Of a stretch of 64,000 nucleotides of DNA, positions 1-64,000 are shown in pieces (the stretch's first letter is position 1; each line of letters begins with the position of its first letter). The notes beneath the pieces were generated by a model, which saw nothing but the letters and a program-made list of their open reading frames with translations, made no database searches and was not told the origin of the DNA. Source of the DNA: Streptosporangiaceae bacterium (lineage in GTDB: Bacteria; Actinomycetota; Actinomycetes; Streptosporangiales; Streptosporangiaceae); assembly GCA_035532275.1 (NCBI GenBank), contig DATKRG010000203.1, positions 69 to 64,068 on the forward strand. The letters run 5' to 3'. The position numbers were made by a program, and so were the translations under genes.

Positions 1-935
1 GCGGGCGCGTCGGGCGTCGCCAGGCGCTCGAGCAGGAGAGCGGCGACCGACCTTGCCATCTCCGTGAGGTCGACCCGCACGGTGGTCAGGTCGAACACCT
101 CCCAGGCTGCCATGGGGATGTCGTCAAACCCGACGACCGTGAGTCTCTCCGGGATGTCGATGCCCAGCGACGCCGCCGCATTGAGGGCTCCGAAGGCGAT
201 CACGTCGTTGCCGCAGAAGACCGCCGTCGGCGGGGTCTCCGTCGACATGAGGCGGATGAGGCCGCGGCGGCCGGTGTCGGGGTCGAACGGGCCCCGGATC
301 ATCCGTGCGGGCGGGAGATCGATTCCGCGGTGCGCCAGGGCATCACGGAACCCCTCGGCCCGTTCCCGTCCGGTGCTCGTCGACTCCGGGCCGAGGATCG
401 CCGCAACGGCGCGGTGGCCCAGGTCCGCCAGCAGCTCGGCGACCGCGGTCGCCCCGCCCCGGTTGCCGGCGACGCACCTGTCGGCCGTGACCCCATCGAC
501 GGTGCGGTTGACCATCACGAACGGGACTCCGCGGGCCGTCAGCTCACCGGGCAGCGAGCTGGTCCGCTCCGACGTGGTCAGGACAACCCCGTCCAGCGAA
601 CCGTCCAGCAGCGGGTCGAGCTCGACCGCCCGGTCGCCTCGGTCCGTGAACAGCACCGTCCGGTACCCGCGGCCCGCCAGGGCATCGTGCAGCGGCCCGA
701 GCAGCGCCGGGTAGAACGGGTTGCTCAGCTCGGCGCTGATTACGCCGATTTTGCGAGAGCGCTGCGTGGACAGCGCCCGCCCGGCCTGACTCGGCACGTA
801 CCCCAGGCTGCGGGCCGCCTCGCGAACCCGCCCCCGGGTCGCGGCCGAGACTCCCTTCTGGTCGCGCAGCGCGCGCGACACCGTCGGCTGCGAGACTCCG
901 GCGAGCCGCGCGACGTCATGACTGGTCACTGCCAC
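1..935 (-). CDS. LacI family transcriptional regulator (partial, C-terminus beyond left edge)
   Basis: Not in the ORF track because it has no stop in the window. Hand reverse-translation from GTG at 933-935 gives VAVTSHDVARLAGVSQPTVSRALRDQKGVSAATRGRVREAARSLGYVPSQAGRAL (LacI-type HTH). A sugar-binding-fold region follows (...VFCGNDVIAFGALNAAASLGIDIPERLTVVGFDD...). Divergent from the 1037-7793 operon. Confidence 0.85.
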   Translation of the reverse strand, partial: MAVTSHDVARLAGVSQPTVSRALRDQKGVSAATRGRVREAARSLGYVPSQAGRALSTQRSRKIGVISAELSNPFYPALLGPLHDALAGRGYRTVLFTDRGDRAVELDPLLDGSLDGVVLTTSERTSSLPGELTARGVPFVMVNRTVDGVTADRCVAGNRGGATAVAELLADLGHRAVAAILGPESTSTGRERAEGFRDALAHRGIDLPPARMIRGPFDPDTGRRGLIRLMSTETPPTAVFCGNDVIAFGALNAAASLGIDIPERLTVVGFDDIPMAAWEVFDLTTVRVDLTEMARSVAALLLERLATPDAP

Positions 936-973
936 ATCGACCTCACTTGATGCGTTACGGCGAGATCATGCCG

Positions 974-1002
974 TTGACACGCATACGTATGCAATCTAGG
1001 TT
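974..1002 (+). promoter_or_regulatory. Putative promoter TTGACA-N17-TAGGTT with a 12-bp perfect palindrome GCATACGTATGC (981-992) in the spacer; candidate LacI operator
   Basis: TTGACA at 974-979, TAGGTT at 997-1002, exactly 17 nt apart. The palindrome was verified by hand. It lies between the divergent LacI gene (start 935) and the HisD-like gene (ATG 1037, preceded by AGGGGG). Confidence 0.45.
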
Positions 1003-1036
1003 ACTGGCAGGGCTGAGGACTCACCAGGGGGTTCGC

Positions 1037-2380
1037 ATGCCGGTGTACGTGAAGCAGGGTCGAGCAGATCGCGGCTCGGGCGCACCGGATCCTGTGGTGC
1101 GCGACACGGTCGCCAGGGTGATCGACGACATCCGGTCGCGTGGCGACGCAGCCGTCCGCGAGTACTCCTCGACGTTCGACGGCTGGAGTCCGGACAGTTT
1201 CCGGCTCGGCCCTGACGCGATCGCCGGCATTGTCGCCACGGTGCCCGGCGAGGTGCTCGATGACATCCGGACCGTGCAGGAGAACGTCCGGGTGTTCGCC
1301 CGACACCAGCGTGACTCGCTGCGCGACTTCGAGGTCGAGATGGCACCGGGGGTCTGGCTGGGGCAGCGCAGCCTGCCGGTCGTCGCGTCGGGTGCCTACG
1401 TGCCAGGTGGTCGCTACCCGCTGGTCGCCTCCGCCCACATGACCGTGGTGACGGCAAAGGTGGCGGGCGTCGAACGGGTCGCCGCATGCACCCCGCCGAT
1501 CCGCGGCGAGGTGCCCGCCGCGACGGTTGCCGCCATGTACCTGGCGGGTGCCGACGAGATCTACCTGCTCGGCGGGGTGCAGGCCGTCGCGGCGATGGCG
1601 ATCGGGACCGAGACCATCGACCCGGTCGATGTCCTCGCCGGGCCCGGCAACGCCTACGTGGCAGAGGCCAAACGGCAGCTGTACGGGGAGGTCGGGATCG
1701 ACCTGCTCGCCGGGCCGACCGAGATCCTCGTCATCGCCGACGACCGCGCCGACCCGTTCATCGTCGCGGTTGACCTGCTCAGCCAGGCGGAGCACGGTCC
1801 CGACTCGCCCGCCGTGCTCGTGACGACGTCGGAGACGCTCGCCCGCACAGTGATCGATCACATCGAGCGACTGCTACCGGGCATGCCGACGAGGGAGTTC
1901 GCCGAGCAGGCGTGGCGTGACCACGGGGAGGTGGTCGTCGTGCACGATCTCGCCGAGGCGTACGCGGCCGCCGACGAGTACGCGAGCGAGCACGTCGAGG
2001 TTCTCACGCAACGCCCCCGCGAGGCGCTGGACATGATGCGTCACTACGGTGCCCTCTTCCTCGGCGAGGGGACCTGCGTGTCCTACGGCGACAAGGTCAT
2101 CGGCACCAACCATGTGCTCCCGACCCGGCGGACGGCGCGCCACACCGGAGGCCTGTGGGTCGGCAAGTACCTGCGGACCGTGACCTACCAGGAGGTCACC
2201 GACGAGCGGTCGAGTGCCGAGCTCGGCAGGCTCTGCGGGCGGGCAAGTCGGGTCGAGCTGTTCGAGGGGCACGCGCGTTCCGGTGACGCTCGCGTGGCCA
2301 AGTACGGCGGGGGAGCCCTGCCCTGGGCGCCCGGCGGGTCCAGGGAAGCCGAGTCCACCTCCGCCACCGGTGCGCGTTGA
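1037..2380 (+). CDS. Histidinol dehydrogenase family NAD-dependent dehydrogenase (HisD-like, probably catabolic)
   Basis: ORF 947-2380. The start is more likely ATG 1037 (MPVYVKQGR...) with an upstream AGGGGG. HisD-family blocks present: GPGNAYVAEAKRQLYG, LLSQAEHGPDS, GDKVIGTNHVLPT. Confidence 0.85.
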   Translation: MPVYVKQGRADRGSGAPDPVVRDTVARVIDDIRSRGDAAVREYSSTFDGWSPDSFRLGPDAIAGIVATVPGEVLDDIRTVQENVRVFARHQRDSLRDFEVEMAPGVWLGQRSLPVVASGAYVPGGRYPLVASAHMTVVTAKVAGVERVAACTPPIRGEVPAATVAAMYLAGADEIYLLGGVQAVAAMAIGTETIDPVDVLAGPGNAYVAEAKRQLYGEVGIDLLAGPTEILVIADDRADPFIVAVDLLSQAEHGPDSPAVLVTTSETLARTVIDHIERLLPGMPTREFAEQAWRDHGEVVVVHDLAEAYAAADEYASEHVEVLTQRPREALDMMRHYGALFLGEGTCVSYGDKVIGTNHVLPTRRTARHTGGLWVGKYLRTVTYQEVTDERSSAELGRLCGRASRVELFEGHARSGDARVAKYGGGALPWAPGGSREAESTSATGAR

Positions 2381-2447
2381 GCCCGACGCGGGCGCCCACC
2401 ACAGCCCTGCTCCGCGAGAAGGAGGCCGACGTGCCGAGGAAGCCACT

Positions 2448-3323
2448 GTGAAGCCGCCACCGTTCCGCTACGCCGCCCCGACGAGCGTCGAGGAGGTGCT
2501 CGGCCTGCTCGCCGCGAACGCGGACGACGACCCGCGTGTGCTCGCCGGCGGGCAGAGCCTCGTTCCGCTGATGAACTTCCGTCTCGCCCAGCCCGGGTTC
2601 CTGGTCGACCTGCGGCTGGTCGAGGCACTGACAACGCTTCGCGCGGACGGCGACGTGCTCGTAATCGGCGCGATGGTCCGCCAGTCCGCCGCGGAGCGCT
2701 CGCCGGAAGTGGCGCTCGCGGCGCCGCTGCTGGCTGAGGCACTCGGCTACGTCGCCCACCCGCCGATCCGGAACAGCGGTACCGTCGGCGGCAGCCTGGC
2801 CCACGCCGACCCTTCTGCTGAACTGCCCGCTGTCGCGCTCGCCCTGGACGCCCAGCTTGTCGCGGCCGGTCCCGGCGGGACTCGTGCCATCCCCGCCGCC
2901 GAGTTCTTCCGCGGACCGTTCACCACCGCGTTGGAGCCGGGTGAGATCCTCACCGAGGTGCGCGTCCCGCGCTGGGAGGGCGCGGGCGGGCACGCGTTCG
3001 TCGAGTTCGCCCGGACGCATGGCAACTTCGCGCTGGTGGGGGTGGCGGCCATGATCGAGCTGGATGAGGACATCGTTACCAGGGCGTCCATCGCGCTGAG
3101 CGGGGTGGCGTCGACGCCCGTGCGCGCGGTCGCGGCCGAGCGCACGCTCGCCGGGACGTCCGCGGACGCCGCAACGATCGAGGCCGCTGTGAACGCGGCC
3201 GCCGACGAGCTGTCCCCCGCCGGGGACTTGCACGGCAGCACCGAGACCCGTACCGACATCGCGCGCAGCTACTTGCGCCGAGGCATCAAGCTGGCGCTCT
3301 CCCGCGCCCAGGACCGGAGGTGA
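2448..3323 (+). CDS. Molybdenum hydroxylase FAD-binding (medium, CoxM/XdhB-like) subunit
   Basis: Part of ORF 2214-3323. GTG 2448 is preceded by GAGGAAG. VKPPPFRYAAPTSVEEVLGLL...AGGQSLVPLMNFRLA...IRNSGTVGGSLAHADP is typical of the FAD-binding 5 family. About 291 aa, as expected for the family. Confidence 0.85.
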   Translation: MKPPPFRYAAPTSVEEVLGLLAANADDDPRVLAGGQSLVPLMNFRLAQPGFLVDLRLVEALTTLRADGDVLVIGAMVRQSAAERSPEVALAAPLLAEALGYVAHPPIRNSGTVGGSLAHADPSAELPAVALALDAQLVAAGPGGTRAIPAAEFFRGPFTTALEPGEILTEVRVPRWEGAGGHAFVEFARTHGNFALVGVAAMIELDEDIVTRASIALSGVASTPVRAVAAERTLAGTSADAATIEAAVNAAADELSPAGDLHGSTETRTDIARSYLRRGIKLALSRAQDRR

Positions 3324-3850
3324 GCGGGGTGGACAAGCGCGACATCACGTTGATCGTGAACGGAAGCCCGTCGATGGTGTCGGTCGAGCCGCGCAAGCTG
3401 CTCGTCGACGTCCTGCGCGAGGACCTGGGCCTCACGGGCACCCACATCGGCTGCGAGCACGGCGTCTGCGGCACCTGCACAGTGCTGCTCAACGACCGGA
3501 GCGTCCGCTCCTGCATCACGTTCGCGGTGCAGGCCGACGGGGCAAGGATCCGCACCGTCGAGGGCCTGGCCAACGGGGCCGACCTGCACCCGCTGCAGGA
3601 CGAGTTCTGGGACAAGCAGGGCTTGCAGTGTGGCTACTGCACGCCCGGGATGCTCATGCGGGCCTGCGAGATTATCGAGCAGAACCCCGATCCGTCGCCC
3701 GAGCAGGTGCGGGAAGGCATCGCGAGCAACCTGTGCCGTTGTACCGGCTACCAGTTCATCGTCGAGGCCGTGTGTGCCGCCGCCAGCCGGATGCGCGGTG
3801 ATGAGCAACGCCCGCACCAGGCGACGACGCCGACGGAGGCGAAGGCATGA
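3320..3850 (+). CDS. Molybdenum hydroxylase (2Fe-2S)-binding small subunit
   Basis: CEHGVCGTCTVLLN and CGYCTPGMLM...CRCTGY cysteine clusters. GTGA overlap with the upstream stop, ATGA overlap with the downstream start. Confidence 0.9.
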   Translation: MSGVDKRDITLIVNGSPSMVSVEPRKLLVDVLREDLGLTGTHIGCEHGVCGTCTVLLNDRSVRSCITFAVQADGARIRTVEGLANGADLHPLQDEFWDKQGLQCGYCTPGMLMRACEIIEQNPDPSPEQVREGIASNLCRCTGYQFIVEAVCAAASRMRGDEQRPHQATTPTEAKA

Positions 3851-6294
3851 CCACCGTCAGCCGACCGGAGCCGCCGCCGGCCCGCACCCACAAGGAAGTC
3901 CGAAAGTGGATCGGCAAGTCCATCCGCCGCGTCGAGGACCCGAAGTTCCTGCGCGGGCGCGGCGGCTACATCGGCGACATGACCCTGCCGGGCATGCTGC
4001 ACGCCGCCATGCTGTCCAGCCCGTACGCCCACGCCCGGATCACCGGCATCGACACCGCCGAGGCCCTCGCCGCGCCCGGGGTGCACGCGGTGATCACCGG
4101 GGCGCAAGCCGCGGAGCTCACCGGCCCGCTTCCGGACTTCGGGCCGAACCCGGCCGCCCACACCTGGCGCTGCCTGGCCGTGGAAAAGGTGCGCTACGTG
4201 GGCGAGGGCGTCGCGGTGGTCGTCGCCGACAGCCGGTACCTCGCCGAAGACGCCCTCGCGCTCATCAACGTGGACTACGAGCCGCTGCCGCCGGTTACCG
4301 ACATGGAGCGCGCGCTGGAGGAGGGCGCGCCGCTCGTGCACGAGGATCTCGGATCCAACTGTGCCTACGAGCGCACCTTCCAGTTCGGCGAGGTCGAGCG
4401 CGACTTCGCCGACGCCGACGTCGTAATCTCGGACCGCCTGCGCTGGCGGCGTTCGGGTGGCCAGCCACTGGAGACCGTCGGGGCGCTGGCCGACTTCGAC
4501 CTCGCCACCGGCCAGCTGACGGTGCACACCAACTCGCTGAGCTTCACCAGCTATTTGTTCATGGTGGCCGGGACATTGAAGATCCCGGCCAACAAACTCG
4601 ACATCCGCCCGATGCCCGCGGGCGGGAGCTTCGGCTCGAAGCTGTTCGCCACCAAGCCGGCCGTTATCGCGGGGATGTGCTCGCGCGCGGCCGGGCGGCC
4701 GGTGATGTATCTCGAGGATCGCGTCGACAACATTTCCAACTGCGACCACCACGGCTCCGACCGCGTTTACGACGTCCAGCTCGCCCTGATGCGTGATGGG
4801 ACCATGCGCGGGATCAAGATCGACACCGTGGATGACTACGGCGCTTACATCCAGTTCGGCGTCGGCCATCACGGCAACGCGCTGGCCCAGGTCGTGGGGC
4901 CGTACCGGATCGCGAGCGTCGAATACCGGGTGCGCGCGGCGCTGACCAACAAGAACCAGCAGGGCGCCTACCGGGGCTTCGGCTCCGAGGTGAACAACTG
5001 GATGCTGGAGCAGATGGTGGACAAGGCGGCCCGGCAGCTCGGCATCGACCCGGTGGAGATCCGGCGGCGCAACTTCATCCGCGAGTTCCCGTACTTCATC
5101 CCGACCGGAAACGTCTACGACTCCGGCGACTACGACGGTGTGCTGGACAAAGCCCTGAAGCTCGCTGACTACGATTACTGGCGCGCCGAGCAGGCGAAAG
5201 CGCGGGAGGAGGGTCGCTACATCGGGATCGGGCTGATCACCGCGCAGGAGCGGTCGGTCTTCTCGGCCACCGAGTTCTGGTTCTGGTTCGACAAGCCGGG
5301 CGCGCCGGTCACGTCGATGCCGGAGAGCGTGACGCTCAAGGTCGACGCCACGGGCGGCATCACCGCCACGCTGTATTCCTGCGCGTTCTGGGGCAACTCG
5401 CCCGAGACGATGGTGGCGCAGCTGGTGGCCGAGGAGTTCGACTGCGATCCGCGCGACGTCTCGATCGTCTACCAGGGCAGCAAGAACGGGCTCCCGGCCA
5501 CGGGCCCGGGCGGCTCGCGGACCACGGTGATGCTGGCCGGCGCCGTGGAGGGCGCCTCGGCGAAGATCAAGGCCAAGGCGCGGCGGGCGACCGCGCACCT
5601 GCTGGAGGCCAGCCCCGACGATCTCGAGTGGGTCGATGGTGGCTACCAGGTCAAGGGCTCACCCGAGGCTCGCAAGACCCTCGCCGAGATCGCGGTCATG
5701 CTGCACCTGTTCAAGCACAGCTTCCCCGAGGACATGGAGTCCGGGCTCGAGGACAGCAAGGTCTTCGACCACCCGTACACGACGATGCCCTCGGCCGACC
5801 GCAAGGACCTCGGCGTCTTCTACCCGTTCATGGGCCACGCCTGCCACGTGCCGGTGATCGAGGTGGACATCGAGACCGGGCGGGTCTCGTTCTTGTCCTA
5901 CGCCGCCGTGCACGACTGCGGCACGCTGGTGAACCCGCGCTCGCTCGCTGGGCACATCGTGGGCGGCACCGCGCAGGGCATCGGCACGGCGCTCTACGAG
6001 GAGTACGTCTACGACGAGGGCGGGCAGCTGCTCACGTCCAGCTACCTCGACTACCTCATCCCGACGGCGATGGAGGTGCCAGAGCTCAAGTTCGCACACC
6101 ACGAGACGCCTTCGCCCTGGACCCCGCACGGCATCAAAGGCGGAGGAGAAGGTGGCCGGATGATGGCCCCGGCCGCGATCAACGTGGCAGTCAACGACGC
6201 GCTCGCCCCGCTTGGCGTCCGGCTGACCGAGCTGCCGTTGACTCCGGACCGGATCCTGGCCGCGATCCGGGCCGCCCGGGAGTCGCCACGATGA
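3847..6294 (+). CDS. Molybdopterin-binding large subunit of a xanthine dehydrogenase/aldehyde oxidase-family hydroxylase
   Basis: 815 aa. N-terminal IGKSIRRVEDPKFLRGRGGYIGD is typical of the family. The active-site loop reads QGAYRGFGSE, not the AYxCSFR loop of form I CO dehydrogenase. Confidence 0.9.
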   Translation: MTTVSRPEPPPARTHKEVRKWIGKSIRRVEDPKFLRGRGGYIGDMTLPGMLHAAMLSSPYAHARITGIDTAEALAAPGVHAVITGAQAAELTGPLPDFGPNPAAHTWRCLAVEKVRYVGEGVAVVVADSRYLAEDALALINVDYEPLPPVTDMERALEEGAPLVHEDLGSNCAYERTFQFGEVERDFADADVVISDRLRWRRSGGQPLETVGALADFDLATGQLTVHTNSLSFTSYLFMVAGTLKIPANKLDIRPMPAGGSFGSKLFATKPAVIAGMCSRAAGRPVMYLEDRVDNISNCDHHGSDRVYDVQLALMRDGTMRGIKIDTVDDYGAYIQFGVGHHGNALAQVVGPYRIASVEYRVRAALTNKNQQGAYRGFGSEVNNWMLEQMVDKAARQLGIDPVEIRRRNFIREFPYFIPTGNVYDSGDYDGVLDKALKLADYDYWRAEQAKAREEGRYIGIGLITAQERSVFSATEFWFWFDKPGAPVTSMPESVTLKVDATGGITATLYSCAFWGNSPETMVAQLVAEEFDCDPRDVSIVYQGSKNGLPATGPGGSRTTVMLAGAVEGASAKIKAKARRATAHLLEASPDDLEWVDGGYQVKGSPEARKTLAEIAVMLHLFKHSFPEDMESGLEDSKVFDHPYTTMPSADRKDLGVFYPFMGHACHVPVIEVDIETGRVSFLSYAAVHDCGTLVNPRSLAGHIVGGTAQGIGTALYEEYVYDEGGQLLTSSYLDYLIPTAMEVPELKFAHHETPSPWTPHGIKGGGEGGRMMAPAAINVAVNDALAPLGVRLTELPLTPDRILAAIRAARESPR

Positions 6295-6325
6295 GGGTGG
6301 CCCGTCGCACGCCGGCAGGTGCGCC

Positions 6326-7096
6326 GTGACTGACAGGGTGGCCGTGGTGACGGGCGGGAACCGTGGAATCGGCCGGGCCATCGCGGTCGCTCTCGCCGCG
6401 GACGGCTTCGCTGTAGCGGTCACGGCCCGCGACACTGACGCGCTGGCCGACACGGTCGCGGCCATCGAGGCTGATGGTGGGACCGCGCTGGCGCTGCCGT
6501 GCGATGTCCGTGACGAGGAGTCCGTCGCCACGATGGCGCGGGAGGCCGCCGGCCTCGGCCGGGTGCACACGGTCGTCGCCAACGCCGGGATCGCCGGTCC
6601 GACCGCGCCGCTACACCAGATACAGCTCGCCGAATGGCGCGACTGCCTGGCCACCGACCTCGACGGCGTCTTCCTCACCTTCCGCGCCTTCGTCCCGGCG
6701 ATGATCGAGTCCGGGGCGGGCTCACTGGTCGCGATCTCGTCGATGACCGGGAAGCGCCCGCTGCACGGCCGCACCCCCTACGCGGCGGCGAAGATGGGCG
6801 TGATCGGCCTGGTCCGCACCCTCGCGGTGGAACTGGGTCCGCATGGGATCCGCGTCAATGCCGTCTGCCCGGGCGCTGTCGCCGGGCACCGGATCGACGA
6901 CGTGATCCGCCGCCAGGCCGCCACGCGTGGCATCACCGAGGACGAGGCCCTCCTGGCGTTCACCGGAGCGTCCCCACTGGCCCGGCTGGTCACGGCGAAC
7001 GAGGTGGCCGCGGCCTGCGCCTACCTCGCCTCCGACGCGGCCGCATCAATCACCGGAGAAGACCTGAACGTCTCCGCTGGCGTCGTCATGTACTAG
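6326..7096 (+). CDS. SDR family oxidoreductase
   Basis: VTGGNRGIGRAIA (TGxxxGxG) and YAAAKMG (YxxxK). Confidence 0.9.
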   Translation: MTDRVAVVTGGNRGIGRAIAVALAADGFAVAVTARDTDALADTVAAIEADGGTALALPCDVRDEESVATMAREAAGLGRVHTVVANAGIAGPTAPLHQIQLAEWRDCLATDLDGVFLTFRAFVPAMIESGAGSLVAISSMTGKRPLHGRTPYAAAKMGVIGLVRTLAVELGPHGIRVNAVCPGAVAGHRIDDVIRRQAATRGITEDEALLAFTGASPLARLVTANEVAAACAYLASDAAASITGEDLNVSAGVVMY

Positions 7097-7106
7097 GAGC
7101 AAAGAG

Positions 7107-7793
7107 ATGCAGCTCATCGACATTTCGCAGGACATCTACGAGGGTATGAAGGTCTATCCCGGCCACTTGAAGACGGTGCAGTTCGACCACGCCACGCACG
7201 AGGAGACCGCGCCCCGGTTCGACAGCGGCTTTTCGTTCCAGACCACCGGGTTCATGCTCAACGACAACGGCCCGACGCACGTCGACTCCTTCTCCCACCT
7301 GGACCCGGACCCATCCGCGGAGACGATCGAGAAGATGTCGCTCGATCTGTTCTACGGCACCGCCGTGTGCCTGGACGTCACCGGCTTCAAGCCCCAGACC
7401 GACATCACGGCAGAGGACCTGGACCGGGTGGAGGCGGGCTCGCCGGTGAAGGTACGGGCCGGAGACATCGTGCTGTTCCACACCGCGACGTGGAACCGGT
7501 ACGCGGGCGACAAGCGCTACCTGTCGGAGTTCCCAGGGCTGGGAGAGTCGGCCAGCGAGTGGATCGTGCAGCGTCAGGTCAAGACGTTCGGGGTCGACAG
7601 CCCGACGCCGGACAACCCCGCGAGCACCAGCTACCCGTGTCACATGATGTGCCGCCGCGAGCACATCACCCACTACGAGAACCTGGCCAACCTCGACAAG
7701 ATCGTGAACACCCGGTTCACGTTCATCGGGTTCCCGCTCAAGCTCCGGGGTGCCCACGGCGGGCCCACACGCGCGGTGGCGCTGGTGGAGTGA
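7107..7793 (+). CDS. Cyclase family protein (kynurenine formamidase-like)
   Basis: 228 aa with GPTHVDSFSHL (HxDxxxH metal motif of the putative cyclase family). Last gene of the co-oriented operon. Confidence 0.8.
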   Translation: MQLIDISQDIYEGMKVYPGHLKTVQFDHATHEETAPRFDSGFSFQTTGFMLNDNGPTHVDSFSHLDPDPSAETIEKMSLDLFYGTAVCLDVTGFKPQTDITAEDLDRVEAGSPVKVRAGDIVLFHTATWNRYAGDKRYLSEFPGLGESASEWIVQRQVKTFGVDSPTPDNPASTSYPCHMMCRREHITHYENLANLDKIVNTRFTFIGFPLKLRGAHGGPTRAVALVE

Positions 7794-8052
7794 GTGGCCA
7801 TACGCTGCGGGCCCCGCCAGTGCACGGGACACTGCTGGTCGATGGTTCGGCCCGAATCGGGGGCGGTGACCGCGCTGGGGTCGGGGACGTTCTTCGCCCG
7901 GCGGGGTTAGCGGCGAACCAGATCTGGCGCGCTCCTGGCCTTCCGCGTATCGCTGGATTGTAGCGGCGCCCGTCGCTTTGCATGATCGGCCCGGCGTTCC
8001 CTGGTTGTTGGTGCGGTCACACGTTCTGCTGGTTTCCTCGGCAGATGGATGG

Positions 8053-8481
8053 TTACGTGCCCTCGGTGTCAGGGCGGGGCTCGATGTCGAGGTATCCGTC
8101 GTAGGCGCGGATCGTTACGAGGAAGTAGTGAAGGAAACCCTCGAGCCCTGCCAGGCCGAAGGGGTGGGGCCATGGGTCGCAGAACCAGACTGGCGCATCC
8201 CAGGAAAACTCATCGGCGCCGTCGGTCACCGTGAGGTTGACGCGGGCTAGCGCGCCGACGGTTTTCAGCCCTCCGACGTAGAGCTCTTCTGTCACAGTGC
8301 CTGTCAGCTCGATCCCGGCGAGGGGGGCGAGTTCCGCGCTCATCCGTGTCCGTAGTGCTCCGGTGTCGAGCAGGCATTCCATTGGCGCATCCGTCAGTCC
8401 CTCCAAGGCGATGCCGACGACGGGCCGCGGTGTCAGCGTGCCACCGCCCGCAGCCGGCAGGGCACGGAACGCGAACCTCAT
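8053..8481 (-). CDS. Retropepsin-like (clan AA) aspartyl protease
   Basis: 142 aa. Catalytic-type motif LLDTGALRT (D39-T-G-A) and a size typical of single-lobe retropepsin-like proteases. The start overlaps the upstream stop in ATGA (8478-8481). Confidence 0.65.
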   Translation of the reverse strand: MRFAFRALPAAGGGTLTPRPVVGIALEGLTDAPMECLLDTGALRTRMSAELAPLAGIELTGTVTEELYVGGLKTVGALARVNLTVTDGADEFSWDAPVWFCDPWPHPFGLAGLEGFLHYFLVTIRAYDGYLDIEPRPDTEGT

Positions 8482-8984
8482 TGCGGGGCCGCGCCGTTGA
8501 TGGCCTGCTCGGAGTCCGGGACGCGGAACATTGACTGCGCGCGCTGGCGGTGCTGGGCCAGCCAGGCCACGACCTCCTTGGGCGAGGGGGCGGCTACGAG
8601 CACCTCATCGTCGCGTACAGCCACCCACAGGCCGATGAAAGGGCGCAGATCCTCGACCAGGGGCTGTGGTCGTGCGGGTGGACCGGCAGCCGCAGGCGGT
8701 GATGGCGCGGTGGCTGTGGCGGCGCCCGGGTGCTGCCGCCTGGGGCCTGCCGATCTGCCGGCGGTGAAGCCAAGGCGGGTCAGGGCGCGACGCGCCTGAT
8801 GAGTTGTGAAATCGGCCCGGTCGAGCCCGGTTACCAGGGCCAGGACCTGCTTGGGTGGCCAGCGCCGTCCATTGATCACTACGAAGTGCTCCTGGATTGG
8901 TTCTGGCAGCGCGCCCTGCAGTGCTTTCTGCACGCGTAGGGCGTCAAGGTCGTACTGGTGGCCCGAGACTGTCATCGTCGGCAT
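8478..8984 (-). CDS. Hypothetical protein: N-terminal ~75-aa putative DNA-binding module, Pro/Ala linker, C-terminal DUF5678-like domain
   Basis: The real start is likely ATG 8984 (MPTMTVSGHQYDL...) within the longer ORF 8478-9638. The C-terminus FIGLWVAVRDDEVLVAAPSPKEVVAWL...MFRVP resembles DUF5678 as I remember it. The N-terminus has ...VINGRRWPPKQVLALVTGLDRADFTTHQARRALTRLGF. Confidence 0.55.
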   Translation of the reverse strand: MPTMTVSGHQYDLDALRVQKALQGALPEPIQEHFVVINGRRWPPKQVLALVTGLDRADFTTHQARRALTRLGFTAGRSAGPRRQHPGAATATAPSPPAAAGPPARPQPLVEDLRPFIGLWVAVRDDEVLVAAPSPKEVVAWLAQHRQRAQSMFRVPDSEQAINGAAPQ

Positions 8985-9149
8985 GGACGTCTCCGATCTG
9001 TAGTCTCCGCAACGTCTTCTCTGACTCGTCTCTACTGTAGGGTACTCGCCGGAGTTCCGCGACAGGCCAGTTCCCAGCCAGCGCTCCGCACTCGCCCTGC
9101 CGCCGGGGAACTCCCAGCAGCGCAGCTCCAGTCCGAACAGCCATCCTCC

Positions 9150-9697
9150 GCGCTTCGCCCAGATCGGTAGGCGTATGGCTGCGGAATCCTGAGCACCGAA
9201 GGAAAGACGCGGTCGAACGCGTGGTTCGTGTGCGGCCACCCGAGCCCCATGCTCGCCAGTGACCGTCCGTGATAGCCGTCGGCCAGAGCCAGCCACGGAC
9301 CAGTGTGCTGAGGCCGGTTCAGCATCGCCAGCTTCATGGCCATCTCCACGGCCAGGCTGCCATGAAGAGTGAACCCGATCCGCTTGAGATCCCCCGGCGC
9401 CGACTCCGTCATGGCCTTGCTCAAGAGCAGAAGTGGAATGGAGTCGAAGTTGGACCTGAGGTGACTGAGCTGGCGGGCCTGCGCAAGAGCGGCTTCGACC
9501 ACTTCGGGAACCGAGGCCCCGATGTTGTTCGACCAGGCCATCGAAGTGCAGTCGATGTACTCGCTGCCCTTGGAGTCCCAGACAAGCGCGCCAGAGGCCC
9601 TGGTGATGACCAGGCCAGGCTCGCTGCCCGAAGACCACCCGCTGAGCAGCGCAGCCCTTCCGGCAGCCAGGTCATCTTCAGCATAGCTAGTTGGCAC
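9150..9697 (-). pseudogene. Class III (PLP) aminotransferase, 5' fragment only (3' half missing)
   Basis: GTG 9697 is preceded by GAGAGGA. LVITRASGALVWDSKGSEYIDCTSMAWSNNIGASVPEVVEAALAQARQL...ADGYHGRSLASMGLG...RIPQPYAYRS matches the first ~180 aa of the family. The sequence then diverges and stops at 9032, with no Lys/PLP region. Confidence 0.7.
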
Positions 9698-9779
9698 TGA
9701 AGATCCTCTCGTCACTATTTCCGTTTCCGCCAACCCTAGGTAGGTCGAAGACCAGGAAGAAGGACGAATCAGTGTCAGA

Positions 9780-9802
9780 ATTATGTCTGTAATCGACATA
9801 AT
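9780..9802. promoter_or_regulatory. Perfect interrupted dyad ATTATGTC-N7-GACATAAT in the LysR/aminotransferase divergent intergenic region (candidate LysR site)
   Basis: Arms at 9780-9787 and 9795-9802 are exact reverse complements (checked by hand). The dyad sits in an AT-richer 160-bp divergent promoter region. Confidence 0.4.
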
Positions 9803-9858
9803 GACGTAGCATGGACGTGGCATGCCCGCTGTCGTGTGCCGTGTCTGGTAGGAGCAGC

Positions 9859-10756
9859 CGTGCAGAACGTGACTCTCCGTCAGCTCGAGGCCTTCCTCGC
9901 CGTCGCAGAGGAACTCCACTTCGGCCGCGCCGCCGAGCGCCTGTCTGTCTCAGCACCCTGGATGAGTCACACAGTCCGCGATCTCGAGCGGGCGCTGCGC
10001 GTCAAGTTGCTGAGCCGCACCACGCGCACGGTCGAGATGACCCCGGCGGGCCAGGTGTTCGCCGGCCTCGCCAGCCAAATCCTCACCGAACTATCGTCGG
10101 CGATCAAGACAGTGCGCAGCATGAGCGCGACACCGCGCGGAACGCTGAAGCTGGGCTACACGATCGGGGCTGGCCTAGAGGTAGTACCAAGGCTGCTGCG
10201 CACCTACCTCGAAAGAGAACCCGATGCAGGTATCGAGACCGAGGAGTTCGACTTCACCGATCCCTCAGCCGGGCTGCGGGACAACCTCGTCAACGCCGCC
10301 GTCGTGCGACCGCCGCTCGGGCTGGCGGGCCTGGTGTCAGTGGAGCTTGCCACCGAGCGGCTCGTCGCCTCTCTACCAGAGGACCATCCGCTGGCGGGCC
10401 GGGAATCACTTGGCGTCGCGGACGTGCTGCCCGAGCCGATCATCGCCGCGCCCGTCTCCCCGGGCCCGTGGCGCGACTACTGGATACTCACCGACTACCG
10501 GTCAGGACCGGCGCCGGTAGTCGCCGAGGCGAGCACCCTGGACGCGGAAATGCATCTCGTCGCCAGGGGCGTTGGACTGAGCATCACGTCCGAAGCAGTC
10601 GGGCTCTGGTACAAGCGGCCAGGCGTGACATTCGTGCCGATTCTTGACCTGCCCCCATGCTCAGTGTCACTTGCCTGGTGGCCCCAAGACACCGGCCTGG
10701 TGGCCGAGCTGGCGGCCGTCGCCAACGAGGTCAGAGCAAGAATCGCCGAGACCTGA
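9859..10756 (+). CDS. LysR family transcriptional regulator
   Basis: VQNVTLRQLEAFLAVAEELHFGRAAERLSVS... (LysR HTH) followed by a substrate-binding domain. GTG 9859 lies within ORF 9836-10756. Confidence 0.9.
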
Positions 10757-10868
10757 CGCGTAGCGAGCGATACCAGACCACTCCCTCCTGTCAGAAGCTC
10801 CCGGCGCGGTCGTTAGCAGGTCGTGGCCACTGCTGCCCGGCGCATTCGCCTGGCCGCTGTCGGTGATG

Positions 10869-10941
10869 CCTGAAAACTGACCCTTTAGCAACGTCTGAAA
10901 GTTGACCCCCTGTGGTCACCGGGCGTGGCAGAAGGGGTCAG
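10869..10941. repeat. Cluster of CTGAAA-NN-TGACCC direct repeats plus an inverted GGGGTCAG copy at the jetD truncation point
   Basis: cctgaaaactgaccc (10869-10883) and tctgaaagttgaccc (10894-10908) match at 12 of 14 core positions. ggggtcag (10934-10941) is the inverted copy, 4 nt before the jetD stop codon. Confidence 0.3.
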
Positions 10942-10944
10942 TGA

Positions 10945-11427
10945 TTACTTTTGGATGAGTGGGCTGAGATCCGGCGCCTGCACCGGTCGCAGGGCCTTGG
11001 GATCAAGGCGGTCGCGCGGCATCGACTCAAGGCCCGAGCGGATGGCCAGTGCCCGGAGCACGAGGGTGGCGAGTGAACCGCCCGCAAGCAGTGCCTTGGT
11101 GTCTCCCGTGACCTGTTCGGCGAGCACCGGCAGCGGGATCGGGTTGCGCAGCGGTCCGCCGAGCATGACCAGGCAGTCATGCAGACCGGCGCCGTGCCCC
11201 TGCCGCAGGGCCGCGTCCAGCGTGACGAGCTCGATGGTGAGCCGTTTCACCGTCTGCGGCCGGTAGCTGCCGGTGATGCCGATGACCAGCCGCCGTTCGG
11301 CGTCGGTGGGCGAGTTCAGTCCGATCGAGCGGTCCAGCGCGCCGCCGGTCCGTTCCAGGTCGCGCCGGGCCGCGGCGAACAGCCGTTTCCAGCCCTCCCC
11401 GCGCAGCTCGGTCAGATCCCCAGCCAT
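10945..11427 (-). pseudogene. jetD: Wadjet JetD (TIGR02679-like), N-terminal ~160 codons only; C-terminal Toprim/nuclease half absent
   Basis: ATG 11427 lies 8 nt after the jetC stop. MAGDLTELRGEGWKRLFAAARRDLERTGGALDRSIGLNSPTDAERRLVIGITG... resembles the JetD N-terminal arm domain. The ORF stops at 10945. No continuation exists in any frame before the LysR gene end at 10756. Confidence 0.6.
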
Positions 11428-11434
11428 GGTGTCC

Positions 11435-14400
11435 TCACGCCGCTGCGGTGACCGTCCGCCGGGTGCTGGGCGAACCGAGCGCGGCGGACAGCTCGCCCGC
11501 TTCGTCGGCGAGGAGCTGTGCTCCATCCCACACCAGCAACAGCGCGCTGACGGTGTGCTCGAGGGGGGAGTGCGCCAGGTCGTAGTGCGCGGCGGCGCGG
11601 ACGGCAGCCTGGGTCGCCCACAGGTCGTAGCCGGTCATGAACAGGTCCAGATCGAACTGGGCGGCAAGGCCCATCAGTTCGCCGCGGCCAGTGTCGTCCA
11701 CCCCGGCGAACGCCTCGTCAAGCGCGAGCAGTCGCGGGGCGTGCGGATGCGCCGAGTTCAGCATCGCGTGCGCGGCGGCGAACAGCGGCAGGTGCAGTGA
11801 GACCGATTGCTCGCCGCCGGACAGCCGGCTGTGCCGGGAGCGGGTCAGCTTCTCCTCGGCGCCCCCAGGGCTGACCATCTGGAACACGAACTGCCGCCAG
11901 CGACGGTAGTCCAGCACCTGGGCCAGCAACTCTCGGTAGGGGAGTTCACGGTGCCGGGCACGAGCGGTCTTGATCTGCGCGGCGAAGTGGCCGCGCATCC
12001 GGGCGAGGGAGTCCGGGTTGAGCCGGGAGGCGTCGGCGTCCAGCAGCCCGCACACCGCTCGCTGTTCGTCGTCGAGCGCGTCCGCCAGCAGCCACCTCAC
12101 GCCGACCGTCTTGCCCGAGGACATCTTCCGGGACCGCATCTCGGTGTTCATCCGGCTGATCAGGTCCTTGGCGTCCACGGTCCGCTCGTGGATCTGCTGA
12201 GCGAGCCTGGCCAGCAGTGCGTCTTCGAGGATGCGCTGCTCGGAGTCGGTCAGCAGCAGTTGCTGGTCGCGACGAGCGGCCGCGATGCGCTCCGAGAAGG
12301 CGCCGACCGGGAGCGGGCCCTGTTCATCGGCGATGCGGACGACGATGACGCCGTCGGCACCGTCCCACTCGGGGTGGTAGTCCTGGCCGGCCGCGGCGAG
12401 CTGGGTCTGCAGATCCTCCAGCGCCCGGGTCAGCCGGGTGGTGGAGATCTTCAGCGACGTCTCGGTCGGTGTGAGGTCGCGGGTGACCTCGAGGATTGCC
12501 TCGTGCACGTCGGCTGCCGCCTGGGGCAGATCATCACCGGTCCAGTCCGCCTCCTGCGCGGGCCAGGCGAGACCCGGCGGGCATTTCAGCACGTCCAGCA
12601 GTTCCCGGGCGGCGAACGGCGCGAGACCGCGCGCGGTGGCCCGCTCCTCCGCCAAGGCGACGTCGAGGGCGCGCCTGCCGCTGGCGACCCGCTCGGCCGT
12701 GGCGCTGACAGCCTTGATGGCCTCGACCTCGGCGGCGCGGGCGGAATGCTCGGCCGACTGGGCGGCCGTGATGCCCCGCTCGGCCGTTTCGATCTGTGCC
12801 ATCACCTCGTTGGCCTCCTTGCCTACGGCGCCCCGCAGCGCAGCCAGCTTGGCGGCCTCCTCGGTGTGCCGGCGGCGGGCCTGGAGCTCGGTTTCGGCGC
12901 AGGCGCGCTCCTCGTCGGCGGCCTGTTCCAGCCGGCCCCGGGCGCCGGTGACGACGCCGCGCTGCTGTGCCTCCTCACGGCGGCGGCTGGTGAGGCTGGC
13001 GACGGCGGCCTCAAACCGCCGGGTGGCGGCCTCCACCCGGTCGGCCTGGTCCCATTCGATGGCGTGGTCGGCGGCGGCACGGCGCAGCGCCCGTTCGGTG
13101 ACGGTGCAGGCGGCCACCGACTCGTCGTAGCCGGACTGAGCGCCGTCCGCGCCCGCCCGGGCCGAGCGCAGCTCCCCGACGGCCTGGGAGTGCATGCGCA
13201 GCGCGGCGGCGATCGCGGCGGTGCGGGGGAGCGCGGCGCGCGCCTGCGCGAAGGCGGACAATGTGGCGGTCAGCCCGGTGAGCATCCGGTCGAGGCCGGT
13301 CAGCAGCTCCTCCAGCGCGGCGATCCGAGCCTCGCACTCGGCGAGGCGCGCGGCCCGGCGGCGGGCCCGGGCGGTGACTCCGATGTACTCGGCGTGGTCC
13401 TTGTGGTGCGCGCCGGCGGTGACACCGTGGGAGTAGCGGCCGTCGGCGCCGATCACGGCGGCAGCGGAGAACAACTCGCCATCCAGGGCGATGGAGGCCA
13501 GCACCGCGCCGATCCGCGTGGCAGGCACCGGGGTGTCATCCTCGGGCACCAGCACGCGGGCGAGGCTGGTGCCCGCCACCGGCGTGCCGGGGACCAGGTA
13601 GCCGTCGCTGTCCCCGGCGGTGGGCTCGTGGCCGTCCGGCGTGATCCAGGCATCGAGCATGCCGGTGGCTTCCAGTGCCGCTTCCAGCGCGGCGGCCCGC
13701 GTCTCACCGACGTCGCCGGCGAAGCGGACCAGCCGCCACAGCGGTGCGCCGCGGCGTCCCGCCCGGTCGGCAGCGCGTCCGGGGTGGGCCGGCGGCGCGT
13801 CGTCGCGCTGCGAGGCGATGCGGTCCCGCTCCTGCGCGACGCGCGCCCGTTCGGCCTGCGCGGTGGCGCGCTCGGCGCGCAGCCGCGCCTGCTCGTCACG
13901 GACGGACTGCTCGGCGGCGGCGGTCGCGCCGGCGAACACCGACTCGAGAGTGGCGGCATCCGGATCGCCGAACGCCTCGATGGTCATGCTGAGGCCCTCC
14001 GTCAGTTCCCGCATCGCCGTCTCGTCCAGCACATCGGCGTGGTTGGCCGCCCACCGTGTCAGTGCGGCCTGCGCGTCGGCGCGGGCCGCGGCCACCGTGT
14101 CGGCGGCGGCCTGTTCGGCCTGCTCGGCGGCGGTCACCGCCGCCAGCGCCCGGTCGAGCGCGAGCCTGGCCAGATCGCGGGCGTGCTCGGCCCTGCGGTG
14201 CGCCTCCAGCGCGGCCCGCACCGCGCGGACTGCTTCCAGCCGGGCGGTGACCCTGGCCCCGGCACGTTCGGCGAACCCGTCGGCCCCGGCGTCGGCGGGC
14301 TGCCAGCCGATCCCGGCCGCGGCGGCGTGATCGGCGAGTTCGGCCGCGGTGCGCGAGACCACCGACTCCAGGTCGGCGAGTAGCGCCGCGGCTTGCTCCA

Positions 14401-15490
14401 GGTCGGCGCGGGCACGGGCGGTCGCCGCACTGCGCCGGGCGAGTTCCGCGTCGGCCTCGGCGGCGTTCCGCTCGTTGGTGCGGACGAGCCGTTCAAGGTC
14501 GGCGAGCTGCTCGACCGCCTGGTAGGCGCTGCTGGACTTCAGCTGGTCGAGCCGTGCGCGCAAGCCGGCGAAAGCGTTCTCCGACTCCTCCCGGCGGGCC
14601 TGCGTCTGCACCTGCTCGGTTTCGGCGCTCGCCAGGGCCACGGTGTCGTTGGCGAGCTCGGTGCGTCGCTGCGCACTGGCGTCATGGCGGCGGGTGAGCG
14701 CGTCGGCGGCCGACCGGGCGTGGGTGCGCAGATAGGTGGTGTAGGAGGCGAGGAAGGTGCGGGTGGCCTCGTCGGCGGCAGTCAGCCCCTCCAGCGCGAT
14801 AGCGACCGCCTCCATGTCGTCGAACGAGCGGGCCGCCTCGGCGATCAGGTCGTCGTCGACCGGGCGCAGCCCGTCGGTGAGCGTGTCCGACAACTTCGCC
14901 GGGTCGAGGTTCTTGGCCAGCTGCGGCCGCCGCAGCGTCAGGATCAGGGTGAGCAGCTGTTCGTAGCGTTCCCGGCCGAGGCCGAACAACCGCTGGTCGA
15001 TGGCGGCCCGGTAATCGGTGGGGGAGGCGTGCAGGCTCGCCTCCCCGATCTCCTCGGCGAGCTGCTTGCGGGTCATGGGCCGGTCGTCGCCGGTGATGAG
15101 CGAGAAGTCCTCGCCGACCCGGCCGTCGGCGACGAAGTGCCAGCGGACCGGGGTGTCGCGGTGCTTCTGTGCGTGCAGGCCGATGCCGATGGTGACCGCC
15201 TCGCCAGTGTCGCGATGCCGCAGCTCCAGCCACACATAGCCGACGGCGTTCTCGCCGCCGCGGAACAGGAGGTTGGCCTTCATGGTCCGGTCCTCGGCGG
15301 CGAACGGGTTCAGCCGCTTCGGGTCGATCCGGCCGTCCAGCACGAACGGGAACAGAACCTCAAGAGCCTTGGTCTTCCCGGAGCCGTTCGGGCCGCGCAG
15401 GATCAGCCAGCCACCGGCGAAGCAGAACTCCTCGTCCCGGTAGTCCCACATGTTGATGATTCCGGCCCGGGCGGGTTGGAAACGTGTCAC
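11435..15490 (-). CDS. jetC: Wadjet JetC, SMC-like ABC ATPase (TIGR02680-like)
   Basis: ~1,350 aa. N-terminal Walker A LRGPNGSGKTKALE. A long Ala/Arg/Glu-rich coiled-coil middle. C-terminal LSGGEQSVSLHLPLFAAA (signature) and LLALDEAFAGVD (Walker B). GTG 15490 is preceded by GAAGGAAGG at 6 nt (alternative start 15562). Confidence 0.85.
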   Translation of the reverse strand: MTRFQPARAGIINMWDYRDEEFCFAGGWLILRGPNGSGKTKALEVLFPFVLDGRIDPKRLNPFAAEDRTMKANLLFRGGENAVGYVWLELRHRDTGEAVTIGIGLHAQKHRDTPVRWHFVADGRVGEDFSLITGDDRPMTRKQLAEEIGEASLHASPTDYRAAIDQRLFGLGRERYEQLLTLILTLRRPQLAKNLDPAKLSDTLTDGLRPVDDDLIAEAARSFDDMEAVAIALEGLTAADEATRTFLASYTTYLRTHARSAADALTRRHDASAQRRTELANDTVALASAETEQVQTQARREESENAFAGLRARLDQLKSSSAYQAVEQLADLERLVRTNERNAAEADAELARRSAATARARADLEQAAALLADLESVVSRTAAELADHAAAAGIGWQPADAGADGFAERAGARVTARLEAVRAVRAALEAHRRAEHARDLARLALDRALAAVTAAEQAEQAAADTVAAARADAQAALTRWAANHADVLDETAMRELTEGLSMTIEAFGDPDAATLESVFAGATAAAEQSVRDEQARLRAERATAQAERARVAQERDRIASQRDDAPPAHPGRAADRAGRRGAPLWRLVRFAGDVGETRAAALEAALEATGMLDAWITPDGHEPTAGDSDGYLVPGTPVAGTSLARVLVPEDDTPVPATRIGAVLASIALDGELFSAAAVIGADGRYSHGVTAGAHHKDHAEYIGVTARARRRAARLAECEARIAALEELLTGLDRMLTGLTATLSAFAQARAALPRTAAIAAALRMHSQAVGELRSARAGADGAQSGYDESVAACTVTERALRRAAADHAIEWDQADRVEAATRRFEAAVASLTSRRREEAQQRGVVTGARGRLEQAADEERACAETELQARRRHTEEAAKLAALRGAVGKEANEVMAQIETAERGITAAQSAEHSARAAEVEAIKAVSATAERVASGRRALDVALAEERATARGLAPFAARELLDVLKCPPGLAWPAQEADWTGDDLPQAAADVHEAILEVTRDLTPTETSLKISTTRLTRALEDLQTQLAAAGQDYHPEWDGADGVIVVRIADEQGPLPVGAFSERIAAARRDQQLLLTDSEQRILEDALLARLAQQIHERTVDAKDLISRMNTEMRSRKMSSGKTVGVRWLLADALDDEQRAVCGLLDADASRLNPDSLARMRGHFAAQIKTARARHRELPYRELLAQVLDYRRWRQFVFQMVSPGGAEEKLTRSRHSRLSGGEQSVSLHLPLFAAAHAMLNSAHPHAPRLLALDEAFAGVDDTGRGELMGLAAQFDLDLFMTGYDLWATQAAVRAAAHYDLAHSPLEHTVSALLLVWDGAQLLADEAGELSAALGSPSTRRTVTAAA

Positions 15491-15551
15491 GTGGAGCCTT
15501 CCTTCGCGGTCATTCTGTGATGCCGTTGGCAGGCAATGGCACCGCCGGGGC

Positions 15552-16937
15552 TCAGGACGCACCCGGCGGCGGGTTCTTGATCTGCGCGGTGACGCTGCGG
15601 TAACGGGCCAGCAGCGGCATCACCAGCACGCCGCCGTCCACCCTTGCCACCAGGCCCAGCGAGGCGAGCAACGCGACCGCCTCGGCCGCCAGACGGCCCG
15701 GGTCGGCGGCCTGCTTCTCCGCCATGCCGGCGCCGAAGTCCTCGACCAGCTTCCGCAGCTCGGCGCGCAGCCACACGTCGCCGAGGAACGGGTAGGCGGC
15801 CTCGGCGGTGCCGTCCTGCGCGTCTGATCCGGAATCGGCTCCGGTCCCCCACTCGCTGATCTCCGGCCGCCATGCCCCTCCGGCGAGCAAGTCGGCGACG
15901 CGGCCCCGGTCCGGCAGGGCCGCGTCGATCCGCTGGGCGGCTTCGGCGAGCCGTTCCGCGGCGGTGGCCGCGGGTATCCGTTCAATCCTGGAACTGTGGT
16001 AGCGCAGGTAGCCGGCAATCCGCGCGCACAGCAGCAGCGCGGCCTGCGCGACGGTGCCGGTCGACGGGAACGTCACGTCGGTGAGCCGCTGCCCGGCGTT
16101 GACCAGCGCCACGCCTTCGGCGCGCCGCTCCAGATCCAGGCCGGTGAGCCGCCCGGCATCCTCGGCGAGGCTGGCCGAGCGGAGCTGGCCGCGCAGGTCC
16201 TCGTCGACGTCGGCATAGTAGACGACCGGCTGCTCCACGACGAGCCGCCGGGCACGCCGCGCGTTCACGCGCCGCCGCGCCTCCCGCCCCTGGGCCGGTG
16301 CGGTACCGCCGCCGGGGCTGTCCAGCAGCTCGGTGACCGAGTCCAGATGCTGCAGCACCCGGCTCGGCGCGTAGATGGCGCCGACCACCTCGCGGTCGAT
16401 GTCGTAAAGCGCCTCGGCGCGTTGCGGGTCGTTGGCCCACTCGATGGCCGAGCCGTCGGCCATCCGCAGGGCGCCGCGCACCTCCAGCCAGGTGACGGCG
16501 TCCACGAACGCGTCCCGGTCGGGTTTGCGGCCGGTGTCCATGCCCAGGCCGTCGATGCGCGCGGCGTCGGCGGCGACCGCGTCGGCCAGCTCGCTGAGCG
16601 CGATCTGAGTGCCGGAGCGGCCCACCGCGGACATTGTCAGCACCAGGTAGGCGTAGCGGCGGCGGTCGAATGGCCGGCCCGCGCGGGTGAGGGCCGGGCG
16701 GGTGCCGTCCAGCGTGTCCTGCACCCGGCGCAGCCGGATGGTGTCGCCGCTGGCCAGGAGCGTGTACCCGAGGACCTCGCCGAAGTCGGTCCGCAGTTGC
16801 CTGACCCACTTGCGCACGAGCGGAAGCGTCGAGGCGTCCGGATATGACGCGGTGATCAGCGGGTGGCGCAGCACCAGCCGCGCCGCCTTCTGGTATTCGG
16901 CCAGCTCGAGCGCGTCGATGCCGGCGGCGACCCTCAT
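15552..16937 (-). CDS. jetB: Wadjet JetB (TIGR02678/DUF2398-like)
   Basis: ATG 16937 overlaps the jetA stop in ATGA. MRVAAGIDALELAEYQKAARLVLRHPLITASYPD...LVRKWVRQLRTDF... 461 aa. Position between jetA and jetC. The remainder of ORF 15552-17453 is an out-of-frame overlap with jetA. Confidence 0.8.
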   Translation of the reverse strand: MRVAAGIDALELAEYQKAARLVLRHPLITASYPDASTLPLVRKWVRQLRTDFGEVLGYTLLASGDTIRLRRVQDTLDGTRPALTRAGRPFDRRRYAYLVLTMSAVGRSGTQIALSELADAVAADAARIDGLGMDTGRKPDRDAFVDAVTWLEVRGALRMADGSAIEWANDPQRAEALYDIDREVVGAIYAPSRVLQHLDSVTELLDSPGGGTAPAQGREARRRVNARRARRLVVEQPVVYYADVDEDLRGQLRSASLAEDAGRLTGLDLERRAEGVALVNAGQRLTDVTFPSTGTVAQAALLLCARIAGYLRYHSSRIERIPAATAAERLAEAAQRIDAALPDRGRVADLLAGGAWRPEISEWGTGADSGSDAQDGTAEAAYPFLGDVWLRAELRKLVEDFGAGMAEKQAADPGRLAAEAVALLASLGLVARVDGGVLVMPLLARYRSVTAQIKNPPPGAS

Positions 16938-18469
16938 CCGGAGACCTCCACGGCCAGGCCGTCCAGATGCAGCCGGCCGCGGACCGTGTGCACGGTCGTG
17001 GACCCAGGGGCGGGCCGCAACGTGAGCCGCACCCCGTGCGCGGACCCGCTCGCCGTCCGGCTGACCGGGACCCGCGCGGACAACGCCACGTCCAGCAGGC
17101 TGAGCAGCGCCTGAGTCTCCGGCTCGTCCAGCACCCGGCCGTAGACGCCGTCGCCGGCCAGCGCCGCCGCCGCGGTGCGGCGCTGCGCGGTCGCCTTCAG
17201 CTGCTCGGCGCGCAGCCGCTGCTTCTCCTCGTCGTTGCGCTGGATCCGGCCGGGGCCGCGCAGCGCCTGGGCCTTTCCGTTGCGCACCAGCGTCCGGGAC
17301 AGCTCCACCGGCTCGGCTTCCCACCACGACAACCGGCTCGGGACCGCGTCGGGGTCCTCGTGCGCGGCTGAGACGTGCCGGGGTGCGCCGAGGCCGAACA
17401 CCGCCTGGAACAGCGCATGGGAGTCGTCGTCGGTCGGGCAGCCGGTGAACCATCGCGCCAGATGGCGCAGTTGGCTCTCCCGGCTCACCCCGCCGCGGCG
17501 CGACTCGGTGACCCGGCGCAGCAGCGCCGTGACGTTAGCGATCGCGGTGACCGTGGCGTCCTGCAGGCGTTCGGCCTCGCTGTGGCGGCCGCCGCCGAAC
17601 CACTGCACCAGGCCGCCCCAGCGCGCCCGCCAGTCCGCGACCCGTTCCTCGGCGCCGCGGAACAGCGACTCGTCGGCCTCCGCGGCGAGCCGGGCGAGGC
17701 GCTCCGCGCCGGCGGCATCCACCTCGGCGACCGCGGCGGCCAGGAGCGGCGCGAACCGGGTCAGCTCGGAATGGAACTCCCGCATGTGGGTGAGCAGCGC
17801 GTCCTTGTGCGCGAGGAACACCTCTGGCCGGGTGTCGTTGGTGCGCGCCAGATCGCCCAGCATCAGGTAGAAGCGGGCGGCGCGCTGCGCCATGTCGGCG
17901 AGTACGCCGTCCAGCCGGGACAGCTTCCGGTACACCTCGGCGGCGTCCCCGGACCGCGCCGCCTCGGCGAGCGATCGCAGGTCGGCGAGGATGTCGGGGA
18001 ACACGAGGCGGGACAGCTGGGCGTCTTCCACGCTGGCCGTCAGCACCTCTTCGACGGCCCGGAAGGCCCGGTATCCCGCCTGGGTGAACTGGTAGACGTA
18101 GTGCCGGTTGCGGTACTCGGCGAGGTTCGCGGCGCGGGTGCCGTCGTAGGAACGGTCCAGCACCTGCCATTCGGCGAGTGCGTCCAGCAGCGCCTGCACG
18201 TCGCCTCCGGCCGCCTCCGGGTGCTGCACGGCCAGTTCGCCGAGCACCTCGCTGGCGTCGGACGCGTGCATCAGCACCTGGTAGTTGGCTCGGGCCCGGT
18301 CGAAGGCGCGGAGCAGCCACAGGTACTCGTGGCGTTTCTCAGCGGCGGCGAAGTGGAACAGCCGGAGCCGGTCATCGAGGGTGAACGCGTCGATGCCGAA
18401 CGCAGCATCCTCTGCCGCCGTGTCGCGAGGAACAGAGGCGGTGCGAACGGGGGGATGACTACCGGTCAC
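16934..18469 (-). CDS. jetA: Wadjet JetA (TIGR02677/DUF2397-like)
   Basis: 511 aa, ...FHFAAAEKRHEYLWLLRAFDRARANYQVL...YRNRHYVYQFTQAGYRAFRAVEEVL... First gene of a four-gene set with the canonical order and sizes. Confidence 0.8.
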   Translation of the reverse strand: MTGSHPPVRTASVPRDTAAEDAAFGIDAFTLDDRLRLFHFAAAEKRHEYLWLLRAFDRARANYQVLMHASDASEVLGELAVQHPEAAGGDVQALLDALAEWQVLDRSYDGTRAANLAEYRNRHYVYQFTQAGYRAFRAVEEVLTASVEDAQLSRLVFPDILADLRSLAEAARSGDAAEVYRKLSRLDGVLADMAQRAARFYLMLGDLARTNDTRPEVFLAHKDALLTHMREFHSELTRFAPLLAAAVAEVDAAGAERLARLAAEADESLFRGAEERVADWRARWGGLVQWFGGGRHSEAERLQDATVTAIANVTALLRRVTESRRGGVSRESQLRHLARWFTGCPTDDDSHALFQAVFGLGAPRHVSAAHEDPDAVPSRLSWWEAEPVELSRTLVRNGKAQALRGPGRIQRNDEEKQRLRAEQLKATAQRRTAAAALAGDGVYGRVLDEPETQALLSLLDVALSARVPVSRTASGSAHGVRLTLRPAPGSTTVHTVRGRLHLDGLAVEVSG

Positions 18470-18523
18470 AAGTTCTGATCATCTCGATCATGGGGGGGTG
18501 TGGAACGGCCGGCCGACGTGATG

Positions 18524-21500
18524 TCAGTCTGCCGGATCGCCGCGGCGGATGTGAAAAGAAACGCCGTGCCGGGGCTCGCTGTCCGGTCCGCATCGTGCAA
18601 GGCCGTGCAGCGATGTCAGCACCGTCAGCGCGGCACCGCGGCTCAGGTCCTCGTGGTGGCGTTCGTTGCGCGGGGTGCGCAGGCAGCCGTAGCAGGATGT
18701 CTCCAGGCCGCAGTCACACGACGCTACCCGCCGCAGCGCGGTGGCGATCACCGTGTCGAGCGCGGCGGCGATCCGCAGCACGCTGCCCGCCCCGCCCGGG
18801 ACAGTGTCGAACAGCACCAGGCCGCTGCGGCCGTCCGCACCGGAATGCACCACCCCGTCGATGTCGCCGCGGCTGATCTCCAGCCCGTCGGCGGCGCCCT
18901 CCAGCGCCGCGTACAGGAGGGAGTGCCACTGCGCCCCGGTGTCCAGGCCGGGCGCGTCGAGCCGCAGCCGCAGGATGTCCGTCTCATAGGTGTGCGCGAG
19001 CGAGCGCCAGCGCAGCGGCCCCGTGCACGGCTTGCCGCGCAGCGGGCTGACGTGCGACTTGGGGGACCGGCCGTGGTTGGGGGCGCCCCAGCCGCACCAG
19101 TCGCAGATCAAGAACCCGGAGCCGCCCGGCCCTTCGGCCAGCGACACCAGCCGGCCGCGCGCACCGGAGTGGCACCACGCCAGCGCGCCGGTGTTGGCCT
19201 CCCAGCGGGACTCGGCGAGCTCCTCGCCAAGCGACACCACGTGCACGGCACCGTTCCAGGACCGCTGCGGCGGCACGGTGCTGGGCTTGCCGGTGCGCGG
19301 GTCGGCGACGAAGCCAAACTCCGGCACGCAGTATTCGCGGACCGGGCCGTCGGCGGGCCGCCCGCACGCGGAGCAGGCCGGCTCCAGGTCGGCGCCGCCC
19401 TCCCGGTAGTGCCGGCAGCCCCGGCACACCGTGTAGCTGCGGGTGATCAGCTCCCGGCCGGGAAGACGGTAGATGCCGCCCGAACGCCACAGCACCCCAC
19501 CAGCGATCAGCTCGGCGCCCGGCGCGTATTCGTGGATGGCCACCGACAGGTCCCGGTTCAGCTCCAGCCGGGCCCCGACACCGCTGTCGCAGTGCGCGGT
19601 GCGCAGCTCGACGGTGTCCACCGGAAACCCGTACTTCGGCAGGACGTTCCGGTTGGCCAGGTAGCCGATCAGCGGCCGACGCGTGATGGTGGCGATGCTG
19701 CGCTCGAACCGGGCCGCCAGGTCGCTGCGCCGGGACTCGAACGCCTCCGTGCGGCGCTCCTCGAACGTCACCACATCGTGGGCCAGTTCGGCACGGACCT
19801 GCTCCAGCAGTCCGCACAACCGCTCCACCCAGCTGCCGTCGTCCAGCCCGATCTGCGGCCAGGCCGACTCCGGGAGCACGGCGCGCAGCGCCGTGCCGAC
19901 CTCGGCGGGCACCGGGGTGAGGTAGCCGCGGACCGCGTCGCAGGGCGGATCGCCGCATCCGGCAGGCAGGCTCTGCTGGCCCGGGGGGACGACCCCCCGG
20001 AACCCTCCGAGGAAAAAATCCCCGGCGGTCTTCCACTCCCGGCCGCCGTTGTCCTTGCCGTCCCGGAAGAACGCCGCGAGCGCCACCGAATGCGCGTGCC
20101 GCCGGTCGATGCGCGGGTTTCCGAGCGGCACGTAGGGGGCACGGACCTGCCCGGTCAGCATCGACTCCGGCGCCTGATAACGGGACAGGTCGTGGGAGCG
20201 GCGCTGAGCGTAGGTGAGGACCAGCGCGGCGGTGCCGCTGCGACGTCCCGCCCGCCCGGCCCGCTGGATGTAGTTGGCGGTGCTGGGTGGCATGTTCCGC
20301 AGCAGCACCGCCGAGAGCGACCCGACGTCGACGCCCAGCTCGAAGGTGGTGGAGCAGCTCAGCACGTTGACCTCGCCGGCGAGGAACCGCTGCTGGATGT
20401 CGGCTGCCTCCAGGCCGGTCCACTGCGCGGTGTGCTCACGGGCCACCAGCGGCACCGGCGCTGTCCGCTGGTACAGGGCGCGGTAATGGCCGTCGTCGTC
20501 GGCACGGTCGGAGGCCAGCTCACCGGTGCAGCCCAGTGTCGGGCACACCCCGCGAAGCGCGGCCGTGGTGACTCGTCGGCACAGCGAGCACCGCCACAGG
20601 CCGTCGCCAGGGGACAGCGTGAGCCAGGTGTGATCGATCTGGTGCACCTGGCCCAGCCTGGGCAGCGCCGCCGCGTGCAGCCAGCCGTCCCTGGCAGCGG
20701 TGAGCGCCCGCCAGCACCCGGCCAGCACGTCGCGTGCGTCGGCCCCGGACGCGGGCTCGCCGAGGGCGGCCAGCAGCCGGCGCAGGTAGTCGAGCCGCTT
20801 GTTGACGCCACGGGTGGGCAGCCAGCTCAGCACCTTGAGCTTCGCCTCCGCACCGTCACCGCGGACGTAGATCGGTCCGCGCCGCGGCTCGAACATCTCG
20901 TCGGCCGGGTCGACCTCCTCCGGCATCGTGAGCGCGCCCTGCAGCCGTACCGTGCGGAGCAGTTCGGTGAGCAGCGTCGCGCACTCCTGTGCGGACAAGC
21001 CGAGATCGAGCAGCGGGGCGGGTGGCCGCCACGACGGCTCCACGCCCAGCCCGACCTGCAGCAGCCCGAGGCCTTCCAGGGACTGGCGTTCGTCGAGGGC
21101 GACCAGCTCGCGCAGCACCCAGCGGGCGGCCTCCCGGCGGCGGCCCTGCCGCGACTCCCGCCGGGAGAACACCCCGGCACGGCCGGCCGCGGCCGCGGTC
21201 TCCTCGATCAGGTCGTCCACCGTGGCGTAGGTGTCGTGGGCGGTGGCCCGCGCCAGGCCGTCCAGGATCAGCCGTCGCTGCTGCACGAGCGCGTGACTGG
21301 ACTCCAGGTAAGGGGCGAAGAACGCGGCGGCCTGCCGACTGTCGCTGAACGCGAGGAGCTTCCGGCCGCCTCCGGGCCGGTCCGCGAACTCCTCATCCGG
21401 GGGCAATGCCTGGTAGAGCGCGGTGGCCAGCACCGCCGCGGCCGCCTCATTGCCGCTCTCGAAGAGCCGCACCAGCCCGGCGCCGCGCGCGCCGCAGGCC

Positions 21501-23350
21501 AGGCACCCGTTCGGGGCGCTGGACTTGGCCGCCAGCCGCCGCACCCGCCGCAGCCCGGCGGCGGAACATCCGCACGGCGCCGTCCCCGCCGCGGCCGCGG
21601 TCACCGCGTGCAGGGCTCCGCACCGTCCGCACAGCGACGCGTCCTTGGCGGTCGCCGCCGCGGCCTGCTCCAGGATCTCGTCGTCCTCATCCACCGTCTC
21701 GGCCGGCGCGTCGAGCAGCAGCCAGGCACGGCGGTCGGGCCGCGCCGCGCGCGAGGTGAAGCGCTCACCGCCGGAGTCGCGCTCCACCGAGCCAGCCAGG
21801 TGCACCGCGCCGCACCGCTTGCAGCATCCGAACTCAAACACGGCGCCGCAGCAGTCCGGGCAGATCTCGTGCCGGGCCAGCGACACGTGCGGGCCGCCCG
21901 GCGTCAGGCAGGTGAACGCGCCCTCGGTGGCCCGGGCGAACAGGTGGTAACGGGCGGACAGCACCGGGGCGCCGGCGGCGTCGCGGATCTTCGCGCCCAC
22001 CGCGACCAGTGCGGCGAGCGCCGCCTCCGCGCGGGGACCATCCGCGTCGGCGAACACCTCAGCGGCCAGGTCGGCGAACGGCCGGGGCGAGCGCGCGAGC
22101 AGGGCACGCAGCCGCGCCATCGTCTGCTCGTGGGCGAGGATCAGCGCGGCGTCGCGACCACCAAGACCGGCGGCCGCCGGATCGTCCGCGGCGCGGCTCA
22201 GCAGCGCCGCCCCTGGATCGGCCGAGGTGCCCAGGCCGAGGTAGTCGGCGGGGCCGAGCGGCCCCCACAAAGGTCCGGCCGGGATGTCCACCCGCTGCGC
22301 GCCGACCAGATCCTGGCGTGCCGGGTCGCCGTCCACCCACTCAAAGGGCGCGTCGAACAACTTGGCGGCGAAGTCCATCACCGCCTGCGGATGGTCGCCG
22401 ACGGTGGCGCTCGTGGCGATCGCCTGGAACGTCGCGTCGTCCCGGCCGCGGCCGACGCGCTCCCGCAGCCGGCGCAGCAGCATGCCGACCTCTTCGGCCT
22501 TCGCCCCGTCGTAGACGTGCGCCTCGTCCAGCACGACGAACCGCCAGTGCCCGCCGTGCTTGCCCTCGAACAGTTCCATGTCCGCCGGGCGCAGCAACAG
22601 GTACTCCAGCATCGCGTAGTTGGTGAGCAGCAGGTGCGGCGGGCTGTCGCGCATCTCCTGGCGGCTGAGCAGTTCGTTCGGCAGCCGTGGCTCGCCCGGG
22701 TTCAGCGACTCGAACAGCGACGCGCCCTCGCCGGCGCGCTCCGGAGTGTCCCCGGTGTAGCGGCCGAAGGTGATCTGGGGCGCGTCGGCCAGCAGCCGGC
22801 GCAGCCGGCGGAGCTGATCGTTGGCGAGCGCGTTCATCGGATACAGCAGCAGCGCCCGCACCCCGGGTCCGAGCGTGCCCGCCTGGTGCTCAGCGGTCAG
22901 CGCCGACAGCACCGGCAGCAGGAAGCTCTCGGTCTTCCCTGACCCGGTGCCGGTGGCCACCACCAGGTTCCGGCCCGCGACGGCCTTCCGCAGTGCCTGC
23001 TCCTGATGGCAGTAAAGGGGCCGGTCGAGGGGCAGCGCCACACCGCCCAAGCGGGCGAACGCGGGATCCAGCACGCCCTCGCCGATCAGGTCACGCAGGC
23101 TCGCCCCGGTCCGGTAGGGCGGCGTCGCCTCAAGCAGCGGCCCCTTCGTCAGCAGCGGGCTGGCGGCGATGCAGTCGGCGAGCGCGACCGCAAGCCCGCG
23201 GTCACGGACCGGCAACAGCGACCGCAGGTAGCGCCGGTAGGTGGCGCTCAGCGCAGTGCTGGTGGCGATCGCGTCCACGGTGCAAGCCGTTCCCGAGCGA
23301 AAGGAAATGCCTCCTGGGACTGTACAGCGCCATGAGGGGCACATGCGCAC
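18524..23350 (-). CDS. druE: Very large DEAD/DEAH-box helicase with C-terminal DUF1998 (MrfA-type Zn) module; Druantia DruE-like
   Basis: Motif I VATGTGSGKTESF, motif II FVVLDEAHVY, helicase-C ELGVDVGSLSAVLL and motif VI YIQRAGRAGRR. C-terminus SCDCGLETSCYGCLRTPRNERHHEDLSRGAA. Several CxxC pairs are inserted between and within the RecA lobes. The start is uncertain (GTG 23350, ATG 23344 or GTG 23278). Confidence 0.75.
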   Translation of the reverse strand: MRMCPSWRCTVPGGISFRSGTACTVDAIATSTALSATYRRYLRSLLPVRDRGLAVALADCIAASPLLTKGPLLEATPPYRTGASLRDLIGEGVLDPAFARLGGVALPLDRPLYCHQEQALRKAVAGRNLVVATGTGSGKTESFLLPVLSALTAEHQAGTLGPGVRALLLYPMNALANDQLRRLRRLLADAPQITFGRYTGDTPERAGEGASLFESLNPGEPRLPNELLSRQEMRDSPPHLLLTNYAMLEYLLLRPADMELFEGKHGGHWRFVVLDEAHVYDGAKAEEVGMLLRRLRERVGRGRDDATFQAIATSATVGDHPQAVMDFAAKLFDAPFEWVDGDPARQDLVGAQRVDIPAGPLWGPLGPADYLGLGTSADPGAALLSRAADDPAAAGLGGRDAALILAHEQTMARLRALLARSPRPFADLAAEVFADADGPRAEAALAALVAVGAKIRDAAGAPVLSARYHLFARATEGAFTCLTPGGPHVSLARHEICPDCCGAVFEFGCCKRCGAVHLAGSVERDSGGERFTSRAARPDRRAWLLLDAPAETVDEDDEILEQAAAATAKDASLCGRCGALHAVTAAAAGTAPCGCSAAGLRRVRRLAAKSSAPNGCLACGARGAGLVRLFESGNEAAAAVLATALYQALPPDEEFADRPGGGRKLLAFSDSRQAAAFFAPYLESSHALVQQRRLILDGLARATAHDTYATVDDLIEETAAAAGRAGVFSRRESRQGRRREAARWVLRELVALDERQSLEGLGLLQVGLGVEPSWRPPAPLLDLGLSAQECATLLTELLRTVRLQGALTMPEEVDPADEMFEPRRGPIYVRGDGAEAKLKVLSWLPTRGVNKRLDYLRRLLAALGEPASGADARDVLAGCWRALTAARDGWLHAAALPRLGQVHQIDHTWLTLSPGDGLWRCSLCRRVTTAALRGVCPTLGCTGELASDRADDDGHYRALYQRTAPVPLVAREHTAQWTGLEAADIQQRFLAGEVNVLSCSTTFELGVDVGSLSAVLLRNMPPSTANYIQRAGRAGRRSGTAALVLTYAQRRSHDLSRYQAPESMLTGQVRAPYVPLGNPRIDRRHAHSVALAAFFRDGKDNGGREWKTAGDFFLGGFRGVVPPGQQSLPAGCGDPPCDAVRGYLTPVPAEVGTALRAVLPESAWPQIGLDDGSWVERLCGLLEQVRAELAHDVVTFEERRTEAFESRRSDLAARFERSIATITRRPLIGYLANRNVLPKYGFPVDTVELRTAHCDSGVGARLELNRDLSVAIHEYAPGAELIAGGVLWRSGGIYRLPGRELITRSYTVCRGCRHYREGGADLEPACSACGRPADGPVREYCVPEFGFVADPRTGKPSTVPPQRSWNGAVHVVSLGEELAESRWEANTGALAWCHSGARGRLVSLAEGPGGSGFLICDWCGWGAPNHGRSPKSHVSPLRGKPCTGPLRWRSLAHTYETDILRLRLDAPGLDTGAQWHSLLYAALEGAADGLEISRGDIDGVVHSGADGRSGLVLFDTVPGGAGSVLRIAAALDTVIATALRRVASCDCGLETSCYGCLRTPRNERHHEDLSRGAALTVLTSLHGLARCGPDSEPRHGVSFHIRRGDPAD

Positions 23351-23359
23351 GGCTCAAAG

Positions 23360-25246
23360 TCAACCGGACAGCCACGGGTCGGCGGTCGGCGCCGAAGCGC
23401 TGATCCGGGCGATCACCGCGGTCCGCGCGCCGACGGTGATCCGCAGCTCCGCGCCACCGTGGGCGCTCACCGTGTCCAGCATCCGCCGCAACGGATACCC
23501 GCCCCGCTTCGAAGGCTCCAGCACCTGCACGACCCCGCACGCGGCGACCACATCGATGGGCGGGTCGCCGGCGGCCCCGGGCAGGTCCAGGCGCAGCGCG
23601 CCACCGCGGATCAGGTCCGTCGTCTCCAGCGGCAGCGGCCCGAGGCTGTGCCAGGCCGTGGGGGCTTCCCCACTGCCTGGTTCGGGCTGGATCCGTATCC
23701 GGCAGTGCGGCGGGGTGACCCGCAGCGGCAGCACGACCGGGCCCGCCACACACGCCACCTCGATCCCGGTGGCCTGCGCCGGGAGCGTCGCCGCGCAGGG
23801 CGAGACGGTCATTCCGGGCGCGGGCGAAAGCACCGCCTCGGCCGTCTCCAGACCCTCCTCACCTGTCAATCGCAGCGCGGGCGAGTAGCCAACGTCCAGG
23901 CCCTCGGCCACGGCTACCACACGGCGCAGCCCGGAGGCGGGCGCCGTGCCCAGCGCGGTCACGGTCACCACCAGCTCGCCGAGCACCGGACGGGGCGCCC
24001 GCTCCCACAGGCGATCCGGATCCCAGCGATCCCCATTCGTCTCGACCGCCCCCAGGACCGGGCCGGAGCCCGGCCGCCGCACTTCGACCCGCCACCGGAC
24101 CTCGCCGGCGGGCAGCCGCACCATCGGCAGCGTTCCGAAGACTGCAAGCCCCTCCGTTGTGTGGATCCCCGGTACCGGGGCGCCCGTCACCAGCCGCGGT
24201 TTCCACCGACTGCGGACCGGGCGCCGCCGCGGCGCGTCCTCGCCCGCGGGCTCCAGTTCCAGCCAGGCCACTCCGGACAGGTCCAGCTGGACCAGCCGCC
24301 AGCCATTCCAGGTGAGCGGCAGCCTGCTCTCCACCAGGACCTGCGGCGCGGTGTCGGCGCGCAGCGCCCGGTCCTCCGGGTAGACCAGCCAAACGGTCTC
24401 GGGCGGCAGCACCATCCCGATGGGCTCACCGTCAGCGTGGAAGGCCAAGAGCGGATTCGCAGGATCGGTGACCTCGTCCGGAGACATTGGGGTCCAGGTT
24501 CCGGCATCGTCTCGGTCACGATCGGTGTCGGGGTCCGCGGCGCGGGTCAGCACGCCCCGCCCGAACGGATCGAGCCGGGGCGGCGGCCCTCGGCCCGGTC
24601 CGGGGTGGGCGGCCGTGACCCTCTGGGCCGCGTCGATGATGCGGCGCGGCAGGGACAGCGCCACCAGGTCCTCGGCGGCGGGGGGTTCATCGTCCTCGGT
24701 GAGCAGCTCCATGAGCGCACGGCAGCGTTCGACGAACCCGGCGCCCGACCGCAGGCGCAGCAGCGCGGCGACCGCGGGATCGAGCGCGGCCAGCTCCTGC
24801 TCCGGGGCTCCGGTACCGGCCAGCCACAGGAACTGCGGCAGGGACGGCGCGGTCACCGCCGCATGGGCGAGCACCGTCTCACGCGGGTCGCCCGCCAGGG
24901 CTGGGACGCCCAACGCCGCGAGTGAGCCAAGGAACGCCTCGCTCCAGTCAGCGGCGGAGCGCTTGGTCGGGCGCGATGCAGTCGCCCGGTGCCAGGCCGG
25001 CCAGACCTTCCCGTTCTTGTCGTGGTGAGCCGTGATCTGCGCCACGGCGACCACGACGCAGGCCGGCCACCGGCGGCTCAGTACTGCCGGCGGCTCGGGC
25101 TGGGAAAGTTCTCCCAGTGCCTTTGCCGCCGCGTCCAGCATCTCGGGTTCCATGTCGAGTGTCCCGGCCGGCTCTCCGGCCGCGAGATGCCGACGCCAGC
25201 CGGGCTCGAGAAGGTCGAGCAGCGTGCCCGTTGGCGGCCCGCTCAT
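23360..25246 (-). CDS. Hypothetical 629-aa protein, candidate helicase partner (DruH-like by position only)
   Basis: ATG 25246 is preceded by GAAGGGGG at 5 nt. The stop lies 9 nt before the helicase ORF. I recognise no catalytic or binding motif. The C-terminal half looks like repeated beta-rich modules. The longer ORF to 25510 would read antisense through a RelE fragment. Confidence 0.5.
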   Translation of the reverse strand: MSGPPTGTLLDLLEPGWRRHLAAGEPAGTLDMEPEMLDAAAKALGELSQPEPPAVLSRRWPACVVVAVAQITAHHDKNGKVWPAWHRATASRPTKRSAADWSEAFLGSLAALGVPALAGDPRETVLAHAAVTAPSLPQFLWLAGTGAPEQELAALDPAVAALLRLRSGAGFVERCRALMELLTEDDEPPAAEDLVALSLPRRIIDAAQRVTAAHPGPGRGPPPRLDPFGRGVLTRAADPDTDRDRDDAGTWTPMSPDEVTDPANPLLAFHADGEPIGMVLPPETVWLVYPEDRALRADTAPQVLVESRLPLTWNGWRLVQLDLSGVAWLELEPAGEDAPRRRPVRSRWKPRLVTGAPVPGIHTTEGLAVFGTLPMVRLPAGEVRWRVEVRRPGSGPVLGAVETNGDRWDPDRLWERAPRPVLGELVVTVTALGTAPASGLRRVVAVAEGLDVGYSPALRLTGEEGLETAEAVLSPAPGMTVSPCAATLPAQATGIEVACVAGPVVLPLRVTPPHCRIRIQPEPGSGEAPTAWHSLGPLPLETTDLIRGGALRLDLPGAAGDPPIDVVAACGVVQVLEPSKRGGYPLRRMLDTVSAHGGAELRITVGARTAVIARISASAPTADPWLSG

Positions 25247-25353
25247 GGTCGCCCCCTTCACCGCTCGCCAGCGTCCCATGGCCCGCGGGTGAAGCGTAGC
25301 CACCGGCGCTGGGTCAGTGGGCCGTTGACCGCAGCCGGCGGGCCTGGTAGCCA

Positions 25354-25470
25354 TTAGGGCTCGACGGCCTGCACAGCGCCCGTGGCGGTGACTACCGGGT
25401 GATCTACCGCATCGACGACCAGTGCCGCAGAGTCTACGTCGTGGCCGTCGAGCACTGCTGCGCCCGCTAG
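25354..25470 (+). pseudogene. RelE/ParE-family toxin, 3' fragment only
   Basis: Hand translation LGLDGLHSARGGDYRVIYRIDDQCRRVYVVAVEHCCAR*. It is paralogous to 58278-58376 (77 of 99 aligned nt identical by hand). No start codon, N-terminal half or antitoxin gene. Confidence 0.6.
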
Positions 25471-25763
25471 GGGCAGAACCGGCGCTAGCCAGCGCCAGCT
25501 CCGTTCCCACTCTCTTGACACTTGCTCTGCTGTCAGTGCGCAGCGCCTTTTTGCGGGTGACTCTTGCCGCCTGCGCAACGGGTCATGCCAGTCCTGCCCC
25601 CGCTGACCTGCGGGGCCTGCCTGTGCGGTAGGCGAGCATGCCTGCCGAAGTTGTAGCCAGAGACGGCACCCACCGGGATCGGCCGTTCCCCGCGGTCAAG
25701 CCCGGAACGTGATGGGTTGCCTGGCAACGGCCAGGGCGGTCCCGGGCGCCAGGTAGGTGGGCC

Positions 25764-26657
25764 TTAGGGCATCAGGTGCTTGGCGAGCCAGTCGCGGGCC
25801 GGGACGCTCGCGGCTTCGAAGCCCTTTACGTAGGCGTCGAAATGACCGCCGGGCAGGATCACGAGCTTCTTGGGCTCGTGCGCTTTGTCGTAGGCAGCGA
25901 TGGCGAGCTCGGACGGGACGAGATGGTCGCCCTCTGCGGCCAGCAGCAGCAGCGGTGTCGGGCTGATGTAGGGCATGTAGCTCACCGGTTCGTACTCGGT
26001 GAACATCTCGACGCTGCGCAATGTGACCTCGTTGCGCCAGGACGGGGCGCGGGTCTTGCCGGTCTGGGTGAACCACTGCCAGGAGTCCGCGGTCGGCAGT
26101 GCCGACGCGGCCAGCGGGTCCTCATCGACGACAGGGACCATGGCGGGCGGCTTTCCCTCGAAGCGGGCGCGCCGGTCGGCGTCGAACATCTCCCGGAACC
26201 CGGCGATGAAGTCCGACCGGACCAAGGCGCGCAGGTTGTCGTGACCACTGACCAGCGGGACCTGGCTCACCACGGCCTTCACCCGGCGGTCGATCGCGGC
26301 GACCACCAGAACGTGGCCGCCTGAGTAACTACTCCCCCAGATCCCGATCCGCGCGGCGTCGACCTCGGGCAGGGTGCCGGCGAAAGTGATGGCATGACGG
26401 TAGTCGCGGACCTGCACCCACGGATCAATCTCCAGCCGCGGCTCGCCATCGCTGGCACCGAAGTTGCGGTTGTCGAACACCAGCACGTTGAGCCCGGCCC
26501 CGTTGAACACCTCGGCGAAACTGTCCAGGTACATCTCCTTCACCGCCGAGAAGCCATGTGCCATCACAACAGCCGGGGCAGGGCTGGCCTCGGCCGCATA
26601 GAACCAGCCGCGCAGGATAACACCCTCGGCATTGAACTCGATGTCGCGCCGGGCCAT
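25764..26657 (-). CDS. Alpha/beta hydrolase
   Basis: ATG 26657 is preceded by GGAGGAG. MARRDIEFNAEGVILRGWFY...VVMAHGFSAVKEMYL...IGIWGSSYSGGHV (nucleophile-elbow-like). Confidence 0.85.
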   Translation of the reverse strand: MARRDIEFNAEGVILRGWFYAAEASPAPAVVMAHGFSAVKEMYLDSFAEVFNGAGLNVLVFDNRNFGASDGEPRLEIDPWVQVRDYRHAITFAGTLPEVDAARIGIWGSSYSGGHVLVVAAIDRRVKAVVSQVPLVSGHDNLRALVRSDFIAGFREMFDADRRARFEGKPPAMVPVVDEDPLAASALPTADSWQWFTQTGKTRAPSWRNEVTLRSVEMFTEYEPVSYMPYISPTPLLLLAAEGDHLVPSELAIAAYDKAHEPKKLVILPGGHFDAYVKGFEAASVPARDWLAKHLMP

Positions 26658-26814
26658 CTCGATCTCCTCCGGGAACGGGGCCACCTGCTATGGAAGGGCC
26701 AGTCCAGCCCCTCAAAGCCATCGTAACCCCAGGCTCAAGGGCCAGCCGTCTCACACTTGAACAGCAGCAGCCTCATCCCGCCGCCGGGTTCGCTGCCACG
26801 AGCAACCCCCGTGC

Positions 26815-27135
26815 CTAGCCGTGGCCGCATGGCCGCCGCAACCATCCCGCCGGCAGACCGGTGACGCTGCGCCCGGGCACGTCGATGTGTGGCACCAGGT
26901 CACCGGGGTCAGGGCGGCCGGGGGCGCCGCCTGTGACGAATGGCAGCCTCTTCTGGGCGTTTGGCGGGCTGCTCAGGCGATGAAGGCGGCCGTCGGCCGG
27001 GGCTGAGGATGATCGGGCGTTCGCTGCGCTCCCCGGTAGCCAGGCCGGTCGCCCGGGCAGTCTGCTGTGCAAGCGGGACAGTGACCCGCTTGCCGTCCTG
27101 GCGCACGATCGCGAGGGTCTGGGTTGCCTGGCCCG
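26815..27135 (-). pseudogene. Decayed tyrosine recombinase/integrase remnant
   Basis: Minus-strand frames give ...LAIVRQDGKRVTVPLAQQTARATGLATGERSERPIILSPGRR. This resembles the integrase block L.V.GKG.K.R.VPL...A...YL..R...PLF.S. In a shifted frame ...LVPH...GHG* follows. Frameshifted, and key Arg/Tyr residues were not identifiable. Confidence 0.35.
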
Positions 27136-27199
27136 GTGGGACCGCAGCCGGGCCGTTGGTCCCTACCCTGGTGCTGGTGGGCAGCTATACGGTGCGCTT

Positions 27200-28000
27200 A
27201 TGCCGGCGCGTGGCGAGTACCAGCTGAAGGATGGGCGGATGGTCCTGCTTTGCCAGGCGGTACCTGAGGACTTCCCCGCCGTCGCACGCCTGTTCACGGA
27301 ACTGTCGCAGGAGTCCTTCCGCAGCCGTTTCCAGGCCGGCCAGCTGGCGCCAGCGGTGGTGTCAAGGTTCGCGCGCATCGACCAGCCGCCCGGAACGGTG
27401 TCGGTCGTCGCCGCCATGGCGCACGATCCGGGACGGCTGGCGGCCGAAGCCCGGTATGTGCCCATCGGCGATGACGTGGCTGAGCTGGGGCTTACCGTTC
27501 TCGACAGTTACCAGGGTGCCGGGCTGGGCCGCCTCCTGCTCGGTGCGCTGGTGGACAGCGCCCGCGCGGCCGGGCTCGAGCGGCTGCGTGCCGTCGTCAG
27601 CCCCGCCAACGCTGCGATGCTGCACCTGCTCGCACCCTACGGGTGGGTACTGGCCGAACCCACCGAGGACTGTTCCGTCGCCTGCCTGGAGATCTCCGCG
27701 ATCGGCGGCATGCCTGGCTGGCCCGCGGCCGCCGCCGCAGGCCAGCGTGTCCTGGTGGAACAGCGTGGCTGGTTCGACAACGAGCGGGTCGCGGCACTAC
27801 GGTCCGCCGGATACGACGTCCGCCAATGCACCGGCCCTCGCCGGCGGACCGGACGCGCCTGCCCGCTCCTTACTTCTGGGCAGTGCCGGCTCGCGGAGGA
27901 AGCCGACCTCATCGTGCCCCTGTTCGCCAGCGACGACGAGGACTACGCCCCCGTGCTCCAAGCCCACAAGCGGCACAGGGCCCAACGGCTTGCTAGTTAA
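27200..28000 (+). CDS. GNAT family N-acetyltransferase with extra C-terminal region
   Basis: LTVLDSYQGAGLGRLLLGALVDSARAAGLERLRAVV (acetyl-CoA binding Q/RxxGxG/A block). ~90 aa of unassigned C-terminal sequence. Confidence 0.7.
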   Translation: MPARGEYQLKDGRMVLLCQAVPEDFPAVARLFTELSQESFRSRFQAGQLAPAVVSRFARIDQPPGTVSVVAAMAHDPGRLAAEARYVPIGDDVAELGLTVLDSYQGAGLGRLLLGALVDSARAAGLERLRAVVSPANAAMLHLLAPYGWVLAEPTEDCSVACLEISAIGGMPGWPAAAAAGQRVLVEQRGWFDNERVAALRSAGYDVRQCTGPRRRTGRACPLLTSGQCRLAEEADLIVPLFASDDEDYAPVLQAHKRHRAQRLAS

Positions 28001-28134
28001 GCCCGCCGGAAGCCGTGACTGGATGGTGACAGCGGCATGGCGCAGTCACCACATGAGGCTAGTTCAGCCCTTTGGCTTGCGGCGTGGCTGTGGAGCCTTC
28101 GGCTCGGTTCGCCACAAGCGCGGTCCCGGTGCGC

Positions 28135-28869
28135 TCAGCGGATCGATGACCGCGCGAATGACCACATCTGTGCCGCCTGCTCGGCCCGGACGGCTACCGC
28201 AGCCGGAAGTTGCCGTGATTGCGCCTGTGCCCGGAAGCTGGCGGTGGCCTCACGCGCCAGTTCCGGGTCTGATACCTGGGCGGCGAGCTCGATGGCTCGC
28301 GGCTCGACCTGGTCATCCTCGAGCGCTTCCCACGCCAGCCCTAGTTCGACCAGACGCTGACCAGTGATCTCCTCGCCCAGCAGTGTCATCGCCACCGTTG
28401 CCTGCGGACCGGCAACGCGGTCGAGCAGCGAGAAGTGCCCGCCGCCTGGGTGCAGGCCGATGCGCAGGAACCCGGACAGCATGCGCGCGTCACGGGCGGC
28501 GATCCGGACGTCGGCCGCCAGAGCCAGGTTGAGGCCCGCTCCCACCGCAGATCCTCGGATGGCGGCGATGGTCGGGACCGGCATGCTGGCAAGCTTCACG
28601 AACGAGTCGTAGATGGCGGAGAGCGAGGCGGTGACTTCCGGGTCGCAGGGATGCTCCCGGGCCGCTGCCAGCAAACGCCGGTCTCCACCGGAACAGAACT
28701 GCCCCCCGCCACCGCGGATCACCACCGCGCCGGTGTCGGCATGCGCTGCAACCTCATCGAGGCATGCGACCAGGGCCCGGGCAGAATCCCCGGTGAGAGC
28801 ATTACGGGTAGCTGGCTCGTCAATGGTCACAACAGCCACAGCATCCAGCACATCCAGCGAAATCGGCAC
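28135..28869 (-). CDS. Enoyl-CoA hydratase/isomerase family protein
   Basis: VVIRGGGGQFCSGGD...AAIRGSAVGAGLNLALAADVRIA (crotonase fold signature). Confidence 0.9.
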   Translation of the reverse strand: MPISLDVLDAVAVVTIDEPATRNALTGDSARALVACLDEVAAHADTGAVVIRGGGGQFCSGGDRRLLAAAREHPCDPEVTASLSAIYDSFVKLASMPVPTIAAIRGSAVGAGLNLALAADVRIAARDARMLSGFLRIGLHPGGGHFSLLDRVAGPQATVAMTLLGEEITGQRLVELGLAWEALEDDQVEPRAIELAAQVSDPELAREATASFRAQAQSRQLPAAVAVRAEQAAQMWSFARSSIR

Positions 28870-28944
28870 TGCGCTCCTCTCATGAGTGGCCGGGCGAGGC
28901 CCAGGTCCCGCAGACGCGCTGGCGGACCAGACCAGCGGAAGGGA

Positions 28945-29646
28945 TCAGCGGTCTTTGTCCAGCGCGCTCGCGGCCGGCCCCGGGTCCACCGGCGCGCTCA
29001 TACTGGCGCCCGCTGTCACCAGGCCGGTGAGGATGATGTCGACGAACGCCTCCGCGATCTGGATCCCCGATGGTCCTCTGCCGGGCCGGAACCACCGGTG
29101 GGTCCAGTTCACGGCACCCAGGATCGCGTAGCTCGCCAGCCGTGGGTCAAGCCCGGGCTTGAACTCGCCCGATTCGACTCCCGCCTGGATGATGGCTTCC
29201 ACCGCCGAGTTGTAGCGGCGGCCCAGATCGCGCAGACGGCGTGTGGACTCTTTCCCGTCCCGGCCGAGCTTCGCCATGTCTTCCTGGATGTAGACGAACA
29301 GGTACGGGTAATGCTCTTCGTAGGACTGCAGGAGTGCCGTCACCAGTTCGCGCACCTTGGCCGCCGCCCCGCCCTCACCTGCGGCGATCTGCTCAGCGGC
29401 GGCAACATTGCTCTCCACGGCGTCGGCGATCACCGATTGGAACAGCTCCCGCTTGCCCGCGAAGTAGTAGTAGACGGTCGCACGGTCCGTGCCGGACTCG
29501 GCCGCCACATCGTTGATGCTGGCGCCGTCGAAGCCTTTCGCCTGGAAGACTCGGGCCGCGGCCTCAAGCAAAGTGGCACGCTTGTGCGCATACTCCGCAC
29601 TCGGCTCGGCCTGCGCCAGCTTGCGCCGTTCGTTGATGCGGCTCAA
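28945..29646 (-). CDS. TetR/AcrR family transcriptional regulator
   Basis: RATLLEAAARVFQAKGFDGASINDVAAESGTDRATVYYYFAGKRELF (TetR HTH). Confidence 0.9.
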   Translation of the reverse strand: MSRINERRKLAQAEPSAEYAHKRATLLEAAARVFQAKGFDGASINDVAAESGTDRATVYYYFAGKRELFQSVIADAVESNVAAAEQIAAGEGGAAAKVRELVTALLQSYEEHYPYLFVYIQEDMAKLGRDGKESTRRLRDLGRRYNSAVEAIIQAGVESGEFKPGLDPRLASYAILGAVNWTHRWFRPGRGPSGIQIAEAFVDIILTGLVTAGASMSAPVDPGPAASALDKDR

Positions 29647-29798
29647 GCCGCCGCCCTGTCAACCGGCACCATGCCGTCCTCTCTGCCGCCAGCACAGCCT
29701 CAACATTATCGTTGACGATTGGCGCGGCATCACCGTGGCGGCATCGCCGGTGCGCCTGGCGCGTGCCCTGCCACCGCGACTTCCCGGCCTCGCTCCGG

Positions 29799-29975
29799 TC
29801 AGGAGCCGGCGACCCGCCGCTCCTGGCCAGTCCAGTAGGGCTCGCGGAGCGTCTTGCGCTGGATCTTCCCGACCGGGCTGCGGGGCAGCGGGTCGGTGCG
29901 GAAGATGACCTTCGATGGGGCGCTGCGCTATCTCGCGGCGGAGTTCGACACTGTCGAGGTCCAGGACTCCGACCT
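29799..29975 (-). pseudogene. Acyl-CoA synthetase (AMP-binding) C-terminal remnant
   Basis: Hand translation ...YRSAPSKVIFRTDPLPRSPVGKIQRKTLREPYWTGQERRVAGS* matches the conserved C-terminal ...LPR.P.GKI.R..LR block. Two in-frame stops lie immediately upstream. No N-terminal domain. Confidence 0.55.
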
Positions 29976-30038
29976 TCACTACCATCCGACGATCGTGTCG
30001 CGCAGCTTGCAGCAGCTCCGCGTCCGCTTCCACGACCG

Positions 30039-30266
30039 GTGACCGCCCCAGCCGCTCGCAGGCCCGCCGTCGAGGTTGATCACGACCTGTGCGCCGGGGC
30101 TTCCATGTGCCTGCAGTACGCACCGAACGCTTTCCGCCTCAACGCGAGCGGGCAGTCGGTGTTCGACCCGGACGGGGACTGGCGGCCCGACGAGGTCGCG
30201 GACGCGATCGAGGGTTGTCCGATGGCGGCGATCCGGCAGCTCGGCCCGGCGGGGCCGGCCCGGTGA
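30039..30266 (+). CDS. Ferredoxin (single-cluster, 3Fe-4S/4Fe-4S type)
   Basis: ...VEVDHDLCAGASMCLQYAPNAF...AIEGCPMAAI. The only in-frame start is GTG 30039. The stop overlaps the next start as GTGA. Confidence 0.7.
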   Translation: MTAPAARRPAVEVDHDLCAGASMCLQYAPNAFRLNASGQSVFDPDGDWRPDEVADAIEGCPMAAIRQLGPAGPAR

Positions 30267-31387
30267 GCGGTGTGAGGGAGGCACGGCCCGGGGAGCTCCG
30301 CGCCGCCGTGCGCGACTTCCTGGCAGGACAGCTGGCCGCCGGCGGCTACCGCCCCCGGTGCGACTCGTGGCTGTCCGGCTTCTCCCCGGAGTTCAGCCGG
30401 GCACTCGCCGCCCGGGGCTGGGTGGCCATGACCTGGCCGCGAGAGTGCGGGGGCCACGAACGCTCCGAGCTTGAGCGGTTCACCGTCAACGAGGAACTCC
30501 TGGCCGCCGGGGCTCCCGTTGCGGCTCACTGGTTCGGGGACCGCCAGGTCGGGCCCGGGCTGCTCAAGTACGGCACACAGGGCCAGCGATCCCGTTTCCT
30601 GCCCGCCATCGCCCGCGGTGAGTGCTACTTCTCGATCGGGATGTCAGAGCCGGACGCGGGATCGGACCTGGCCTCGGTACGTACCAGAGCGGCGAAAGCT
30701 GACGGCGGATGGCGGGTCGACGGCACCAAGGTATGGACCAGCCATGCCCATCGGTCGCACTACATGCTGACACTCGTCCGCACGTCACCGGCGGCCGGCT
30801 CAGATCGGCACACCGGGCTGAGCCAGCTCATCATCGACCTGCGTGCGCCCGGCGTGCAGGTCAACCCGATTCCTTTCCTCGACGGGGAGCAGCACTTCAA
30901 CGAAGTGGTGCTCGATAACGTGCTCGTCCCGGAGGATGCCCTGCTCGGCCAGGAAGGAGCTGGCTGGGCACAGGCCACGTCGGAACTCGCACACGAGCGC
31001 AGCGGCCCGGAACGCTTCCTGTCGACGTTCCCGCTGCTTGCCGAACTCGTCCGGCGGTACGGCCACCGCGGTAACGCCGAGCTTGGCGTGCTGCTCGCCG
31101 AGCTTGCCACCCTGCGGCGGCTCTCCTACGGCGTCGCACAGGAACTGCAGGCCGGTGCAGCCCCGGCTGTCCAGGCCGCGCTGGTGAAAGATCTGGGAAC
31201 CCGGTTCGAGAACCGGGTTATCGACGTCGCGCGCCGGATCGCGGACGTCGAGCCCGACCCGGACTCAGGCGGTCCGCTGACCCGGCTGCTCGCGGAGGCA
31301 GTGCTGCACGCCCCGGCCTTCACATTGCGCGGCGGCACCAGCGAAATCCTTCGCGGCGTTGTCGCCCGGGCGGTGGTGCCGAAGTGA
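30263..31387 (+). CDS. Acyl-CoA dehydrogenase
   Basis: GTG 30263 overlaps the ferredoxin stop. ...GWVAMTWPRECGG...YFSIGMSEPDAGSDLASVRTRA...GTKVWTSHAH... Confidence 0.9.
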   Translation: MSGVREARPGELRAAVRDFLAGQLAAGGYRPRCDSWLSGFSPEFSRALAARGWVAMTWPRECGGHERSELERFTVNEELLAAGAPVAAHWFGDRQVGPGLLKYGTQGQRSRFLPAIARGECYFSIGMSEPDAGSDLASVRTRAAKADGGWRVDGTKVWTSHAHRSHYMLTLVRTSPAAGSDRHTGLSQLIIDLRAPGVQVNPIPFLDGEQHFNEVVLDNVLVPEDALLGQEGAGWAQATSELAHERSGPERFLSTFPLLAELVRRYGHRGNAELGVLLAELATLRRLSYGVAQELQAGAAPAVQAALVKDLGTRFENRVIDVARRIADVEPDPDSGGPLTRLLAEAVLHAPAFTLRGGTSEILRGVVARAVVPK

Positions 31388-32424
31388 CGGGGGAGCTGCG
31401 GACCTCGGTCGAGGACCTCATCGGCGACCTGCCCGTCACCGCTGAGGACGATGCCCGCCTGCTGTATGACCGGCTCGCCGACGGCGGGTGGACAACGGTC
31501 AGCGTGCCCGAGCACCTGGGTGGCTCTGGTGGCAGCATCGCGGACGCCGCCGAAGTCGTAGCCGCCGTGGCTGCGGCTGGTACGGGCCTGCCGGTCGGCG
31601 AGACGGCGATTATCGCCGGCTGGCTGCTGCGCACCGCCGGGCTGGCACTCCCGATTGCATCGCGGTGCGTCGTGCCGGTCACCGGGCGGGTCGAGGGGGC
31701 ACTGGATGGGAATGGTGCCACCGGGTTGCTCACCATGCGCGCGGAACGCGTGGCCTGGGCCAGCTGGGCAAGCCATCTCATTGTCCCCGTTCCGCGGGAC
31801 CCGGACCGGACGTGGGTGGTGGCGGTGGACGCCATGCGCGCGGCGATCCGGCGCGGTTCGAACCTCGCCGGTGAGCCCCGCGATGACGTCGAGACAGCGG
31901 CGGCGCCAGTGCTGGCGGCGGTCACCGTCGGCATCCCGCACGACGACCTCCTCGCCGGACTCGCCGCGGTGGGTGCGCTGACGCGAAGTGTCCAGATCGC
32001 CCACGCCCTCGGGCGTGTCGCGTCGATGACCGCGCGGTTCTGCGCACAGCGGGTTCAGTTCGGCCGCCCGCTGTCGGCGTTCCAGGCGGTTCAGCAGCAA
32101 CTCGCCGAACTGGCAGCCGAGGCCGCGGCAGCGCAAGCCGCGGTGACGCTCGCCCTGGCGGGAACCGATGGCCCGCGGCGTCCGGTACTGGCCGCGATCG
32201 CCAAGACACGCACCGGGCAGGCGGCCGGCGTGGGGGCACGGATCGCGCACCAGCTGCACGGTGCTATCGGCGTCACCCGCGAGCATCCCCTGCAGCACTA
32301 CACCCGCGCGCTGTGGTCGTGGCGAGAGGAGTTCGGCTCAGAGAGCCACTGGTCGCGATACCTCGCAGCGCAGATGGCTCAGGCAGGCATGCCGCTATGG
32401 GCGTGGGTGACGGCGGATGACTGA
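31384..32424 (+). CDS. Acyl-CoA dehydrogenase family protein (probable partner subunit)
   Basis: Overlaps the upstream stop. 346 aa with the ACAD C-terminal helical domain (RVQFGRPLSAFQAVQQQLAE). Shorter, like the non-catalytic partner of heteromeric FadE pairs. Confidence 0.8.
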   Translation: MTGELRTSVEDLIGDLPVTAEDDARLLYDRLADGGWTTVSVPEHLGGSGGSIADAAEVVAAVAAAGTGLPVGETAIIAGWLLRTAGLALPIASRCVVPVTGRVEGALDGNGATGLLTMRAERVAWASWASHLIVPVPRDPDRTWVVAVDAMRAAIRRGSNLAGEPRDDVETAAAPVLAAVTVGIPHDDLLAGLAAVGALTRSVQIAHALGRVASMTARFCAQRVQFGRPLSAFQAVQQQLAELAAEAAAAQAAVTLALAGTDGPRRPVLAAIAKTRTGQAAGVGARIAHQLHGAIGVTREHPLQHYTRALWSWREEFGSESHWSRYLAAQMAQAGMPLWAWVTADD

Positions 32425-32486
32425 CGCACCCGGAGGCAACGGCCGGCGGTTGCCCGCACACGAGCCGGAGCCCTGCGGAGGATCGC

Positions 32487-33602
32487 ATGGAACGCGTTTA
32501 TCTGCACGGCACCGCCGTGCACAGGTCCTGGGCCGACCCCGCCGCGAGCCTGACTGACCTGATCTTCGCCACAACGAGCGCGGCGCTAGCCCAGGCCGGC
32601 CTGCGGGTACGCGATGTCGACAGTGTCATCCTCGGCGCGCACGACGTTACCGATGGCCGGTCGCTGTCGAGCATGGTCACCGCGCCTGCCGCAGGCGCGT
32701 ACCTCAAAGACGAGATACGCCTGGGCGATGACGGGGCAAGCGCCTTCGTTCTGGGAACCGCGCAGATCCGCGCGGGAGCGTCGCGGGCATGCATCGTCGC
32801 GGCCTGGGGCAGGGCGAGTGAGGGCGTCCCCGATGCGGTCGCCGCTGCGCTGTTCGACCCATTTTTCACCCGGCCGCTCGGGCTCACCGAGATCACCGTC
32901 TCCGCCCTGCGTGCTGGGGCTGCGCTCGCCCGCTACCCCGACTACCACGTGTGGCGGAGTGCCGCAGTGGCTCGGCGGACGGTGACGGCCGGAGCAGCGA
33001 TGGCCGGAGCGGCGACGGCCGGGGCGGCGGGCCGCAGGTCCCCGGCTCCGCTGCCCCTGCGCAGCGAGGAGCTCCCGGTCTGGTCCGACGTCGTCGCCGC
33101 AGCGGTGCTCTCCGCCGATCCGGGGCCTGTTGAGGTCCGCGGGGTCGGGATGTCAACGGAGCCCTACCAGATCGGTGACCGCGACCTGCTGGGCCTGCCC
33201 GCCCTCGCCCGGGCGAGCAGCCAGGCTCTCCGCGCGGCGGGCTGCGTCATCGAGGAGGTAGATGTGCTTGAGCTGGACGGGCTGACTTTGTTCGACGAGG
33301 CGCTCTCGGTGGAAGCGGTCGGCGCTGCGCCTGCGGGCAGGGGAATGCGCTTGCTTGCCCAGAGCCCGCAGGTCAACCGCGACGGAGGCTTTGCCGCGGG
33401 CTACTGCGCGCCCGCCATGGGACTGGTTCGCATCTGCGAGGCGGCAGGCCGGCTCACGGAGCCGGGGTCGGTGGCGCTGGCCAGTGGAAGCTCGGTCGTC
33501 GCGGCGCAGGCGCAGGCGGCGGTCGTGCTGGCACACCCGGGGAAACCAGCGGGCCGCCCTGTCACCCGCGGTCCCGCGCGAGCACGGGAACAAGGGGAGT
33601 GA
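32487..33602 (+). CDS. Thiolase-like protein (SCP-x/Ltp type)
   Basis: Thiolase-fold N- and C-terminal blocks. Contains an in-frame 3 x 15-bp tandem repeat (32985-33029). Confidence 0.75.
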   Translation: MERVYLHGTAVHRSWADPAASLTDLIFATTSAALAQAGLRVRDVDSVILGAHDVTDGRSLSSMVTAPAAGAYLKDEIRLGDDGASAFVLGTAQIRAGASRACIVAAWGRASEGVPDAVAAALFDPFFTRPLGLTEITVSALRAGAALARYPDYHVWRSAAVARRTVTAGAAMAGAATAGAAGRRSPAPLPLRSEELPVWSDVVAAAVLSADPGPVEVRGVGMSTEPYQIGDRDLLGLPALARASSQALRAAGCVIEEVDVLELDGLTLFDEALSVEAVGAAPAGRGMRLLAQSPQVNRDGGFAAGYCAPAMGLVRICEAAGRLTEPGSVALASGSSVVAAQAQAAVVLAHPGKPAGRPVTRGPARAREQGE

Positions 33603-34088
33603 CTCAGGTGACCGGCGCTCCCGGCGATCCCGTCCCGCCTCTTACCATCGCTGGCCACTGGGACTTTCACTACAACTACTTCGCCGGGGGAAGCGGCGAG
33701 CAGGTTCTTCCACGAACTCGGCAACCGCCGGATCATGGGCACTCTCTGCCCCCGGTGCCGGCGGATCCTCGTCCCGGCCCGCAGCTTCTGCGACGCCTGC
33801 TTCACCGCGACGACCGACTGGCGGCAGGTCGGGGACACCGGACGGCTGGCGACGTTCACCATCCTGACGTCGAAGTTCCCCGGGCTGCCCGACCCGCCCG
33901 TGGTGATCGGCTACGTCACTCTCGAGGGCGCCAGCACCGCACTGCTCAACTTTGTCGAAGGGGTCGACCTCAGCGACGTGGAGGCTGCCGCGGCCCGGCT
34001 CCTGACGCAGCCGACCGTGCGAGTCCGCTTCCGCGATCGGCGCGAGGGGCGCATCACTGATTTCTTCTTCGAGGCGGAGGACGTGTGA
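33599..34088 (+). pseudogene. DUF35 Zn-ribbon/OB-fold protein, reading frame broken at a G5 run (33686-33690)
   Basis: GTG 33599 (GTGA overlap with the thiolase-like stop) opens frame A (...HWDFHYNYFAGGSGEQ...). The Zn ribbon and OB fold (ASRFFHELGNRRIMGTLCPRCRRILVPARSFCDACF...) are in the +1 frame. Deleting one G restores ...YFAGEAASRFFHEL... May be a sequencing error. Confidence 0.65.
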
Positions 34089-34834
34089 GCAGGCCCGGGA
34101 ACGTAGCGGCCGTTGTGACCGGCGCGGCCGGGGGACTCGGGGCGGCGATCACCCACGCGCTGGCAGGTGCGGGGGTTCCGGTCAGCGCGGTTGACATCGA
34201 CGAGGCAGGGCTCAGGCGGCTGTGTGCCTCGCTCCCGCATGGCCAGGTGCACTCGGTCGTCGCGGACGTGGCCGACCCCGACGCCGCGCGGCGCTGCGTG
34301 GCGGAAACCGCCTCAGTGCTCGGCGCGCCGCTCATCCTGATCAGCAACGCGGGGATCACGGACAAGTCTGCTTTCCTCCACGAGATGAGCGACTCGCTGT
34401 GGCACATGGAAATGTCGGTGCACGCGACTGCCGCGTTTTTGTGGACGCGTGCCTGCCTGCCCGGCATGCGAGAGGCAGGCTGGGGACGCATCGTGAACGT
34501 CTCCTCGATCGCGGCCAGCATGGGCGACTTCGCCCACGCCGCGTACTCCTCGGCGAAGGCGGCGCTGCTCGGCCTGACACGCTCGGCCGCGCTGGAGGGC
34601 GCGCGGTTCGGGATCACCGCGAACGCCGTCCTGCCAGGCATGATCCGCACGCCGGCGTATGACCGGATCCGCCCGGACGTGCGCGGCCGGGTCGAGGCAC
34701 GCACCGCCATGAAGCGTCCCGGGGAGCCCGAAGAAGTCGCCTCGCTGGTCGCCTACCTCAGCTCTGACGCCGCTTCCTTCCTTACCGGGCAGGCGATCAC
34801 GGTGGACGGTGGCCTCGGTCTCTTCGTCTTCTGA
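34085..34834 (+). CDS. SDR family oxidoreductase
   Basis: [12 protein letters not shown] and YSSAKAA motifs. The start overlaps the upstream stop. Confidence 0.9.
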
Positions 34835-34893
34835 ACCAACGCCGCGGGCGCAAGTGCGCACGCGGCCCGAGATGCCAGGAGGAGGCAGCCCAC

Positions 34894-36069
34894 ATGAGCA
34901 GGTCACGAGAGCTCGCGATCATCGGCGTCGGTCAGACGCACTATCGCCGGCGGCACGAGTCGTCTACTCCCGAACTGGTCCACCAGGCGGTCCAAGCGGC
35001 GCTGCGAGACGCCGGCATCGAGATGCGTGACGTCGACATCGTTATCGGCGGGTTCGCCCCGGACGGCCTGGCGGGGGAGAACTGCCCCGACAAGAGCTTC
35101 CTGCCTGCGGCCGGCGCGGTGGGCCGCTGGAGCATGCGGATCAACACCGGCGGCACAACGGGCATCGCCGCGGCGTACGCTGCCATGGACCTGCTGGAGG
35201 CGCGGTACGGCGATATCGCCATCGCCGTGGGGGTCGAGCGGATGGCTCAGGCGGTGAACGTGCCCGCGGTCTTCAACTCGATCTTCGATCCGGTCTATGA
35301 GCGCGACACCGGACTGTCCACCATCTCGATGGGCGCGCTGAGGGCGAGCCGGATGATGATGAAGTGGGGTTACACGGCGGAGTTGTGGGCGCAGGTCGCA
35401 GCCCGTAACTACGCCCATGCCACTCGCAACCCGCTGGCGCAGATCACCCGGCCGTTCACGGCCGACGAGGTGCTGGCCTCGCGCATGCTGGCGTGGCCGA
35501 TCCGCCAGCTCGACGCGTGCCCGATCTCTGAGGGGGTGTGCGCCGTGGTGCTGGCCGGAGCCGAGGCCGCGCAGCGGGCGGGGCGCCCGGCCGCCTGGGT
35601 GCGGGGCCGGGCGTCGTTCACCGACACCTACAACATGGGCGACCGGTTCGACCGTGCCGAAGGCGATCTCGTCGACCTGCTCACTCTCCGCAAGTCGGCG
35701 CAGCGGGCGTTCGCCGAGGCCGGGATCCCATCGGCCGCGGTGGCTGACGTGGTCGAGATCCACGCGCCGTTCACTCACGCGGAAACAATGGCGTACGCAC
35801 CGCTGCGGTTCTGCGCTGCCAAGGATGGGCCGGACCTGGTCGCGTCTGGTTTTGGCGGATGGGAGAGCCGGCCGGTGGTCAACCCGTCCGGTGGGCCGCA
35901 GGCGGCTAACCCCGTCGGCGCGACCGCGCTGGTCCGGCTGGCGGAATGCGCCTTGCAGGTGCGGCGCACCGCGGGCGAGCACCAAGTCCGCAACGCCACC
36001 CTGGCGGTCGCGACCGGCCAGGGCGGCGCCAGCCAGTTCTCCACCTGCACTGTGCTCACGGTGGCCTGA
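34894..36069 (+). CDS. Thiolase family protein (lipid-transfer/Ltp-like)
   Basis: 391 aa, ...IIGVGQTHYRRRH...NTGGTTGIAAAYAAMDLL...NPSGGPQAANPVGATAL... Confidence 0.85.
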   Translation: MSRSRELAIIGVGQTHYRRRHESSTPELVHQAVQAALRDAGIEMRDVDIVIGGFAPDGLAGENCPDKSFLPAAGAVGRWSMRINTGGTTGIAAAYAAMDLLEARYGDIAIAVGVERMAQAVNVPAVFNSIFDPVYERDTGLSTISMGALRASRMMMKWGYTAELWAQVAARNYAHATRNPLAQITRPFTADEVLASRMLAWPIRQLDACPISEGVCAVVLAGAEAAQRAGRPAAWVRGRASFTDTYNMGDRFDRAEGDLVDLLTLRKSAQRAFAEAGIPSAAVADVVEIHAPFTHAETMAYAPLRFCAAKDGPDLVASGFGGWESRPVVNPSGGPQAANPVGATALVRLAECALQVRRTAGEHQVRNATLAVATGQGGASQFSTCTVLTVA

Positions 36070-36115
36070 CCATGCCGCAGCGAGAGCCCGCACGACAAGC
36101 TGTGAAGGGATCCCC

Positions 36116-37912
36116 ATGAGTGTCCTTGACGCGCCGGCGACTGCTCTGGCCGGAGACGTGTTCTCGAACTGGGTGGAGAAGTTCGGGATGGCCCTGGAAA
36201 GCGGCGACCCCGCACTCATCGCCGGCCACTTCGAGCAGGACGGCTATTGGCGGGACATCTTGTCCTTCACCTGGGATTACCGGACCTTCGCGGGCACCGC
36301 GGAGATCCAGCGGGCGGTTGCCGCGACCCTGGCAGCGGCGCAGCCCCGTTCCGCGCGAGTGGCGGCGGACCGCTACCGGCCCCGGCTCGTCAAGCGGTCG
36401 GCCCGGCCCGTCATCGAGGGCTACTTCGACTTCGACACCAGTGTCGGCCGCGGGACCGGATTCGTGCGCCTGCTCGTCAATGAGACCGAGCCCTTCGAGT
36501 CGAAAGTATGGATCCTCCTGACAACCCTGCAGGAGCTTCGCGGGTTCGAGGAGAAAGTCGGCCTGTTGCGCCCGACGGGGGTCGAGTACTCGATGAACTT
36601 CGCCGGCGACAACTGGCTCGACGCGCGGATCAAGTCACAGGAGTACGCAGACCGTGATCCCGAGGTACTCATCGTCGGGGGCGGGCAGTCGGGGCTGTGC
36701 CTGGCGGCCCGGCTGACCCAGATCGGAGTCGATGCGCTCATCGTCGAGAAGAACGAGCGGATCGGCGACAACTGGCGCAACAGGTACCACTCGCTCACAC
36801 TGCACAACGAGGTGTGGGCCAACAGCATGCCTTACATCCCGTTCCCGCCCACCTGGCCCACGTTCCTGCCGAAGGACAAGCTGGCCGGCTGGCTGGAGGC
36901 CTATGCAGAATTCATGGAACTCGATGTCTGGGCAGGGACGGAGTTCGTCGGCGCGCACTACGACGACGCTGCGCGCGTGTGGAAGGTCCGCCTCACCAGG
37001 CGGGGGGGAGTTGAGCGGGAGTTGCGCGTGCCGCACGTCGTCCTGGCCACCGGCAGCGTGAGCGGCCTTCCGCACGTTCCCGTGCTGCCGGGGCTCGACG
37101 AGTTCGCGGGTGAGGTGATCCACTCGAGCCAGTTCACAACTGGAAGTGCCTACCAGGGCAAGCGGGCGATCGTGGTGGGCACCGGAAACAGCGGGCATGA
37201 CGTGGCCCAGGACCTGTACGGCAATGGTGCCGCTCAGGTGACGTTGGTCCAGCGCAACCCCACCTGCGTGGTCAGCCTCGTCCCGAGCGGCACGATGGTC
37301 TACGCCCTTTACTCAGAAGGCCCACCCGTCGAGGACGTGGACCTCATCACGGCGGCGATTCCTTACCCGGTCCTGAAGGAGACCTATCAGTGGCTGACGA
37401 AGCGGACGTGCGCTCTCGACCATGATCTCCTTGAGAAACTCCGGGCTGCGGGCTTCGAGACTGATTTCGAGCCCGATGGCACGGGCTTCCACATGAGATA
37501 TCTGCGCCGGGGTGGCGGCTACTACATCAACGTCGGCTGCTCAGATCTCATCGCCAACGGCCGGATCCGCCTGGTCCAGGCGCGGGACATGACCACCTTT
37601 ACGCCCGGCGGCCTGCGCATGGCCGATGGCAGCGCGATCGGTGCCGACCTGGTGGTCATGGCGACGGGCTACGAGAATCAGCAGGAGAGCGTCCAACGTC
37701 AGTTCGGCCCCGAAGTCGCTGACAAAGTAGGACCCATCTGGGGGTTCAACGAAGACGGCTTCATGCGGAACATGTGGACCCGGACCAGCCAAGCGGGCTT
37801 TTGGATTATGGGCGGGGCACTCAACGAAGCACGACTCTACTCGAGGTTCCTGGCCCTTCTCATCAAAGCCGATCTGGAAGGGATGCTCATGTCGGCGGCA
37901 CGTGAATACTGA
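36116..37912 (+). CDS. Class B flavin-containing monooxygenase (FMO/Baeyer-Villiger-like)
   Basis: ATG 36116 lies within ORF 35417-37912. FAD site VLIVGGGQSGLCLA, FAGEVIHSSQF (FxGxxxHxxxF/Y type), second Rossmann VVGTGNSGHDVA. Confidence 0.85.
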   Translation: MSVLDAPATALAGDVFSNWVEKFGMALESGDPALIAGHFEQDGYWRDILSFTWDYRTFAGTAEIQRAVAATLAAAQPRSARVAADRYRPRLVKRSARPVIEGYFDFDTSVGRGTGFVRLLVNETEPFESKVWILLTTLQELRGFEEKVGLLRPTGVEYSMNFAGDNWLDARIKSQEYADRDPEVLIVGGGQSGLCLAARLTQIGVDALIVEKNERIGDNWRNRYHSLTLHNEVWANSMPYIPFPPTWPTFLPKDKLAGWLEAYAEFMELDVWAGTEFVGAHYDDAARVWKVRLTRRGGVERELRVPHVVLATGSVSGLPHVPVLPGLDEFAGEVIHSSQFTTGSAYQGKRAIVVGTGNSGHDVAQDLYGNGAAQVTLVQRNPTCVVSLVPSGTMVYALYSEGPPVEDVDLITAAIPYPVLKETYQWLTKRTCALDHDLLEKLRAAGFETDFEPDGTGFHMRYLRRGGGYYINVGCSDLIANGRIRLVQARDMTTFTPGGLRMADGSAIGADLVVMATGYENQQESVQRQFGPEVADKVGPIWGFNEDGFMRNMWTRTSQAGFWIMGGALNEARLYSRFLALLIKADLEGMLMSAAREY

Positions 37913-38202
37913 CCCCGGCGCGGCACTCGGGTTCCAGGTCGCTACCGGGTCAGTTTCCGCGCGTCGACGTCAGGCAGATGCGGAGGATTGCTCCGGAGTA
38001 ATGCGGGCCTTCGAAGTTAACCGGGACAAGATCAGCGGGAAGCCGCAGGCGTCGTGTTCCAGGGTCCAGGGTCAGCACTCTTCGGCGTGAAGGCCTGCTG
38101 GTAACGGATGTGCAGGCGGGCCGGCCGGCATGGTGGAGGTGTGGGCGGTCAGGACTGGTCGGCGGCTGCGGCGTGCCCGGGCGGGTCGGTGTCCTGCTCG
38201 CC

Positions 38203-39441
38203 TCATGAGGCCGTGATGGCGCGGCCGCGGGACGTGCGCCAGGCCGGTGACCTGGTGGACGGGGGGAAGGTGACGTCGATGGCCAGGCCGCCGCCGGGGC
38301 GGGGGTGCGCGGTGATGGCGGCGGCGTGGGCGGTGGCGATGGCGCGGATGATGGACAGGCCGAGCCCGTGGCCGCGGTCGCGGCGGGCTGAGCGCGGGCC
38401 GAGGCGCTGGAAGGGCTGGAACAGGCGGTCGACCTCGGCGGGCGGGATGACCTGCCCGGAGTTGGTCACCGACAGGACGGTGCCGACGTGGCTGGTCTTG
38501 GTGGTGATCTGGATGTCCCCGCCGGGGATGTTGTGCCAGACGGCGTTGTCGATCAGGTTGGTCACCAGCTGCTGGACCAGGAGGGGGTCACCGTCGAGGG
38601 CGGCGGGCTGGATATCGGCGTGGACGTTCAGGGCGAGGCGGCTGATAGCGGGGCGGGCGGCGGCCAGGGCGGCGCTGGTGATGGCGGCCAGGTCGGCGGG
38701 CTCGTCCTTGCCGGTGCCGCCTTCGCTGCTGGCCAGGGTGAGCAGTGCGTCGATGAGGCGTTCCTGCTCGGCGTTGAAGGCGAGCAGGTCCTGGCTGACG
38801 GACTGCCAGGTGCCGGCGGTGGCGGCGGGGTCGGCGAGGGTGACCTCGAGCAGGGCGCGTTCGCGGGTCAGGGGCGTGCGCAGCTCGTGCGAGGCGTTGG
38901 CGGCGAACCGCCGCTGGGCGTCGAAGGAGGCTTCCAGCCGCGCGAACAGGTTATCGAGGGTGTCGGCGAGTTCCTTGAGCTCGTCGTCGGGTCCTGGCAG
39001 GGCCAGCCGCTCGTGCAGGCTGCTGGCGGAGATCCGCCGGGCGGCGGCGGTGATCGCGCGCAGCGGGCGCAGCACCCGGCCGGCGATGAGCCAGCCGATC
39101 GCGGCGGCGGCAACCGCGATGACCGTCAGGGCGATGCCGGAGGCGATCAGCAGCTGCTGCCTGTCCTCCAAGGTGATCTGCCCGAGACCCGTCATGTGGA
39201 TCACCGCCTCTGACGGCTGGACGGCGGCGATGGGGACTACTTTGCCTCGCTCGCGGACGAGCACTGGGTGCATCGTGTGCCCGCCGAGCAGACCGTAGAG
39301 CACGTAGGTAAAGGCGAGCACGGTCGCGCCGCAGGCCAGGAACACCGCGCCGCCGTACAGGACGGTAAGGCGCAGCCGGGCGGTACGGCGGGGCAACCGC
39401 AGCCAGCGCGGAGGACTGAGGCGCGGGCGGGCGGTACGCAT
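38203..39441 (-). CDS. Sensor histidine kinase (HAMP-HisKA-HATPase)
   Basis: H-box FAANASHELRTPL, N-box LIDNAVWHN, G-box GHGLGLSII, two N-terminal TM segments. Confidence 0.9.
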   Translation of the reverse strand: MRTARPRLSPPRWLRLPRRTARLRLTVLYGGAVFLACGATVLAFTYVLYGLLGGHTMHPVLVRERGKVVPIAAVQPSEAVIHMTGLGQITLEDRQQLLIASGIALTVIAVAAAAIGWLIAGRVLRPLRAITAAARRISASSLHERLALPGPDDELKELADTLDNLFARLEASFDAQRRFAANASHELRTPLTRERALLEVTLADPAATAGTWQSVSQDLLAFNAEQERLIDALLTLASSEGGTGKDEPADLAAITSAALAAARPAISRLALNVHADIQPAALDGDPLLVQQLVTNLIDNAVWHNIPGGDIQITTKTSHVGTVLSVTNSGQVIPPAEVDRLFQPFQRLGPRSARRDRGHGLGLSIIRAIATAHAAAITAHPRPGGGLAIDVTFPPSTRSPAWRTSRGRAITAS

Positions 39442-40103
39442 CAGGGTCCTCCGATGCGGTAGCCGCTTTCCCGGACGGTCTGGATCACCGGCGGGTCGCC
39501 GAGCTTGGCCCGCAGCCGGCCGATGGTCGTCTTCACCGTCCTGGTGAACGGGTCGGCCTCTTCATCCCATACCCGTTCGAGCAGTTCCTCGGCCGGGACC
39601 GGCCGCCCGTCGGCGGCGAGCAGGCATTCCAGGACGGCGAGTTCCTTGCGGGTCAGCGGCAGGCGCCGCCCGGCGCGGACCGCGACCCGCCGGGCCGGGT
39701 CCAGGCTCAGGTCGCCGTGCTCCAGGCTGGCGGGCTGCGGGGCTGCGGCGCGCCGGGCCAGGGCCCGGATGCGGGCGGTCAGCTCGGCGAAGTGGAACGG
39801 CTTGGGCAGGTAATCATCGGCGCCCAGATCGAGGCCCTCGACCCGGTCCTGGACCGACCTGGCCGCGGTCAGCATCAGCACCCGGCTCTCGGATCTGCCC
39901 GCGGCAAGGGCCCGGCAGACGTCATCGCCGTGCGTGCCGGGCAGGTCCCGGTCCAGCACCACGACGTCATAGCGGTTGACCGCCGCCCGCTCCAGGGCCG
40001 CGTCGCCGTCCAGGGCCACGTCGACGGCCATGCCCTCGCGGCGCAGCCCGGCAGCCACTGTCTCGGCCAGGAACTCGTCGTCCTCGGCTATCAGCACTCG
40101 CAT
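39441..40103 (-). CDS. OmpR-family response regulator
   Basis: ATG 40103 (MRVLIAEDDEFL...). Receiver VVVLDRDLPGTHG and winged-helix C-terminus. The stop overlaps the kinase start (ATGA). Confidence 0.9.
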   Translation of the reverse strand: MRVLIAEDDEFLAETVAAGLRREGMAVDVALDGDAALERAAVNRYDVVVLDRDLPGTHGDDVCRALAAGRSESRVLMLTAARSVQDRVEGLDLGADDYLPKPFHFAELTARIRALARRAAAPQPASLEHGDLSLDPARRVAVRAGRRLPLTRKELAVLECLLAADGRPVPAEELLERVWDEEADPFTRTVKTTIGRLRAKLGDPPVIQTVRESGYRIGGP

Positions 40104-40296
40104 CGCATCTCCCGCTGCTTGCCGCGCCTGGTGGCATGCCAGCCAGCCGCCCGGGTCACAGGATCGCAGGTCGCAGGTCACAGCCAGGCCACATTTTCTG
40201 TGGCCGAGCTGTGACCTCCCGATCTGTACAACTGCTTACCGGGGGAGAGCAGGAGAAAGACACGATGTCCCGTCTTGGCTTTTCGAGGAGGCCACG

Positions 40297-41856
40297 ATGA
40301 ACGGCAAGACAGGCGGCAACCGGGGCCCGCGGCGCGCGGGAGCCCTGGCTGTCGTGGCAGCCGCCGCCGTGCTGGTGGCGGCGTGCGGCGGCGGTCCCTC
40401 GTCCCCTGTCGGCTCTTCCTCGACAGAGTCGGCGACCTACCGGGCGGACCTTGCCTACGCGCAGTGCATGCGAGCCCACGGCCTGACGAAGTTCCCCAAC
40501 CCCAATCCATCGGGGGGCTTCAGCTTCAGCCCGGTCCTGAACGGCAACGGCAACAGCCCCGCGGCGCGGGCTAATGACGCCTGCAAGCACCTGCTGCCTC
40601 GCGGCAGCGCGACAGCGCCGGCGACGACCAGCCCGCCTGGTGCCGTAGCGGCTGACTGCCTGGCCTCCCGGCCGCCGTGTTATGCACCCCGGCAGTTCCG
40701 GGTCGCCTACGGCATCCAGCCGCTGCCGGATCGCGGGATCACCGGCCGCGGCGTCACGGTGGTGCTGCCCGAGGAGGCCGAAACGGGGCCGGCGCGGCCT
40801 CAGCCGCCCACCGGCATCCTGCAGGCAGTCACCGACATCCGGCAGGACGTGGCGGGCTTCGACAGCCGGTTCGGGCTGCCCCCGGCACGGATCCAGGTCA
40901 TCACGACCCTGGCCGGCTCGTCCGCCTCGCCGTGGCTGGCCGGCGTGGAGGAGGTGGAGGACACCGAGCTGGTGCACGCGGTCGCCCCGGACGCTGCCAT
41001 CGTTGAGCTTCTGGTCGACCCGGCGGACGTGAGCACCCCGGCGAAGTTCGCTGACACGTGGGCCACGGCGGTGCGGATCGCCGCCCGCCACGGCGAGGTG
41101 ATCTCGCAGAGCGGCATCGGTCAGGACTTCAACCTGGGTGAGGGCTCCTGGACCAGCGCGGAGGTGGCGACCATGAACTCGGCGCTGCAGTACGCCGCCG
41201 CCCGCCATGTCACCGTCGTGGTCGCGTCGGGAGATGAGGGCGCGCTCGGCAACGGCTCGTCCACGCCGGTCAAGGGGATCATCCTGCCCACGTCCGACCC
41301 GCTGGTGCTCGCGGCCGGCGGCACCAGCCTGACCGCGAACCCGGTCACCGGCGCGTACATCAGCGAGACCGCCTGGAACACCCCGCCCGAACCGAATGGC
41401 GGGCCGTCCGCGTCGGGTGGCGGGTTCAGCCACCTGTTCGCCCGGCCCGCCTACCAGGACGGCGTGCCCGGCATCGGCGCCACCCGGGGCGTGCCGGACG
41501 TCGCCGCGGACGCCTCCTCCGGCACCGGCATGGCGCTCGCGTTCAGCGCGCCGGGCGGCGGCTACGAGTTCTTCGGGGCCGGCGGCACCAGCGCGGCCGC
41601 GCCGTTCTGGGCGGGGCTGATCGCCCTGGCCGACCAGGAGGCCGGTCACCCGCTCGGCTTCGTCAACCCGGCCATCTACCGGATCGCCCGCGGTCCGCTG
41701 TACCACAAGGCGTTCCACGACATCACCACCGGCAACAACACCGTGGTCCTCAACGGGGTCACGGTCACCGGCTACCAGGCCGGACCCGGCTGGGACCCGG
41801 TCACCGGCTGGGGGACCCCCGACGCCCAAGTCCTCATCCCCCTGCTCGCCCGCTGA
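40297..41856 (+). CDS. S53 (sedolisin/kumamolisin-like) peptidase, lipoprotein
   Basis: ATG 40297 follows GAGGAG. Lipobox LVAACGG, catalytic-Ser block GAGGTSAAAPFWAGLIAL, and the ASGDEG block. Confidence 0.8.
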   Translation: MNGKTGGNRGPRRAGALAVVAAAAVLVAACGGGPSSPVGSSSTESATYRADLAYAQCMRAHGLTKFPNPNPSGGFSFSPVLNGNGNSPAARANDACKHLLPRGSATAPATTSPPGAVAADCLASRPPCYAPRQFRVAYGIQPLPDRGITGRGVTVVLPEEAETGPARPQPPTGILQAVTDIRQDVAGFDSRFGLPPARIQVITTLAGSSASPWLAGVEEVEDTELVHAVAPDAAIVELLVDPADVSTPAKFADTWATAVRIAARHGEVISQSGIGQDFNLGEGSWTSAEVATMNSALQYAAARHVTVVVASGDEGALGNGSSTPVKGIILPTSDPLVLAAGGTSLTANPVTGAYISETAWNTPPEPNGGPSASGGGFSHLFARPAYQDGVPGIGATRGVPDVAADASSGTGMALAFSAPGGGYEFFGAGGTSAAAPFWAGLIALADQEAGHPLGFVNPAIYRIARGPLYHKAFHDITTGNNTVVLNGVTVTGYQAGPGWDPVTGWGTPDAQVLIPLLAR

Positions 41857-41869
41857 GGCACCGCGACAT

Positions 41870-41907
41870 GTTCCGGGTTTCCGGTGCCATTGCCCGGAAC
41901 CCGGAAC
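41870..41907 (+). terminator. Strong hairpin after the S53 peptidase gene (14 bp + 1 bulge, 9-nt loop)
   Basis: gttccgggtttccgg / tgccattgc / ccggaacccggaac, starting 14 nt after the stop. No U-tract. Confidence 0.5.
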
Positions 41908-41954
41908 GTTGCCGGCTTCCCGGGTCTGATCCGGACGCTGGTACCGGCTGATGA

Positions 41955-41998
41955 CTTAGTGGGTGGCCCCGGAAGTTCGTCGGGGGTCCATCAAGCGG
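41955..41998. repeat. Solo copy of an IS630-family element end (direct repeat of 42692-42735)
   Basis: 36 of 44 nt identical to 42692-42735 by hand alignment. Confidence 0.55.
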
Positions 41999-42048
41999 TG
42001 GCGGTCTCAAACCCGGGTTCCGTGGCGGGAGGAGTGGGAGACTTCCAG

Positions 42049-42673
42049 CGTGCCGAGACGTACCTGGCTCGACCAGAAGGTCGACGCGCTCCTGGAGGAA
42101 CTCGCTGCGTCCGGCATGGACCTCGATCGGCGACGTGCCGGTGAGCTGATCACCGATCGGGTCCGCGCTGTGGCAGCCCTCATGCGGGTCACCGCGCCGA
42201 CCGCCCGCAGGTACCTGGACGACGAGACAGTCAGGGACATGGCGCGGCGGATGCTGTTCGAGTTCGCCGCCGAGCAGCCAGGCGCCGATCTGCTGGAGGT
42301 GCCAAGGACCGTCCCGGTGCCGCTTGTCTTTGCCGGGGTCATCGTTGCCGCCCTGGCCGAGGCAATGCAGGTCCGGGCGGCGAACGAGCCATCTGATCGC
42401 CTTGGCGGCGTGGTCGCCATCTACGGGCAGGTGCTGTCGGGGCTTGGGCAGATCACCGCCGAGGCCGCGTCAGGCCAGGCCGGCAATTCGGCAAAGGCCA
42501 TGTTCCCGCCCGCGTTGCTGCGCCGTGCCGCCAGGTACATCGGCAGCGCCGCCGACCTGGCCGCGAGTGGTGGCAACCTCCCGGACGGGGTTCCCGAGGC
42601 AGCACGCGGCGAGCTGGCCGCGGCCCTCCGCCGAGACGCCGACGGGTTGATCACAGTCATCACCAAGGCGTGA
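42049..42673 (+). CDS. Hypothetical protein
   Basis: ORF 41963-42673. The first ~28 codons read through the repeat copy, so GTG 42049 (VPRRTWLDQKVDALLEEL...) is preferred. No recognisable motif. Confidence 0.4.
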
Positions 42674-42691
42674 GGGCTGCAGCTGGGGGAT

Positions 42692-42735
42692 CTTGGCGGG
42701 TGGCCGGGTAAGTTCGCCGGGGGTTCATCAGGCGG
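42692..42735. repeat. IS630-family element end (includes the transposase stop codon); direct repeat of 41955-41998
   Basis: See 41955-41998. The transposase stop at 42728-42730 lies inside this copy. Confidence 0.55.
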
Positions 42736-43020
42736 CCTCTGGCAGGCTGGCCGGCTTGGCGGGAGGTTCTTCGCGGGCGCTGATCCGTTCGGGTAGCCGG
42801 GCGAGGTCTGCGGCGGTGAACTTCCAGTTGAACGGCCGGGCGGTCTTGTTGTACCGGCCGGTGAACGCCAGCAGGGTGGCAGAGAGCTGGGCGGTGCTGG
42901 CGAAGTCGTTCGGGGAGACGGCCTTTTTCTGCACGATCGAGAAGAAGATCTCTATCTGGTTCAGCCAGGACGCGTGGACCGGCGTGTGGATCAAGATGGC
43001 GTTCGGCCAGGGCTGTCTTC
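42728..43020 (-). mobile_element. IS630-family transposase, C-terminal fragment
   Basis: ...WPNAILIHTPVHASWLNQIEIFFSIVQKKAVSPNDFASTAQLSATLLAFTGRYNKTARPFNWKFT... (DDE C-terminal block). The N-terminal two thirds are missing. Confidence 0.7.
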
Positions 43021-43165
43021 GGGCCACCAGACGGTGATCTGGTCGTGCGGGCTGTCCATGCGGTCGACCCGGCCGACTCGCTGCTCGGCGACGCGCAAGG
43101 TCGTGGGCAGGTCGAGGTGCACTAGCGCCGCTGCGCCCTGCAAATTCAATCCCTCGTTGAGTGCG
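43010..43165 (-). pseudogene. SF2 helicase C-terminal domain fragment (motifs V-VI)
   Basis: SDALNEGLNLQGAAALVHLDLPTTLRVAEQRVGRVDRMDSPHDQITVWW, about 50 aa, wedged between two IS fragments. Confidence 0.45.
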
Positions 43166-43645
43166 TCGGAACACAACGAGACCAGCTACTTCACCGAACT
43201 CCTGGAACCTCTGGACCTGGCCGGTGCCGTGGTGACCTTCGACGCCCTCCATACGGTACGGGCGAACCTGAACTGGCTGGCAGGCGAGAAGAAAGGCCAC
43301 TACATCGCCGTGGTGAAGAAGAACCAGCCCAGCCTGCATGCGCAGATCAAGAACCTGCCCTGGCGGCAGATCCCGGCCGCTGCCCCCCAGCGCGACCGCG
43401 GCCACGGCCGCGAGGAACACCGCACGCTCAAAGCCGCCACCATCGCCGCCGGGCTCTGCTTCCCGTATGCCATGCAGGCCCTCCGCGTCACCCGCCGGAT
43501 CCGGCCCCTTCCTGGTGGGAAATGGCGGACCGTCACCACCTACGCGGTCACCAGCCTGACCGTCGGCCAGGCCACTCCCGCCCAGCTCGCCGGATGGATA
43601 CGCGGCCACTGGCGCATCGAAGCCCTGCACCACATCCATTCTCCA
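43160..43645 (+). mobile_element. ISAs1-family transposase fragment (central part)
   Basis: ...EHNETSYFTELLEPLDLAGAVVTFDALHTVRANLNWL...GHYIAVVKKNQPSL...IRGHWRIEALHHI. The N-terminus is missing. The frame is interrupted after HWRIEALH. Confidence 0.7.
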
Positions 43646-43873
43646 GGGGTCCCCAGCCTGTCGCATGACGTAGCGCCAGATGCCCGGCGGAGAGCTTTGG
43701 CAGCATGCCCCGATGGGTGTAGTGCTCGTTGTCGCTGCTAGTCACAGGCTCGGCCCGTGCGGACGCGCCACGTATGCAACACCTCAGCCGCTAACGGCGA
43801 CTTGTTGATCATGTCTCAACCTGGACAAACCAGGGAAACATCCGATTCATCCCGATCCGGACCCCTGGAGAAG

Positions 43874-43948
43874 CTCCGCGACGTTACCTACGGCGAAGAC
43901 GCATCCCAGACCCGGACCGGCAACGGACCCCAGGTCATGGCCACGCTC
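43874..43948 (+). mobile_element. ISAs1-family transposase fragment (continuation after a ~230-bp interruption)
   Basis: LRDVTYGEDASQTRTGNGPQVMATL is the block that normally follows HW.IEN.LHWV directly. Confidence 0.6.
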
Positions 43949-44066
43949 ATATGCCGGGGCACTGGGGTCCGGGGTGCCGGTCTCATGCGAAGCGCCACCC
44001 AGACTCGGCTGGTTCGCATATGGCTTGATCCTGGTCAGCTTGCCAAGCCCGATGCCCGGCGGGCCA

Positions 44067-45416
44067 TCACAGCGGAGCAGTGGCGATGTTGTTGAGATGT
44101 GATTGAGTCTCCCTGAGCGTGGGCAAGCCGCCGGACACGGAGATGTAACGCTGCCCGGCAATGAGCAGCTCCTCGGCAGGGAACCGGGTGATGACCTCGC
44201 AGCCTTCAGCGGTGACAACCACCTCCTCCTCGATGCGGGCCGCTGACCAGCCGTCGCTGCCAGGCCAGTAAGTCTCGAGAGCGAATACCATGCCTTGTTC
44301 CAGCACCTCGGGATGGTCGAATGACGTCAGTTTGCTGAAGATCGGCCGCTCCCAGATCGACAGCCCGACGCCGTGCCCGTACTGCAGCCCGAAAGCAGCT
44401 TCCTCATTGGGAAAGCCAAATTCGGTCGCGTCGGGCCATTGTGCGCAGATGTCCGCTGTGGTGGCACCTGGCCGTACCAGCGCCAAAGCCCGGTCCATGT
44501 ACTCACGGGCCCGGTTATATGCATCGCGCTGTGCTATTGACGCACTGCCGACCGCGAAAGTTCGGTAATAGCAAGTGCGATATCCATTATAGCTGTGCAG
44601 GATGTCGAAGAAAGCAGGATCACCCGGTCGTATAAGCCTGTCGCTGTACACATGCGGATGTGGTGAGCATCGTTCCCCGGAGATAGCGTTGACGCCCTCC
44701 ACGTGCTCCGATCCGAGGTCGTAGAGCGTCTTGCTGACCAGGCCTACGCATTCGTTCTCACGGACACCAGGCCGGAGGAATGCGTACAGGGAGTCGTAGG
44801 CTGCATCGACCATCGCTGCGGCGCTCGTCAGCAACGAAATCTCATCCTGGGTCTTGAGCCGCCGGGCCTCAAGGAATACCTGCTGTCCGTCGACAACAGC
44901 GATGCCGAGCCTTTGCAGGGCCAGCAGCACGGGAATCTCCACGATATCGACACCAAGTGGTTCGCCGGCCAGGCCACGTGCAGCGAGCTCGACGTGTACC
45001 TTGCTGGCGACATCCTCGGCACGGCCCGAAGCCGGATTAATCGCGCCGCGCAGGGTGGACAGGCCCGCGCGTGAGCGGCTCGCCGCGGACTGGCCGTCCC
45101 GGGACTGATCACCATGCTGATCACCCAGCCATGGGCAATAGAGTTCATGATGGCGTGCCGCAGAGCCAAAGTCCCATACGATCGGGAGGCAGCCTCGCAT
45201 TAGCAGGGCAAATCGAGTCATCTTGTCCATGCCCCAAGTGCCGATGTGCGTGGCTGTCATATACCGGATGTTATGGAAGTCGAAAGTAAGCAGCGCACCG
45301 AGGTCAGAGCGCTCCAGCTCGGCTTGCAGCCTGGACAGCCGCTCTTCGCGAAGCCGCTGGAAGTCGACGCGCTGCTCCCAGTCGACGGCGTTGGTACCAT
45401 ACGTATGAGTTCCCAA
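44067..45416 (-). CDS. M24 family metallopeptidase (creatinase/Xaa-Pro peptidase-like)
   Basis: 449 aa. Creatinase-type N-domain followed by a pita-bread domain with YGHGVGLSIWERP and ALETYW metal-ligand blocks. Confidence 0.8.
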   Translation of the reverse strand: MGTHTYGTNAVDWEQRVDFQRLREERLSRLQAELERSDLGALLTFDFHNIRYMTATHIGTWGMDKMTRFALLMRGCLPIVWDFGSAARHHELYCPWLGDQHGDQSRDGQSAASRSRAGLSTLRGAINPASGRAEDVASKVHVELAARGLAGEPLGVDIVEIPVLLALQRLGIAVVDGQQVFLEARRLKTQDEISLLTSAAAMVDAAYDSLYAFLRPGVRENECVGLVSKTLYDLGSEHVEGVNAISGERCSPHPHVYSDRLIRPGDPAFFDILHSYNGYRTCYYRTFAVGSASIAQRDAYNRAREYMDRALALVRPGATTADICAQWPDATEFGFPNEEAAFGLQYGHGVGLSIWERPIFSKLTSFDHPEVLEQGMVFALETYWPGSDGWSAARIEEEVVVTAEGCEVITRFPAEELLIAGQRYISVSGGLPTLRETQSHLNNIATAPL

Positions 45417-45931
45417 CCTACTATCCCTTCGGTCGCGGGCGGATTTAGGGACATTCCTTCTGATCTTCTAGCGGCCTCTGCAATCCCGCCCGTGCCCCGG
45501 CCCGACGATAGGATGGTGCCGAAATCTGGTGCATGTGGTGTTGTCCGGCGCGTCATTATGAGCTAGATATGCCTCGATACCCGGGCCAGGACGCATCTAA
45601 AGCCCCCGTGAGGTGATCGTGATCCGCGCGGGGCTTTCGAATGCTGTTACGGCAACGATGCCGCCTGGTCTTGTGAGATCCAACGGATGGGAGCAAGTCC
45701 CCGCCTGTCTCAGCACACCAGGCCTGACCCGGGATGGCCGGGATGGTGGGTGCCGAGCCGCCACTCAGCCCGACGTAGGTGGCGGCAACAGCGCGTTCGA
45801 CCGGCTCGCAACCGGGACTGACCAGGCGCCTTGCCGCTCCGCATGGCTGCCATGTTAAGCTCTGCTGCAGAGAGTGTCAATCACTACTTCACATGGCTGG
45901 CTCCATGGCCTCGCCCTCGTGAGTGCAGGCG

Positions 45932-45964
45932 GGGCCGGTGACAGGCGGATGCTGTCACCGGCCC
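45932..45964 (-). terminator. Perfect 13-bp stem / 7-nt loop hairpin 5 nt after the XRE-cupin stop
   Basis: gggccggtgacag gcggatg ctgtcaccggccc (checked by hand). Confidence 0.5.
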
Positions 45965-45969
45965 GGAGC

Positions 45970-46836
45970 CTAGATGAGTCCGGGCAGGTGATTGGAGTCA
46001 GGGTCGACCGGTGTGGTGAGCCGCGTGTCGCCCTTGCGCGCCACGACCAGCCAGATCGCCACGCATGATTCTCTGTACGGATTGACGAGGCGGTGAGGTG
46101 TCGTGGCGTCGAAATGCAGAGAATCCCCAGGGCCGAGTTTGTAAATATCGAATCCGACCTGGACATCGATGTGGCCGCTGATAATGTGCGCATACTCTCG
46201 GCCGCCGTGCCGCATCAGTCTATCTTCCGGGCAGGAGGAGCTGCCCGGCGAATAGGTGACATGAAGAAAATCAACAAACGGATCATCTTCGTGAGTCAGG
46301 CGCTGCCAGGTGACACCGGACAAATGAATAGTCGGCCGTCCCGCCACCCTCTGCAAAGGGTGGCTGACACGTGGCCAAGTCTTCCGTATGGACGGTTCCC
46401 ACAGAACGTCGAGGCTTAGGGTCTCCTCAGGGGCAGCGACAGTGTCCCAGCCGGCGGTCGCGTCCGCTGAGTCCTTGATGGCTAGGTCACCGGAGTCGGG
46501 GCTCATGACCTCGTCAAGCGAGAGACCGAGTTCGTTGACAAGGGAATACAGCGTCCCGACGGAAGGACTGGCTTTGCCGGTCTCCACCTGAGAGACGAAG
46601 CTCGGAGACACGCCGATGTTGCGCGCAACCTCCCGAAGAGATACCCCCCGGGCCATGCGCGCCTTGCGCAGGCGTGACCCAACCTGATCCAGGCTCTGCT
46701 GGAGCTCGGCGTCATTTAGGCGAGTAGCGTCGCCAAGTTTGCCGTGGCTGATGGGTCTGCCCTTATGGGTGTCCGACTCCCCGTAACTAACACTTCCCGC
46801 ACCAGATCGCGCCATGTTCTGGGATCCTCCGTCCAT
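45970..46836 (-). CDS. XRE-family transcriptional regulator with C-terminal cupin domain
   Basis: LRKARMARGVSLREVARNIGVSPSFVSQVETGKASPSVGTLYSLVNELG (HTH). The cupin part is ...GREYAHIISGHIDVQVG...GDSLHFDATTPHR. The start may be ATG 46815. Confidence 0.85.
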   Translation of the reverse strand: MDGGSQNMARSGAGSVSYGESDTHKGRPISHGKLGDATRLNDAELQQSLDQVGSRLRKARMARGVSLREVARNIGVSPSFVSQVETGKASPSVGTLYSLVNELGLSLDEVMSPDSGDLAIKDSADATAGWDTVAAPEETLSLDVLWEPSIRKTWPRVSHPLQRVAGRPTIHLSGVTWQRLTHEDDPFVDFLHVTYSPGSSSCPEDRLMRHGGREYAHIISGHIDVQVGFDIYKLGPGDSLHFDATTPHRLVNPYRESCVAIWLVVARKGDTRLTTPVDPDSNHLPGLI

Positions 46837-46872
46837 TATGCCATCGCTACAATCTCGGTGCGTTCAAATCGG

Positions 46873-46928
46873 CCGGCTGGTGGGCCCAGGCGCGCCGGCT
46901 GGTGGGCCCAGGCGCGCCGACTGGCCCG
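46873..46928. repeat. 22-bp tandem direct repeat (2 perfect copies + degenerate third) upstream of the XRE-cupin gene
   Basis: ccggctggtgggcccaggcgcg at 46873-46894 and again at 46895-46916, followed by ccgactggcccg. Confidence 0.8.
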
Positions 46929-47713
46929 ACATTGGGCGTGAACTAGTACCGAACAGCAGAGCGTCAAGTCACAGCATACGTGACCGCGACGCTACGGCCT
47001 AATGCGGGCTCGTCTCCGTCCCGCTGCCGCTACGCCTGCAGTGAAGGCCGTCTCCGTGGGTCTGGTGCCTGTCAGCCTTCAACGCTAAGCCGCCCGGCGC
47101 GTTCCACCCCTGGATGCCGACCCCTGTACTGGGCATAGGCTCAGCAGGATCAGGCTCGCCTGGCTCTGCGGCAGGTGCGTGCGAGTGCCCGATCCAGTGC
47201 CTGACCGGCTGGCTCAGGCACCGCGAGCGGAAGGCGTGCCGCCCCCCTAGAGCAAGGGCCTGCCGTCAGCGTGTGCCCATGGGTTGGGTCGTGTGTTAAT
47301 CGTTACTTGACACAGCATCTGAGGTACGCCAGGCTGTTAACCAGGCCGACACCCCGGCTACTGGAGCACCGCGGCGCTGACTCGAAGGCGAGGTCGGTGA
47401 ATGCGAGCCGCAATAGCACGACGTGACCACTCAGTGGTGCTGGATCACACCTCGATCTTGGCTCGCTGTGCGATGGAGATGTCCTGGCAGACAGCCATGG
47501 ACGCCAACCGCTGGCCGACCGCGTCATGCCATCAGCCGATCTGCCAGCCGCTGTGTCTTGCGCATAAAGGGCGCTGTCACATGAACGTGCGCGGCAGCCC
47601 CTCGGCCGACTGACCCGCATACAAAAGCAGGCCTATTTCATTCGCCGTACCTACTTGTACACGTCAAGGCTCAGCGGCAGCTCACTGCCTACGCCGCAAC
47701 CCATCACGAAACT

Positions 47714-49012
47714 ATGGAGGTGCAAGTGATCAACCATCGCTTCCGCGCGCGCGCGAAAAGACGCTTTTATATTATACCGATCATCGGCCTGCTGGCGGCA
47801 CCGCTTGTCACGGCCGCATGCGCGGTGTCGCCGGGAGGTGCGTCCGCTGGCGGTTCCTCATCGTGCGACGTCCCCTACAATGCCGCAGTCCTCAACCCTC
47901 GCCCGATTCCTGCGAGTCTTGATCCGGCTACCGCTCAGCCGCCAATCAACACGATGACTATCCGGGCGTCCGATCTGGGTGGCCCGCCAGGAATCAAGCC
48001 GGCCTGGGTGAGCACATACAGGCTAACCCCAAGCGAAGTAAAGAGAATTTGCGCCAAGCATCTCACGGCGGCATTCCTGGACTGGAGCGGCGTGCCGTAC
48101 AACCTGGCGATCGAGTCTGCGGTGAAGCGTGTCTTCGGTGCCCTGGGAATCAAGCTGCTTCGGATCACCAACTACAACTTCAATCCCACCGCAAGTCTTG
48201 CTGGCGATCTGGCTTCGGTCATGACGCTGAACCCAAACATTATTCTCACCGGTGGGACAGTCAGCCCCGAGCAGCTAGCCTCGATCATGGAACCAGCCGT
48301 TAAGAAGCACATCATTATCGCGACCGTATCGCTCGGTGCCACCGGCTGGGGCATAGGGCTGGGGAAGCCTATGGTTGCTCTCATTACCTACGATTTCAAG
48401 TATCTCGGGATCCAGTTGGCTGACGCGGTTCACAAGGCGTACCCGAATGGCGCCACCCTTGGATACATCCACTGGATCACCGACTCGCGCGCGATTCACC
48501 TGCGTGAAACGGGCTTCCTTGACGAGCTGAAGAAGTATCCCAACATCCACGTGATAGCAAATGGCGGCCCAGCCAACGCTCTGTCACCTAATTCAGGGTT
48601 CAGCGACCCGACCGCCGGTTCCTCCGAGGCATATGCCGTCGCGTTCCTGAAAGCGCACCCGACCGTGAACCTGCTGTTCGCGCCGTGGGAAGACCCGCCG
48701 GGAGTGGGCGAGATAGCGGCGATCAAGAGTCTCCACCTGCAGAATAAGGTGGGCCTGGTCACGATGGACCTCGGGGAGGCCGGCGCACAATCGCTCTCGC
48801 ATGGCGGTGTCATCAAGATCGAGGCCGATAGCTCCTCGTACGACTACGGCGTCGGTATGGCGATCGCCTCTGCAGCAGCTTCTATTGGCGTCCGGGTACC
48901 ACCACTGGGAATAGTCAACACATGGGTGGTCACTCCCTCGAATGTCTTGGCTTCCTGGAACTATGGTCACGGTCCTGACGTCAAGTGCGCACCGGCCGAC
49001 TGCGGTGGATGA
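47714..49012 (+). CDS. ABC transporter substrate-binding lipoprotein (sugar/PBP type I-like)
   Basis: Signal/lipobox ...LLAAPLVTAACAVS. PBP-like fold. First gene of the transporter set. Confidence 0.75.
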   Translation: MEVQVINHRFRARAKRRFYIIPIIGLLAAPLVTAACAVSPGGASAGGSSSCDVPYNAAVLNPRPIPASLDPATAQPPINTMTIRASDLGGPPGIKPAWVSTYRLTPSEVKRICAKHLTAAFLDWSGVPYNLAIESAVKRVFGALGIKLLRITNYNFNPTASLAGDLASVMTLNPNIILTGGTVSPEQLASIMEPAVKKHIIIATVSLGATGWGIGLGKPMVALITYDFKYLGIQLADAVHKAYPNGATLGYIHWITDSRAIHLRETGFLDELKKYPNIHVIANGGPANALSPNSGFSDPTAGSSEAYAVAFLKAHPTVNLLFAPWEDPPGVGEIAAIKSLHLQNKVGLVTMDLGEAGAQSLSHGGVIKIEADSSSYDYGVGMAIASAAASIGVRVPPLGIVNTWVVTPSNVLASWNYGHGPDVKCAPADCGG

Positions 49013-49254
49013 AACAGATGCCGAAGCACAGGCCGTCGGCGTAGTGACAGCGATCGGGGCATGGAAATGGTGGAGTGGGCTGAAATCAGCCAATGCGACG
49101 CGTCCGCTATGCATGCTCCGTCCCGCGAGACACCGATAGCAGAAGAGTGGGGCGGCCGTCCGCGCAGGCGGACGGCCGCCGCTCCGCAGTACCCACCGAT
49201 CCAGGTCGTAACCATATCGGCCAGCACAGGCCGAAGTTAAATGTGAGGGAGCCA

Positions 49255-50820
49255 ATGAATGAGACGTCACGCTCTGCCTTCGCGCTGGAGCTAGCACATG
49301 TGAGTATGCGATTTGGCTCCAACTGGGTACTCAAGGATGTGGACTTCTCCGTAGAACGAGGCATGATCAGTGGTCTTGTCGGCCATAACGGAGCGGGCAA
49401 ATCGACACTGATGAAACTGGCTCTGGGAGTTTACCCTCCGACTGAAGGGTACGTCCGAATTGACGGCACAAGCCTTACGGCAGCGCGGCCGTCTGCGGCA
49501 CGGGAACTGGGCCTCGGCATGGTGATGCAGGAACGCAGCCTTATTCGGACGCTGACGGGCCTCGATAATCTCTACCTGGGTGCGGAGCGTGTTAGTCGGC
49601 TTGGCCTGCTGCGCCGTCGTGCGGAGGTGGCCAGCGTGCACGAGCTGTGCGAACGCCTGGGTATCTCGAACTCCTTGCTGCGGCGCAAGGTCGCCGACAT
49701 GAGCGCGATCGAGCAGGAGATGATCGAGATTGCCAAGGCCATGCGGCAGGGCCATACCGTTCTGATCCTGGATGAGCCGACGGCACCGCTGGGCCGGCAC
49801 GAAATCGACACCCTCTTCCGTATGCTCCGAAGCGTTGCGGCGCACGGTACCGGAATAGTGCTCATCACCCACCACCTGACCGAGGTGTTCGCCGTCTGCG
49901 ACGAGGTGTCGTGCCTTCGCGAGGGGTCGATAGCCTTGTCGGCTCCCACCGGGGCGGTCAGCATGGACGGCCTGATCGGTGCAATGCTGGGCAGCCAGTC
50001 AGCGGCTGTCAAGGCTACGGGCAACGGGGGCGGCCTCAAGGGCGACGGTGGGCCACCGCGGGCGGCGAACGCGGGATTGGAACTGCGGCGAATATGTACG
50101 GCCAACAAACTGTCCGACGTGTCCTTTGCTTTGTCCCCGGGCGAGATACTTGGCATAGCTGGCCTGGCCGGAAGCGGGCGGTCGACACTCCTGCGGGTGG
50201 TCTTCGGCGAGCTTCGGCCGCAGGCGGGCGAGATGTTGCTGAACGGGCAGCCCTATCGTCCGCGGGCGCCTGTTACAGCCATAGCTGACGGTGCGTACCT
50301 AATCCCGGAGGATCGGCGGCGAGATGGGCTAATACTTTCCAAACCCATCATAGAGAACGTAGCCCTTTCGATTCTGAAACAATTCGCAAGGCGCGTCTTC
50401 TTGCGTATCTCCCGGGCGCGGTCCCTAACTCGGGAAATGATGGAGCGCCTCGATATTCGCGCACAGAACTATGCGCAAGTAGTGGACGAGCTGTCGGGCG
50501 GGAATCAGCAGAAGGTCGTACTGGCAAAGGCGCTTGCGTCACAGCCGCAGTTGCTGCTCCTTGACGAGCCGACGTTTGGTGTCGATGTTGGGGCAGCGAA
50601 GGAACTGCTCCGCTACCTGCGCGCGGAGGCCCGGTCGGGGAAGATGCTGCTTCTGGTGAGTTCTGACCTTCAGGAGCTGATCGATCTCTCCGACCGGATC
50701 ATCGTCCTGGTGGGCGGCAAGATTACAACAGAGGTGGATCGCAGGAGCGCTGACTTCAACGAGGCAGGGCTGCTCCGTGCTATGCAGCCGAAATCGAGTG
50801 AGGCGGGGAGCCAGATATGA
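49255..50820 (+). CDS. Sugar-type ABC transporter ATP-binding protein (duplicated ATPase)
   Basis: ATG 49255 lies within ORF 49093-50820. Walker A GHNGAGKST and GLAGSGRST, signature LSGGNQQK, Walker B LLLLDEPT. Confidence 0.9.
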   Translation: MNETSRSAFALELAHVSMRFGSNWVLKDVDFSVERGMISGLVGHNGAGKSTLMKLALGVYPPTEGYVRIDGTSLTAARPSAARELGLGMVMQERSLIRTLTGLDNLYLGAERVSRLGLLRRRAEVASVHELCERLGISNSLLRRKVADMSAIEQEMIEIAKAMRQGHTVLILDEPTAPLGRHEIDTLFRMLRSVAAHGTGIVLITHHLTEVFAVCDEVSCLREGSIALSAPTGAVSMDGLIGAMLGSQSAAVKATGNGGGLKGDGGPPRAANAGLELRRICTANKLSDVSFALSPGEILGIAGLAGSGRSTLLRVVFGELRPQAGEMLLNGQPYRPRAPVTAIADGAYLIPEDRRRDGLILSKPIIENVALSILKQFARRVFLRISRARSLTREMMERLDIRAQNYAQVVDELSGGNQQKVVLAKALASQPQLLLLDEPTFGVDVGAAKELLRYLRAEARSGKMLLLVSSDLQELIDLSDRIIVLVGGKITTEVDRRSADFNEAGLLRAMQPKSSEAGSQI

Positions 50821-51869
50821 AGATCGCGGCCGGGACAGGCGAAGAGCAGGCCGACTTGACGGCTGCGCCTGGGTGGTCCGGCATATCGGTATCACGTGAG
50901 CATCTTGCCAACCGGGCCAGGGCCATTACCGCAGATGCCATCAGGGGCGAAAACTCAGGGCTCCTGATGCTGATAATGGCACTTATTGTTGCCATATTCG
51001 CGATCGTCTTGCGTGAGACCTCGTTCCTTGGCGTCAGCAACATGGTGTCCATAGTGGGGACAACGACGTCGATCACTGTGATGGCAGTGGCTACGGTCTT
51101 CGTCCTCTGCTGCGGTGAGATCGATCTGTCGTTCGCTGCCGTCGTCGCCGTGTCTGGCTACATTGCGGCTCTGCTGATAGGTCACGGTATCGTCCTGGCC
51201 TCGGTCGCGGCGCTGCTGTTCGGCGCAGCAGTGGGGTGGATAAACGGGATGGTAACTATGAAGTTCCGCATTCCGTCCTTTGTGGTTACGCTCGGAAGCA
51301 TGGGCATCCTGCAGGGAGTGGCCGCCGGAATGACTGGAAGCGCAACGCTCACTGTTTCGGACCAGACCTTCCTGAACTTTTATGGTCAGGGAAATATCGG
51401 TCCCATCCCAATTCTAATGGCATGGTCGTTGGCGGCAGTAATCGTTGGCGGTGTGATACTTAACTATACGTCGGTCGGAAGGCACGTGCTGGCAACCGGC
51501 GCCAATGTCGACGCAGCACGTTATTCTGGGATCAGGACAGGGCGGGTCAAAGTTGGGGTGCTTACGGCGAGCGGGGTAGCCGGAGCGCTGGCAGGCTTGC
51601 TCTATGTCGGTCAGTACACTGCGGCGACATATTCGCTCGGCTCGACCGACCTGCTCACCGTACTGGCGGCAGTCATCATTGGCGGTACTGCGCTGACGGG
51701 TGGCAAGGGAAGTGTAGTGGGGGCGCTGATAGGATCGTTCCTTCTCGGCCTTTTGAATAATGCGCTTGTAATCATCGGCCTGGCAGCGCCAGGTGTGCTG
51801 ATCGCGCGTGGGGCAATCATCGTATTCGCAGTCATTCTGAGTTCCCGCGGCAGCCGGCGGCGACGCTAA
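50817..51869 (+). CDS. ABC transporter permease (RbsC/AraH-like)
   Basis: 350 aa, multiple hydrophobic segments. The start overlaps the ATPase stop. Confidence 0.9.
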   Translation: MKIAAGTGEEQADLTAAPGWSGISVSREHLANRARAITADAIRGENSGLLMLIMALIVAIFAIVLRETSFLGVSNMVSIVGTTTSITVMAVATVFVLCCGEIDLSFAAVVAVSGYIAALLIGHGIVLASVAALLFGAAVGWINGMVTMKFRIPSFVVTLGSMGILQGVAAGMTGSATLTVSDQTFLNFYGQGNIGPIPILMAWSLAAVIVGGVILNYTSVGRHVLATGANVDAARYSGIRTGRVKVGVLTASGVAGALAGLLYVGQYTAATYSLGSTDLLTVLAAVIIGGTALTGGKGSVVGALIGSFLLGLLNNALVIIGLAAPGVLIARGAIIVFAVILSSRGSRRRR

Positions 51870-51994
51870 GGGATTCTGGTATGAGGGCGGCCGAAGATGC
51901 ACTGGAGACAGCCGCAGTGGCACGGCACGTTGGCGGCAAGCTGGCTATGTAGTTGCGTACCGAGAAGGTCGGCACGCCGACTCGGAGGAGGCGA

Positions 51995-52762
51995 ATGATG
52001 AGCTCGACCAACGTGGTGGTTACCGGAGCGGCCGGGGGGATGGGGGCCGCGGCCGTATCGCTGTTGCTGGCGCGGTCAGTCAATGTGCTTGCCGTCGACC
52101 GCGACGAGGCGAGGCTCCGGGCACTGGCCAAGAAATGGCAGGCCGGCCCCGGAGAGGTGGAGACCCGGGTGGCTGATGTCGGCGATGCTAACGACGTGGA
52201 GGCATTCATCGGACGTGCCGTGGAGCGATGGGGAGGGCTGGATGGCCTGTTCAATATCGCAGGCATCCTAGGCGAGTTCGCATTTATCGCGGACTCCAGC
52301 AATGAAGGCTTCGACGAAGTAATCCGGGTCAATACAAAGAGCGTATGGCTGGGCATGAAGTATGCGCTGCCGCACCTCATCGCCAGAGGAGGTGGCGCGA
52401 TCGTGAGCACCGGCTCATACCTGGCCTGGCATGCATGCGAGCTGCTGGGGCCTTACAACGCATCGAAGCATGCGCTGGTCGGGCTCACCAAGACTGCAGC
52501 GCTGGAATATAGCTCGCACAACATACGTGTGAATCTGGTGTGCCCAGGGTCGATGGACACGCAGATGAACATCGATACGGCGGCCGGCCTTTATCCGGGC
52601 GATCCGGAGGCGGGGCTCCGGCAACTTGCCGCCAACACTGCCACCGGTCGCTTCGCTGACCCTGCCGAGGTGGCAGCGGTCGGCGTGTTCGCGCTGCTCG
52701 ATGCGCCGATGCAGATGACCGGCGCGCTCATCCCGGTAGACGGAGGTGCGTCGGCCAAGTGA
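51995..52762 (+). CDS. SDR family oxidoreductase
   Basis: ATG 51995 follows GGAGGAGG. VTGAAGGMGAA and YNASKHA motifs. Confidence 0.9.
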   Translation: MMSSTNVVVTGAAGGMGAAAVSLLLARSVNVLAVDRDEARLRALAKKWQAGPGEVETRVADVGDANDVEAFIGRAVERWGGLDGLFNIAGILGEFAFIADSSNEGFDEVIRVNTKSVWLGMKYALPHLIARGGGAIVSTGSYLAWHACELLGPYNASKHALVGLTKTAALEYSSHNIRVNLVCPGSMDTQMNIDTAAGLYPGDPEAGLRQLAANTATGRFADPAEVAAVGVFALLDAPMQMTGALIPVDGGASAK

Positions 52763-52833
52763 CCTCGCTAGGTGGGGCGTCCCACCGTGCGTCGGTCCGC
52801 CCGTGAGCGTCTGCAGCTGATTACCCAAGAGGA

Positions 52834-53733
52834 GTGATGTCAATGAGCGACGTACCACAGTTCTCGATCTGCCAGCTTGCCTTGCCCTTCACCAGCATGG
52901 AAGATGACCTGGAGATCTGCCGGGACCTGAATATCAAAGGCCTGGGGATCGACGAGAACAAGATGGAGCCCGGCGGCGATGAGCTGCTGATGGCGAAGTT
53001 GGCCAGCCTTGGCGTCCGCCCGTCAATCTGCACGCCGGCAGTACTGTCGTTGCTTCCCAGCCCGGCTATCCCCGGGCCAGCTGAACCCGAGCGCAGGCTT
53101 GGCGAGATCTGTGCCAGTATCCGGCGGCTGGCCGCGATCGGCGCCGATACCGTCTTCGTGCTTACCGGCCCGGTCGGGGATTACGACAAGGTGACTGCGC
53201 GAGAGATAGTCGTTGACGGCCTACGGATGGCGGCCGAAACCGCCAGAGCGGCCGGCGTGACCTTCGCAGTCGAGCCGATGAGCGAACGCGCCCTGGCCGA
53301 TCCTGCCGCCGAGCCTGAGATGGGCATCGTCCGCGAATGGTCATTCATCGGCTCTTTCAACGCGATGCTCACGCTCAGGGAAGAGGTCGGCGACGATCTG
53401 AAGATAATCTACGACGTCTGGCATCTGTGGGACTCGCCCGACGTGCTGCAGCTGACGCAGAAATACGCTCAATCAGTCGCTGGGGTCCAGATAAACGACT
53501 ACCGGCAACCCACCCGTCTCCAGCTGGACCGCCTCCTGCCAGGACAGGGCGTGATCCCCCTGCCGGAGCTTTTCGGTGCGCTGGAGAGGGGCGGCTATCG
53601 CGGGTGGTACGACCTCGAAGTGTTCTCCGATCTGTCGTTGCCAGATTCCATCTGGGCGCGGCCTGCCCGCGAATGGATCGAGGAGGGCAGGAGGGCTTTC
53701 CTCACCGCGTGGTCGGCGGCGGACCGCGGCTAG
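52834..53733 (+). CDS. Sugar phosphate isomerase/epimerase (xylose isomerase-like TIM barrel)
   Basis: 299 aa with the general pattern of the AP endonuclease 2/xylose isomerase-like family. The start is uncertain (GTG 52834, ATG 52837 or 52843 after GAGGAG). Confidence 0.7.
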   Translation: MMSMSDVPQFSICQLALPFTSMEDDLEICRDLNIKGLGIDENKMEPGGDELLMAKLASLGVRPSICTPAVLSLLPSPAIPGPAEPERRLGEICASIRRLAAIGADTVFVLTGPVGDYDKVTAREIVVDGLRMAAETARAAGVTFAVEPMSERALADPAAEPEMGIVREWSFIGSFNAMLTLREEVGDDLKIIYDVWHLWDSPDVLQLTQKYAQSVAGVQINDYRQPTRLQLDRLLPGQGVIPLPELFGALERGGYRGWYDLEVFSDLSLPDSIWARPAREWIEEGRRAFLTAWSAADRG

Positions 53734-53761
53734 CCTTCCAACGGAGAACAGGGCACGAGGA

Positions 53762-54829
53762 GTGAGATTGGTGAGCAGGACCGAACACGGTGCCGGAGTG
53801 GCCCATGGCCTGTGGTTCAGTGCGGCCCGGCAAGCTGAAATGCGGGAGGAGGCTCTGAGGGAGCCGGCCAATAGTGATGTGCTGGTCCGGGCAATTGTCT
53901 CCCTGGTCAGTGCTGGCACCGAGCTGCGGGTCTACCGGGGAGAGGTGTCCGGGCAGGATGACCTTGGCCTGGAGACCGCCGAGGGCACCTTCGAATTCCC
54001 GGTGAAGTATGCGTACCAGGTCGTCGGCGAGGTCATTCAGGCGGCCGACGGTGCGCGATTCAAGCCGGGTGACATCGTGTTCGCGCGCCACCCGCATCAG
54101 GACTATTTCACAATCAGAAGTGATAACCGGCTGCTCTCCGCGGTTCCCGCCGGGCTCACGCCGGAACGCGCCGTTTTCGTCAATCTGCTCGAAGTGGCGC
54201 TGAATAGTCAGCTCGATGTGCCAGTCCGTCATGGCGACTGCGTGGTCGTCTACGGCCAGGGCATAGTGGGGAGTCTGTGTGCTCAGCTCGCCAGCCGCAC
54301 AGCGGGCACCGTTATAGTCGTTGATCCGCTTGCCGTGCGCAGGCAGCAGGCGCTGGCAGGTGGGGCAACCGCGGCCTTCTCTCCGGACGAGGCAGCTGCC
54401 GGCATCGAGGACCTCACGAACGGCCGCGGCGCCGACATCTCGGTCGAGGCGAGCGGGGCGCCGAGCGCGCTCCAGGCGGCCATCACGGCGACCGGCCAGG
54501 AGGGCACGATTGTCGCGATTTCTTATTTCGGCATGCGCGCTGTCACACTCACGCTCGCTCCCGAGTTCCATTTCCGCCGTCAGCGGATAGTCAGTTCCCA
54601 GACCAGCAGCCTCGGTTCGGGTCTCCAGCCCCGCTGGTCGCTGGACCGGCGGATTGGGGTCGCCTTTAATCTCCTGCAGGCCGATTGGCTCCGCACCCCG
54701 GTATCGCACCGACTGCCGTTCGCGAACGCAGCCGAGGCTTACAGAATTCTCGACACCACGCCTGAGCTTGCTGCCGGGATCCTGCTGGCGTACTCGGATG
54801 GGAAGGATATCGATGGTGTGGCAAAGTAA
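53762..54829 (+). CDS. Medium-chain (Zn-type) dehydrogenase/reductase
   Basis: Within ORF 53576-54829. Candidate starts are GTG 53762, TTG 53768 and GTG 53771, after ACGAGGAG. ...VSAGTELRVYRGE...VVYGQGIVGSLCAQLA (Rossmann). Confidence 0.8.
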   Translation: MRLVSRTEHGAGVAHGLWFSAARQAEMREEALREPANSDVLVRAIVSLVSAGTELRVYRGEVSGQDDLGLETAEGTFEFPVKYAYQVVGEVIQAADGARFKPGDIVFARHPHQDYFTIRSDNRLLSAVPAGLTPERAVFVNLLEVALNSQLDVPVRHGDCVVVYGQGIVGSLCAQLASRTAGTVIVVDPLAVRRQQALAGGATAAFSPDEAAAGIEDLTNGRGADISVEASGAPSALQAAITATGQEGTIVAISYFGMRAVTLTLAPEFHFRRQRIVSSQTSSLGSGLQPRWSLDRRIGVAFNLLQADWLRTPVSHRLPFANAAEAYRILDTTPELAAGILLAYSDGKDIDGVAK

Positions 54830-56096
54830 TGTCGAACTGCTTGGCTACGCTGATCTCGAGGGCCGGTCAGGATTCAAGCTGGCACTTCAGGAGGTGGCCG
54901 GCCGGTTCTATCTGTATGTCGCCGCGCTGTGGGAGCCGGGCTGGAGCCTCCTTGATGTCACCGAACCGGCCAGTCCTCGATTCTTGCGCTGGCTAGATGG
55001 ACCACCGAATACGTGGACCATTCAGGTGCAGGTGGCCGATCGCATGATGATCACTGGCCTGGATGAGGTGCCTCCCGGCTGGTCTTCCTCGGTCGGCCAG
55101 GCGCCAGCCGCCTGCGGCTTCATGATCTGGGACGTGAGCGAGCCGGACCGGCCTGAGCTGGCGGGCCAGTGGTCCAGCGGAGCCGCAGGCACGCACCGGA
55201 ACTTCTACCACGGAGGGCGGTATGTTCATGTCACCACAGGGCTGCCCGGTTACGACGGGTACGTCTACGGCATTGTCGATATCGCGGATCCACGTTCACC
55301 CAGCCTGCAGGGCACATGGTGGTACCCGGGACAGTACCGGGCCGGGGGCGAGGAGTACTCCGAGGATGATCTGCGGCGGCTGACCACCGGCCGCCCCTAC
55401 CCAAGCGACGAGGAACCGCAGCACAGCCTGTCTCTGCACGGCGGTGCCTACGTCCTGGGCAACCGTGCCTACTGCCCGTGGATGAGAGGGGGCCTGGTCA
55501 TCCTTGACACCAGTAACCCGGCCTTGCCGGAGTTCATCTCATCACTGCCGGTCTACCCACCGCTTGGCAGCACCATTGCCGTGCATTCGGCGGTCCCACT
55601 GCCCGGCCGGAACCTGGTAGTCATCAACAGCGAGGCACTGCGGGAAGACTGCGACGAGCCGACCGGGTTTGCCGGCATCGTCGACGTCAGCAACGAGAAG
55701 GATCCGGTTCTGCTCTCGCTCTTCCCGCAGCCGCGCCCGCCCAGGGAGTCCGGCATCTCAGGTTTTTGCGCCAAGGGTGGCCGATTCGGCCCTCACAACC
55801 AGCATCAAAACCAGGGTCTCAGCTGTCTCGCGCCGAATGGGGATCTGGTCTACATGACCTATTTCAACGCCGGGCTCCAGATCTTCGATGTCCGCAATCC
55901 CCGTGACCCGCACATAGTGGGCTACTGCATCCCGGACGATCCGCCGACCCGCCGTGGACCACTTCCAAGGACCCTTGTCCACCAAGCCGAGGACGTCCTC
56001 GTCGACCGGCGGGGGTTCATATATATGTCGGAGAAGAACAGTGGTGTCTATATCATGAAATTCGATGACAGGCCCGCTATCGACCGGCCATCGTGA
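54813..56096 (+). CDS. LVIVD-repeat-like beta-propeller protein
   Basis: ATG 54813 (MVWQSNVELLGYADLEG...) overlaps the upstream gene by 17 nt. Repeated segments such as GLVILDTSNPALPEF, GIVDIADPRSP, LQIFDVRNPRDPH and FMIWDVSEPDRPEL. Confidence 0.6.
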   Translation: MVWQSNVELLGYADLEGRSGFKLALQEVAGRFYLYVAALWEPGWSLLDVTEPASPRFLRWLDGPPNTWTIQVQVADRMMITGLDEVPPGWSSSVGQAPAACGFMIWDVSEPDRPELAGQWSSGAAGTHRNFYHGGRYVHVTTGLPGYDGYVYGIVDIADPRSPSLQGTWWYPGQYRAGGEEYSEDDLRRLTTGRPYPSDEEPQHSLSLHGGAYVLGNRAYCPWMRGGLVILDTSNPALPEFISSLPVYPPLGSTIAVHSAVPLPGRNLVVINSEALREDCDEPTGFAGIVDVSNEKDPVLLSLFPQPRPPRESGISGFCAKGGRFGPHNQHQNQGLSCLAPNGDLVYMTYFNAGLQIFDVRNPRDPHIVGYCIPDDPPTRRGPLPRTLVHQAEDVLVDRRGFIYMSEKNSGVYIMKFDDRPAIDRPS

Positions 56097-56199
56097 CATC
56101 CTGGCCAAGAAGCTTTTCCCGGTGCGCGCCAGAGCCGTATTCAGGCCAGTCGCCAGAGGTTCCCGGCACCCACGCAGGTGCTAAGCAACTAGAAAAGGG

Positions 56200-56658
56200 A
56201 TGGGAATGTCCGAGGTCCAGGAAGTCGACGAACATCCGCAGAAGATTAGTGTCAGCGCTGTCCAGCCCAATAACATGAATCCAGACGAGGGCTGGCTTGA
56301 TATGGCGGTGCAATGGGTCGTCACCCGCGCAACGGTGGGCTCCGAGAGAACCGTTTTTGGCATCACTACTTTCCCACCTGGAGCACGTCATGATATTCAC
56401 TATCACCCGCATGCTGAGGAGGTGGAATATCTCATCGAGGGCACCGGTCTGGCACGGGTGGGCGACGTCAATGTCCGGATGCGGCCGGGAGACGTCGTGG
56501 TGGCAAAAGCCAGCGAGAAGCACGGCTTCCACAACACTTCTGCCACTGAGCGGGCGGTCATGCTCTGGTGCTACGGCGGGGCGGCCAGCCTTGAGGAGGC
56601 CGGTTACGTGCATGAACCACCGGATGCCTCCGGCATGGCCCACTCCGGCGGCGAATGA
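56200..56658 (+). CDS. Cupin domain protein
   Basis: GARHDIHYHPHAEEVEYLIEG (cupin motif 1) and a GDVVVAKASEKHGFHN motif-2-like block. Confidence 0.8.
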   Translation: MGMSEVQEVDEHPQKISVSAVQPNNMNPDEGWLDMAVQWVVTRATVGSERTVFGITTFPPGARHDIHYHPHAEEVEYLIEGTGLARVGDVNVRMRPGDVVVAKASEKHGFHNTSATERAVMLWCYGGAASLEEAGYVHEPPDASGMAHSGGE

Positions 56659-56722
56659 ATCGGCCATCCTGGAGCTCAGCCGGGCTGCCAGGACTGAGTA
56701 AGGCCGCCCGGGGAGGGCGCAG

Positions 56723-57871
56723 ATGAATGTCGATGACTCCGATCGCACGCCAGCAGGCACGACGATGCGTGCCGCTGTTCTTTACGGTGCGGGTGATCTA
56801 AGAATCGAGGACAGACCACGGCCTTCGCCACGGCCGGGTGAGGTCCTGCTCGAAGTCGGAACCGTCGGCCTCTGCGGCACCGACGCCAGCGAATACACCA
56901 ACGGGCCCCGCATGTTCCCGGTCCACGAGCGGCATCCTGTCAGCGGGCACCAGGGGCCAATGATCATCGGTCACGAATTCGCTGGCCGGGTCGTGGCTCT
57001 CGGTCCTGACGTCGGTCCTGAATGGCTCGGGCGCGACGTGGCCTCGTGTGGCGCCATTTCGTGCACTGGGTGCTGGCAGTGCCAGCGGGGCCGGCCGAAT
57101 CTGTGTACCAGCTATGTCGCCGTTGGGCTGCACAGAGATGGGGCACTCGCGGAGTACGTCACAACTCCCCTGCAGAACTGCTCGCCAGTCGACACGCTGG
57201 GCATGCCACCCGATGCCGCGGCGCTTGGCCAGCCCATGTCCATCGCCGTCCACGCCTGCAGTCGCGCGCGAGTGCAGGACGGTGAGCGGGTCCTGATCTT
57301 CGGTGTGGGAGGAATCGGTGCATTCCTCGTCTACGCGGTCAGTGCCGCCGGCGGCCGGGTCATCGCCGTTGACGCCTCCGCGGACCGCCTGGCTCTCGCG
57401 GCTCGCCTTGGCGCACTCGCGACATTTGCCGCCCAGACGGCTAACGCCGAGGCGCTGGTCTCGGCCCTGGACGGTCCTCCTGAGGTGGTTTTCGAAGCGT
57501 CGGGCCGCCCAGAGGCACTAGCTCTGGCCCTCAGAGTGCTTCCGCCGGGCGGACGCCTTGTCCCAGTCGGTCTCCAGTCGCATGCCGTGGAGCTTGACCT
57601 GCGGCAGCTGACACTCTCCGAGCTCGAGTTGATCGGGACTATGGCAATGGTGCGTGAACACGACTTCGACAGGGCGCTGAAGCTGGTTGCCGGCCGCCGC
57701 GCGGGATGGGGCGATGTGGCGCCCACTGTGGTGCCGCTGGAGGAACTCGCCGCCGGAGGGCTCAAGACCATCGCCGACGGCAAGGCTGAGGCCGTGAAGC
57801 TACTTGTTGACCCTCGCACGACAACAAGTCGCCCGTCTAGAACGCGTACAACCGAATTCACGGCGGTCTGA
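56723..57871 (+). CDS. Zinc-dependent alcohol/polyol dehydrogenase
   Basis: GHEFAGRV, structural-Zn Cys cluster CTGCWQCQRGRPNLC, Rossmann IFGVGGIGAF. An alternative start is ATG 56765 (MRAAVLYG...). Confidence 0.9.
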   Translation: MNVDDSDRTPAGTTMRAAVLYGAGDLRIEDRPRPSPRPGEVLLEVGTVGLCGTDASEYTNGPRMFPVHERHPVSGHQGPMIIGHEFAGRVVALGPDVGPEWLGRDVASCGAISCTGCWQCQRGRPNLCTSYVAVGLHRDGALAEYVTTPLQNCSPVDTLGMPPDAAALGQPMSIAVHACSRARVQDGERVLIFGVGGIGAFLVYAVSAAGGRVIAVDASADRLALAARLGALATFAAQTANAEALVSALDGPPEVVFEASGRPEALALALRVLPPGGRLVPVGLQSHAVELDLRQLTLSELELIGTMAMVREHDFDRALKLVAGRRAGWGDVAPTVVPLEELAAGGLKTIADGKAEAVKLLVDPRTTTSRPSRTRTTEFTAV

Positions 57872-57947
57872 GATGGAAGGCGTCGTTGCCGCTGCGGAAC
57901 GTCGCTCCTGGTGGACTGCCCGGAACGGGCTCACCTGCCGGTGCCAA

Positions 57948-58145
57948 GCGGCAGTCCACCCGAGCGACCTGGCGGCGTCATGCGATGTCCTCATCACCAT
58001 GCTCGCTGACGACGTCGCGCTCCAAGCCTTCTACGTCGGCCCGCACGGAGCGTTGGCAGGGCTGCGGACCGGTCATCTGGTGATCGACATGAGTACCGTC
58101 TCGCCGCAAGCGTCCGCAGCCCTGGGGAGACAGATTCACGACGCC
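57948..58145 (+). pseudogene. 3-hydroxyisobutyrate/6-phosphogluconate dehydrogenase-family fragment (internal ~65 aa)
   Basis: ...SDLAASCDVLITMLADDVALQAFYVGPHGALAGLRTGHLVIDMSTVSPQASAALGRQIHDA. The Rossmann N-terminus and the whole C-terminal domain are missing. Confidence 0.6.
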
Positions 58146-58409
58146 GCGATCGCCTGGACCGCGCCAGCCCGCCGGGCGCTGGCCCGGCTGCCCGAGAAGG
58201 TCGCCACTGCCGTGGTGGAATTCCTTTACGGTTCCCTGGCAGCTAGTCCGCAGCGGGTCGGCAAGCCGCTCAAGCTCGGGCTCGAAGGGCTGCACAGTGC
58301 CCGCCGCGGCGACTACCGGGTGGGCTACCGCATCGACAACCACCGACTCCGGGTTGACGTTGTGGCTATCGAGCATCGCTCCGATATCTACCGGCCACGC
58401 CAGCTGTGA
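58146..58409 (+). pseudogene. RelE/ParE-family toxin lacking its own start, fused in frame to the dehydrogenase fragment; no antitoxin gene
   Basis: AIAWTAPARRALARLPEKVATAVVEFLYGSLAASPQRVGKPLKLGLEGLHSARRGDYRVGYRIDNHRLRVDVVAIEHRSDIYRPRQL*. The nearest in-frame ATG (58089) lies inside the dehydrogenase fragment. Confidence 0.6.
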
Positions 58410-58482
58410 GCTTCACCTGCCAGCCAGCAGGTACGGTCCCTGACCGGGTACGACCCCGGGCTGGTGGCTGGTGGACGCCGGC

Positions 58483-59319
58483 TCATGTGCCGGTGAAGCG
58501 CGGCTGGCGCTTTTGCGTGAAGGCCGTGACCCCCTCGATGAAGTCGGCCGACGTGGCCGCCTCCTGCTGGATCCGCGCTTCGAATTCGAGTTGCTCGCCC
58601 ATCCGGTGGTAGAGCCAGTTGTTGAGCTGGCGTTTGGTGCCCGCGTAGGACCTGGTCGGGCCGTCCGCCAGCCGCGAGGTAAGCTCGCCTGCGCGGGCGG
58701 CGAATTCGCTATCCGGCCAGACCCGGTTGATCAGGCCCCACTCCAGCGCTTGGGTGGCTGCGATCCGCTCGCCCAGCATGGCCATTTCCGCCGCGCGCGC
58801 GAAACCTATCCGCGACGGGACGAGCAATGACGATCCGCCGTCCGGCACTAGGCCGATGTTCACGAACGCGAGCAGGAAATACGCTGACTCGGCGGCGGCG
58901 ACCAGATCGCAGGCGAGCGCCAGCGACAAGCCGATCCCGGCCGCGGCGCCATTCACCGCGGCAACCACCGGCTTGGGCATCTCCCGGATGCCGACGATGA
59001 TCGGGTGATAGCGCTCGGTCAGCACACTGTACAGATCCAGATCACCCGATGGCGCCCGCTCCATGCCCTCCTTGAGGTCCGCACCGCTGGAGAAAGCACG
59101 TCCAGCACCAGTTATCAGCACCGCGCGCACGGCGGGGTCCTCGCCAACGGCCGTCACCGCATCCAGCAGGTCGAGCGCGAACTGCTGCGTCCAGGCGTTC
59201 ATGCGGGCGGGACGGTTCAGCTCGATCTTCGCGGCAGCGCCGCTCCGGTACAGGTTGACGGCCTCATACTCGCGGGCCAGCTCGAACTCGCTCACGACGG
59301 CCATCATCCCATCTGGCAC
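58483..59319 (-). CDS. Enoyl-CoA hydratase/isomerase family protein
   Basis: VLITGAGRAFSSGADL...VAAVNGAAAGIGLSLALACDLVAAA. Confidence 0.9.
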   Translation of the reverse strand: MPDGMMAVVSEFELAREYEAVNLYRSGAAAKIELNRPARMNAWTQQFALDLLDAVTAVGEDPAVRAVLITGAGRAFSSGADLKEGMERAPSGDLDLYSVLTERYHPIIVGIREMPKPVVAAVNGAAAGIGLSLALACDLVAAAESAYFLLAFVNIGLVPDGGSSLLVPSRIGFARAAEMAMLGERIAATQALEWGLINRVWPDSEFAARAGELTSRLADGPTRSYAGTKRQLNNWLYHRMGEQLEFEARIQQEAATSADFIEGVTAFTQKRQPRFTGT

Positions 59320-59581
59320 ACCCGCGCAGCTGACCAGTCGCCATTAGATGAGTGTGTTGTCACAGCCCGAACATGGGGCGGCAATCGGCGAACCCGGTGA
59401 CTGTCGCGCCGGTTGGTGGCTGCAACTGCCACTTGTGGCGAGTAAGGCGCAGCCGGTCGGAGACCTGCTCTCGGCCGCTTGGCAAGCCTGATCCAGCGGC
59501 GAGGAGCTAGCGGGCCTGGCGGTGGGCGTGGCTGGGTGCTGGGTCTGCCGCCGGTCTGGTGATGCTGGTGCTGGCGGGTCT

Positions 59582-60265
59582 TCACGTGCGGGGGGCAAGG
59601 TTGTCGGCTCCGGGCTGGGCGTGCTGGCGGTGAGGTGGGGCGAAGCGGCAATGCAGGGCGATGGCGCCGCTGGACAGGGCCGCCCACCCGCACCATACGG
59701 ATGCGAATCCGGAGGCGGTGAGGCGGGCGATGATGATGACGGCGACGAGGTTGGCAACGCCGAAGATTGCGACGTGGCGGTAGCCCGATGTCAGCAGCGG
59801 CCCGCACACGGCGAGGACGTACAGGGCGGTGATCAGCAGGCCGTCATGCAGCCGGACGCTGTATGCGAGGTGGTGGGGGGCGAGCCTGACCCCGACAGGG
59901 CCACGGACCATGGCCGCTAGCAGCACCGCGGCGACCAGTGCGCCGATCGCCGCGAAGGGTGTCATTATCAGCTTTCGCTGCTTCGTCGGCTCAAGCGCGA
60001 TGACGGCCAGGGGAATGAGCAGGGGCAGCGCAACGAAGGCGATCAGCAGGTAAGCCCACAGCGCGAGATGACCGATCCCAGGGGGCACATGGCCCTGGAG
60101 CCACAGCCAGGCGAGCGCCTCGATGAACTGGTGGGCGCCGAGCAGCAGGGGAATCCACGCCAAAGCGATGAGCTCGCGGCGCTGGTGGATGTGGCGGACA
60201 GCGTCGACGCCGATCGCGCTGATCACCACGCCGCCGATGAGGTCAGCCTGCGGGGAGAAGCACAC
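59582..60265 (-). CDS. Integral membrane protein of unknown function
   Basis: 227 aa with about 6-7 hydrophobic segments. No catalytic motif recognised. Confidence 0.6.
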   Translation of the reverse strand: MCFSPQADLIGGVVISAIGVDAVRHIHQRRELIALAWIPLLLGAHQFIEALAWLWLQGHVPPGIGHLALWAYLLIAFVALPLLIPLAVIALEPTKQRKLIMTPFAAIGALVAAVLLAAMVRGPVGVRLAPHHLAYSVRLHDGLLITALYVLAVCGPLLTSGYRHVAIFGVANLVAVIIIARLTASGFASVWCGWAALSSGAIALHCRFAPPHRQHAQPGADNLAPRT

Positions 60266-60850
60266 GTGCTTTCCTCATGCCAGCAACACCCCAGCCTGTT
60301 CGCCGCCCGACTTGTCCACGTCCACCCTGTACCAGAACCAGCCTCCCCCGGCAGGTACACCAGTCCCGCGAAACTAGGGTCCTTTGACCGCTCCCAGGAC
60401 TGAGTGGACCACATCCCCGCGGGCGATGACATCATCGCCCGATGCGGACCGCGATCGTGCGCGCCACCGGTGAGGTGCATCAGTCCCAGTGCGCCGGATC
60501 AACCTGACCTGCGCGTCTCAGGTGATGAGCACCGTTAGAGGCCAAAGAGGATGGAGGTGCACCAGACTGCGGGATCCACCCCCTTCGCCTGGCAGCACAC
60601 ACCCGGTATGGGTCAGGCGGCTGTGATGTTCCTGACACTATGACGGTCGCTGCAATCCTTTGCAGCGCTGCCGGGTAGCCTCTGTGGAGGCCATAGCACC
60701 GTGACCGGCCCCGGGAAACGGGGGACTTCATCGCCGAAGAGGTCACCCGGCGAGAGGGCATATCGGATGGCATTGATCGCCCCCAGGGTAATCGCCCGGG
60801 TCAGCAGCAGTTCCGCCAGCGGGTTCGCGGTGATGTCCTGGGAGTGGATC

Positions 60851-61033
60851 ATGCGTGCCGACGGGCAGGTGTTCTACCGGCTCACCAAGGTTGGCGGCCG
60901 GGGGGAGCGGAATCCGTGGAGCCTGGTCACCCAGCTGGCGGCGGCCGAGCTGCAAGCCCTCAGCGAGGAAAGATCCAAGGCCACGGCCGTGCTGGATGAT
61001 CTTGCCCGCCAGCACGGGCACAGAATCGGCTGA
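60851..61033 (+). CDS. Small hypothetical protein (60 aa)
   Basis: ATG 60851 is preceded by GGGAG at ~7 nt. MRADGQVFYRLTKVGGRGERNPWSL... Weak call. Confidence 0.3.
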   Translation: MRADGQVFYRLTKVGGRGERNPWSLVTQLAAAELQALSEERSKATAVLDDLARQHGHRIG

Positions 61034-61139
61034 GCAAGGGCGACCACGATGTGGGCTCTGGCGTAGAGCTGGTCCCGTGCGCCGGGGAGCTGCCGGCCGT
61101 GGTAGGCCATGGCCGGGTCCGGGAGCCGCCACAGCGGCC

Positions 61140-61898
61140 CTACTGAGATCTTGTTCCAGCGGGTGCCACCCCCAGCGGGTGACGGGCCCGGCGCAGAAGC
61201 GTTCTTTCGCCCAGCGTCCAGGCGGTGGTCGTCATCAGGTACAGCCCGGCCGCGAGCGGCACGAATGCGGCGATGACCACGGTGACATAGGGCACCAGCC
61301 TGGCCACCGCACCCGAGGCCAGCCCGGCCCGGCCCGCGGCTGGGCTGACGCCTGCCGTGGCGGCGCGCCGTGCCATCCGGGCGGATAGCCAGCCGATGAC
61401 AGCTAGCAGCACGAACAGGCCGGCGAATACCGCTCCCTGGGCGCTGACAGGCCCGGCGCCGCCTAGCCAGTGGCTGCCAAGCGGCGCACCGAGCAGGTCA
61501 TGGGTGAGCAGCGAGTTAGCGGCGTTGCCGATGCGCGGCGACCGGAACAGCAGGTACATGACGCTGAGCAATGGCCACTGCAGCAGCATGGGCAGGCAGC
61601 CGGCGAACATGCTGGTGCCCTCGGACTGATACAAGGCAGCCAGCTCGCGTTGCAGCCTGTCCGGCTGCCCGGCGTGCTTGTTCCGCAGCGCCTGCACCCG
61701 GGGCGCCATCTGGGCCTGCGCATCCATCCCCCGCATGGCCCGGTAACTCAGCGGCACAAGAAGCAGGCGGACGGCCACGGTGAACAGCACGATCGCGGCT
61801 GCGGCGGCCAGGCCGCCGAGCAGCGGCGTGAGAATGCTGGCAAATACTGCTACCACGTGATACGCGGCGTCGACGGGGACGCCGAGGAAAGTGGACAT
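61140..61898 (-). CDS. yidC: YidC/Oxa1-family membrane protein insertase (short actinobacterial paralogue type)
   Basis: ...LLLVPLSYRAMRGMDAQAQMAPRVQALRNKHAGQPDRLQRELAALYQSEGTSMFAGCLPMLLQWPLLSVMY... Confidence 0.8.
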   Translation of the reverse strand: MSTFLGVPVDAAYHVVAVFASILTPLLGGLAAAAAIVLFTVAVRLLLVPLSYRAMRGMDAQAQMAPRVQALRNKHAGQPDRLQRELAALYQSEGTSMFAGCLPMLLQWPLLSVMYLLFRSPRIGNAANSLLTHDLLGAPLGSHWLGGAGPVSAQGAVFAGLFVLLAVIGWLSARMARRAATAGVSPAAGRAGLASGAVARLVPYVTVVIAAFVPLAAGLYLMTTTAWTLGERTLLRRARHPLGVAPAGTRSQ

Positions 61899-62018
61899 GA
61901 CGAGAAACCTCCAGCGGGCCAGAAGCGACAGATGACTGCTGGAGACGGCCGCTCAGCCCCGGAGGGCTCGACGATCAGGGAAAGTGCCGGCCCCTACCCA
62001 GGCCTGCACCCTTTGCGA

Positions 62019-62459
62019 TCATGAGCTGGCGGCCGCCGGGACCGCCGAAGGCGCTCTGGGACGGGGCCGCCCCGCCGCATCAGGGTCGCGCTGCCGCAAG
62101 AACGCAGCACGCCAGGACTTCTCGCGCAGCGCCGTGGCGCGGCTGATCAGCGGGACAGCTGCGGACAGGCGGCCAAGCCTGACCGCGCCGGCAGCCCATA
62201 CCGCCAGCACGCCGGCCAGCACAGCCCCGGCCAGCACCGTCACGGCGACAGCCGACAGGCCAGAAGGGGCAGATACAAGATGCCCCATCACCCGCCACAG
62301 GCCAGCCAGCACCGCCAGCACACCACTGAATGCCGGCAACGCCACCACAACCTCCGCCAGCAACCCGCGGCCAAACCGCCGCTGAGACGGGCACCTGCTC
62401 GTCCAGCGTACGCCGCCGCAGCCCGTTCCGCCCGCGCCGGCCATCCTCGAAACGCCCAC
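62019..62459 (-). CDS. DUF6412-like small membrane protein (start uncertain)
   Basis: Hydrophobic core followed by ...SWRAAFLRQRDPDAAGRPRPRAPS, which I remember as the conserved C-terminal block of DUF6412 proteins that accompany this YidC paralogue. Confidence 0.5.
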   Translation of the reverse strand: MGVSRMAGAGGTGCGGVRWTSRCPSQRRFGRGLLAEVVVALPAFSGVLAVLAGLWRVMGHLVSAPSGLSAVAVTVLAGAVLAGVLAVWAAGAVRLGRLSAAVPLISRATALREKSWRAAFLRQRDPDAAGRPRPRAPSAVPAAASS

Positions 62460-62480
62460 GGGTGAGCTTCCCGGTCGCGG

Positions 62481-63743
62481 TCAGCGGATGCGAAGCGGGA
62501 GTGTGCGCGGGCCGCGGATCTGGCCTGCGGACCACATCACCGCCGAGGGGTCAGCGAGGCTGAACGCCGGGATCCGCTCAAGCCAGGCTTCGAGGGCGAC
62601 CCGGAGCTCCATGCGCGCCAGGTGCGAACCCACGCAGCGGTGGATGCCGATCCCGAACGCGGCGTGCCGGTTGACCTCGCGGTCGATGACGACCTCACCT
62701 GCCCGGTCGAACTGCGCCGGGTCGCGGTTGGCGGCCGGGAACGACAGCAAGATCCAGTCATCGGCCTTCATGTCGACGCCGTGCCAGTGCATGTCCTTCT
62801 TCACCAGCCGCGCCATCGTGACCGGCGCATAGGCCCGGAAGAACTCCTCGGTCGCGGTCGGCAGCAGCCCGGGCTCGGCGACGAGCCGCTCGCGGTCGCC
62901 GGGAGTCTTCGCCAGATGCCACAGCGAGGCGCCGATCGCGCTCCACGTCGTGTCGATGCCGGCGATCAGCAGCAGGGCCATCGTGCCGGCGACGTGGGAC
63001 GGGTCGAGCTTGCGCCCGTAGAGCTCCGCGTTGAGCAGGTAGCCCGTGAGGTCGTTCCGCGGGTTGTCGAGGTGGTCGTGGATCTGGGCAAGCAGGTAGT
63101 CGAACAGCCGTGAGACCCGCGTGATCCGCTCATCTGGCGGCAGGTTGATGCCTTCGAGCAGGTCCTCGACGAACTCCCGGAACTGCGGCCCGTCTTGCGG
63201 TGGGAAGCCGAGCATGTCGGCGATGACCCGCATCGGGATGTGCTGCGCGTAGTCGGCGGCGGCGTCAACCACGTCCCGCCCTTCGAAGGCGTCGATGAGT
63301 GAGTGGCAGAACGCCCGGGTGGCCGGCTCCTGCTTGGCCACGGCCCTCTTGGTGAACGCGGGAAGCAGCAGCTTACGCGCGTCATGGTGGAACGGCGGGT
63401 CGGAGGAGATCGGCGGGGAGCCGCCGATCGGTGCCAGTTCGCGGGGCGGCCGGAAGTTGCTCAGGATGATCGACCGCGAGGAGAAGCGCTCGGTGTCATA
63501 GGCGATCGCCGACACATCTTTATAGCGCGTCGGCAGCCAGGCGCCACCGAACCGGGTGGTGTGCGCGATCGGGCAGCGCTGCCGCAGGTCGTCCTGGATC
63601 GGGTAGGGATCGGCGGACCACTCCGGCTCGAGATGGGAGAAGTCGGTCGCCCAGTCTGAGACAGGGCCGGTGATGATCTCGTTGCGTGTGCCGAGGGGCT
63701 GATCCTCCCGGAAGTCCTCGGTGAAGCGGTCATCGACGGCCAT
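62481..63743 (-). CDS. Cytochrome P450
   Basis: ATG 63743 lies within ORF 62481-63932. Heme loop FGIGIHRCVGSHLA, I-helix LLLIAGIDTTWS, ExxR EFFRAYAPV. Confidence 0.9.
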   Translation of the reverse strand: MAVDDRFTEDFREDQPLGTRNEIITGPVSDWATDFSHLEPEWSADPYPIQDDLRQRCPIAHTTRFGGAWLPTRYKDVSAIAYDTERFSSRSIILSNFRPPRELAPIGGSPPISSDPPFHHDARKLLLPAFTKRAVAKQEPATRAFCHSLIDAFEGRDVVDAAADYAQHIPMRVIADMLGFPPQDGPQFREFVEDLLEGINLPPDERITRVSRLFDYLLAQIHDHLDNPRNDLTGYLLNAELYGRKLDPSHVAGTMALLLIAGIDTTWSAIGASLWHLAKTPGDRERLVAEPGLLPTATEEFFRAYAPVTMARLVKKDMHWHGVDMKADDWILLSFPAANRDPAQFDRAGEVVIDREVNRHAAFGIGIHRCVGSHLARMELRVALEAWLERIPAFSLADPSAVMWSAGQIRGPRTLPLRIR

Positions 63744-63744
63744 G

Positions 63745-63945
63745 TCACGCCTCCGTGAGGACTTCGATCGCGCGCTCGGGACAGTTGGAGGCCGCGAGGC
63801 GTGCCTCGCGCTCTTTCCCCGGCGGCACGGCACCGCCGTGCAGGACCGTCCCGTAGCCCTCATCGTCCTCGCCGAACAGGCCGGGGGCCAGGTCGTAGCA
63901 GCGGCCGTGCCCTTGGCAGCGTTCGGAGTCAATCCGCACTTTCAC
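63745..63945 (-). CDS. Ferredoxin (3Fe-4S type, P450 redox partner)
   Basis: MKVRIDSERCQGHGRCYDLAPGLF...SNCPERAI. The stop lies 1 nt before the P450 start. Confidence 0.85.
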   Translation of the reverse strand: MKVRIDSERCQGHGRCYDLAPGLFGEDDEGYGTVLHGGAVPPGKEREARLAASNCPERAIEVLTEA

Positions 63946-64000
63946 CGCGTTGTCCCTATCTGTGCCGCGACGCCTTAGCCCGAGGATATGGCGCAGGTCA

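What the first reader, a model, noticed from the sequence alone, without database searches (positions are those of the whole stretch)
10869..11427. Wadjet nuclease subunit JetD is reduced to its first ~160 codons, with a repeat cluster at the break
Seen: the jetD ORF stops at 10945. The 190 bp before the convergent LysR gene end (10756) contain no continuation in any frame. From memory, full-length JetD/MksG is roughly 400 aa, and the Toprim-type cleavage domain is in the missing C-terminal half. Just downstream of the premature stop (on the + strand, at and below 10941) lie two CTGAAA-NN-TGACCC direct repeats and an inverted GGGGTCAG. These could be a scar of the rearrangement, such as a transposon end or recombination site. 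Either the system is dead for DNA cleavage, or JetABC is retained for a cleavage-independent role.
Basis: partly seen in the sequence, partly recalled or inferred. Interest (0 to 1): 0.65.

Follow-up and report, generated by a model that had tools for sequence, protein, structure and literature searches.

The report
Decayed jetD beside an IS21 scar
The DNA-cutting gene of a plasmid-defence system (type II Wadjet) is a dead remnant left by two deletions, one of which fused it to the leftover end of an IS21-family jumping gene; this is ordinary gene decay, although related soil actinobacteria have lost the same gene repeatedly.

Summary
ORF 10945-11427 (-) is a 160-aa remnant of JetD, the last gene of a type II Wadjet operon (jetA2/B2/C2/D2). 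Closest relatives (about 85-89% JetC identity over the full protein, 90-92% in its C-terminal 500 aa) encode a 411-aa JetD with DUF3323 and DUF2399 (Toprim half).

The window keeps reference codons 1-94 and 167-212. A 216-bp in-frame deletion separates them, and 20 foreign codons and a stop follow. Everything from codon 213 on, including all of DUF2399, is missing.

The "repeat cluster" is the left terminal inverted repeat of an IS21-family insertion sequence. Window 10858-11019 is 86-96% identical to the left end of a ~3.56-kb IstA/IstB element in 33 metagenome contigs. The two CTGAAANNTGACCC copies are its L1/L2 transposase-binding repeats. The inverted GGGGTCAG closes a hairpin over the istA start.

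IS and jetD meet at a 12-nt microhomology (11008-11019), a deletion junction. The jetD tail is antisense istA.

Four independent assemblies carry the same scar. jetA, jetB and jetC are intact. Among 80 species-level relatives, 11-15 lack jetD, with different breakpoints.

Verdict: an IS-associated pseudogene. Low-to-moderate interest.

The parts
18524..23350 (-). DruE-like (Druantia-type) DEAD/Helicase_C/MZB helicase directly upstream of jetA; context, not part of Wadjet proper
   Evidence: PADLOC DruE3 at E 1e-169. Pfam families on the called gene are DEAD, YjiV_N, Helicase_C and MZB. It sits upstream of jetA in many relatives.
16934..18469 (-). jetA (type II, DUF2397/TIGR02677), intact, 511 aa
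   Evidence: PF09660 at E 3e-133 covering profile 1-481 of 483. TIGR02677 scores 232 bits against a 166-bit cut-off. PADLOC JetA2 at E 3e-167.
15552..16937 (-). jetB (type II, DUF2398/TIGR02678), intact, 461 aa
   Evidence: PF09661 at E 6e-68. PADLOC JetB2 at E 4e-161 covering profile 3-441 of 462. Gene call as in L001.
11435..15490 (-). jetC (type II SMC-like ATPase, TIGR02680), intact, 1351 aa (the longest ORF reaches 15562)
   Evidence: TIGR02680 scores 728 bits against a 463-bit cut-off, covering profile 1-1354 of 1356. PADLOC JetC2 scores 1297 bits. Walker A GPNGSGKT, LSGGEQ and Walker B LLALDE are all present.
10945..11427 (-). jetD remnant ORF, 160 aa
   Evidence: The identical protein is called on four independent metagenome contigs.
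11146..11427 (-). jetD segment A, equal to codons 1-94 of the intact 411-aa JetD
   Evidence: tblastn and blastn against L009, L010, L011, L017, L018 and L019.
11142..11153 (-). Junction of the 216-bp (72-codon) in-frame internal deletion; reference codons 95-166 are lost
   Evidence: Alignments from the two sides overlap here. In L011, position 11796 is joined to 12012. Microhomology is only about 3-4 nt.
11008..11145 (-). jetD segment B, equal to reference codons 167-212 (still within DUF3323)
11008..11019 (.). 12-nt microhomology GCGGTCGCGCGG, shared by jetD (codons PRDR) and istA (codons AVAR); the jetD|IS21 deletion junction
   Evidence: A three-way alignment shows IS homology ending at 11019 and jetD homology starting at 11008.
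10945..11007 (-). 20 foreign codons plus TAA; this tail is the antisense strand of the istA 5' end
   Evidence: No jetD homology below 11008. The + strand of the same bases matches IstA residues 2-26.
10858..11019 (+). IS21-family insertion-sequence remnant: the left end, 162 bp of about 3,560 bp
   Evidence: 86-96% identity to the left end of the element in 33 metagenome contigs. In most alignments homology begins at 10858, at TGTCGG. The complete copy L097 8218-11775 has a 5-bp target duplication CCATA.
10858..10912 (+). Left terminal inverted repeat (L-TIR), starting 5'-TG
   Evidence: Inverted-repeat arms of the complete copies in L097 and L132. Alignment of 16 copies.
10870..10883 (+). 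L1 direct repeat CTGAAAACTGACCC (IstA-binding site)
   Evidence: IS21 TIRs consist of two direct repeats, L1 and L2, and both are required for integration (PMC10122671).
10895..10908 (+). L2 direct repeat CTGAAAGTTGACCC (IstA-binding site); start-to-start spacing from L1 is 25 nt
10876..10942 (+). Imperfect hairpin pairing L1 with the stretch just before and into the istA GTG; it contains the 'inverted GGGGTCAG'
   Evidence: The + strand RNA folds at -36.6 kcal/mol, z -3.7, with 0 of 200 shuffles as good. The - strand gives z -0.66. The hairpin is conserved in 16 IS copies, with no compensatory changes.
10941..11019 (+). istA 5' remnant: GTG start and about 26 codons, with one extra T in the run 10949-10952 causing a frameshift
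   Evidence: tblastn matches IstA residues 2-26 at 84% identity. The alignment of copies shows the extra T.
10761..10857 (.). 97-bp spacer of unknown origin between the conserved LysR block and the IS terminus
   Evidence: No match in jetD relatives, LysR-orthologue loci or the rest of the window.
9860..10756 (+). Convergent LysR-family regulator, intact; context
   Evidence: PF00126 and PF03466. Orthologues at 85-96% identity. Homology to their loci ends at 10760-10765.

Best explanation
The ORF is a jetD pseudogene at the 3' end of an otherwise intact type II Wadjet (JetABCD / EptABCD-type) operon. The repeat cluster next to it is the left end of an IS21-family insertion sequence.

Shown:
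- jetD keeps only codons 1-94 and 167-212 of 411. It has lost 72 codons inside the N-terminal DUF3323 domain and the whole C-terminal DUF2399 (Toprim) domain.
- At 11008-11019 the jetD sequence passes, through a 12-nt stretch common to both parents, into the antisense strand of the first ~26 codons of an IS21-family istA gene.
- From there to 10858 lies the element's left terminal inverted repeat, with its two IstA-binding direct repeats and a hairpin over the istA start.
- The rest of the IS (about 3.4 kb: most of istA, a middle ORF, istB and the right end) is absent from the window.

Inferred:
- An IS21-family element inserted downstream of jetD, with istA pointing towards the 3' end of jetD.
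- A single microhomology-mediated deletion then removed everything between istA codon ~26 and jetD codon 213. This killed both the IS and the nuclease gene.
- A separate 216-bp in-frame deletion hit the remnant before or after that event.

Consequence (inferred from what is established for Wadjet): without the Toprim nuclease, JetABC can still load on and scan DNA, but the system cannot cleave plasmids.
For: Operon identity. JetA2, JetB2 and JetC2 match at full length. JetD2 matches only over profile positions 11-99.

Intact comparators. Six close relatives (85-89% JetC identity over the full protein) have a 411-aa JetD with DUF3323 at 35-238 and DUF2399 at 262-409.

Breakpoints. These come from tblastn and blastn maps and from alignments.

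IS identity.
In 89 of them TG lies exactly 12 nt upstream of the first repeat. In 44 an IstA-type N-terminus follows.
- 33 contigs are 86-96% identical to window 10858-11019.
- Complete copies encode IstA (NF033546, 196 bits against a 160-bit cut-off) and IstB (NF038214, 280 bits against 200; PF01695 at E 1e-73). They have about 55-nt TIRs and a 5-bp target duplication.
- Published IS21 ends have two direct repeats, L1 and L2, and 5-bp duplications (PMC10122671).
- Plasmid annotations name the homologues 'IS21 family transposase istA'.

Not an artefact. The same 160-aa ORF and the same scar occur in four independently assembled contigs. One of them is a distinguishable strain, 99.74% identical over 19 kb with a 92.5% tract in the helicase.

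Role of JetD as the Toprim nuclease effector: 10.1101/2025.03.10.642339.
Against: The order of events is not observed. No relative or strain with a complete IS next to an intact jetD was found, and the IS right end is gone, so no target duplication can be checked in the window.

No relative shares the downstream flank. The pre-deletion arrangement therefore cannot be reconstructed.

The remnant shows no excess of non-synonymous change. Its dN/dS against L009 is 0.47, compared with 0.52 for L009 against L010 over the same codons. The sequence itself gives no independent sign of relaxed selection beyond the deletions.

Only 64 kb (117 kb on the longest contig) of this genome was seen. A second jetD elsewhere is not excluded.
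Confidence: 0.85

Rival explanations
1. The operon arrived already truncated. A horizontally transferred DruE-like/jetABCD fragment ending inside jetD was joined to a resident IS21 copy by illegitimate (microhomology) recombination. On this reading jetD was never complete in this genome.
For: The flanks of the cluster differ in every relative, even among the closest (90-92% JetC C-terminal identity), which suggests the cassette moves between contexts. The junction would look identical under this scenario. The neighbouring LysR/aminotransferase block is itself an isolated 1.6-kb fragment.
Against: It needs a resident IS that was also truncated at exactly the same point. One in-situ deletion explains both truncations at once. 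No evidence for the other boundary of a transferred fragment was found.
Confidence: 0.15
2. JetABC (possibly together with the adjacent DruE-like helicase) is retained because it has a cleavage-independent role. That role could be MksBEF-like DNA organisation or plasmid interference without cutting. On this reading the loss of jetD is tolerated or even favoured.
For: jetA, jetB and jetC are full length with intact ATPase motifs. Of 80 species-level loci, 11-15 lack a co-oriented jetD, at different breakpoints, while jetABC stay in single open frames. Only 5 loci show frame breaks in jetA, jetB or jetC, although those genes make up about 85% of the operon length. dN/dS of jetABC is 0.14-0.47 in pairs where both members lack jetD.
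Against: dN/dS is the same in pairs with intact jetD, and no clade with a demonstrably shared, old loss was found, so the losses may simply be recent. jetD is the terminal gene next to a variable, IS-rich flank, so an edge effect explains the bias without any selection. Intact and jetD-less loci are interleaved in the JetC tree.
Confidence: 0.2
3. The 160-aa protein is a genuine stand-alone DUF3323 protein, the normal short form in this clade.
For: Several database hits are short proteins carrying PF11796 only.
Against: Those short hits are contig fragments or independent wrecks with other breakpoints. The nearest relatives have a 411-aa JetD. The window protein lacks 72 residues from the middle of the domain, and its last 20 residues are antisense istA.
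Confidence: 0.02
4. The repeats are a host regulatory element (an operator or bidirectional terminator for LysR and jetD) rather than mobile-element DNA.
For: They lie between two convergent genes and form a stable hairpin on the LysR-sense strand.
Against: LysR-orthologue loci lose homology at 10760-10765 and lack the motif. Relatives of the Wadjet locus lack it too. The whole 162-bp block, including an istA start, recurs at the ends of IstA/IstB elements in unrelated contexts. The consensus terminator and promoter scans and Rfam find nothing.
Confidence: 0.02
5. The structure is an assembly chimera or artefact.
For: The sources are metagenome-assembled, and repeats such as IS ends often break or mis-join assemblies. 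Many hits lie at contig ends.
Against: The same junctions were assembled in four contigs from four samples or runs, including a 117-kb contig and a Logan assembly. One contig (L004) differs only outside the scar.
Confidence: 0.01

Closest known systems
Type II Wadjet (JetABCD-II; EptABCD naming in mycobacteria; Neobacillus vireti JET-II reconstituted in vitro)
   Same: Same four-gene order and the same families: DUF2397, DUF2398, TIGR02680 SMC-like ATPase and TIGR02679. Relatives have the full JetD with DUF3323 and the DUF2399/Toprim half (paper 10.1101/2025.03.10.642339).
   Different: Here the nuclease subunit is a remnant without its Toprim half. A DruE-like helicase gene sits directly upstream.
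IS21-family insertion sequences (IS21, IS5376 and relatives)
   Same: 5'-TG terminus, a TIR built from two direct repeats (L1/L2), istA followed by istB, and a 5-bp target duplication in a complete copy.
   Different: Only 162 bp of the left end survive in the window. The full element carries an extra 327-aa alanine-rich ORF between istA and istB. Its IstA is only 56-58% identical to the best-matching annotated IS21-family istA genes on plasmids.
MksBEF-type condensin-like complexes that lack the MksG/JetD nuclease (for example Pseudomonas aeruginosa MksBEF)
   Same: An SMC-like, kleisin and KITE trio without a nuclease gene (paper 10.1101/2025.03.10.642339 introduction).
   Different: Here the absence is a recent, visible decay event. 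It is not a conserved architecture, because the nearest relatives keep jetD.
Wadjet loss in a laboratory strain that gained plasmid uptake (spontaneous jetABCD deletion in Clostridium cellulovorans)
   Same: Loss of Wadjet function by spontaneous chromosomal deletion. [quoted passage not shown]
   Different: That case removes the whole operon and was selected in the laboratory. Here only jetD is destroyed, in a natural soil population, and the phenotype is unknown.

Membership tests
Type II Wadjet (JetABCD-II) | JetA of the DUF2397/TIGR02677 family | tested here: met
   PF09660 at E 3e-133. TIGR02677 scores above its cut-off. PADLOC JetA2.
Type II Wadjet (JetABCD-II) | JetB of the DUF2398/TIGR02678 family | tested here: met
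   PF09661 at E 6e-68. TIGR02678 scores 142 bits against a 125-bit cut-off. PADLOC JetB2.
Type II Wadjet (JetABCD-II) | JetC SMC-like ATPase (TIGR02680) with Walker A, signature and Walker B motifs | tested here: met
   TIGR02680 scores 728 bits at full length. The motifs are present.
Type II Wadjet (JetABCD-II) | JetD with an N-terminal DUF3323 and a C-terminal DUF2399/Toprim nuclease domain | tested here: not met
   Only 140 of 411 JetD codons remain, all from DUF3323. There is no DUF2399 anywhere in the window. The locus is therefore a degraded member, not a complete system.
Type II Wadjet (JetABCD-II) | ATP-dependent cleavage or restriction of circular plasmids | not testable with these tools
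   This needs biochemistry or transformation assays.
IS21 family insertion sequence | Terminal inverted repeat beginning 5'-TG and built from two direct repeats (L1/L2) | tested here: met
   The window has TGTCGG at 10858, L1 at 10870 and L2 at 10895. The same layout is seen in 89 of 119 contigs. The definition is taken from PMC10122671.
IS21 family insertion sequence | IstA DDE transposase | tested here: inconclusive
   The window keeps only IstA residues 2-26, with a frameshift. In complete copies of the same element IstA passes NF033546, at 196 bits against a 160-bit cut-off.
IS21 family insertion sequence | IstB AAA+ helper ATPase | tested here: not met
   It is absent from the window. It is present in the complete copy, where NF038214 scores 280 bits against a 200-bit cut-off. 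The window holds a dead fragment, not an element.
IS21 family insertion sequence | Short (5-bp) target-site duplication | tested here: inconclusive
   CCATA flanks the complete copy in L097. This cannot be tested in the window because the right end is deleted.
MksBEF-like nuclease-free SMC system | Nuclease-less architecture conserved across the clade | tested here: not met
   Six of the closest relatives keep an intact jetD. jetD-less loci are scattered across the JetC tree and have different breakpoints.

The most novel reading that the evidence does not exclude
In this actinobacterial lineage of type II Wadjet, often linked to a DruE-like helicase, JetABC may be kept repeatedly after loss of the JetD nuclease because it has a cleavage-independent function. 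That function could be DNA organisation or non-nucleolytic interference with plasmids, possibly in concert with the helicase. On this reading jetD loss is an adaptive switch rather than the first step of decay.
Probability: 0.15. Interest if true: 0.6.

Novelty: new member of a known kind. Interest (0 to 1): 0.3.

Why it matters
The finding is a clean, base-resolved example of how a defence system loses its effector. An IS21-family element and the nuclease gene were removed together by one deletion across a 12-nt microhomology, leaving the sensor genes intact.

On its own that is ordinary genome decay. Its wider value lies in the survey it prompted. About one in six species-level relatives has independently lost jetD while keeping jetABC. 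If selection rather than an edge effect drives this, it bears on how bacteria trade plasmid immunity against plasmid acquisition. It also bears on whether Wadjet motors have uses without their nuclease.

The work also shows that CTGAAANNTGACCC x2 is a widely conserved IS21-end signature, which is useful for annotating IS scars.

Tried and rejected
Rfam scan of 10500-11500 at E up to 1: nothing.

Consensus promoter and terminator scan of 10600-11500: nothing.

Synteny search for what 'replaced' jetD. No relative shares any sequence or gene with window 7000-11007. The downstream flanks of relatives also differ from one another, with L012 and L016 as the only pair sharing a flank. LysR-orthologue loci share only 9142-10765 with the window.

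The 254-bp stretch 10757-11010 has no match in relatives' loci or elsewhere in the window. It was explained only after the metagenome pattern scan.

dN/dS (Nei-Gojobori) on jetA, jetB, jetC and the jetD remnant. It does not distinguish jetD-less pairs from intact pairs, so it is uninformative about selection after the loss.

Test for a shared ancestral jetD loss in the Frankia loci L027, L035 and L040, and in L012/L016. Apart from the aminotransferase flank that L012 and L016 share, the flanks differ or the tree interleaves an intact locus. No old jetD-less clade could be established.

Search for a consistent replacement effector downstream of jetC in jetD-less loci. The neighbours are unrelated genes: Uma2, an aminotransferase, a solute-binding protein, an AAA ATPase and a DDE transposase.

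PDB sequence search with an intact JetD-II: no meaningful hit.

Rejected readings: a stand-alone short JetD as the normal form, an operator or terminator reading of the repeats, and an assembly artefact.

Full report
**What is at the coordinates.** On the minus strand the window carries a co-directional gene row:
- a DruE-like helicase (18524-23350);
- jetA (16934-18469; DUF2397/TIGR02677);
- jetB (15552-16937; DUF2398/TIGR02678);
- jetC (11435-15490; TIGR02680);
- seven bases after the jetC stop, a 160-aa ORF (10945-11427).

PADLOC assigns all four Jet proteins to the type II Wadjet models JetA2, JetB2, JetC2 and JetD2. JetA, JetB and JetC match their profiles end to end. The 160-aa protein matches JetD2 only over profile positions 11-99 of 423, and Pfam finds only PF11796 (DUF3323). 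JetC has Walker A (GPNGSGKT), the LSGGEQ signature and Walker B (LLALDE). A LysR-family gene (9860-10756, + strand) converges on the ORF.

**Is jetD really truncated?** A scan of one genome per GTDB species with the C-terminal 500 aa of JetC returned 80 loci. The closest are uncultured Streptosporangiaceae-like soil MAGs at 90-92% identity in that segment, or 85-89% over the full protein. In six of them (L009, L010, L011, L017, L018, L019) the gene after jetC is a JetD of about 411 aa. It has DUF3323 at 35-238 and DUF2399 at 262-409.

A tblastn search with the L011 protein finds just two pieces in the whole window. DNA alignments place them exactly:
- 11146-11427 equals codons 1-94;
- 11008-11145 equals codons 167-212.

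Between the two pieces 216 bp (72 codons) are missing in frame, with only about 3-4 nt of microhomology. After codon 212 all homology to jetD stops. The last 20 codons and the TAA (10945-11007) are unrelated to JetD.

The whole Toprim-bearing half is therefore gone, and so is a third of the N-terminal domain. According to the type II Wadjet reconstitution paper, JetD is the TOPRIM nuclease effector and JetABC is the DNA sensor (10.1101/2025.03.10.642339).

**Not an artefact.** The identical 160-aa protein, with the same repeats behind it, is called on four contigs from four assemblies (three ENA, one Logan), including a 117-kb contig. L001 is a distinguishable strain. It is 99.74% identical over 19 kb, with a 92.5% tract inside the helicase. 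The scar is therefore inherited within a population.

**What the repeat cluster is.** The two CTGAAANNTGACCC copies (10870, 10895) are the only ones in the window, against 0.11 expected. They are absent from all Wadjet relatives. Homology to LysR-orthologue loci ends at 10760-10765. That left 10761-11007 as orphan DNA.

By my own estimate a pattern with 24 specified bases should hit less than once by chance in a collection of this size. Most hits show the window's 39-nt layout, many lie at contig ends, and they come from very different biomes.
- In 89 of the 119, TG lies exactly 12 nt upstream of the first repeat.
- In 44, an IstA-type N-terminus (…DEWAEIRRL…) follows.
- 33 contigs are 86-96% identical to window 10858-11019, and in most of them homology starts at 10858 (TGTCGGTGATGC…).

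Complete copies are L097 8218-11775 (3,558 bp, flanked by the 5-bp duplication CCATA) and L132 794-4371. They have about 55-nt imperfect terminal inverted repeats, each with two sub-repeats. They encode:
- IstA, with HTH, rve and Mu-transposase C domains; NF033546 'IS21 family transposase' scores 196 bits against a 160-bit cut-off;
- an unassigned 327-aa alanine-rich ORF;
- IstB, with PF01695 at E 1e-73 and NF038214 at 280 bits against a 200-bit cut-off.

The literature describes exactly this end structure. IS21 TIRs are made of two direct repeats, L1/L2 and R1/R2; both are required for integration, each is bound by IstA HTH domains, and insertions carry 5-bp target duplications (PMC10122671). 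The best plasmid homologues of this IstA, at 56-58% identity, are annotated 'IS21 family transposase istA'.

The cluster is therefore the left TIR of an IS21-family element. The 'inverted GGGGTCAG' is the 3' arm of a hairpin (10876-10942) that pairs L1 with the stretch just before and into the istA GTG (10941-10943).
- The hairpin is strong only on the istA-sense strand: -36.6 kcal/mol, z -3.7, 0 of 200 shuffles as good, against z -0.66 for the other strand.
- It is conserved in 16 copies, though without compensatory changes.
- That it shields the istA start from read-through transcripts is my inference, by analogy with other insertion sequences. It was not tested.

**The junction.** IS homology runs to 11019 and jetD homology begins at 11008. 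The shared 12 nt, GCGGTCGCGCGG, are present with 0-3 mismatches in both parents. In the IS they encode A-V-A-R of IstA. In jetD they are the antisense of P-R-D-R.

This is the signature of a microhomology-mediated deletion or illegitimate recombination. The window retains IstA residues 2-26, with an extra T causing a frameshift. No other part of the IS is present. The foreign tail of the jetD ORF is simply the antisense strand of the istA start, and its TAA lies opposite istA codons 2-3.

**Most likely history (inferred).** An IS21-family element inserted downstream of jetD with istA pointing towards it. One deletion from istA codon ~26 to jetD codon 213 then removed about 3.4 kb of IS, any DNA in between, and the 3' 0.6 kb of jetD. 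The 216-bp in-frame deletion is a separate event of unknown order.

An alternative cannot be excluded: the operon fragment was acquired already truncated and was joined to a resident IS. No relative shares either flank.

**Consequence.** With the Toprim domain gone, and no other JetD-like sequence in the 64 kb, the system should be unable to cleave DNA. This follows from established knowledge of Wadjet. Loss of Wadjet is known to raise plasmid uptake greatly in other bacteria (PMC12287153). Whether JetABC still does something useful is open.

**Wider pattern.** The status of jetD across the 80 species-level loci is:

| jetD status | Loci |
|---|---|
| intact | 62 |
| cut by a contig end | 2 |
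| uninformative | 1 |
| no co-oriented jetD, with at least 1.25 kb of downstream sequence | 11 |
| no co-oriented jetD in shorter flanks | 4 |

The breakpoints differ:
- the window;
- L005, a metagenome contig outside the 80, which keeps codons 14-149 plus 266-291, followed by a recombinase fragment and transposases;
- L012 (first 33 codons);
- L016 (about 22 codons);
- L014 (a 69-bp internal piece);
- L013, L020, L024, L035, L040, L046 and L047 (nothing left);
- L008 (a divergent jetD in inverted orientation).

The genes that follow jetC in these loci are unrelated to one another. In a JetC tree the jetD-less loci are interleaved with intact ones. jetA, jetB and jetC stay in single open frames in all of them, whereas only 5 of the 80 loci show frame breaks in jetA, jetB or jetC.

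dN/dS of jetABC is 0.14-0.47 whether or not jetD is present, so it does not show whether selection continued after the loss. jetD is the terminal gene next to a variable, IS-rich flank. An edge effect is therefore the economical explanation, and selection for plasmid uptake or a nuclease-independent JetABC role remains possible.

**Verdict.** This is a degraded member of a known system next to a dead fragment of a known IS family. It is of low-to-moderate interest. The recurrent jetD loss is the only aspect that might repay further work.

Noticed in passing
window 18524-23350 (-) and 23360-25510 (-): A 1608-aa DruE-like helicase (PADLOC DruE3 at E 1e-169; Pfam DEAD, YjiV_N, Helicase_C, MZB) lies 54 bp upstream of jetA, in the same orientation. 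The same adjacency is seen in many actinobacterial relatives, both with and without jetD. The 716-aa ORF upstream of it has no Pfam or PADLOC match. It could be an uncharacterised Druantia-like partner.
   Followed up: partly
window 9032-9823 (-), breakpoint near 9142: The class-III aminotransferase gene divergent from LysR is also truncated. It is 263 aa here against 434-443 aa in orthologous loci, and it matches Pfam profile positions 10-166 of 403. The amino-acid permease that follows it in relatives is missing. The conserved LysR/aminotransferase block is an isolated 1.6-kb fragment (9142-10765) between unrelated flanks.
   Followed up: partly
L005, L008, L012, L013, L014, L016, L020, L024, L035, L040, L046, L047 (downstream of jetC): jetD has been lost or degraded independently, at different breakpoints, in 11-15 of 80 species-level relatives, and also in the metagenome contig L005. 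jetA, jetB and jetC remain open in all of them. Mobile-element genes (a recombinase fragment, DDE transposases, Uma2) are often next to the break.
   Followed up: partly
L004 769-904; L123 1315-2973; L185; L122 (equivalent to window 10868|10869): In one co-occurring variant (L004) the outer 11 nt of the IS21 TIR remnant and the LysR flank are replaced by the end of an ISL3-family element (…CACGAAATACGGGCCAGATC). The same kind of end abuts the L1 repeat at the same position in three different IS21 subfamilies. This suggests an ISL3 element that targets IS21 ends.
   Followed up: partly
L097 9618-10601 (+); compare L164 7280-8965 (-): The full-length IS21-family element carries a 327-aa alanine-rich ORF between istA and istB with no Pfam match. 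In L164 the corresponding region appears fused to istB.
   Followed up: no
L096-L214 (metagenome contigs): The double motif CTGAAANNTGACCC, with start-to-start spacing of mostly 23-25 nt and TG 12 nt upstream, is conserved at IS21-family ends from very different biomes and GC contents. It often lies at contig ends. About 20 other hits are simple CTGAAACCTGACCC-type tandem repeats unrelated to IS21.
   Followed up: partly
L008 7199-8389 (-): Directly after jetC there is a full-length but divergent jetD (47% identity to L011 JetD) in the opposite orientation. It may be an inversion or the end of a second, convergent Wadjet operon.
   Followed up: no
L001 1-1460, equivalent to window 20010-21466: Two strains that are 99.7% identical across 19 kb are only 92.5% identical over 1.46 kb inside the DruE-like helicase gene. 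This is a likely recombination tract in a defence gene.
   Followed up: no
L012 11628-12321 and L016 3209-3901: A Uma2-family (PF05685) gene lies between the jetC end and the aminotransferase flank in L012. A 94% identical copy sits several kb upstream in L016. The two loci otherwise share the same jetD-less flank.
   Followed up: no

Follow-up and report, generated by a model that had tools for sequence, protein, structure and literature searches.

In Druantia subtype III-A, known from the DruH-DruE pairs of E. coli and P. aeruginosa (PDB 9TU7-9TUD), the DruE helicase is ATP-driven, works 3'-to-5' and loads on ssDNA tails or forks, and the C-terminal helical domain of DruH docks on the DruE stalk. 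In E. coli this domain forms an ssDNA/ATP pocket and is required for defence. The N-terminal domain of P. aeruginosa DruH has been proposed to be a 3'-5' exonuclease or a sensor surface, and the published roles of DruH (exonuclease, ssDNA/ATP binder, sensor) conflict. Subtype III-B was named in PMC12458937 and bioRxiv 10.64898/2026.05.13.724758, and its experimental example is the Mycolicibacterium smegmatis pair MSMEG_1253/1254, which provides phage defence and blocks DNA circularisation (PMC13316683). Residues R410 and E651 of M. smegmatis DruH lie at the DruH-DruE interface, and its C-terminal residues are essential (PMC13316683). Across the studied systems, the DruH C-terminal domain binds DruE or ssDNA/ATP and is needed for defence, and anti-phage defence needing both Druantia III genes has been shown for long-DruH systems only. 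In E. coli arrays of Zorya II together with Druantia III and ARMADA II, synergy via shared DNA intermediates has been found experimentally (PMC12458937, PMC13192584). The view, taken in an earlier note on the present DNA, that the type III mechanism is poorly understood is dated, since papers and preprints of 2026 describe mechanisms.

The window analysed here is a 64,000-nucleotide stretch of DNA from a Streptosporangiaceae bacterium (GCA_035532275.1 DATKRG010000203.1:69-64068). The earlier note had described two co-oriented genes at 18524-25246, and both ORFs were found, on the minus strand. It had treated them as a two-gene helicase system; the pair is real, but it forms the 5' portion of a cassette of six genes, short-DruH–DruE–JetA2–JetB2–JetC2–JetD2, whose jetABCD genes had gone unnoticed. 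We are highly confident of the identity of both proteins and of the existence of this cassette. Its features, with coordinates counted in the window, are as follows.

23360-25246, minus strand: short DruH (the partner of DruE), 628 aa plus stop codon
18524-23350, minus strand: DruE in its compact III-B form, maximal ORF of 1608 aa
22931-22957, minus strand: DruE motif I (Walker A), ATGTGSGKT, aa 132-140
22517-22534, minus strand: DruE motif II, VLDEAH, aa 273-278
20243-20266, minus strand: DruE motif VI, QRAGRAGR, aa 1029-1036
18683-18718, minus strand: four-Cys cluster of MZB/DUF1998, CDCG at aa 1545-1548 and CYGC at aa 1553-1556
DruE aa 1562-1569: NERHHEDL
16934-18469, minus strand: JetA2 (DUF2397/TIGR02677), PADLOC 555 bits over profile positions 5-509 of 518, also matched by Pfam and NCBIfam
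15552-16937, minus strand: JetB2 (DUF2398/TIGR02678), 461 aa, PADLOC 534 bits
11435-15562, minus strand: JetC2, an SMC-like ATPase (TIGR02680), intact, PADLOC 1297 bits over profile positions 11-1357 of 1361
10945-11526, minus strand: JetD2 remnant, a 193-aa ORF matching JetD aa 2-118 and 190-241 of a 450-aa relative

The maximal ORF of the partner extends to 25510 (716 aa). The start at 25246 is nevertheless taken as correct, because the homologues among the matches listed (~120) are mostly 620-670 aa long and align from query residue 1; the earlier note had this start right, and its 629 aa become 628 aa plus the stop codon. Homologues of DruE from other genera align only from residue ~25, where a GTG is found at 23278, so the real protein may be ~1584 aa with its conserved part starting at this codon. 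The 9-nt gap first reported between the partner stop and the DruE start holds for the maximal-ORF start and widens to 81 nt if the GTG is used.

All of the helicase motifs quoted in the earlier note, together with CDCG, CYGC and NERHHEDL, were located in the DruE ORF. Pfam assigned DEAD (115-321), Helicase_C (981-1037) and MZB/DUF1998 (1480-1557; PF09369, 49 bits against a cut-off of 24). The PADLOC profiles DruE3 and DruE1 gave 565 and 550 bits (DruE E-value 1e-169, far above chance), in line with the earlier suggestion that the helicase is DruE-like, whereas other YprA-like profiles, SngC included, gave at most 93 bits (DpdJ 92, BrxH 85, DrmA 53). In the PDB, the helicase matched E. coli DruE (9tu7) with E 4e-77 and 263 bits, compared with E 1e-16 and 62 bits for MrfA/YprA (6znp). 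It ends ~50 aa past MZB and leaves unmatched the PLD region of 9tu7 (residues ~1720-2108 of 2108) and of the PADLOC profile (positions 1675-2055). These searches identify the helicase as a DruE of a compact, nuclease-less type, an SF2 enzyme with an MZB/DUF1998 zinc module. It shares the helicase core, zinc modules and MZB with III-A DruE, but lacks the two C-terminal PLD-type nuclease domains, and the absence of the PLD nuclease places the system in subtype III-B, in which DruE likewise measures ~1,550-1,670 aa and ends at MZB. The host phylum is also that of III-B. Comparison of cassette and non-cassette forms of DruE yielded no separating indel or fixed-residue signature.

The partner gave no match in PADLOC (even at E<=10), Pfam, NCBIfam or the PDB, including a profile search against PDB chains, and the DruH profile check suggested earlier was therefore negative. 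Since the PADLOC DruH profiles also miss full-length actinobacterial DruH, this silence reflects a shortcoming of the profiles and is not evidence against homology. By BLASTP, the partner is 32% identical (E 3e-74) to aa 18-695 of a 1106-aa DruH-like protein, and hhalign aligned it (99.9%, E 8e-33) with positions 53-696 of 1139 of the M. smegmatis-type DruH family, which consists of ~1,100-aa actinobacterial proteins and includes one from Mycolicibacterium smegmatis. As in III-B, then, a co-oriented upstream partner of the same protein family is present, and the Druantia III-like pair proposed in the earlier note stands, with a true actinobacterial DruH homologue adjoining DruE. At 29 loci whose DruE is 48-63% identical, the ORF upstream usually measures ~1,000-1,180 aa, and its N-terminal part aligns to the partner in 27. 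An exhaustive profile search returned 348 relatives of the partner, most of them 1,000-1,180 aa long and matching solely at residues ~340-700.

The AF2 model of the partner comprises a helical domain (~9-213) followed by a disordered linker (215-253) and, at 254-616, a beta-rich Ig-like array, and has no C-terminal helical domain. Models of the long-form DruH consist of a helical (3-244), a beta (263-794) and a second helical region (805-1117), the same plan as in cryo-EM DruH. The alignment of the partner to full-length DruH halts at residue ~696 of ~1,125, and DruE starts 9-81 nt past the stop codon. Alignments and models together indicate that the partner is a truncated DruH, which keeps the helical N-terminal domain and most of the Ig-like array and from which the final Ig-like domain(s) and the entire C-terminal helical domain are gone. 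It thus differs from its III-B counterparts both in length (628 aa compared with ~1,000-1,180 aa) and in these missing parts. With III-A DruH it shares the plan of a helical N-domain followed by an Ig-like array, but it has no detectable sequence similarity to the III-A DruH profiles or PDB chains and lacks the C-terminal helical domain responsible for stalk docking and the ssDNA/ATP pocket. Profile and PDB sequence searches gave no link between actinobacterial and proteobacterial DruH, and only the shared architecture suggests that the two are homologous.

The cassette was traced in GTDB genomes and in metagenomes. JetA adjoins DruE in 36/36 GTDB loci with sequence past DruE, and JetB and JetC are present in every one whose sequence extends that far. 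In the metagenomes, the partner is followed by DruE in 64/65 loci, while JetA is present in 30/31 loci with enough sequence and JetC in 21/21; the single JetA miss has a transposase-like ORF pair directly after DruE, after which the contig ends. The upstream partner is likewise kept in the genome loci whose sequence reaches 5' of DruE, and the co-conservation check set by the earlier note came out in favour of the pair, in the 64 of 65 metagenome loci with room as well as in these genomes. By contrast, no Wadjet was found within 10 kb in any of 29 complete long-DruH loci (0/29). In a neighbour-joining tree of DruE (midpoint-rooted, without support values, and with the published III-B reference GIH50614.1 left out), the cassette loci form one clade, sister to a long-DruH locus and nested in the long-DruH, Wadjet-free III-B radiation of M. 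smegmatis, Nocardia, Streptomyces and other loci; the DruE of the window nests there too. Short DruH and Wadjet linkage therefore co-occur, in one clade among long-DruH systems free of Wadjet. The genes are tightly spaced, unrelated upstream flanks were seen in 27/27 loci, and the divergences of DruE, partner, JetA and JetC are correlated (r 0.96-0.98): all six genes are passed on together as a unit, at genomic positions that are unrelated. Beside the cassette, one locus has a second Wadjet II, which is divergent.

JetA2 starts 54 nt beyond the DruE stop, a gap that reaches ~180 nt in other loci and could hold a separate promoter. The JetB2 ATG overlaps the JetA stop (ATGA), and TIGR02677, TIGR02678 and TIGR02680 all exceed their cut-offs. 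The operon resembles Wadjet type II in the end-to-end profile matches of JetA, JetB and JetC, the canonical order and the overlapping genes. It differs in that short-DruH–DruE precedes it in every member of this clade, and in JetD, which is a remnant here and repeatedly lost in relatives. The remnant has an internal deletion, lacks the Toprim half and scores 25 bits for TIGR02679 against a cut-off of 196, so Wadjet cleavage is probably lost in this window. JetD is intact in 21 related loci, and at least seven relatives have lost it in independent events.

No description of a combined Druantia III-B and Wadjet II cassette was found in the literature, and a truncated Druantia III-B joined to Wadjet II points to a combined anti-phage/anti-plasmid cassette. 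We somewhat favour the explanation that a derived III-B module has been built into a Wadjet II cassette, with the following mechanism. DruE would act as an ATP-driven 3'-to-5' helicase loading on ssDNA tails or forks of invading DNA. Short DruH would remain bound to it through the Ig-like region (by residue number, R410 and E651 lie within the portion of long DruH that the short form keeps) and would supply the N-terminal domain. Because both the PLD nuclease and the DruH C-terminal domain are missing from the module, we hypothesize that in the ancestral cassette Wadjet destroyed the DNA, with JetABC loop-extruding circular invader DNA and JetD cutting it. The ends or gaps left behind, or replication intermediates beyond Wadjet's reach, would be the next substrates of DruE and short DruH, whose action would block re-circularisation and replication. 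In this window, only short-DruH–DruE and the intact JetABC could still act. The JetD remnant here, and the absence of JetD in seven relatives, fit poorly with Wadjet supplying the nuclease.

Functional coupling of the Druantia pair with Wadjet, which the co-inheritance and its coincidence with the DruH truncation suggest, is proposed tentatively, since defence systems often co-travel without interacting. As in the E. coli multi-system arrays, Druantia III is co-mobilised with another DNA-targeting system. The present case differs in its SMC-type Wadjet partner, in phylum and subtype, in an association that is near-obligate rather than the 32-46% reported for Zorya II with Druantia III, and in the coincidence of this association with the loss of a DruH domain.

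It is possible, though on balance doubtful, that these are two independent systems which a small mobile defence island picked up once as neighbours and which have co-travelled since, each acting by itself (on phage DNA and on plasmids), with the loss of the DruH C-terminal domain unrelated to Wadjet. Each module does match a known self-sufficient system, and it is common for separate systems to lie together in defence islands and conserved arrays. DruE and jetA have a non-coding gap between them, two loci tolerate IS or other insertions at this junction, JetD is lost while the Druantia genes are intact, and DruE shows no cassette-specific changes. However, order and orientation are invariant in the 36/36 and 30/31 loci despite the unrelated flanks, a tighter linkage than that of Zorya II with Druantia III. 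The truncation drops a domain that no studied DruH can do without, yet the short gene remains intact and constrained and is found only in the Wadjet-linked clade; III-B pairs with long DruH differ from the window-type pair, which never stands alone. The locus with a second divergent Wadjet II adjoining the cassette also speaks against mere adjacency, since the linked Wadjet there is not simply 'the' genome copy.

A stronger form of the coupling, in which short DruH, DruE and JetABC would be one integrated machine rather than two cooperating systems, is considered unlikely. SMC-like JetABC would find or topologically trap foreign DNA, and DruE with short DruH would be the processing or effector arm, so that neither the DruH C-terminal domain nor, in many lineages, the JetD nuclease would be needed any longer. 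If true, this would explain why the loss of the C-terminal domain coincides with the acquisition of Wadjet, and also the at least seven independent JetD deletions with JetABC intact and constrained.

Less probable still is that the locus is a decaying remnant that no longer defends, with a crippled short DruH and a JetD pseudogene. The internal deletion and missing Toprim half of the 193-aa JetD ORF would agree with this, as would the need for the DruH C-terminal domain in E. coli and for the C-terminal residues in M. smegmatis. The dN/dS of the partner (0.4-0.55) is above that of DruE (0.14-0.23) and of JetA/JetC (0.2-0.4), but it is below 1 and the gene is intact in all loci. More than 100 loci of several genera, at identities down to 35%, preserve the length of its short form and many invariant residues, and DruE, JetA, JetB and JetC match their profiles over the full length. 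A dead gene would not survive being moved into 27 genomic contexts.

A housekeeping identity for the helicase, as an MrfA/YprA- or Lhr-type repair enzyme beside an unrelated upstream gene, can be dismissed with near certainty: MrfA has DEAD, Helicase_C and MZB domains too, and the helicase weakly matches MrfA 6znp, Lhr 5v9x (PDB) and TIGR03817, but the last of these scores 141, well under its cut-off of 874, and the DruE profiles reach 565 bits against 62 for MrfA. The housekeeping identity was rejected on the PADLOC DruE scores and the 9tu7 match, which vastly exceed those for MrfA/Lhr. The earlier note had named two outcomes against its proposal, a better score for MrfA/Lhr and a lack of co-conservation of the upstream gene; neither was found, the helicase scoring far higher for DruE and the upstream gene being co-conserved. 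The SF2 core and MZB module of the MrfA/MrfB (YprA/YprB) pair represent the evolutionary root of DruE, but MrfA, at ~750 aa, is half the size and lacks large inserted domains. In the present helicase (1,584-1,608 aa) an insertion of ~650 aa separates the two RecA halves. MrfA has another partner, the MrfB-type 3'-5' exonuclease, and no defence context, whereas neither neighbour here is MrfB-like, the gene has a DruH homologue on one side and Wadjet on the other, and the locus changes genomic position.

The helicase and its partner gene lie on the minus strand, followed by three full-length type II Wadjet genes and the remnant of a fourth:

23360..25246, minus strand, partner gene, predicted short DruH, 628 aa plus stop codon
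18524..23350, minus strand, helicase gene, predicted DruE, maximal ORF, 1608 aa at most
16934..18469, minus strand, JetA2, starting 54 nt past DruE, full length against its profile
15552..16937, minus strand, JetB2, in an ATGA overlap with the JetA stop, full length against its profile
11435..15562, minus strand, JetC2, full length against its profile
10945..11526, minus strand, JetD2 remnant, 193 aa, aligning with aa 2-118 and 190-241 of a 450-aa relative
9836..10756, plus strand, LysR-family regulator gene, convergent with and abutting the JetD2 remnant

All helicase motifs quoted in the earlier note were located in the sequence, and Pfam places DEAD at residues 115-321, Helicase_C at 981-1037 and MZB/DUF1998 at 1480-1557. 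The Druantia III-like character proposed there is borne out by PADLOC scores of 565 bits for DruE3 and 550 bits for DruE1, with the next families (SngC, DpdJ, BrxH and DrmA) at 93 bits or less, and by 9tu7 as best solved-structure match (E = 4e-77), which is E. coli DruE according to a 2026 preprint. A housekeeping repair helicase is unlikely, as MrfA/YprA (6znp) does match, but only at 1e-16. Against the E. coli DruE chain of 2108 residues the alignment ends at about residue 1720, and the protein itself ends ~50 aa past the zinc module, so that, unlike III-A DruE, the window helicase is without the two C-terminal PLD nuclease domains. These alignments make it a compact DruE lacking a nuclease, the form referred to as subtype III-B in recent work (PMC12458937, bioRxiv 10.64898/2026.05.13.724758). 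An experimentally active III-B DruE is MSMEG_1254 of M. smegmatis (1,667 aa), which is paired with a 1,132-aa DruH (PMC13316683). Indels or fixed residues specific to the cassette (short DruH, DruE and JetA2 to JetD2) were sought in DruE and none were found. The 9-nt gap between helicase and partner, also reported earlier, holds for the maximal ORF start; since relatives from other genera match the helicase only from residue ~25, the site of GTG 23278, the true start is in doubt, and starting at this GTG would widen the gap to 81 nt. A 1480-aa ORF antisense to druE (18500..22942, plus strand) is most plausibly a shadow ORF of high-G+C DNA and not a gene.

The partner ORF is extendable to 25510; because its homologues among the matches listed mostly measure 620-670 aa, with alignments beginning at residue 1, the start at 25246 used in the earlier note is right. 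No matches to the partner were obtained in PADLOC, Pfam or NCBIfam, and PDB sequence searches with the single sequence and two family profiles gave only chance hits (E > 0.05). The earlier note had assigned the partner by position only, and this basis is now superseded by sequence homology to the long actinobacterial DruH. A DruE scan with one genome per species yielded 74 loci. In 29 loci with DruE 48-63% identical (from Streptomyces, Nocardiopsis, Planomonospora alba, Haloechinothrix, Pseudonocardia and 'Nocardia globerula'), the ORF ahead of DruE usually measures ~1,000-1,180 aa, and 27 of these ORFs align to the window partner over their N-terminal ~700 residues. The best pairing joins partner aa 10-615 to aa 18-695 of a 1106-aa protein (32% identity, E = 3e-74). 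When 1.84 billion representatives were searched exhaustively with a profile, 348 relatives of the partner emerged, most of them 1,000-1,180 aa long and matched only at their own residues ~340-700; one member of this long family, 1,125 aa in length, comes from M. smegmatis MKD8, where it is encoded directly upstream of a 1,541-aa DruE. Profile-profile comparison of the short family with the mycobacterial/nocardial long family gave 99.9% probability (E = 8e-33) over positions 53-696 of 1139. These comparisons, together with the structural models, point to the partner being a DruH truncated at its C-terminus.

The predicted structure of the long form (pLDDT 85) comprises a helical region (3-244), a beta-rich array (263-794) and a second helical region (805-1117), and the AF2 model of the window partner has a helical region (9-213), a disordered linker and a beta array (254-616) only. 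Foldseek searches of both AF2 models against the PDB (entries to 8 April 2026) matched nothing but generic Ig, Fn3 and macroglobulin arrays at TM < 0.2, and DruH 9TUD was not among the matches. Missing from the short DruH are the last Ig-like domain(s) and all of the C-terminal domain. The DruE stalk is the docking site of this C-terminal domain in P. aeruginosa; in E. coli the domain builds an ssDNA/ATP pocket with Ig5, and its deletion abolishes defence; in M. smegmatis it holds the essential residues E842, R864/865, E1096/1099 and D1108. The N-terminal domain, for which an exonuclease site was proposed in P. aeruginosa, is present in the short DruH. The Ig region is present too, and R410 and E651, the DruH-DruE interface residues of M. 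smegmatis DruH, map there by residue number, as an approximate region only; the mutated M. smegmatis residues do not map at a fixed offset, probably reflecting another strain allele or start codon, and all were placed in this approximate way. In one subclade (L017, L019, L064 and others, from Acrocarpospora and Nonomuraea) the short DruH is only ~480-500 aa, without the segment equivalent to residues ~148-210 of the window partner, where the helical domain ends and the linker lies.

Homologues of the partner at 52-80% identity show the same gene arrangement with differing upstream genes. Among genome loci with DruE of ~68% identity or more and sequence beyond DruE, JetA is next to DruE in 36 of 36 (in L059 with an insertion between), and the longer ones also contain JetB, JetC and usually JetD. 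An independent metagenome scan with the partner family found DruE after the partner in 64 of the 65 loci with room for it, which answers the earlier question of whether the two genes are co-conserved; JetA was found in 30 of 31 and JetC in 21 of 21. No Jet genes were found within 10 kb of the complete long-DruH loci (0/29). The insertion in L059 measures 4.1 kb (1579..5815), and in L148, the lone JetA miss, a transposase-like ORF pair (7322..9063, judged by eye from translation) directly follows DruE, after which the contig ends; the DruE-jetA junction tolerates, or perhaps attracts, insertions. In L107 a second type II Wadjet (138..4584, minus strand) lies divergently upstream of the short-DruH gene, with 45% (JetA), 41% (JetB) and 42% (JetC) identity to the cassette copies, so that this genome carries a stand-alone Wadjet II beside the cassette-linked one. 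A search of the plasmid collection with the partner gave no match, promoter and terminator consensus scans gave no signal above shuffled expectation, and no tRNA genes were found in the window.

A neighbour-joining tree built from 59 DruE sequences gathers the cassette loci into a single clade inside the long-DruH radiation, with Planomonospora alba (long DruH, no Wadjet) as sister; it therefore seems that DruH truncation and Wadjet linkage share a single origin. Ahead of the cassette, the adjoining 3.7 kb are unrelated in 27 of 27 comparable loci, even within a genus. Measured against the window copies, the divergences of DruE, the partner, JetA and JetC are tightly correlated (r 0.96-0.98). 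The six cassette genes thus move and evolve as a single unit.

The window JetD2 has an in-frame internal deletion, with its Toprim half gone. JetD is also gone in seven related loci (L008, L012, L020, L046, L048, L057 and L072), and 21 loci keep it. Because the break points and downstream sequences differ and the loci are scattered in the tree, the losses are independent. A common gene replacing JetD was sought in the JetD-less loci and none was found. JetA, JetB and JetC are intact in these loci, with dN/dS of 0.2-0.4, no different from JetD-bearing pairs, a weak test in that most of the divergence is older than the losses. A decaying locus is unlikely. The window's Wadjet arm is predicted to be incapable of cutting, which would leave at most short-DruH–DruE and JetABC.

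In its relatives, DruE is a 3'-to-5' helicase engaging ssDNA tails or forks; the III-B pair of M. smegmatis, which depends on contact between DruH and DruE, keeps phage DNA from circularising and replicating, and Wadjet recognises and cleaves small circular DNA. We hypothesize that short-DruH–DruE retains helicase loading and the activity of the DruH N-domain and would have no nuclease of its own save whatever that domain supplies. In the ancestral cassette, JetD would do the cleavage, and DruE would act next on the resulting ends or gaps, or on intermediates that Wadjet cannot trap. The main rival, that Druantia III-B and Wadjet II are merely co-transferred neighbours, carries about one third of the probability. 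It is established that Druantia III travels and synergises with other systems, and each component family, DruE III-B and Wadjet II included, is already known; new are a DruH that naturally lacks its C-terminal domain, its near-obligate linkage in this shortened form to Wadjet II, and recurrent JetD loss inside the cassette. In the boldest reading, which seems rather improbable, short DruH, DruE and JetABC would work as one integrated SMC-helicase machine that can dispense with JetD. No description of a link between DruE or DUF1998 and Wadjet was found in the searchable literature (most subscription journals lie outside it) or in supplements of the YprA-family survey.

On the role of DruH, the chief matter still to be settled in Druantia III, the 2026 studies conflict (exonuclease, ATP-gated ssDNA binder or phage sensor), as they do on its decisive domain. 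The cassette clade offers a natural experiment, in which the C-terminal domain found essential by those studies is gone only where a Wadjet operon is attached. Whether Wadjet compensates for this loss bears on the function of the DruH domains and on whether SMC-type anti-plasmid and helicase-type anti-phage systems can share DNA intermediates.

The DruH profiles of PADLOC-DB v2.0.0 gave no hit on five full-length actinobacterial DruH-like ORFs (L025, L038, L063, L068 and L070), nor on the short DruH; since they miss the long DruH too, the absence of a hit on the partner reflects incomplete coverage by the profiles. Should calling Druantia III depend on detecting DruH together with DruE, in line with the type definition, III-B systems of Actinomycetota would be overlooked. 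In M. smegmatis MKD8 (CP027541.1, L081), two transposases precede the long-DruH/DruE pair and a gene for a 1,033-aa PLDc_2-DEAD/ResIII-Helicase_C-DUF3427 protein (16172..19273) follows it; the locus looks like a small defence island. Within the window, 44000..58000 has a G+C content of 60-64%, against 70-75% elsewhere, and carries genes for an M24 peptidase, for the binding protein, ATPase and permease of a sugar-type ABC transporter, for a zinc dehydrogenase and for an LVIVD-repeat protein; this region may have been horizontally acquired.
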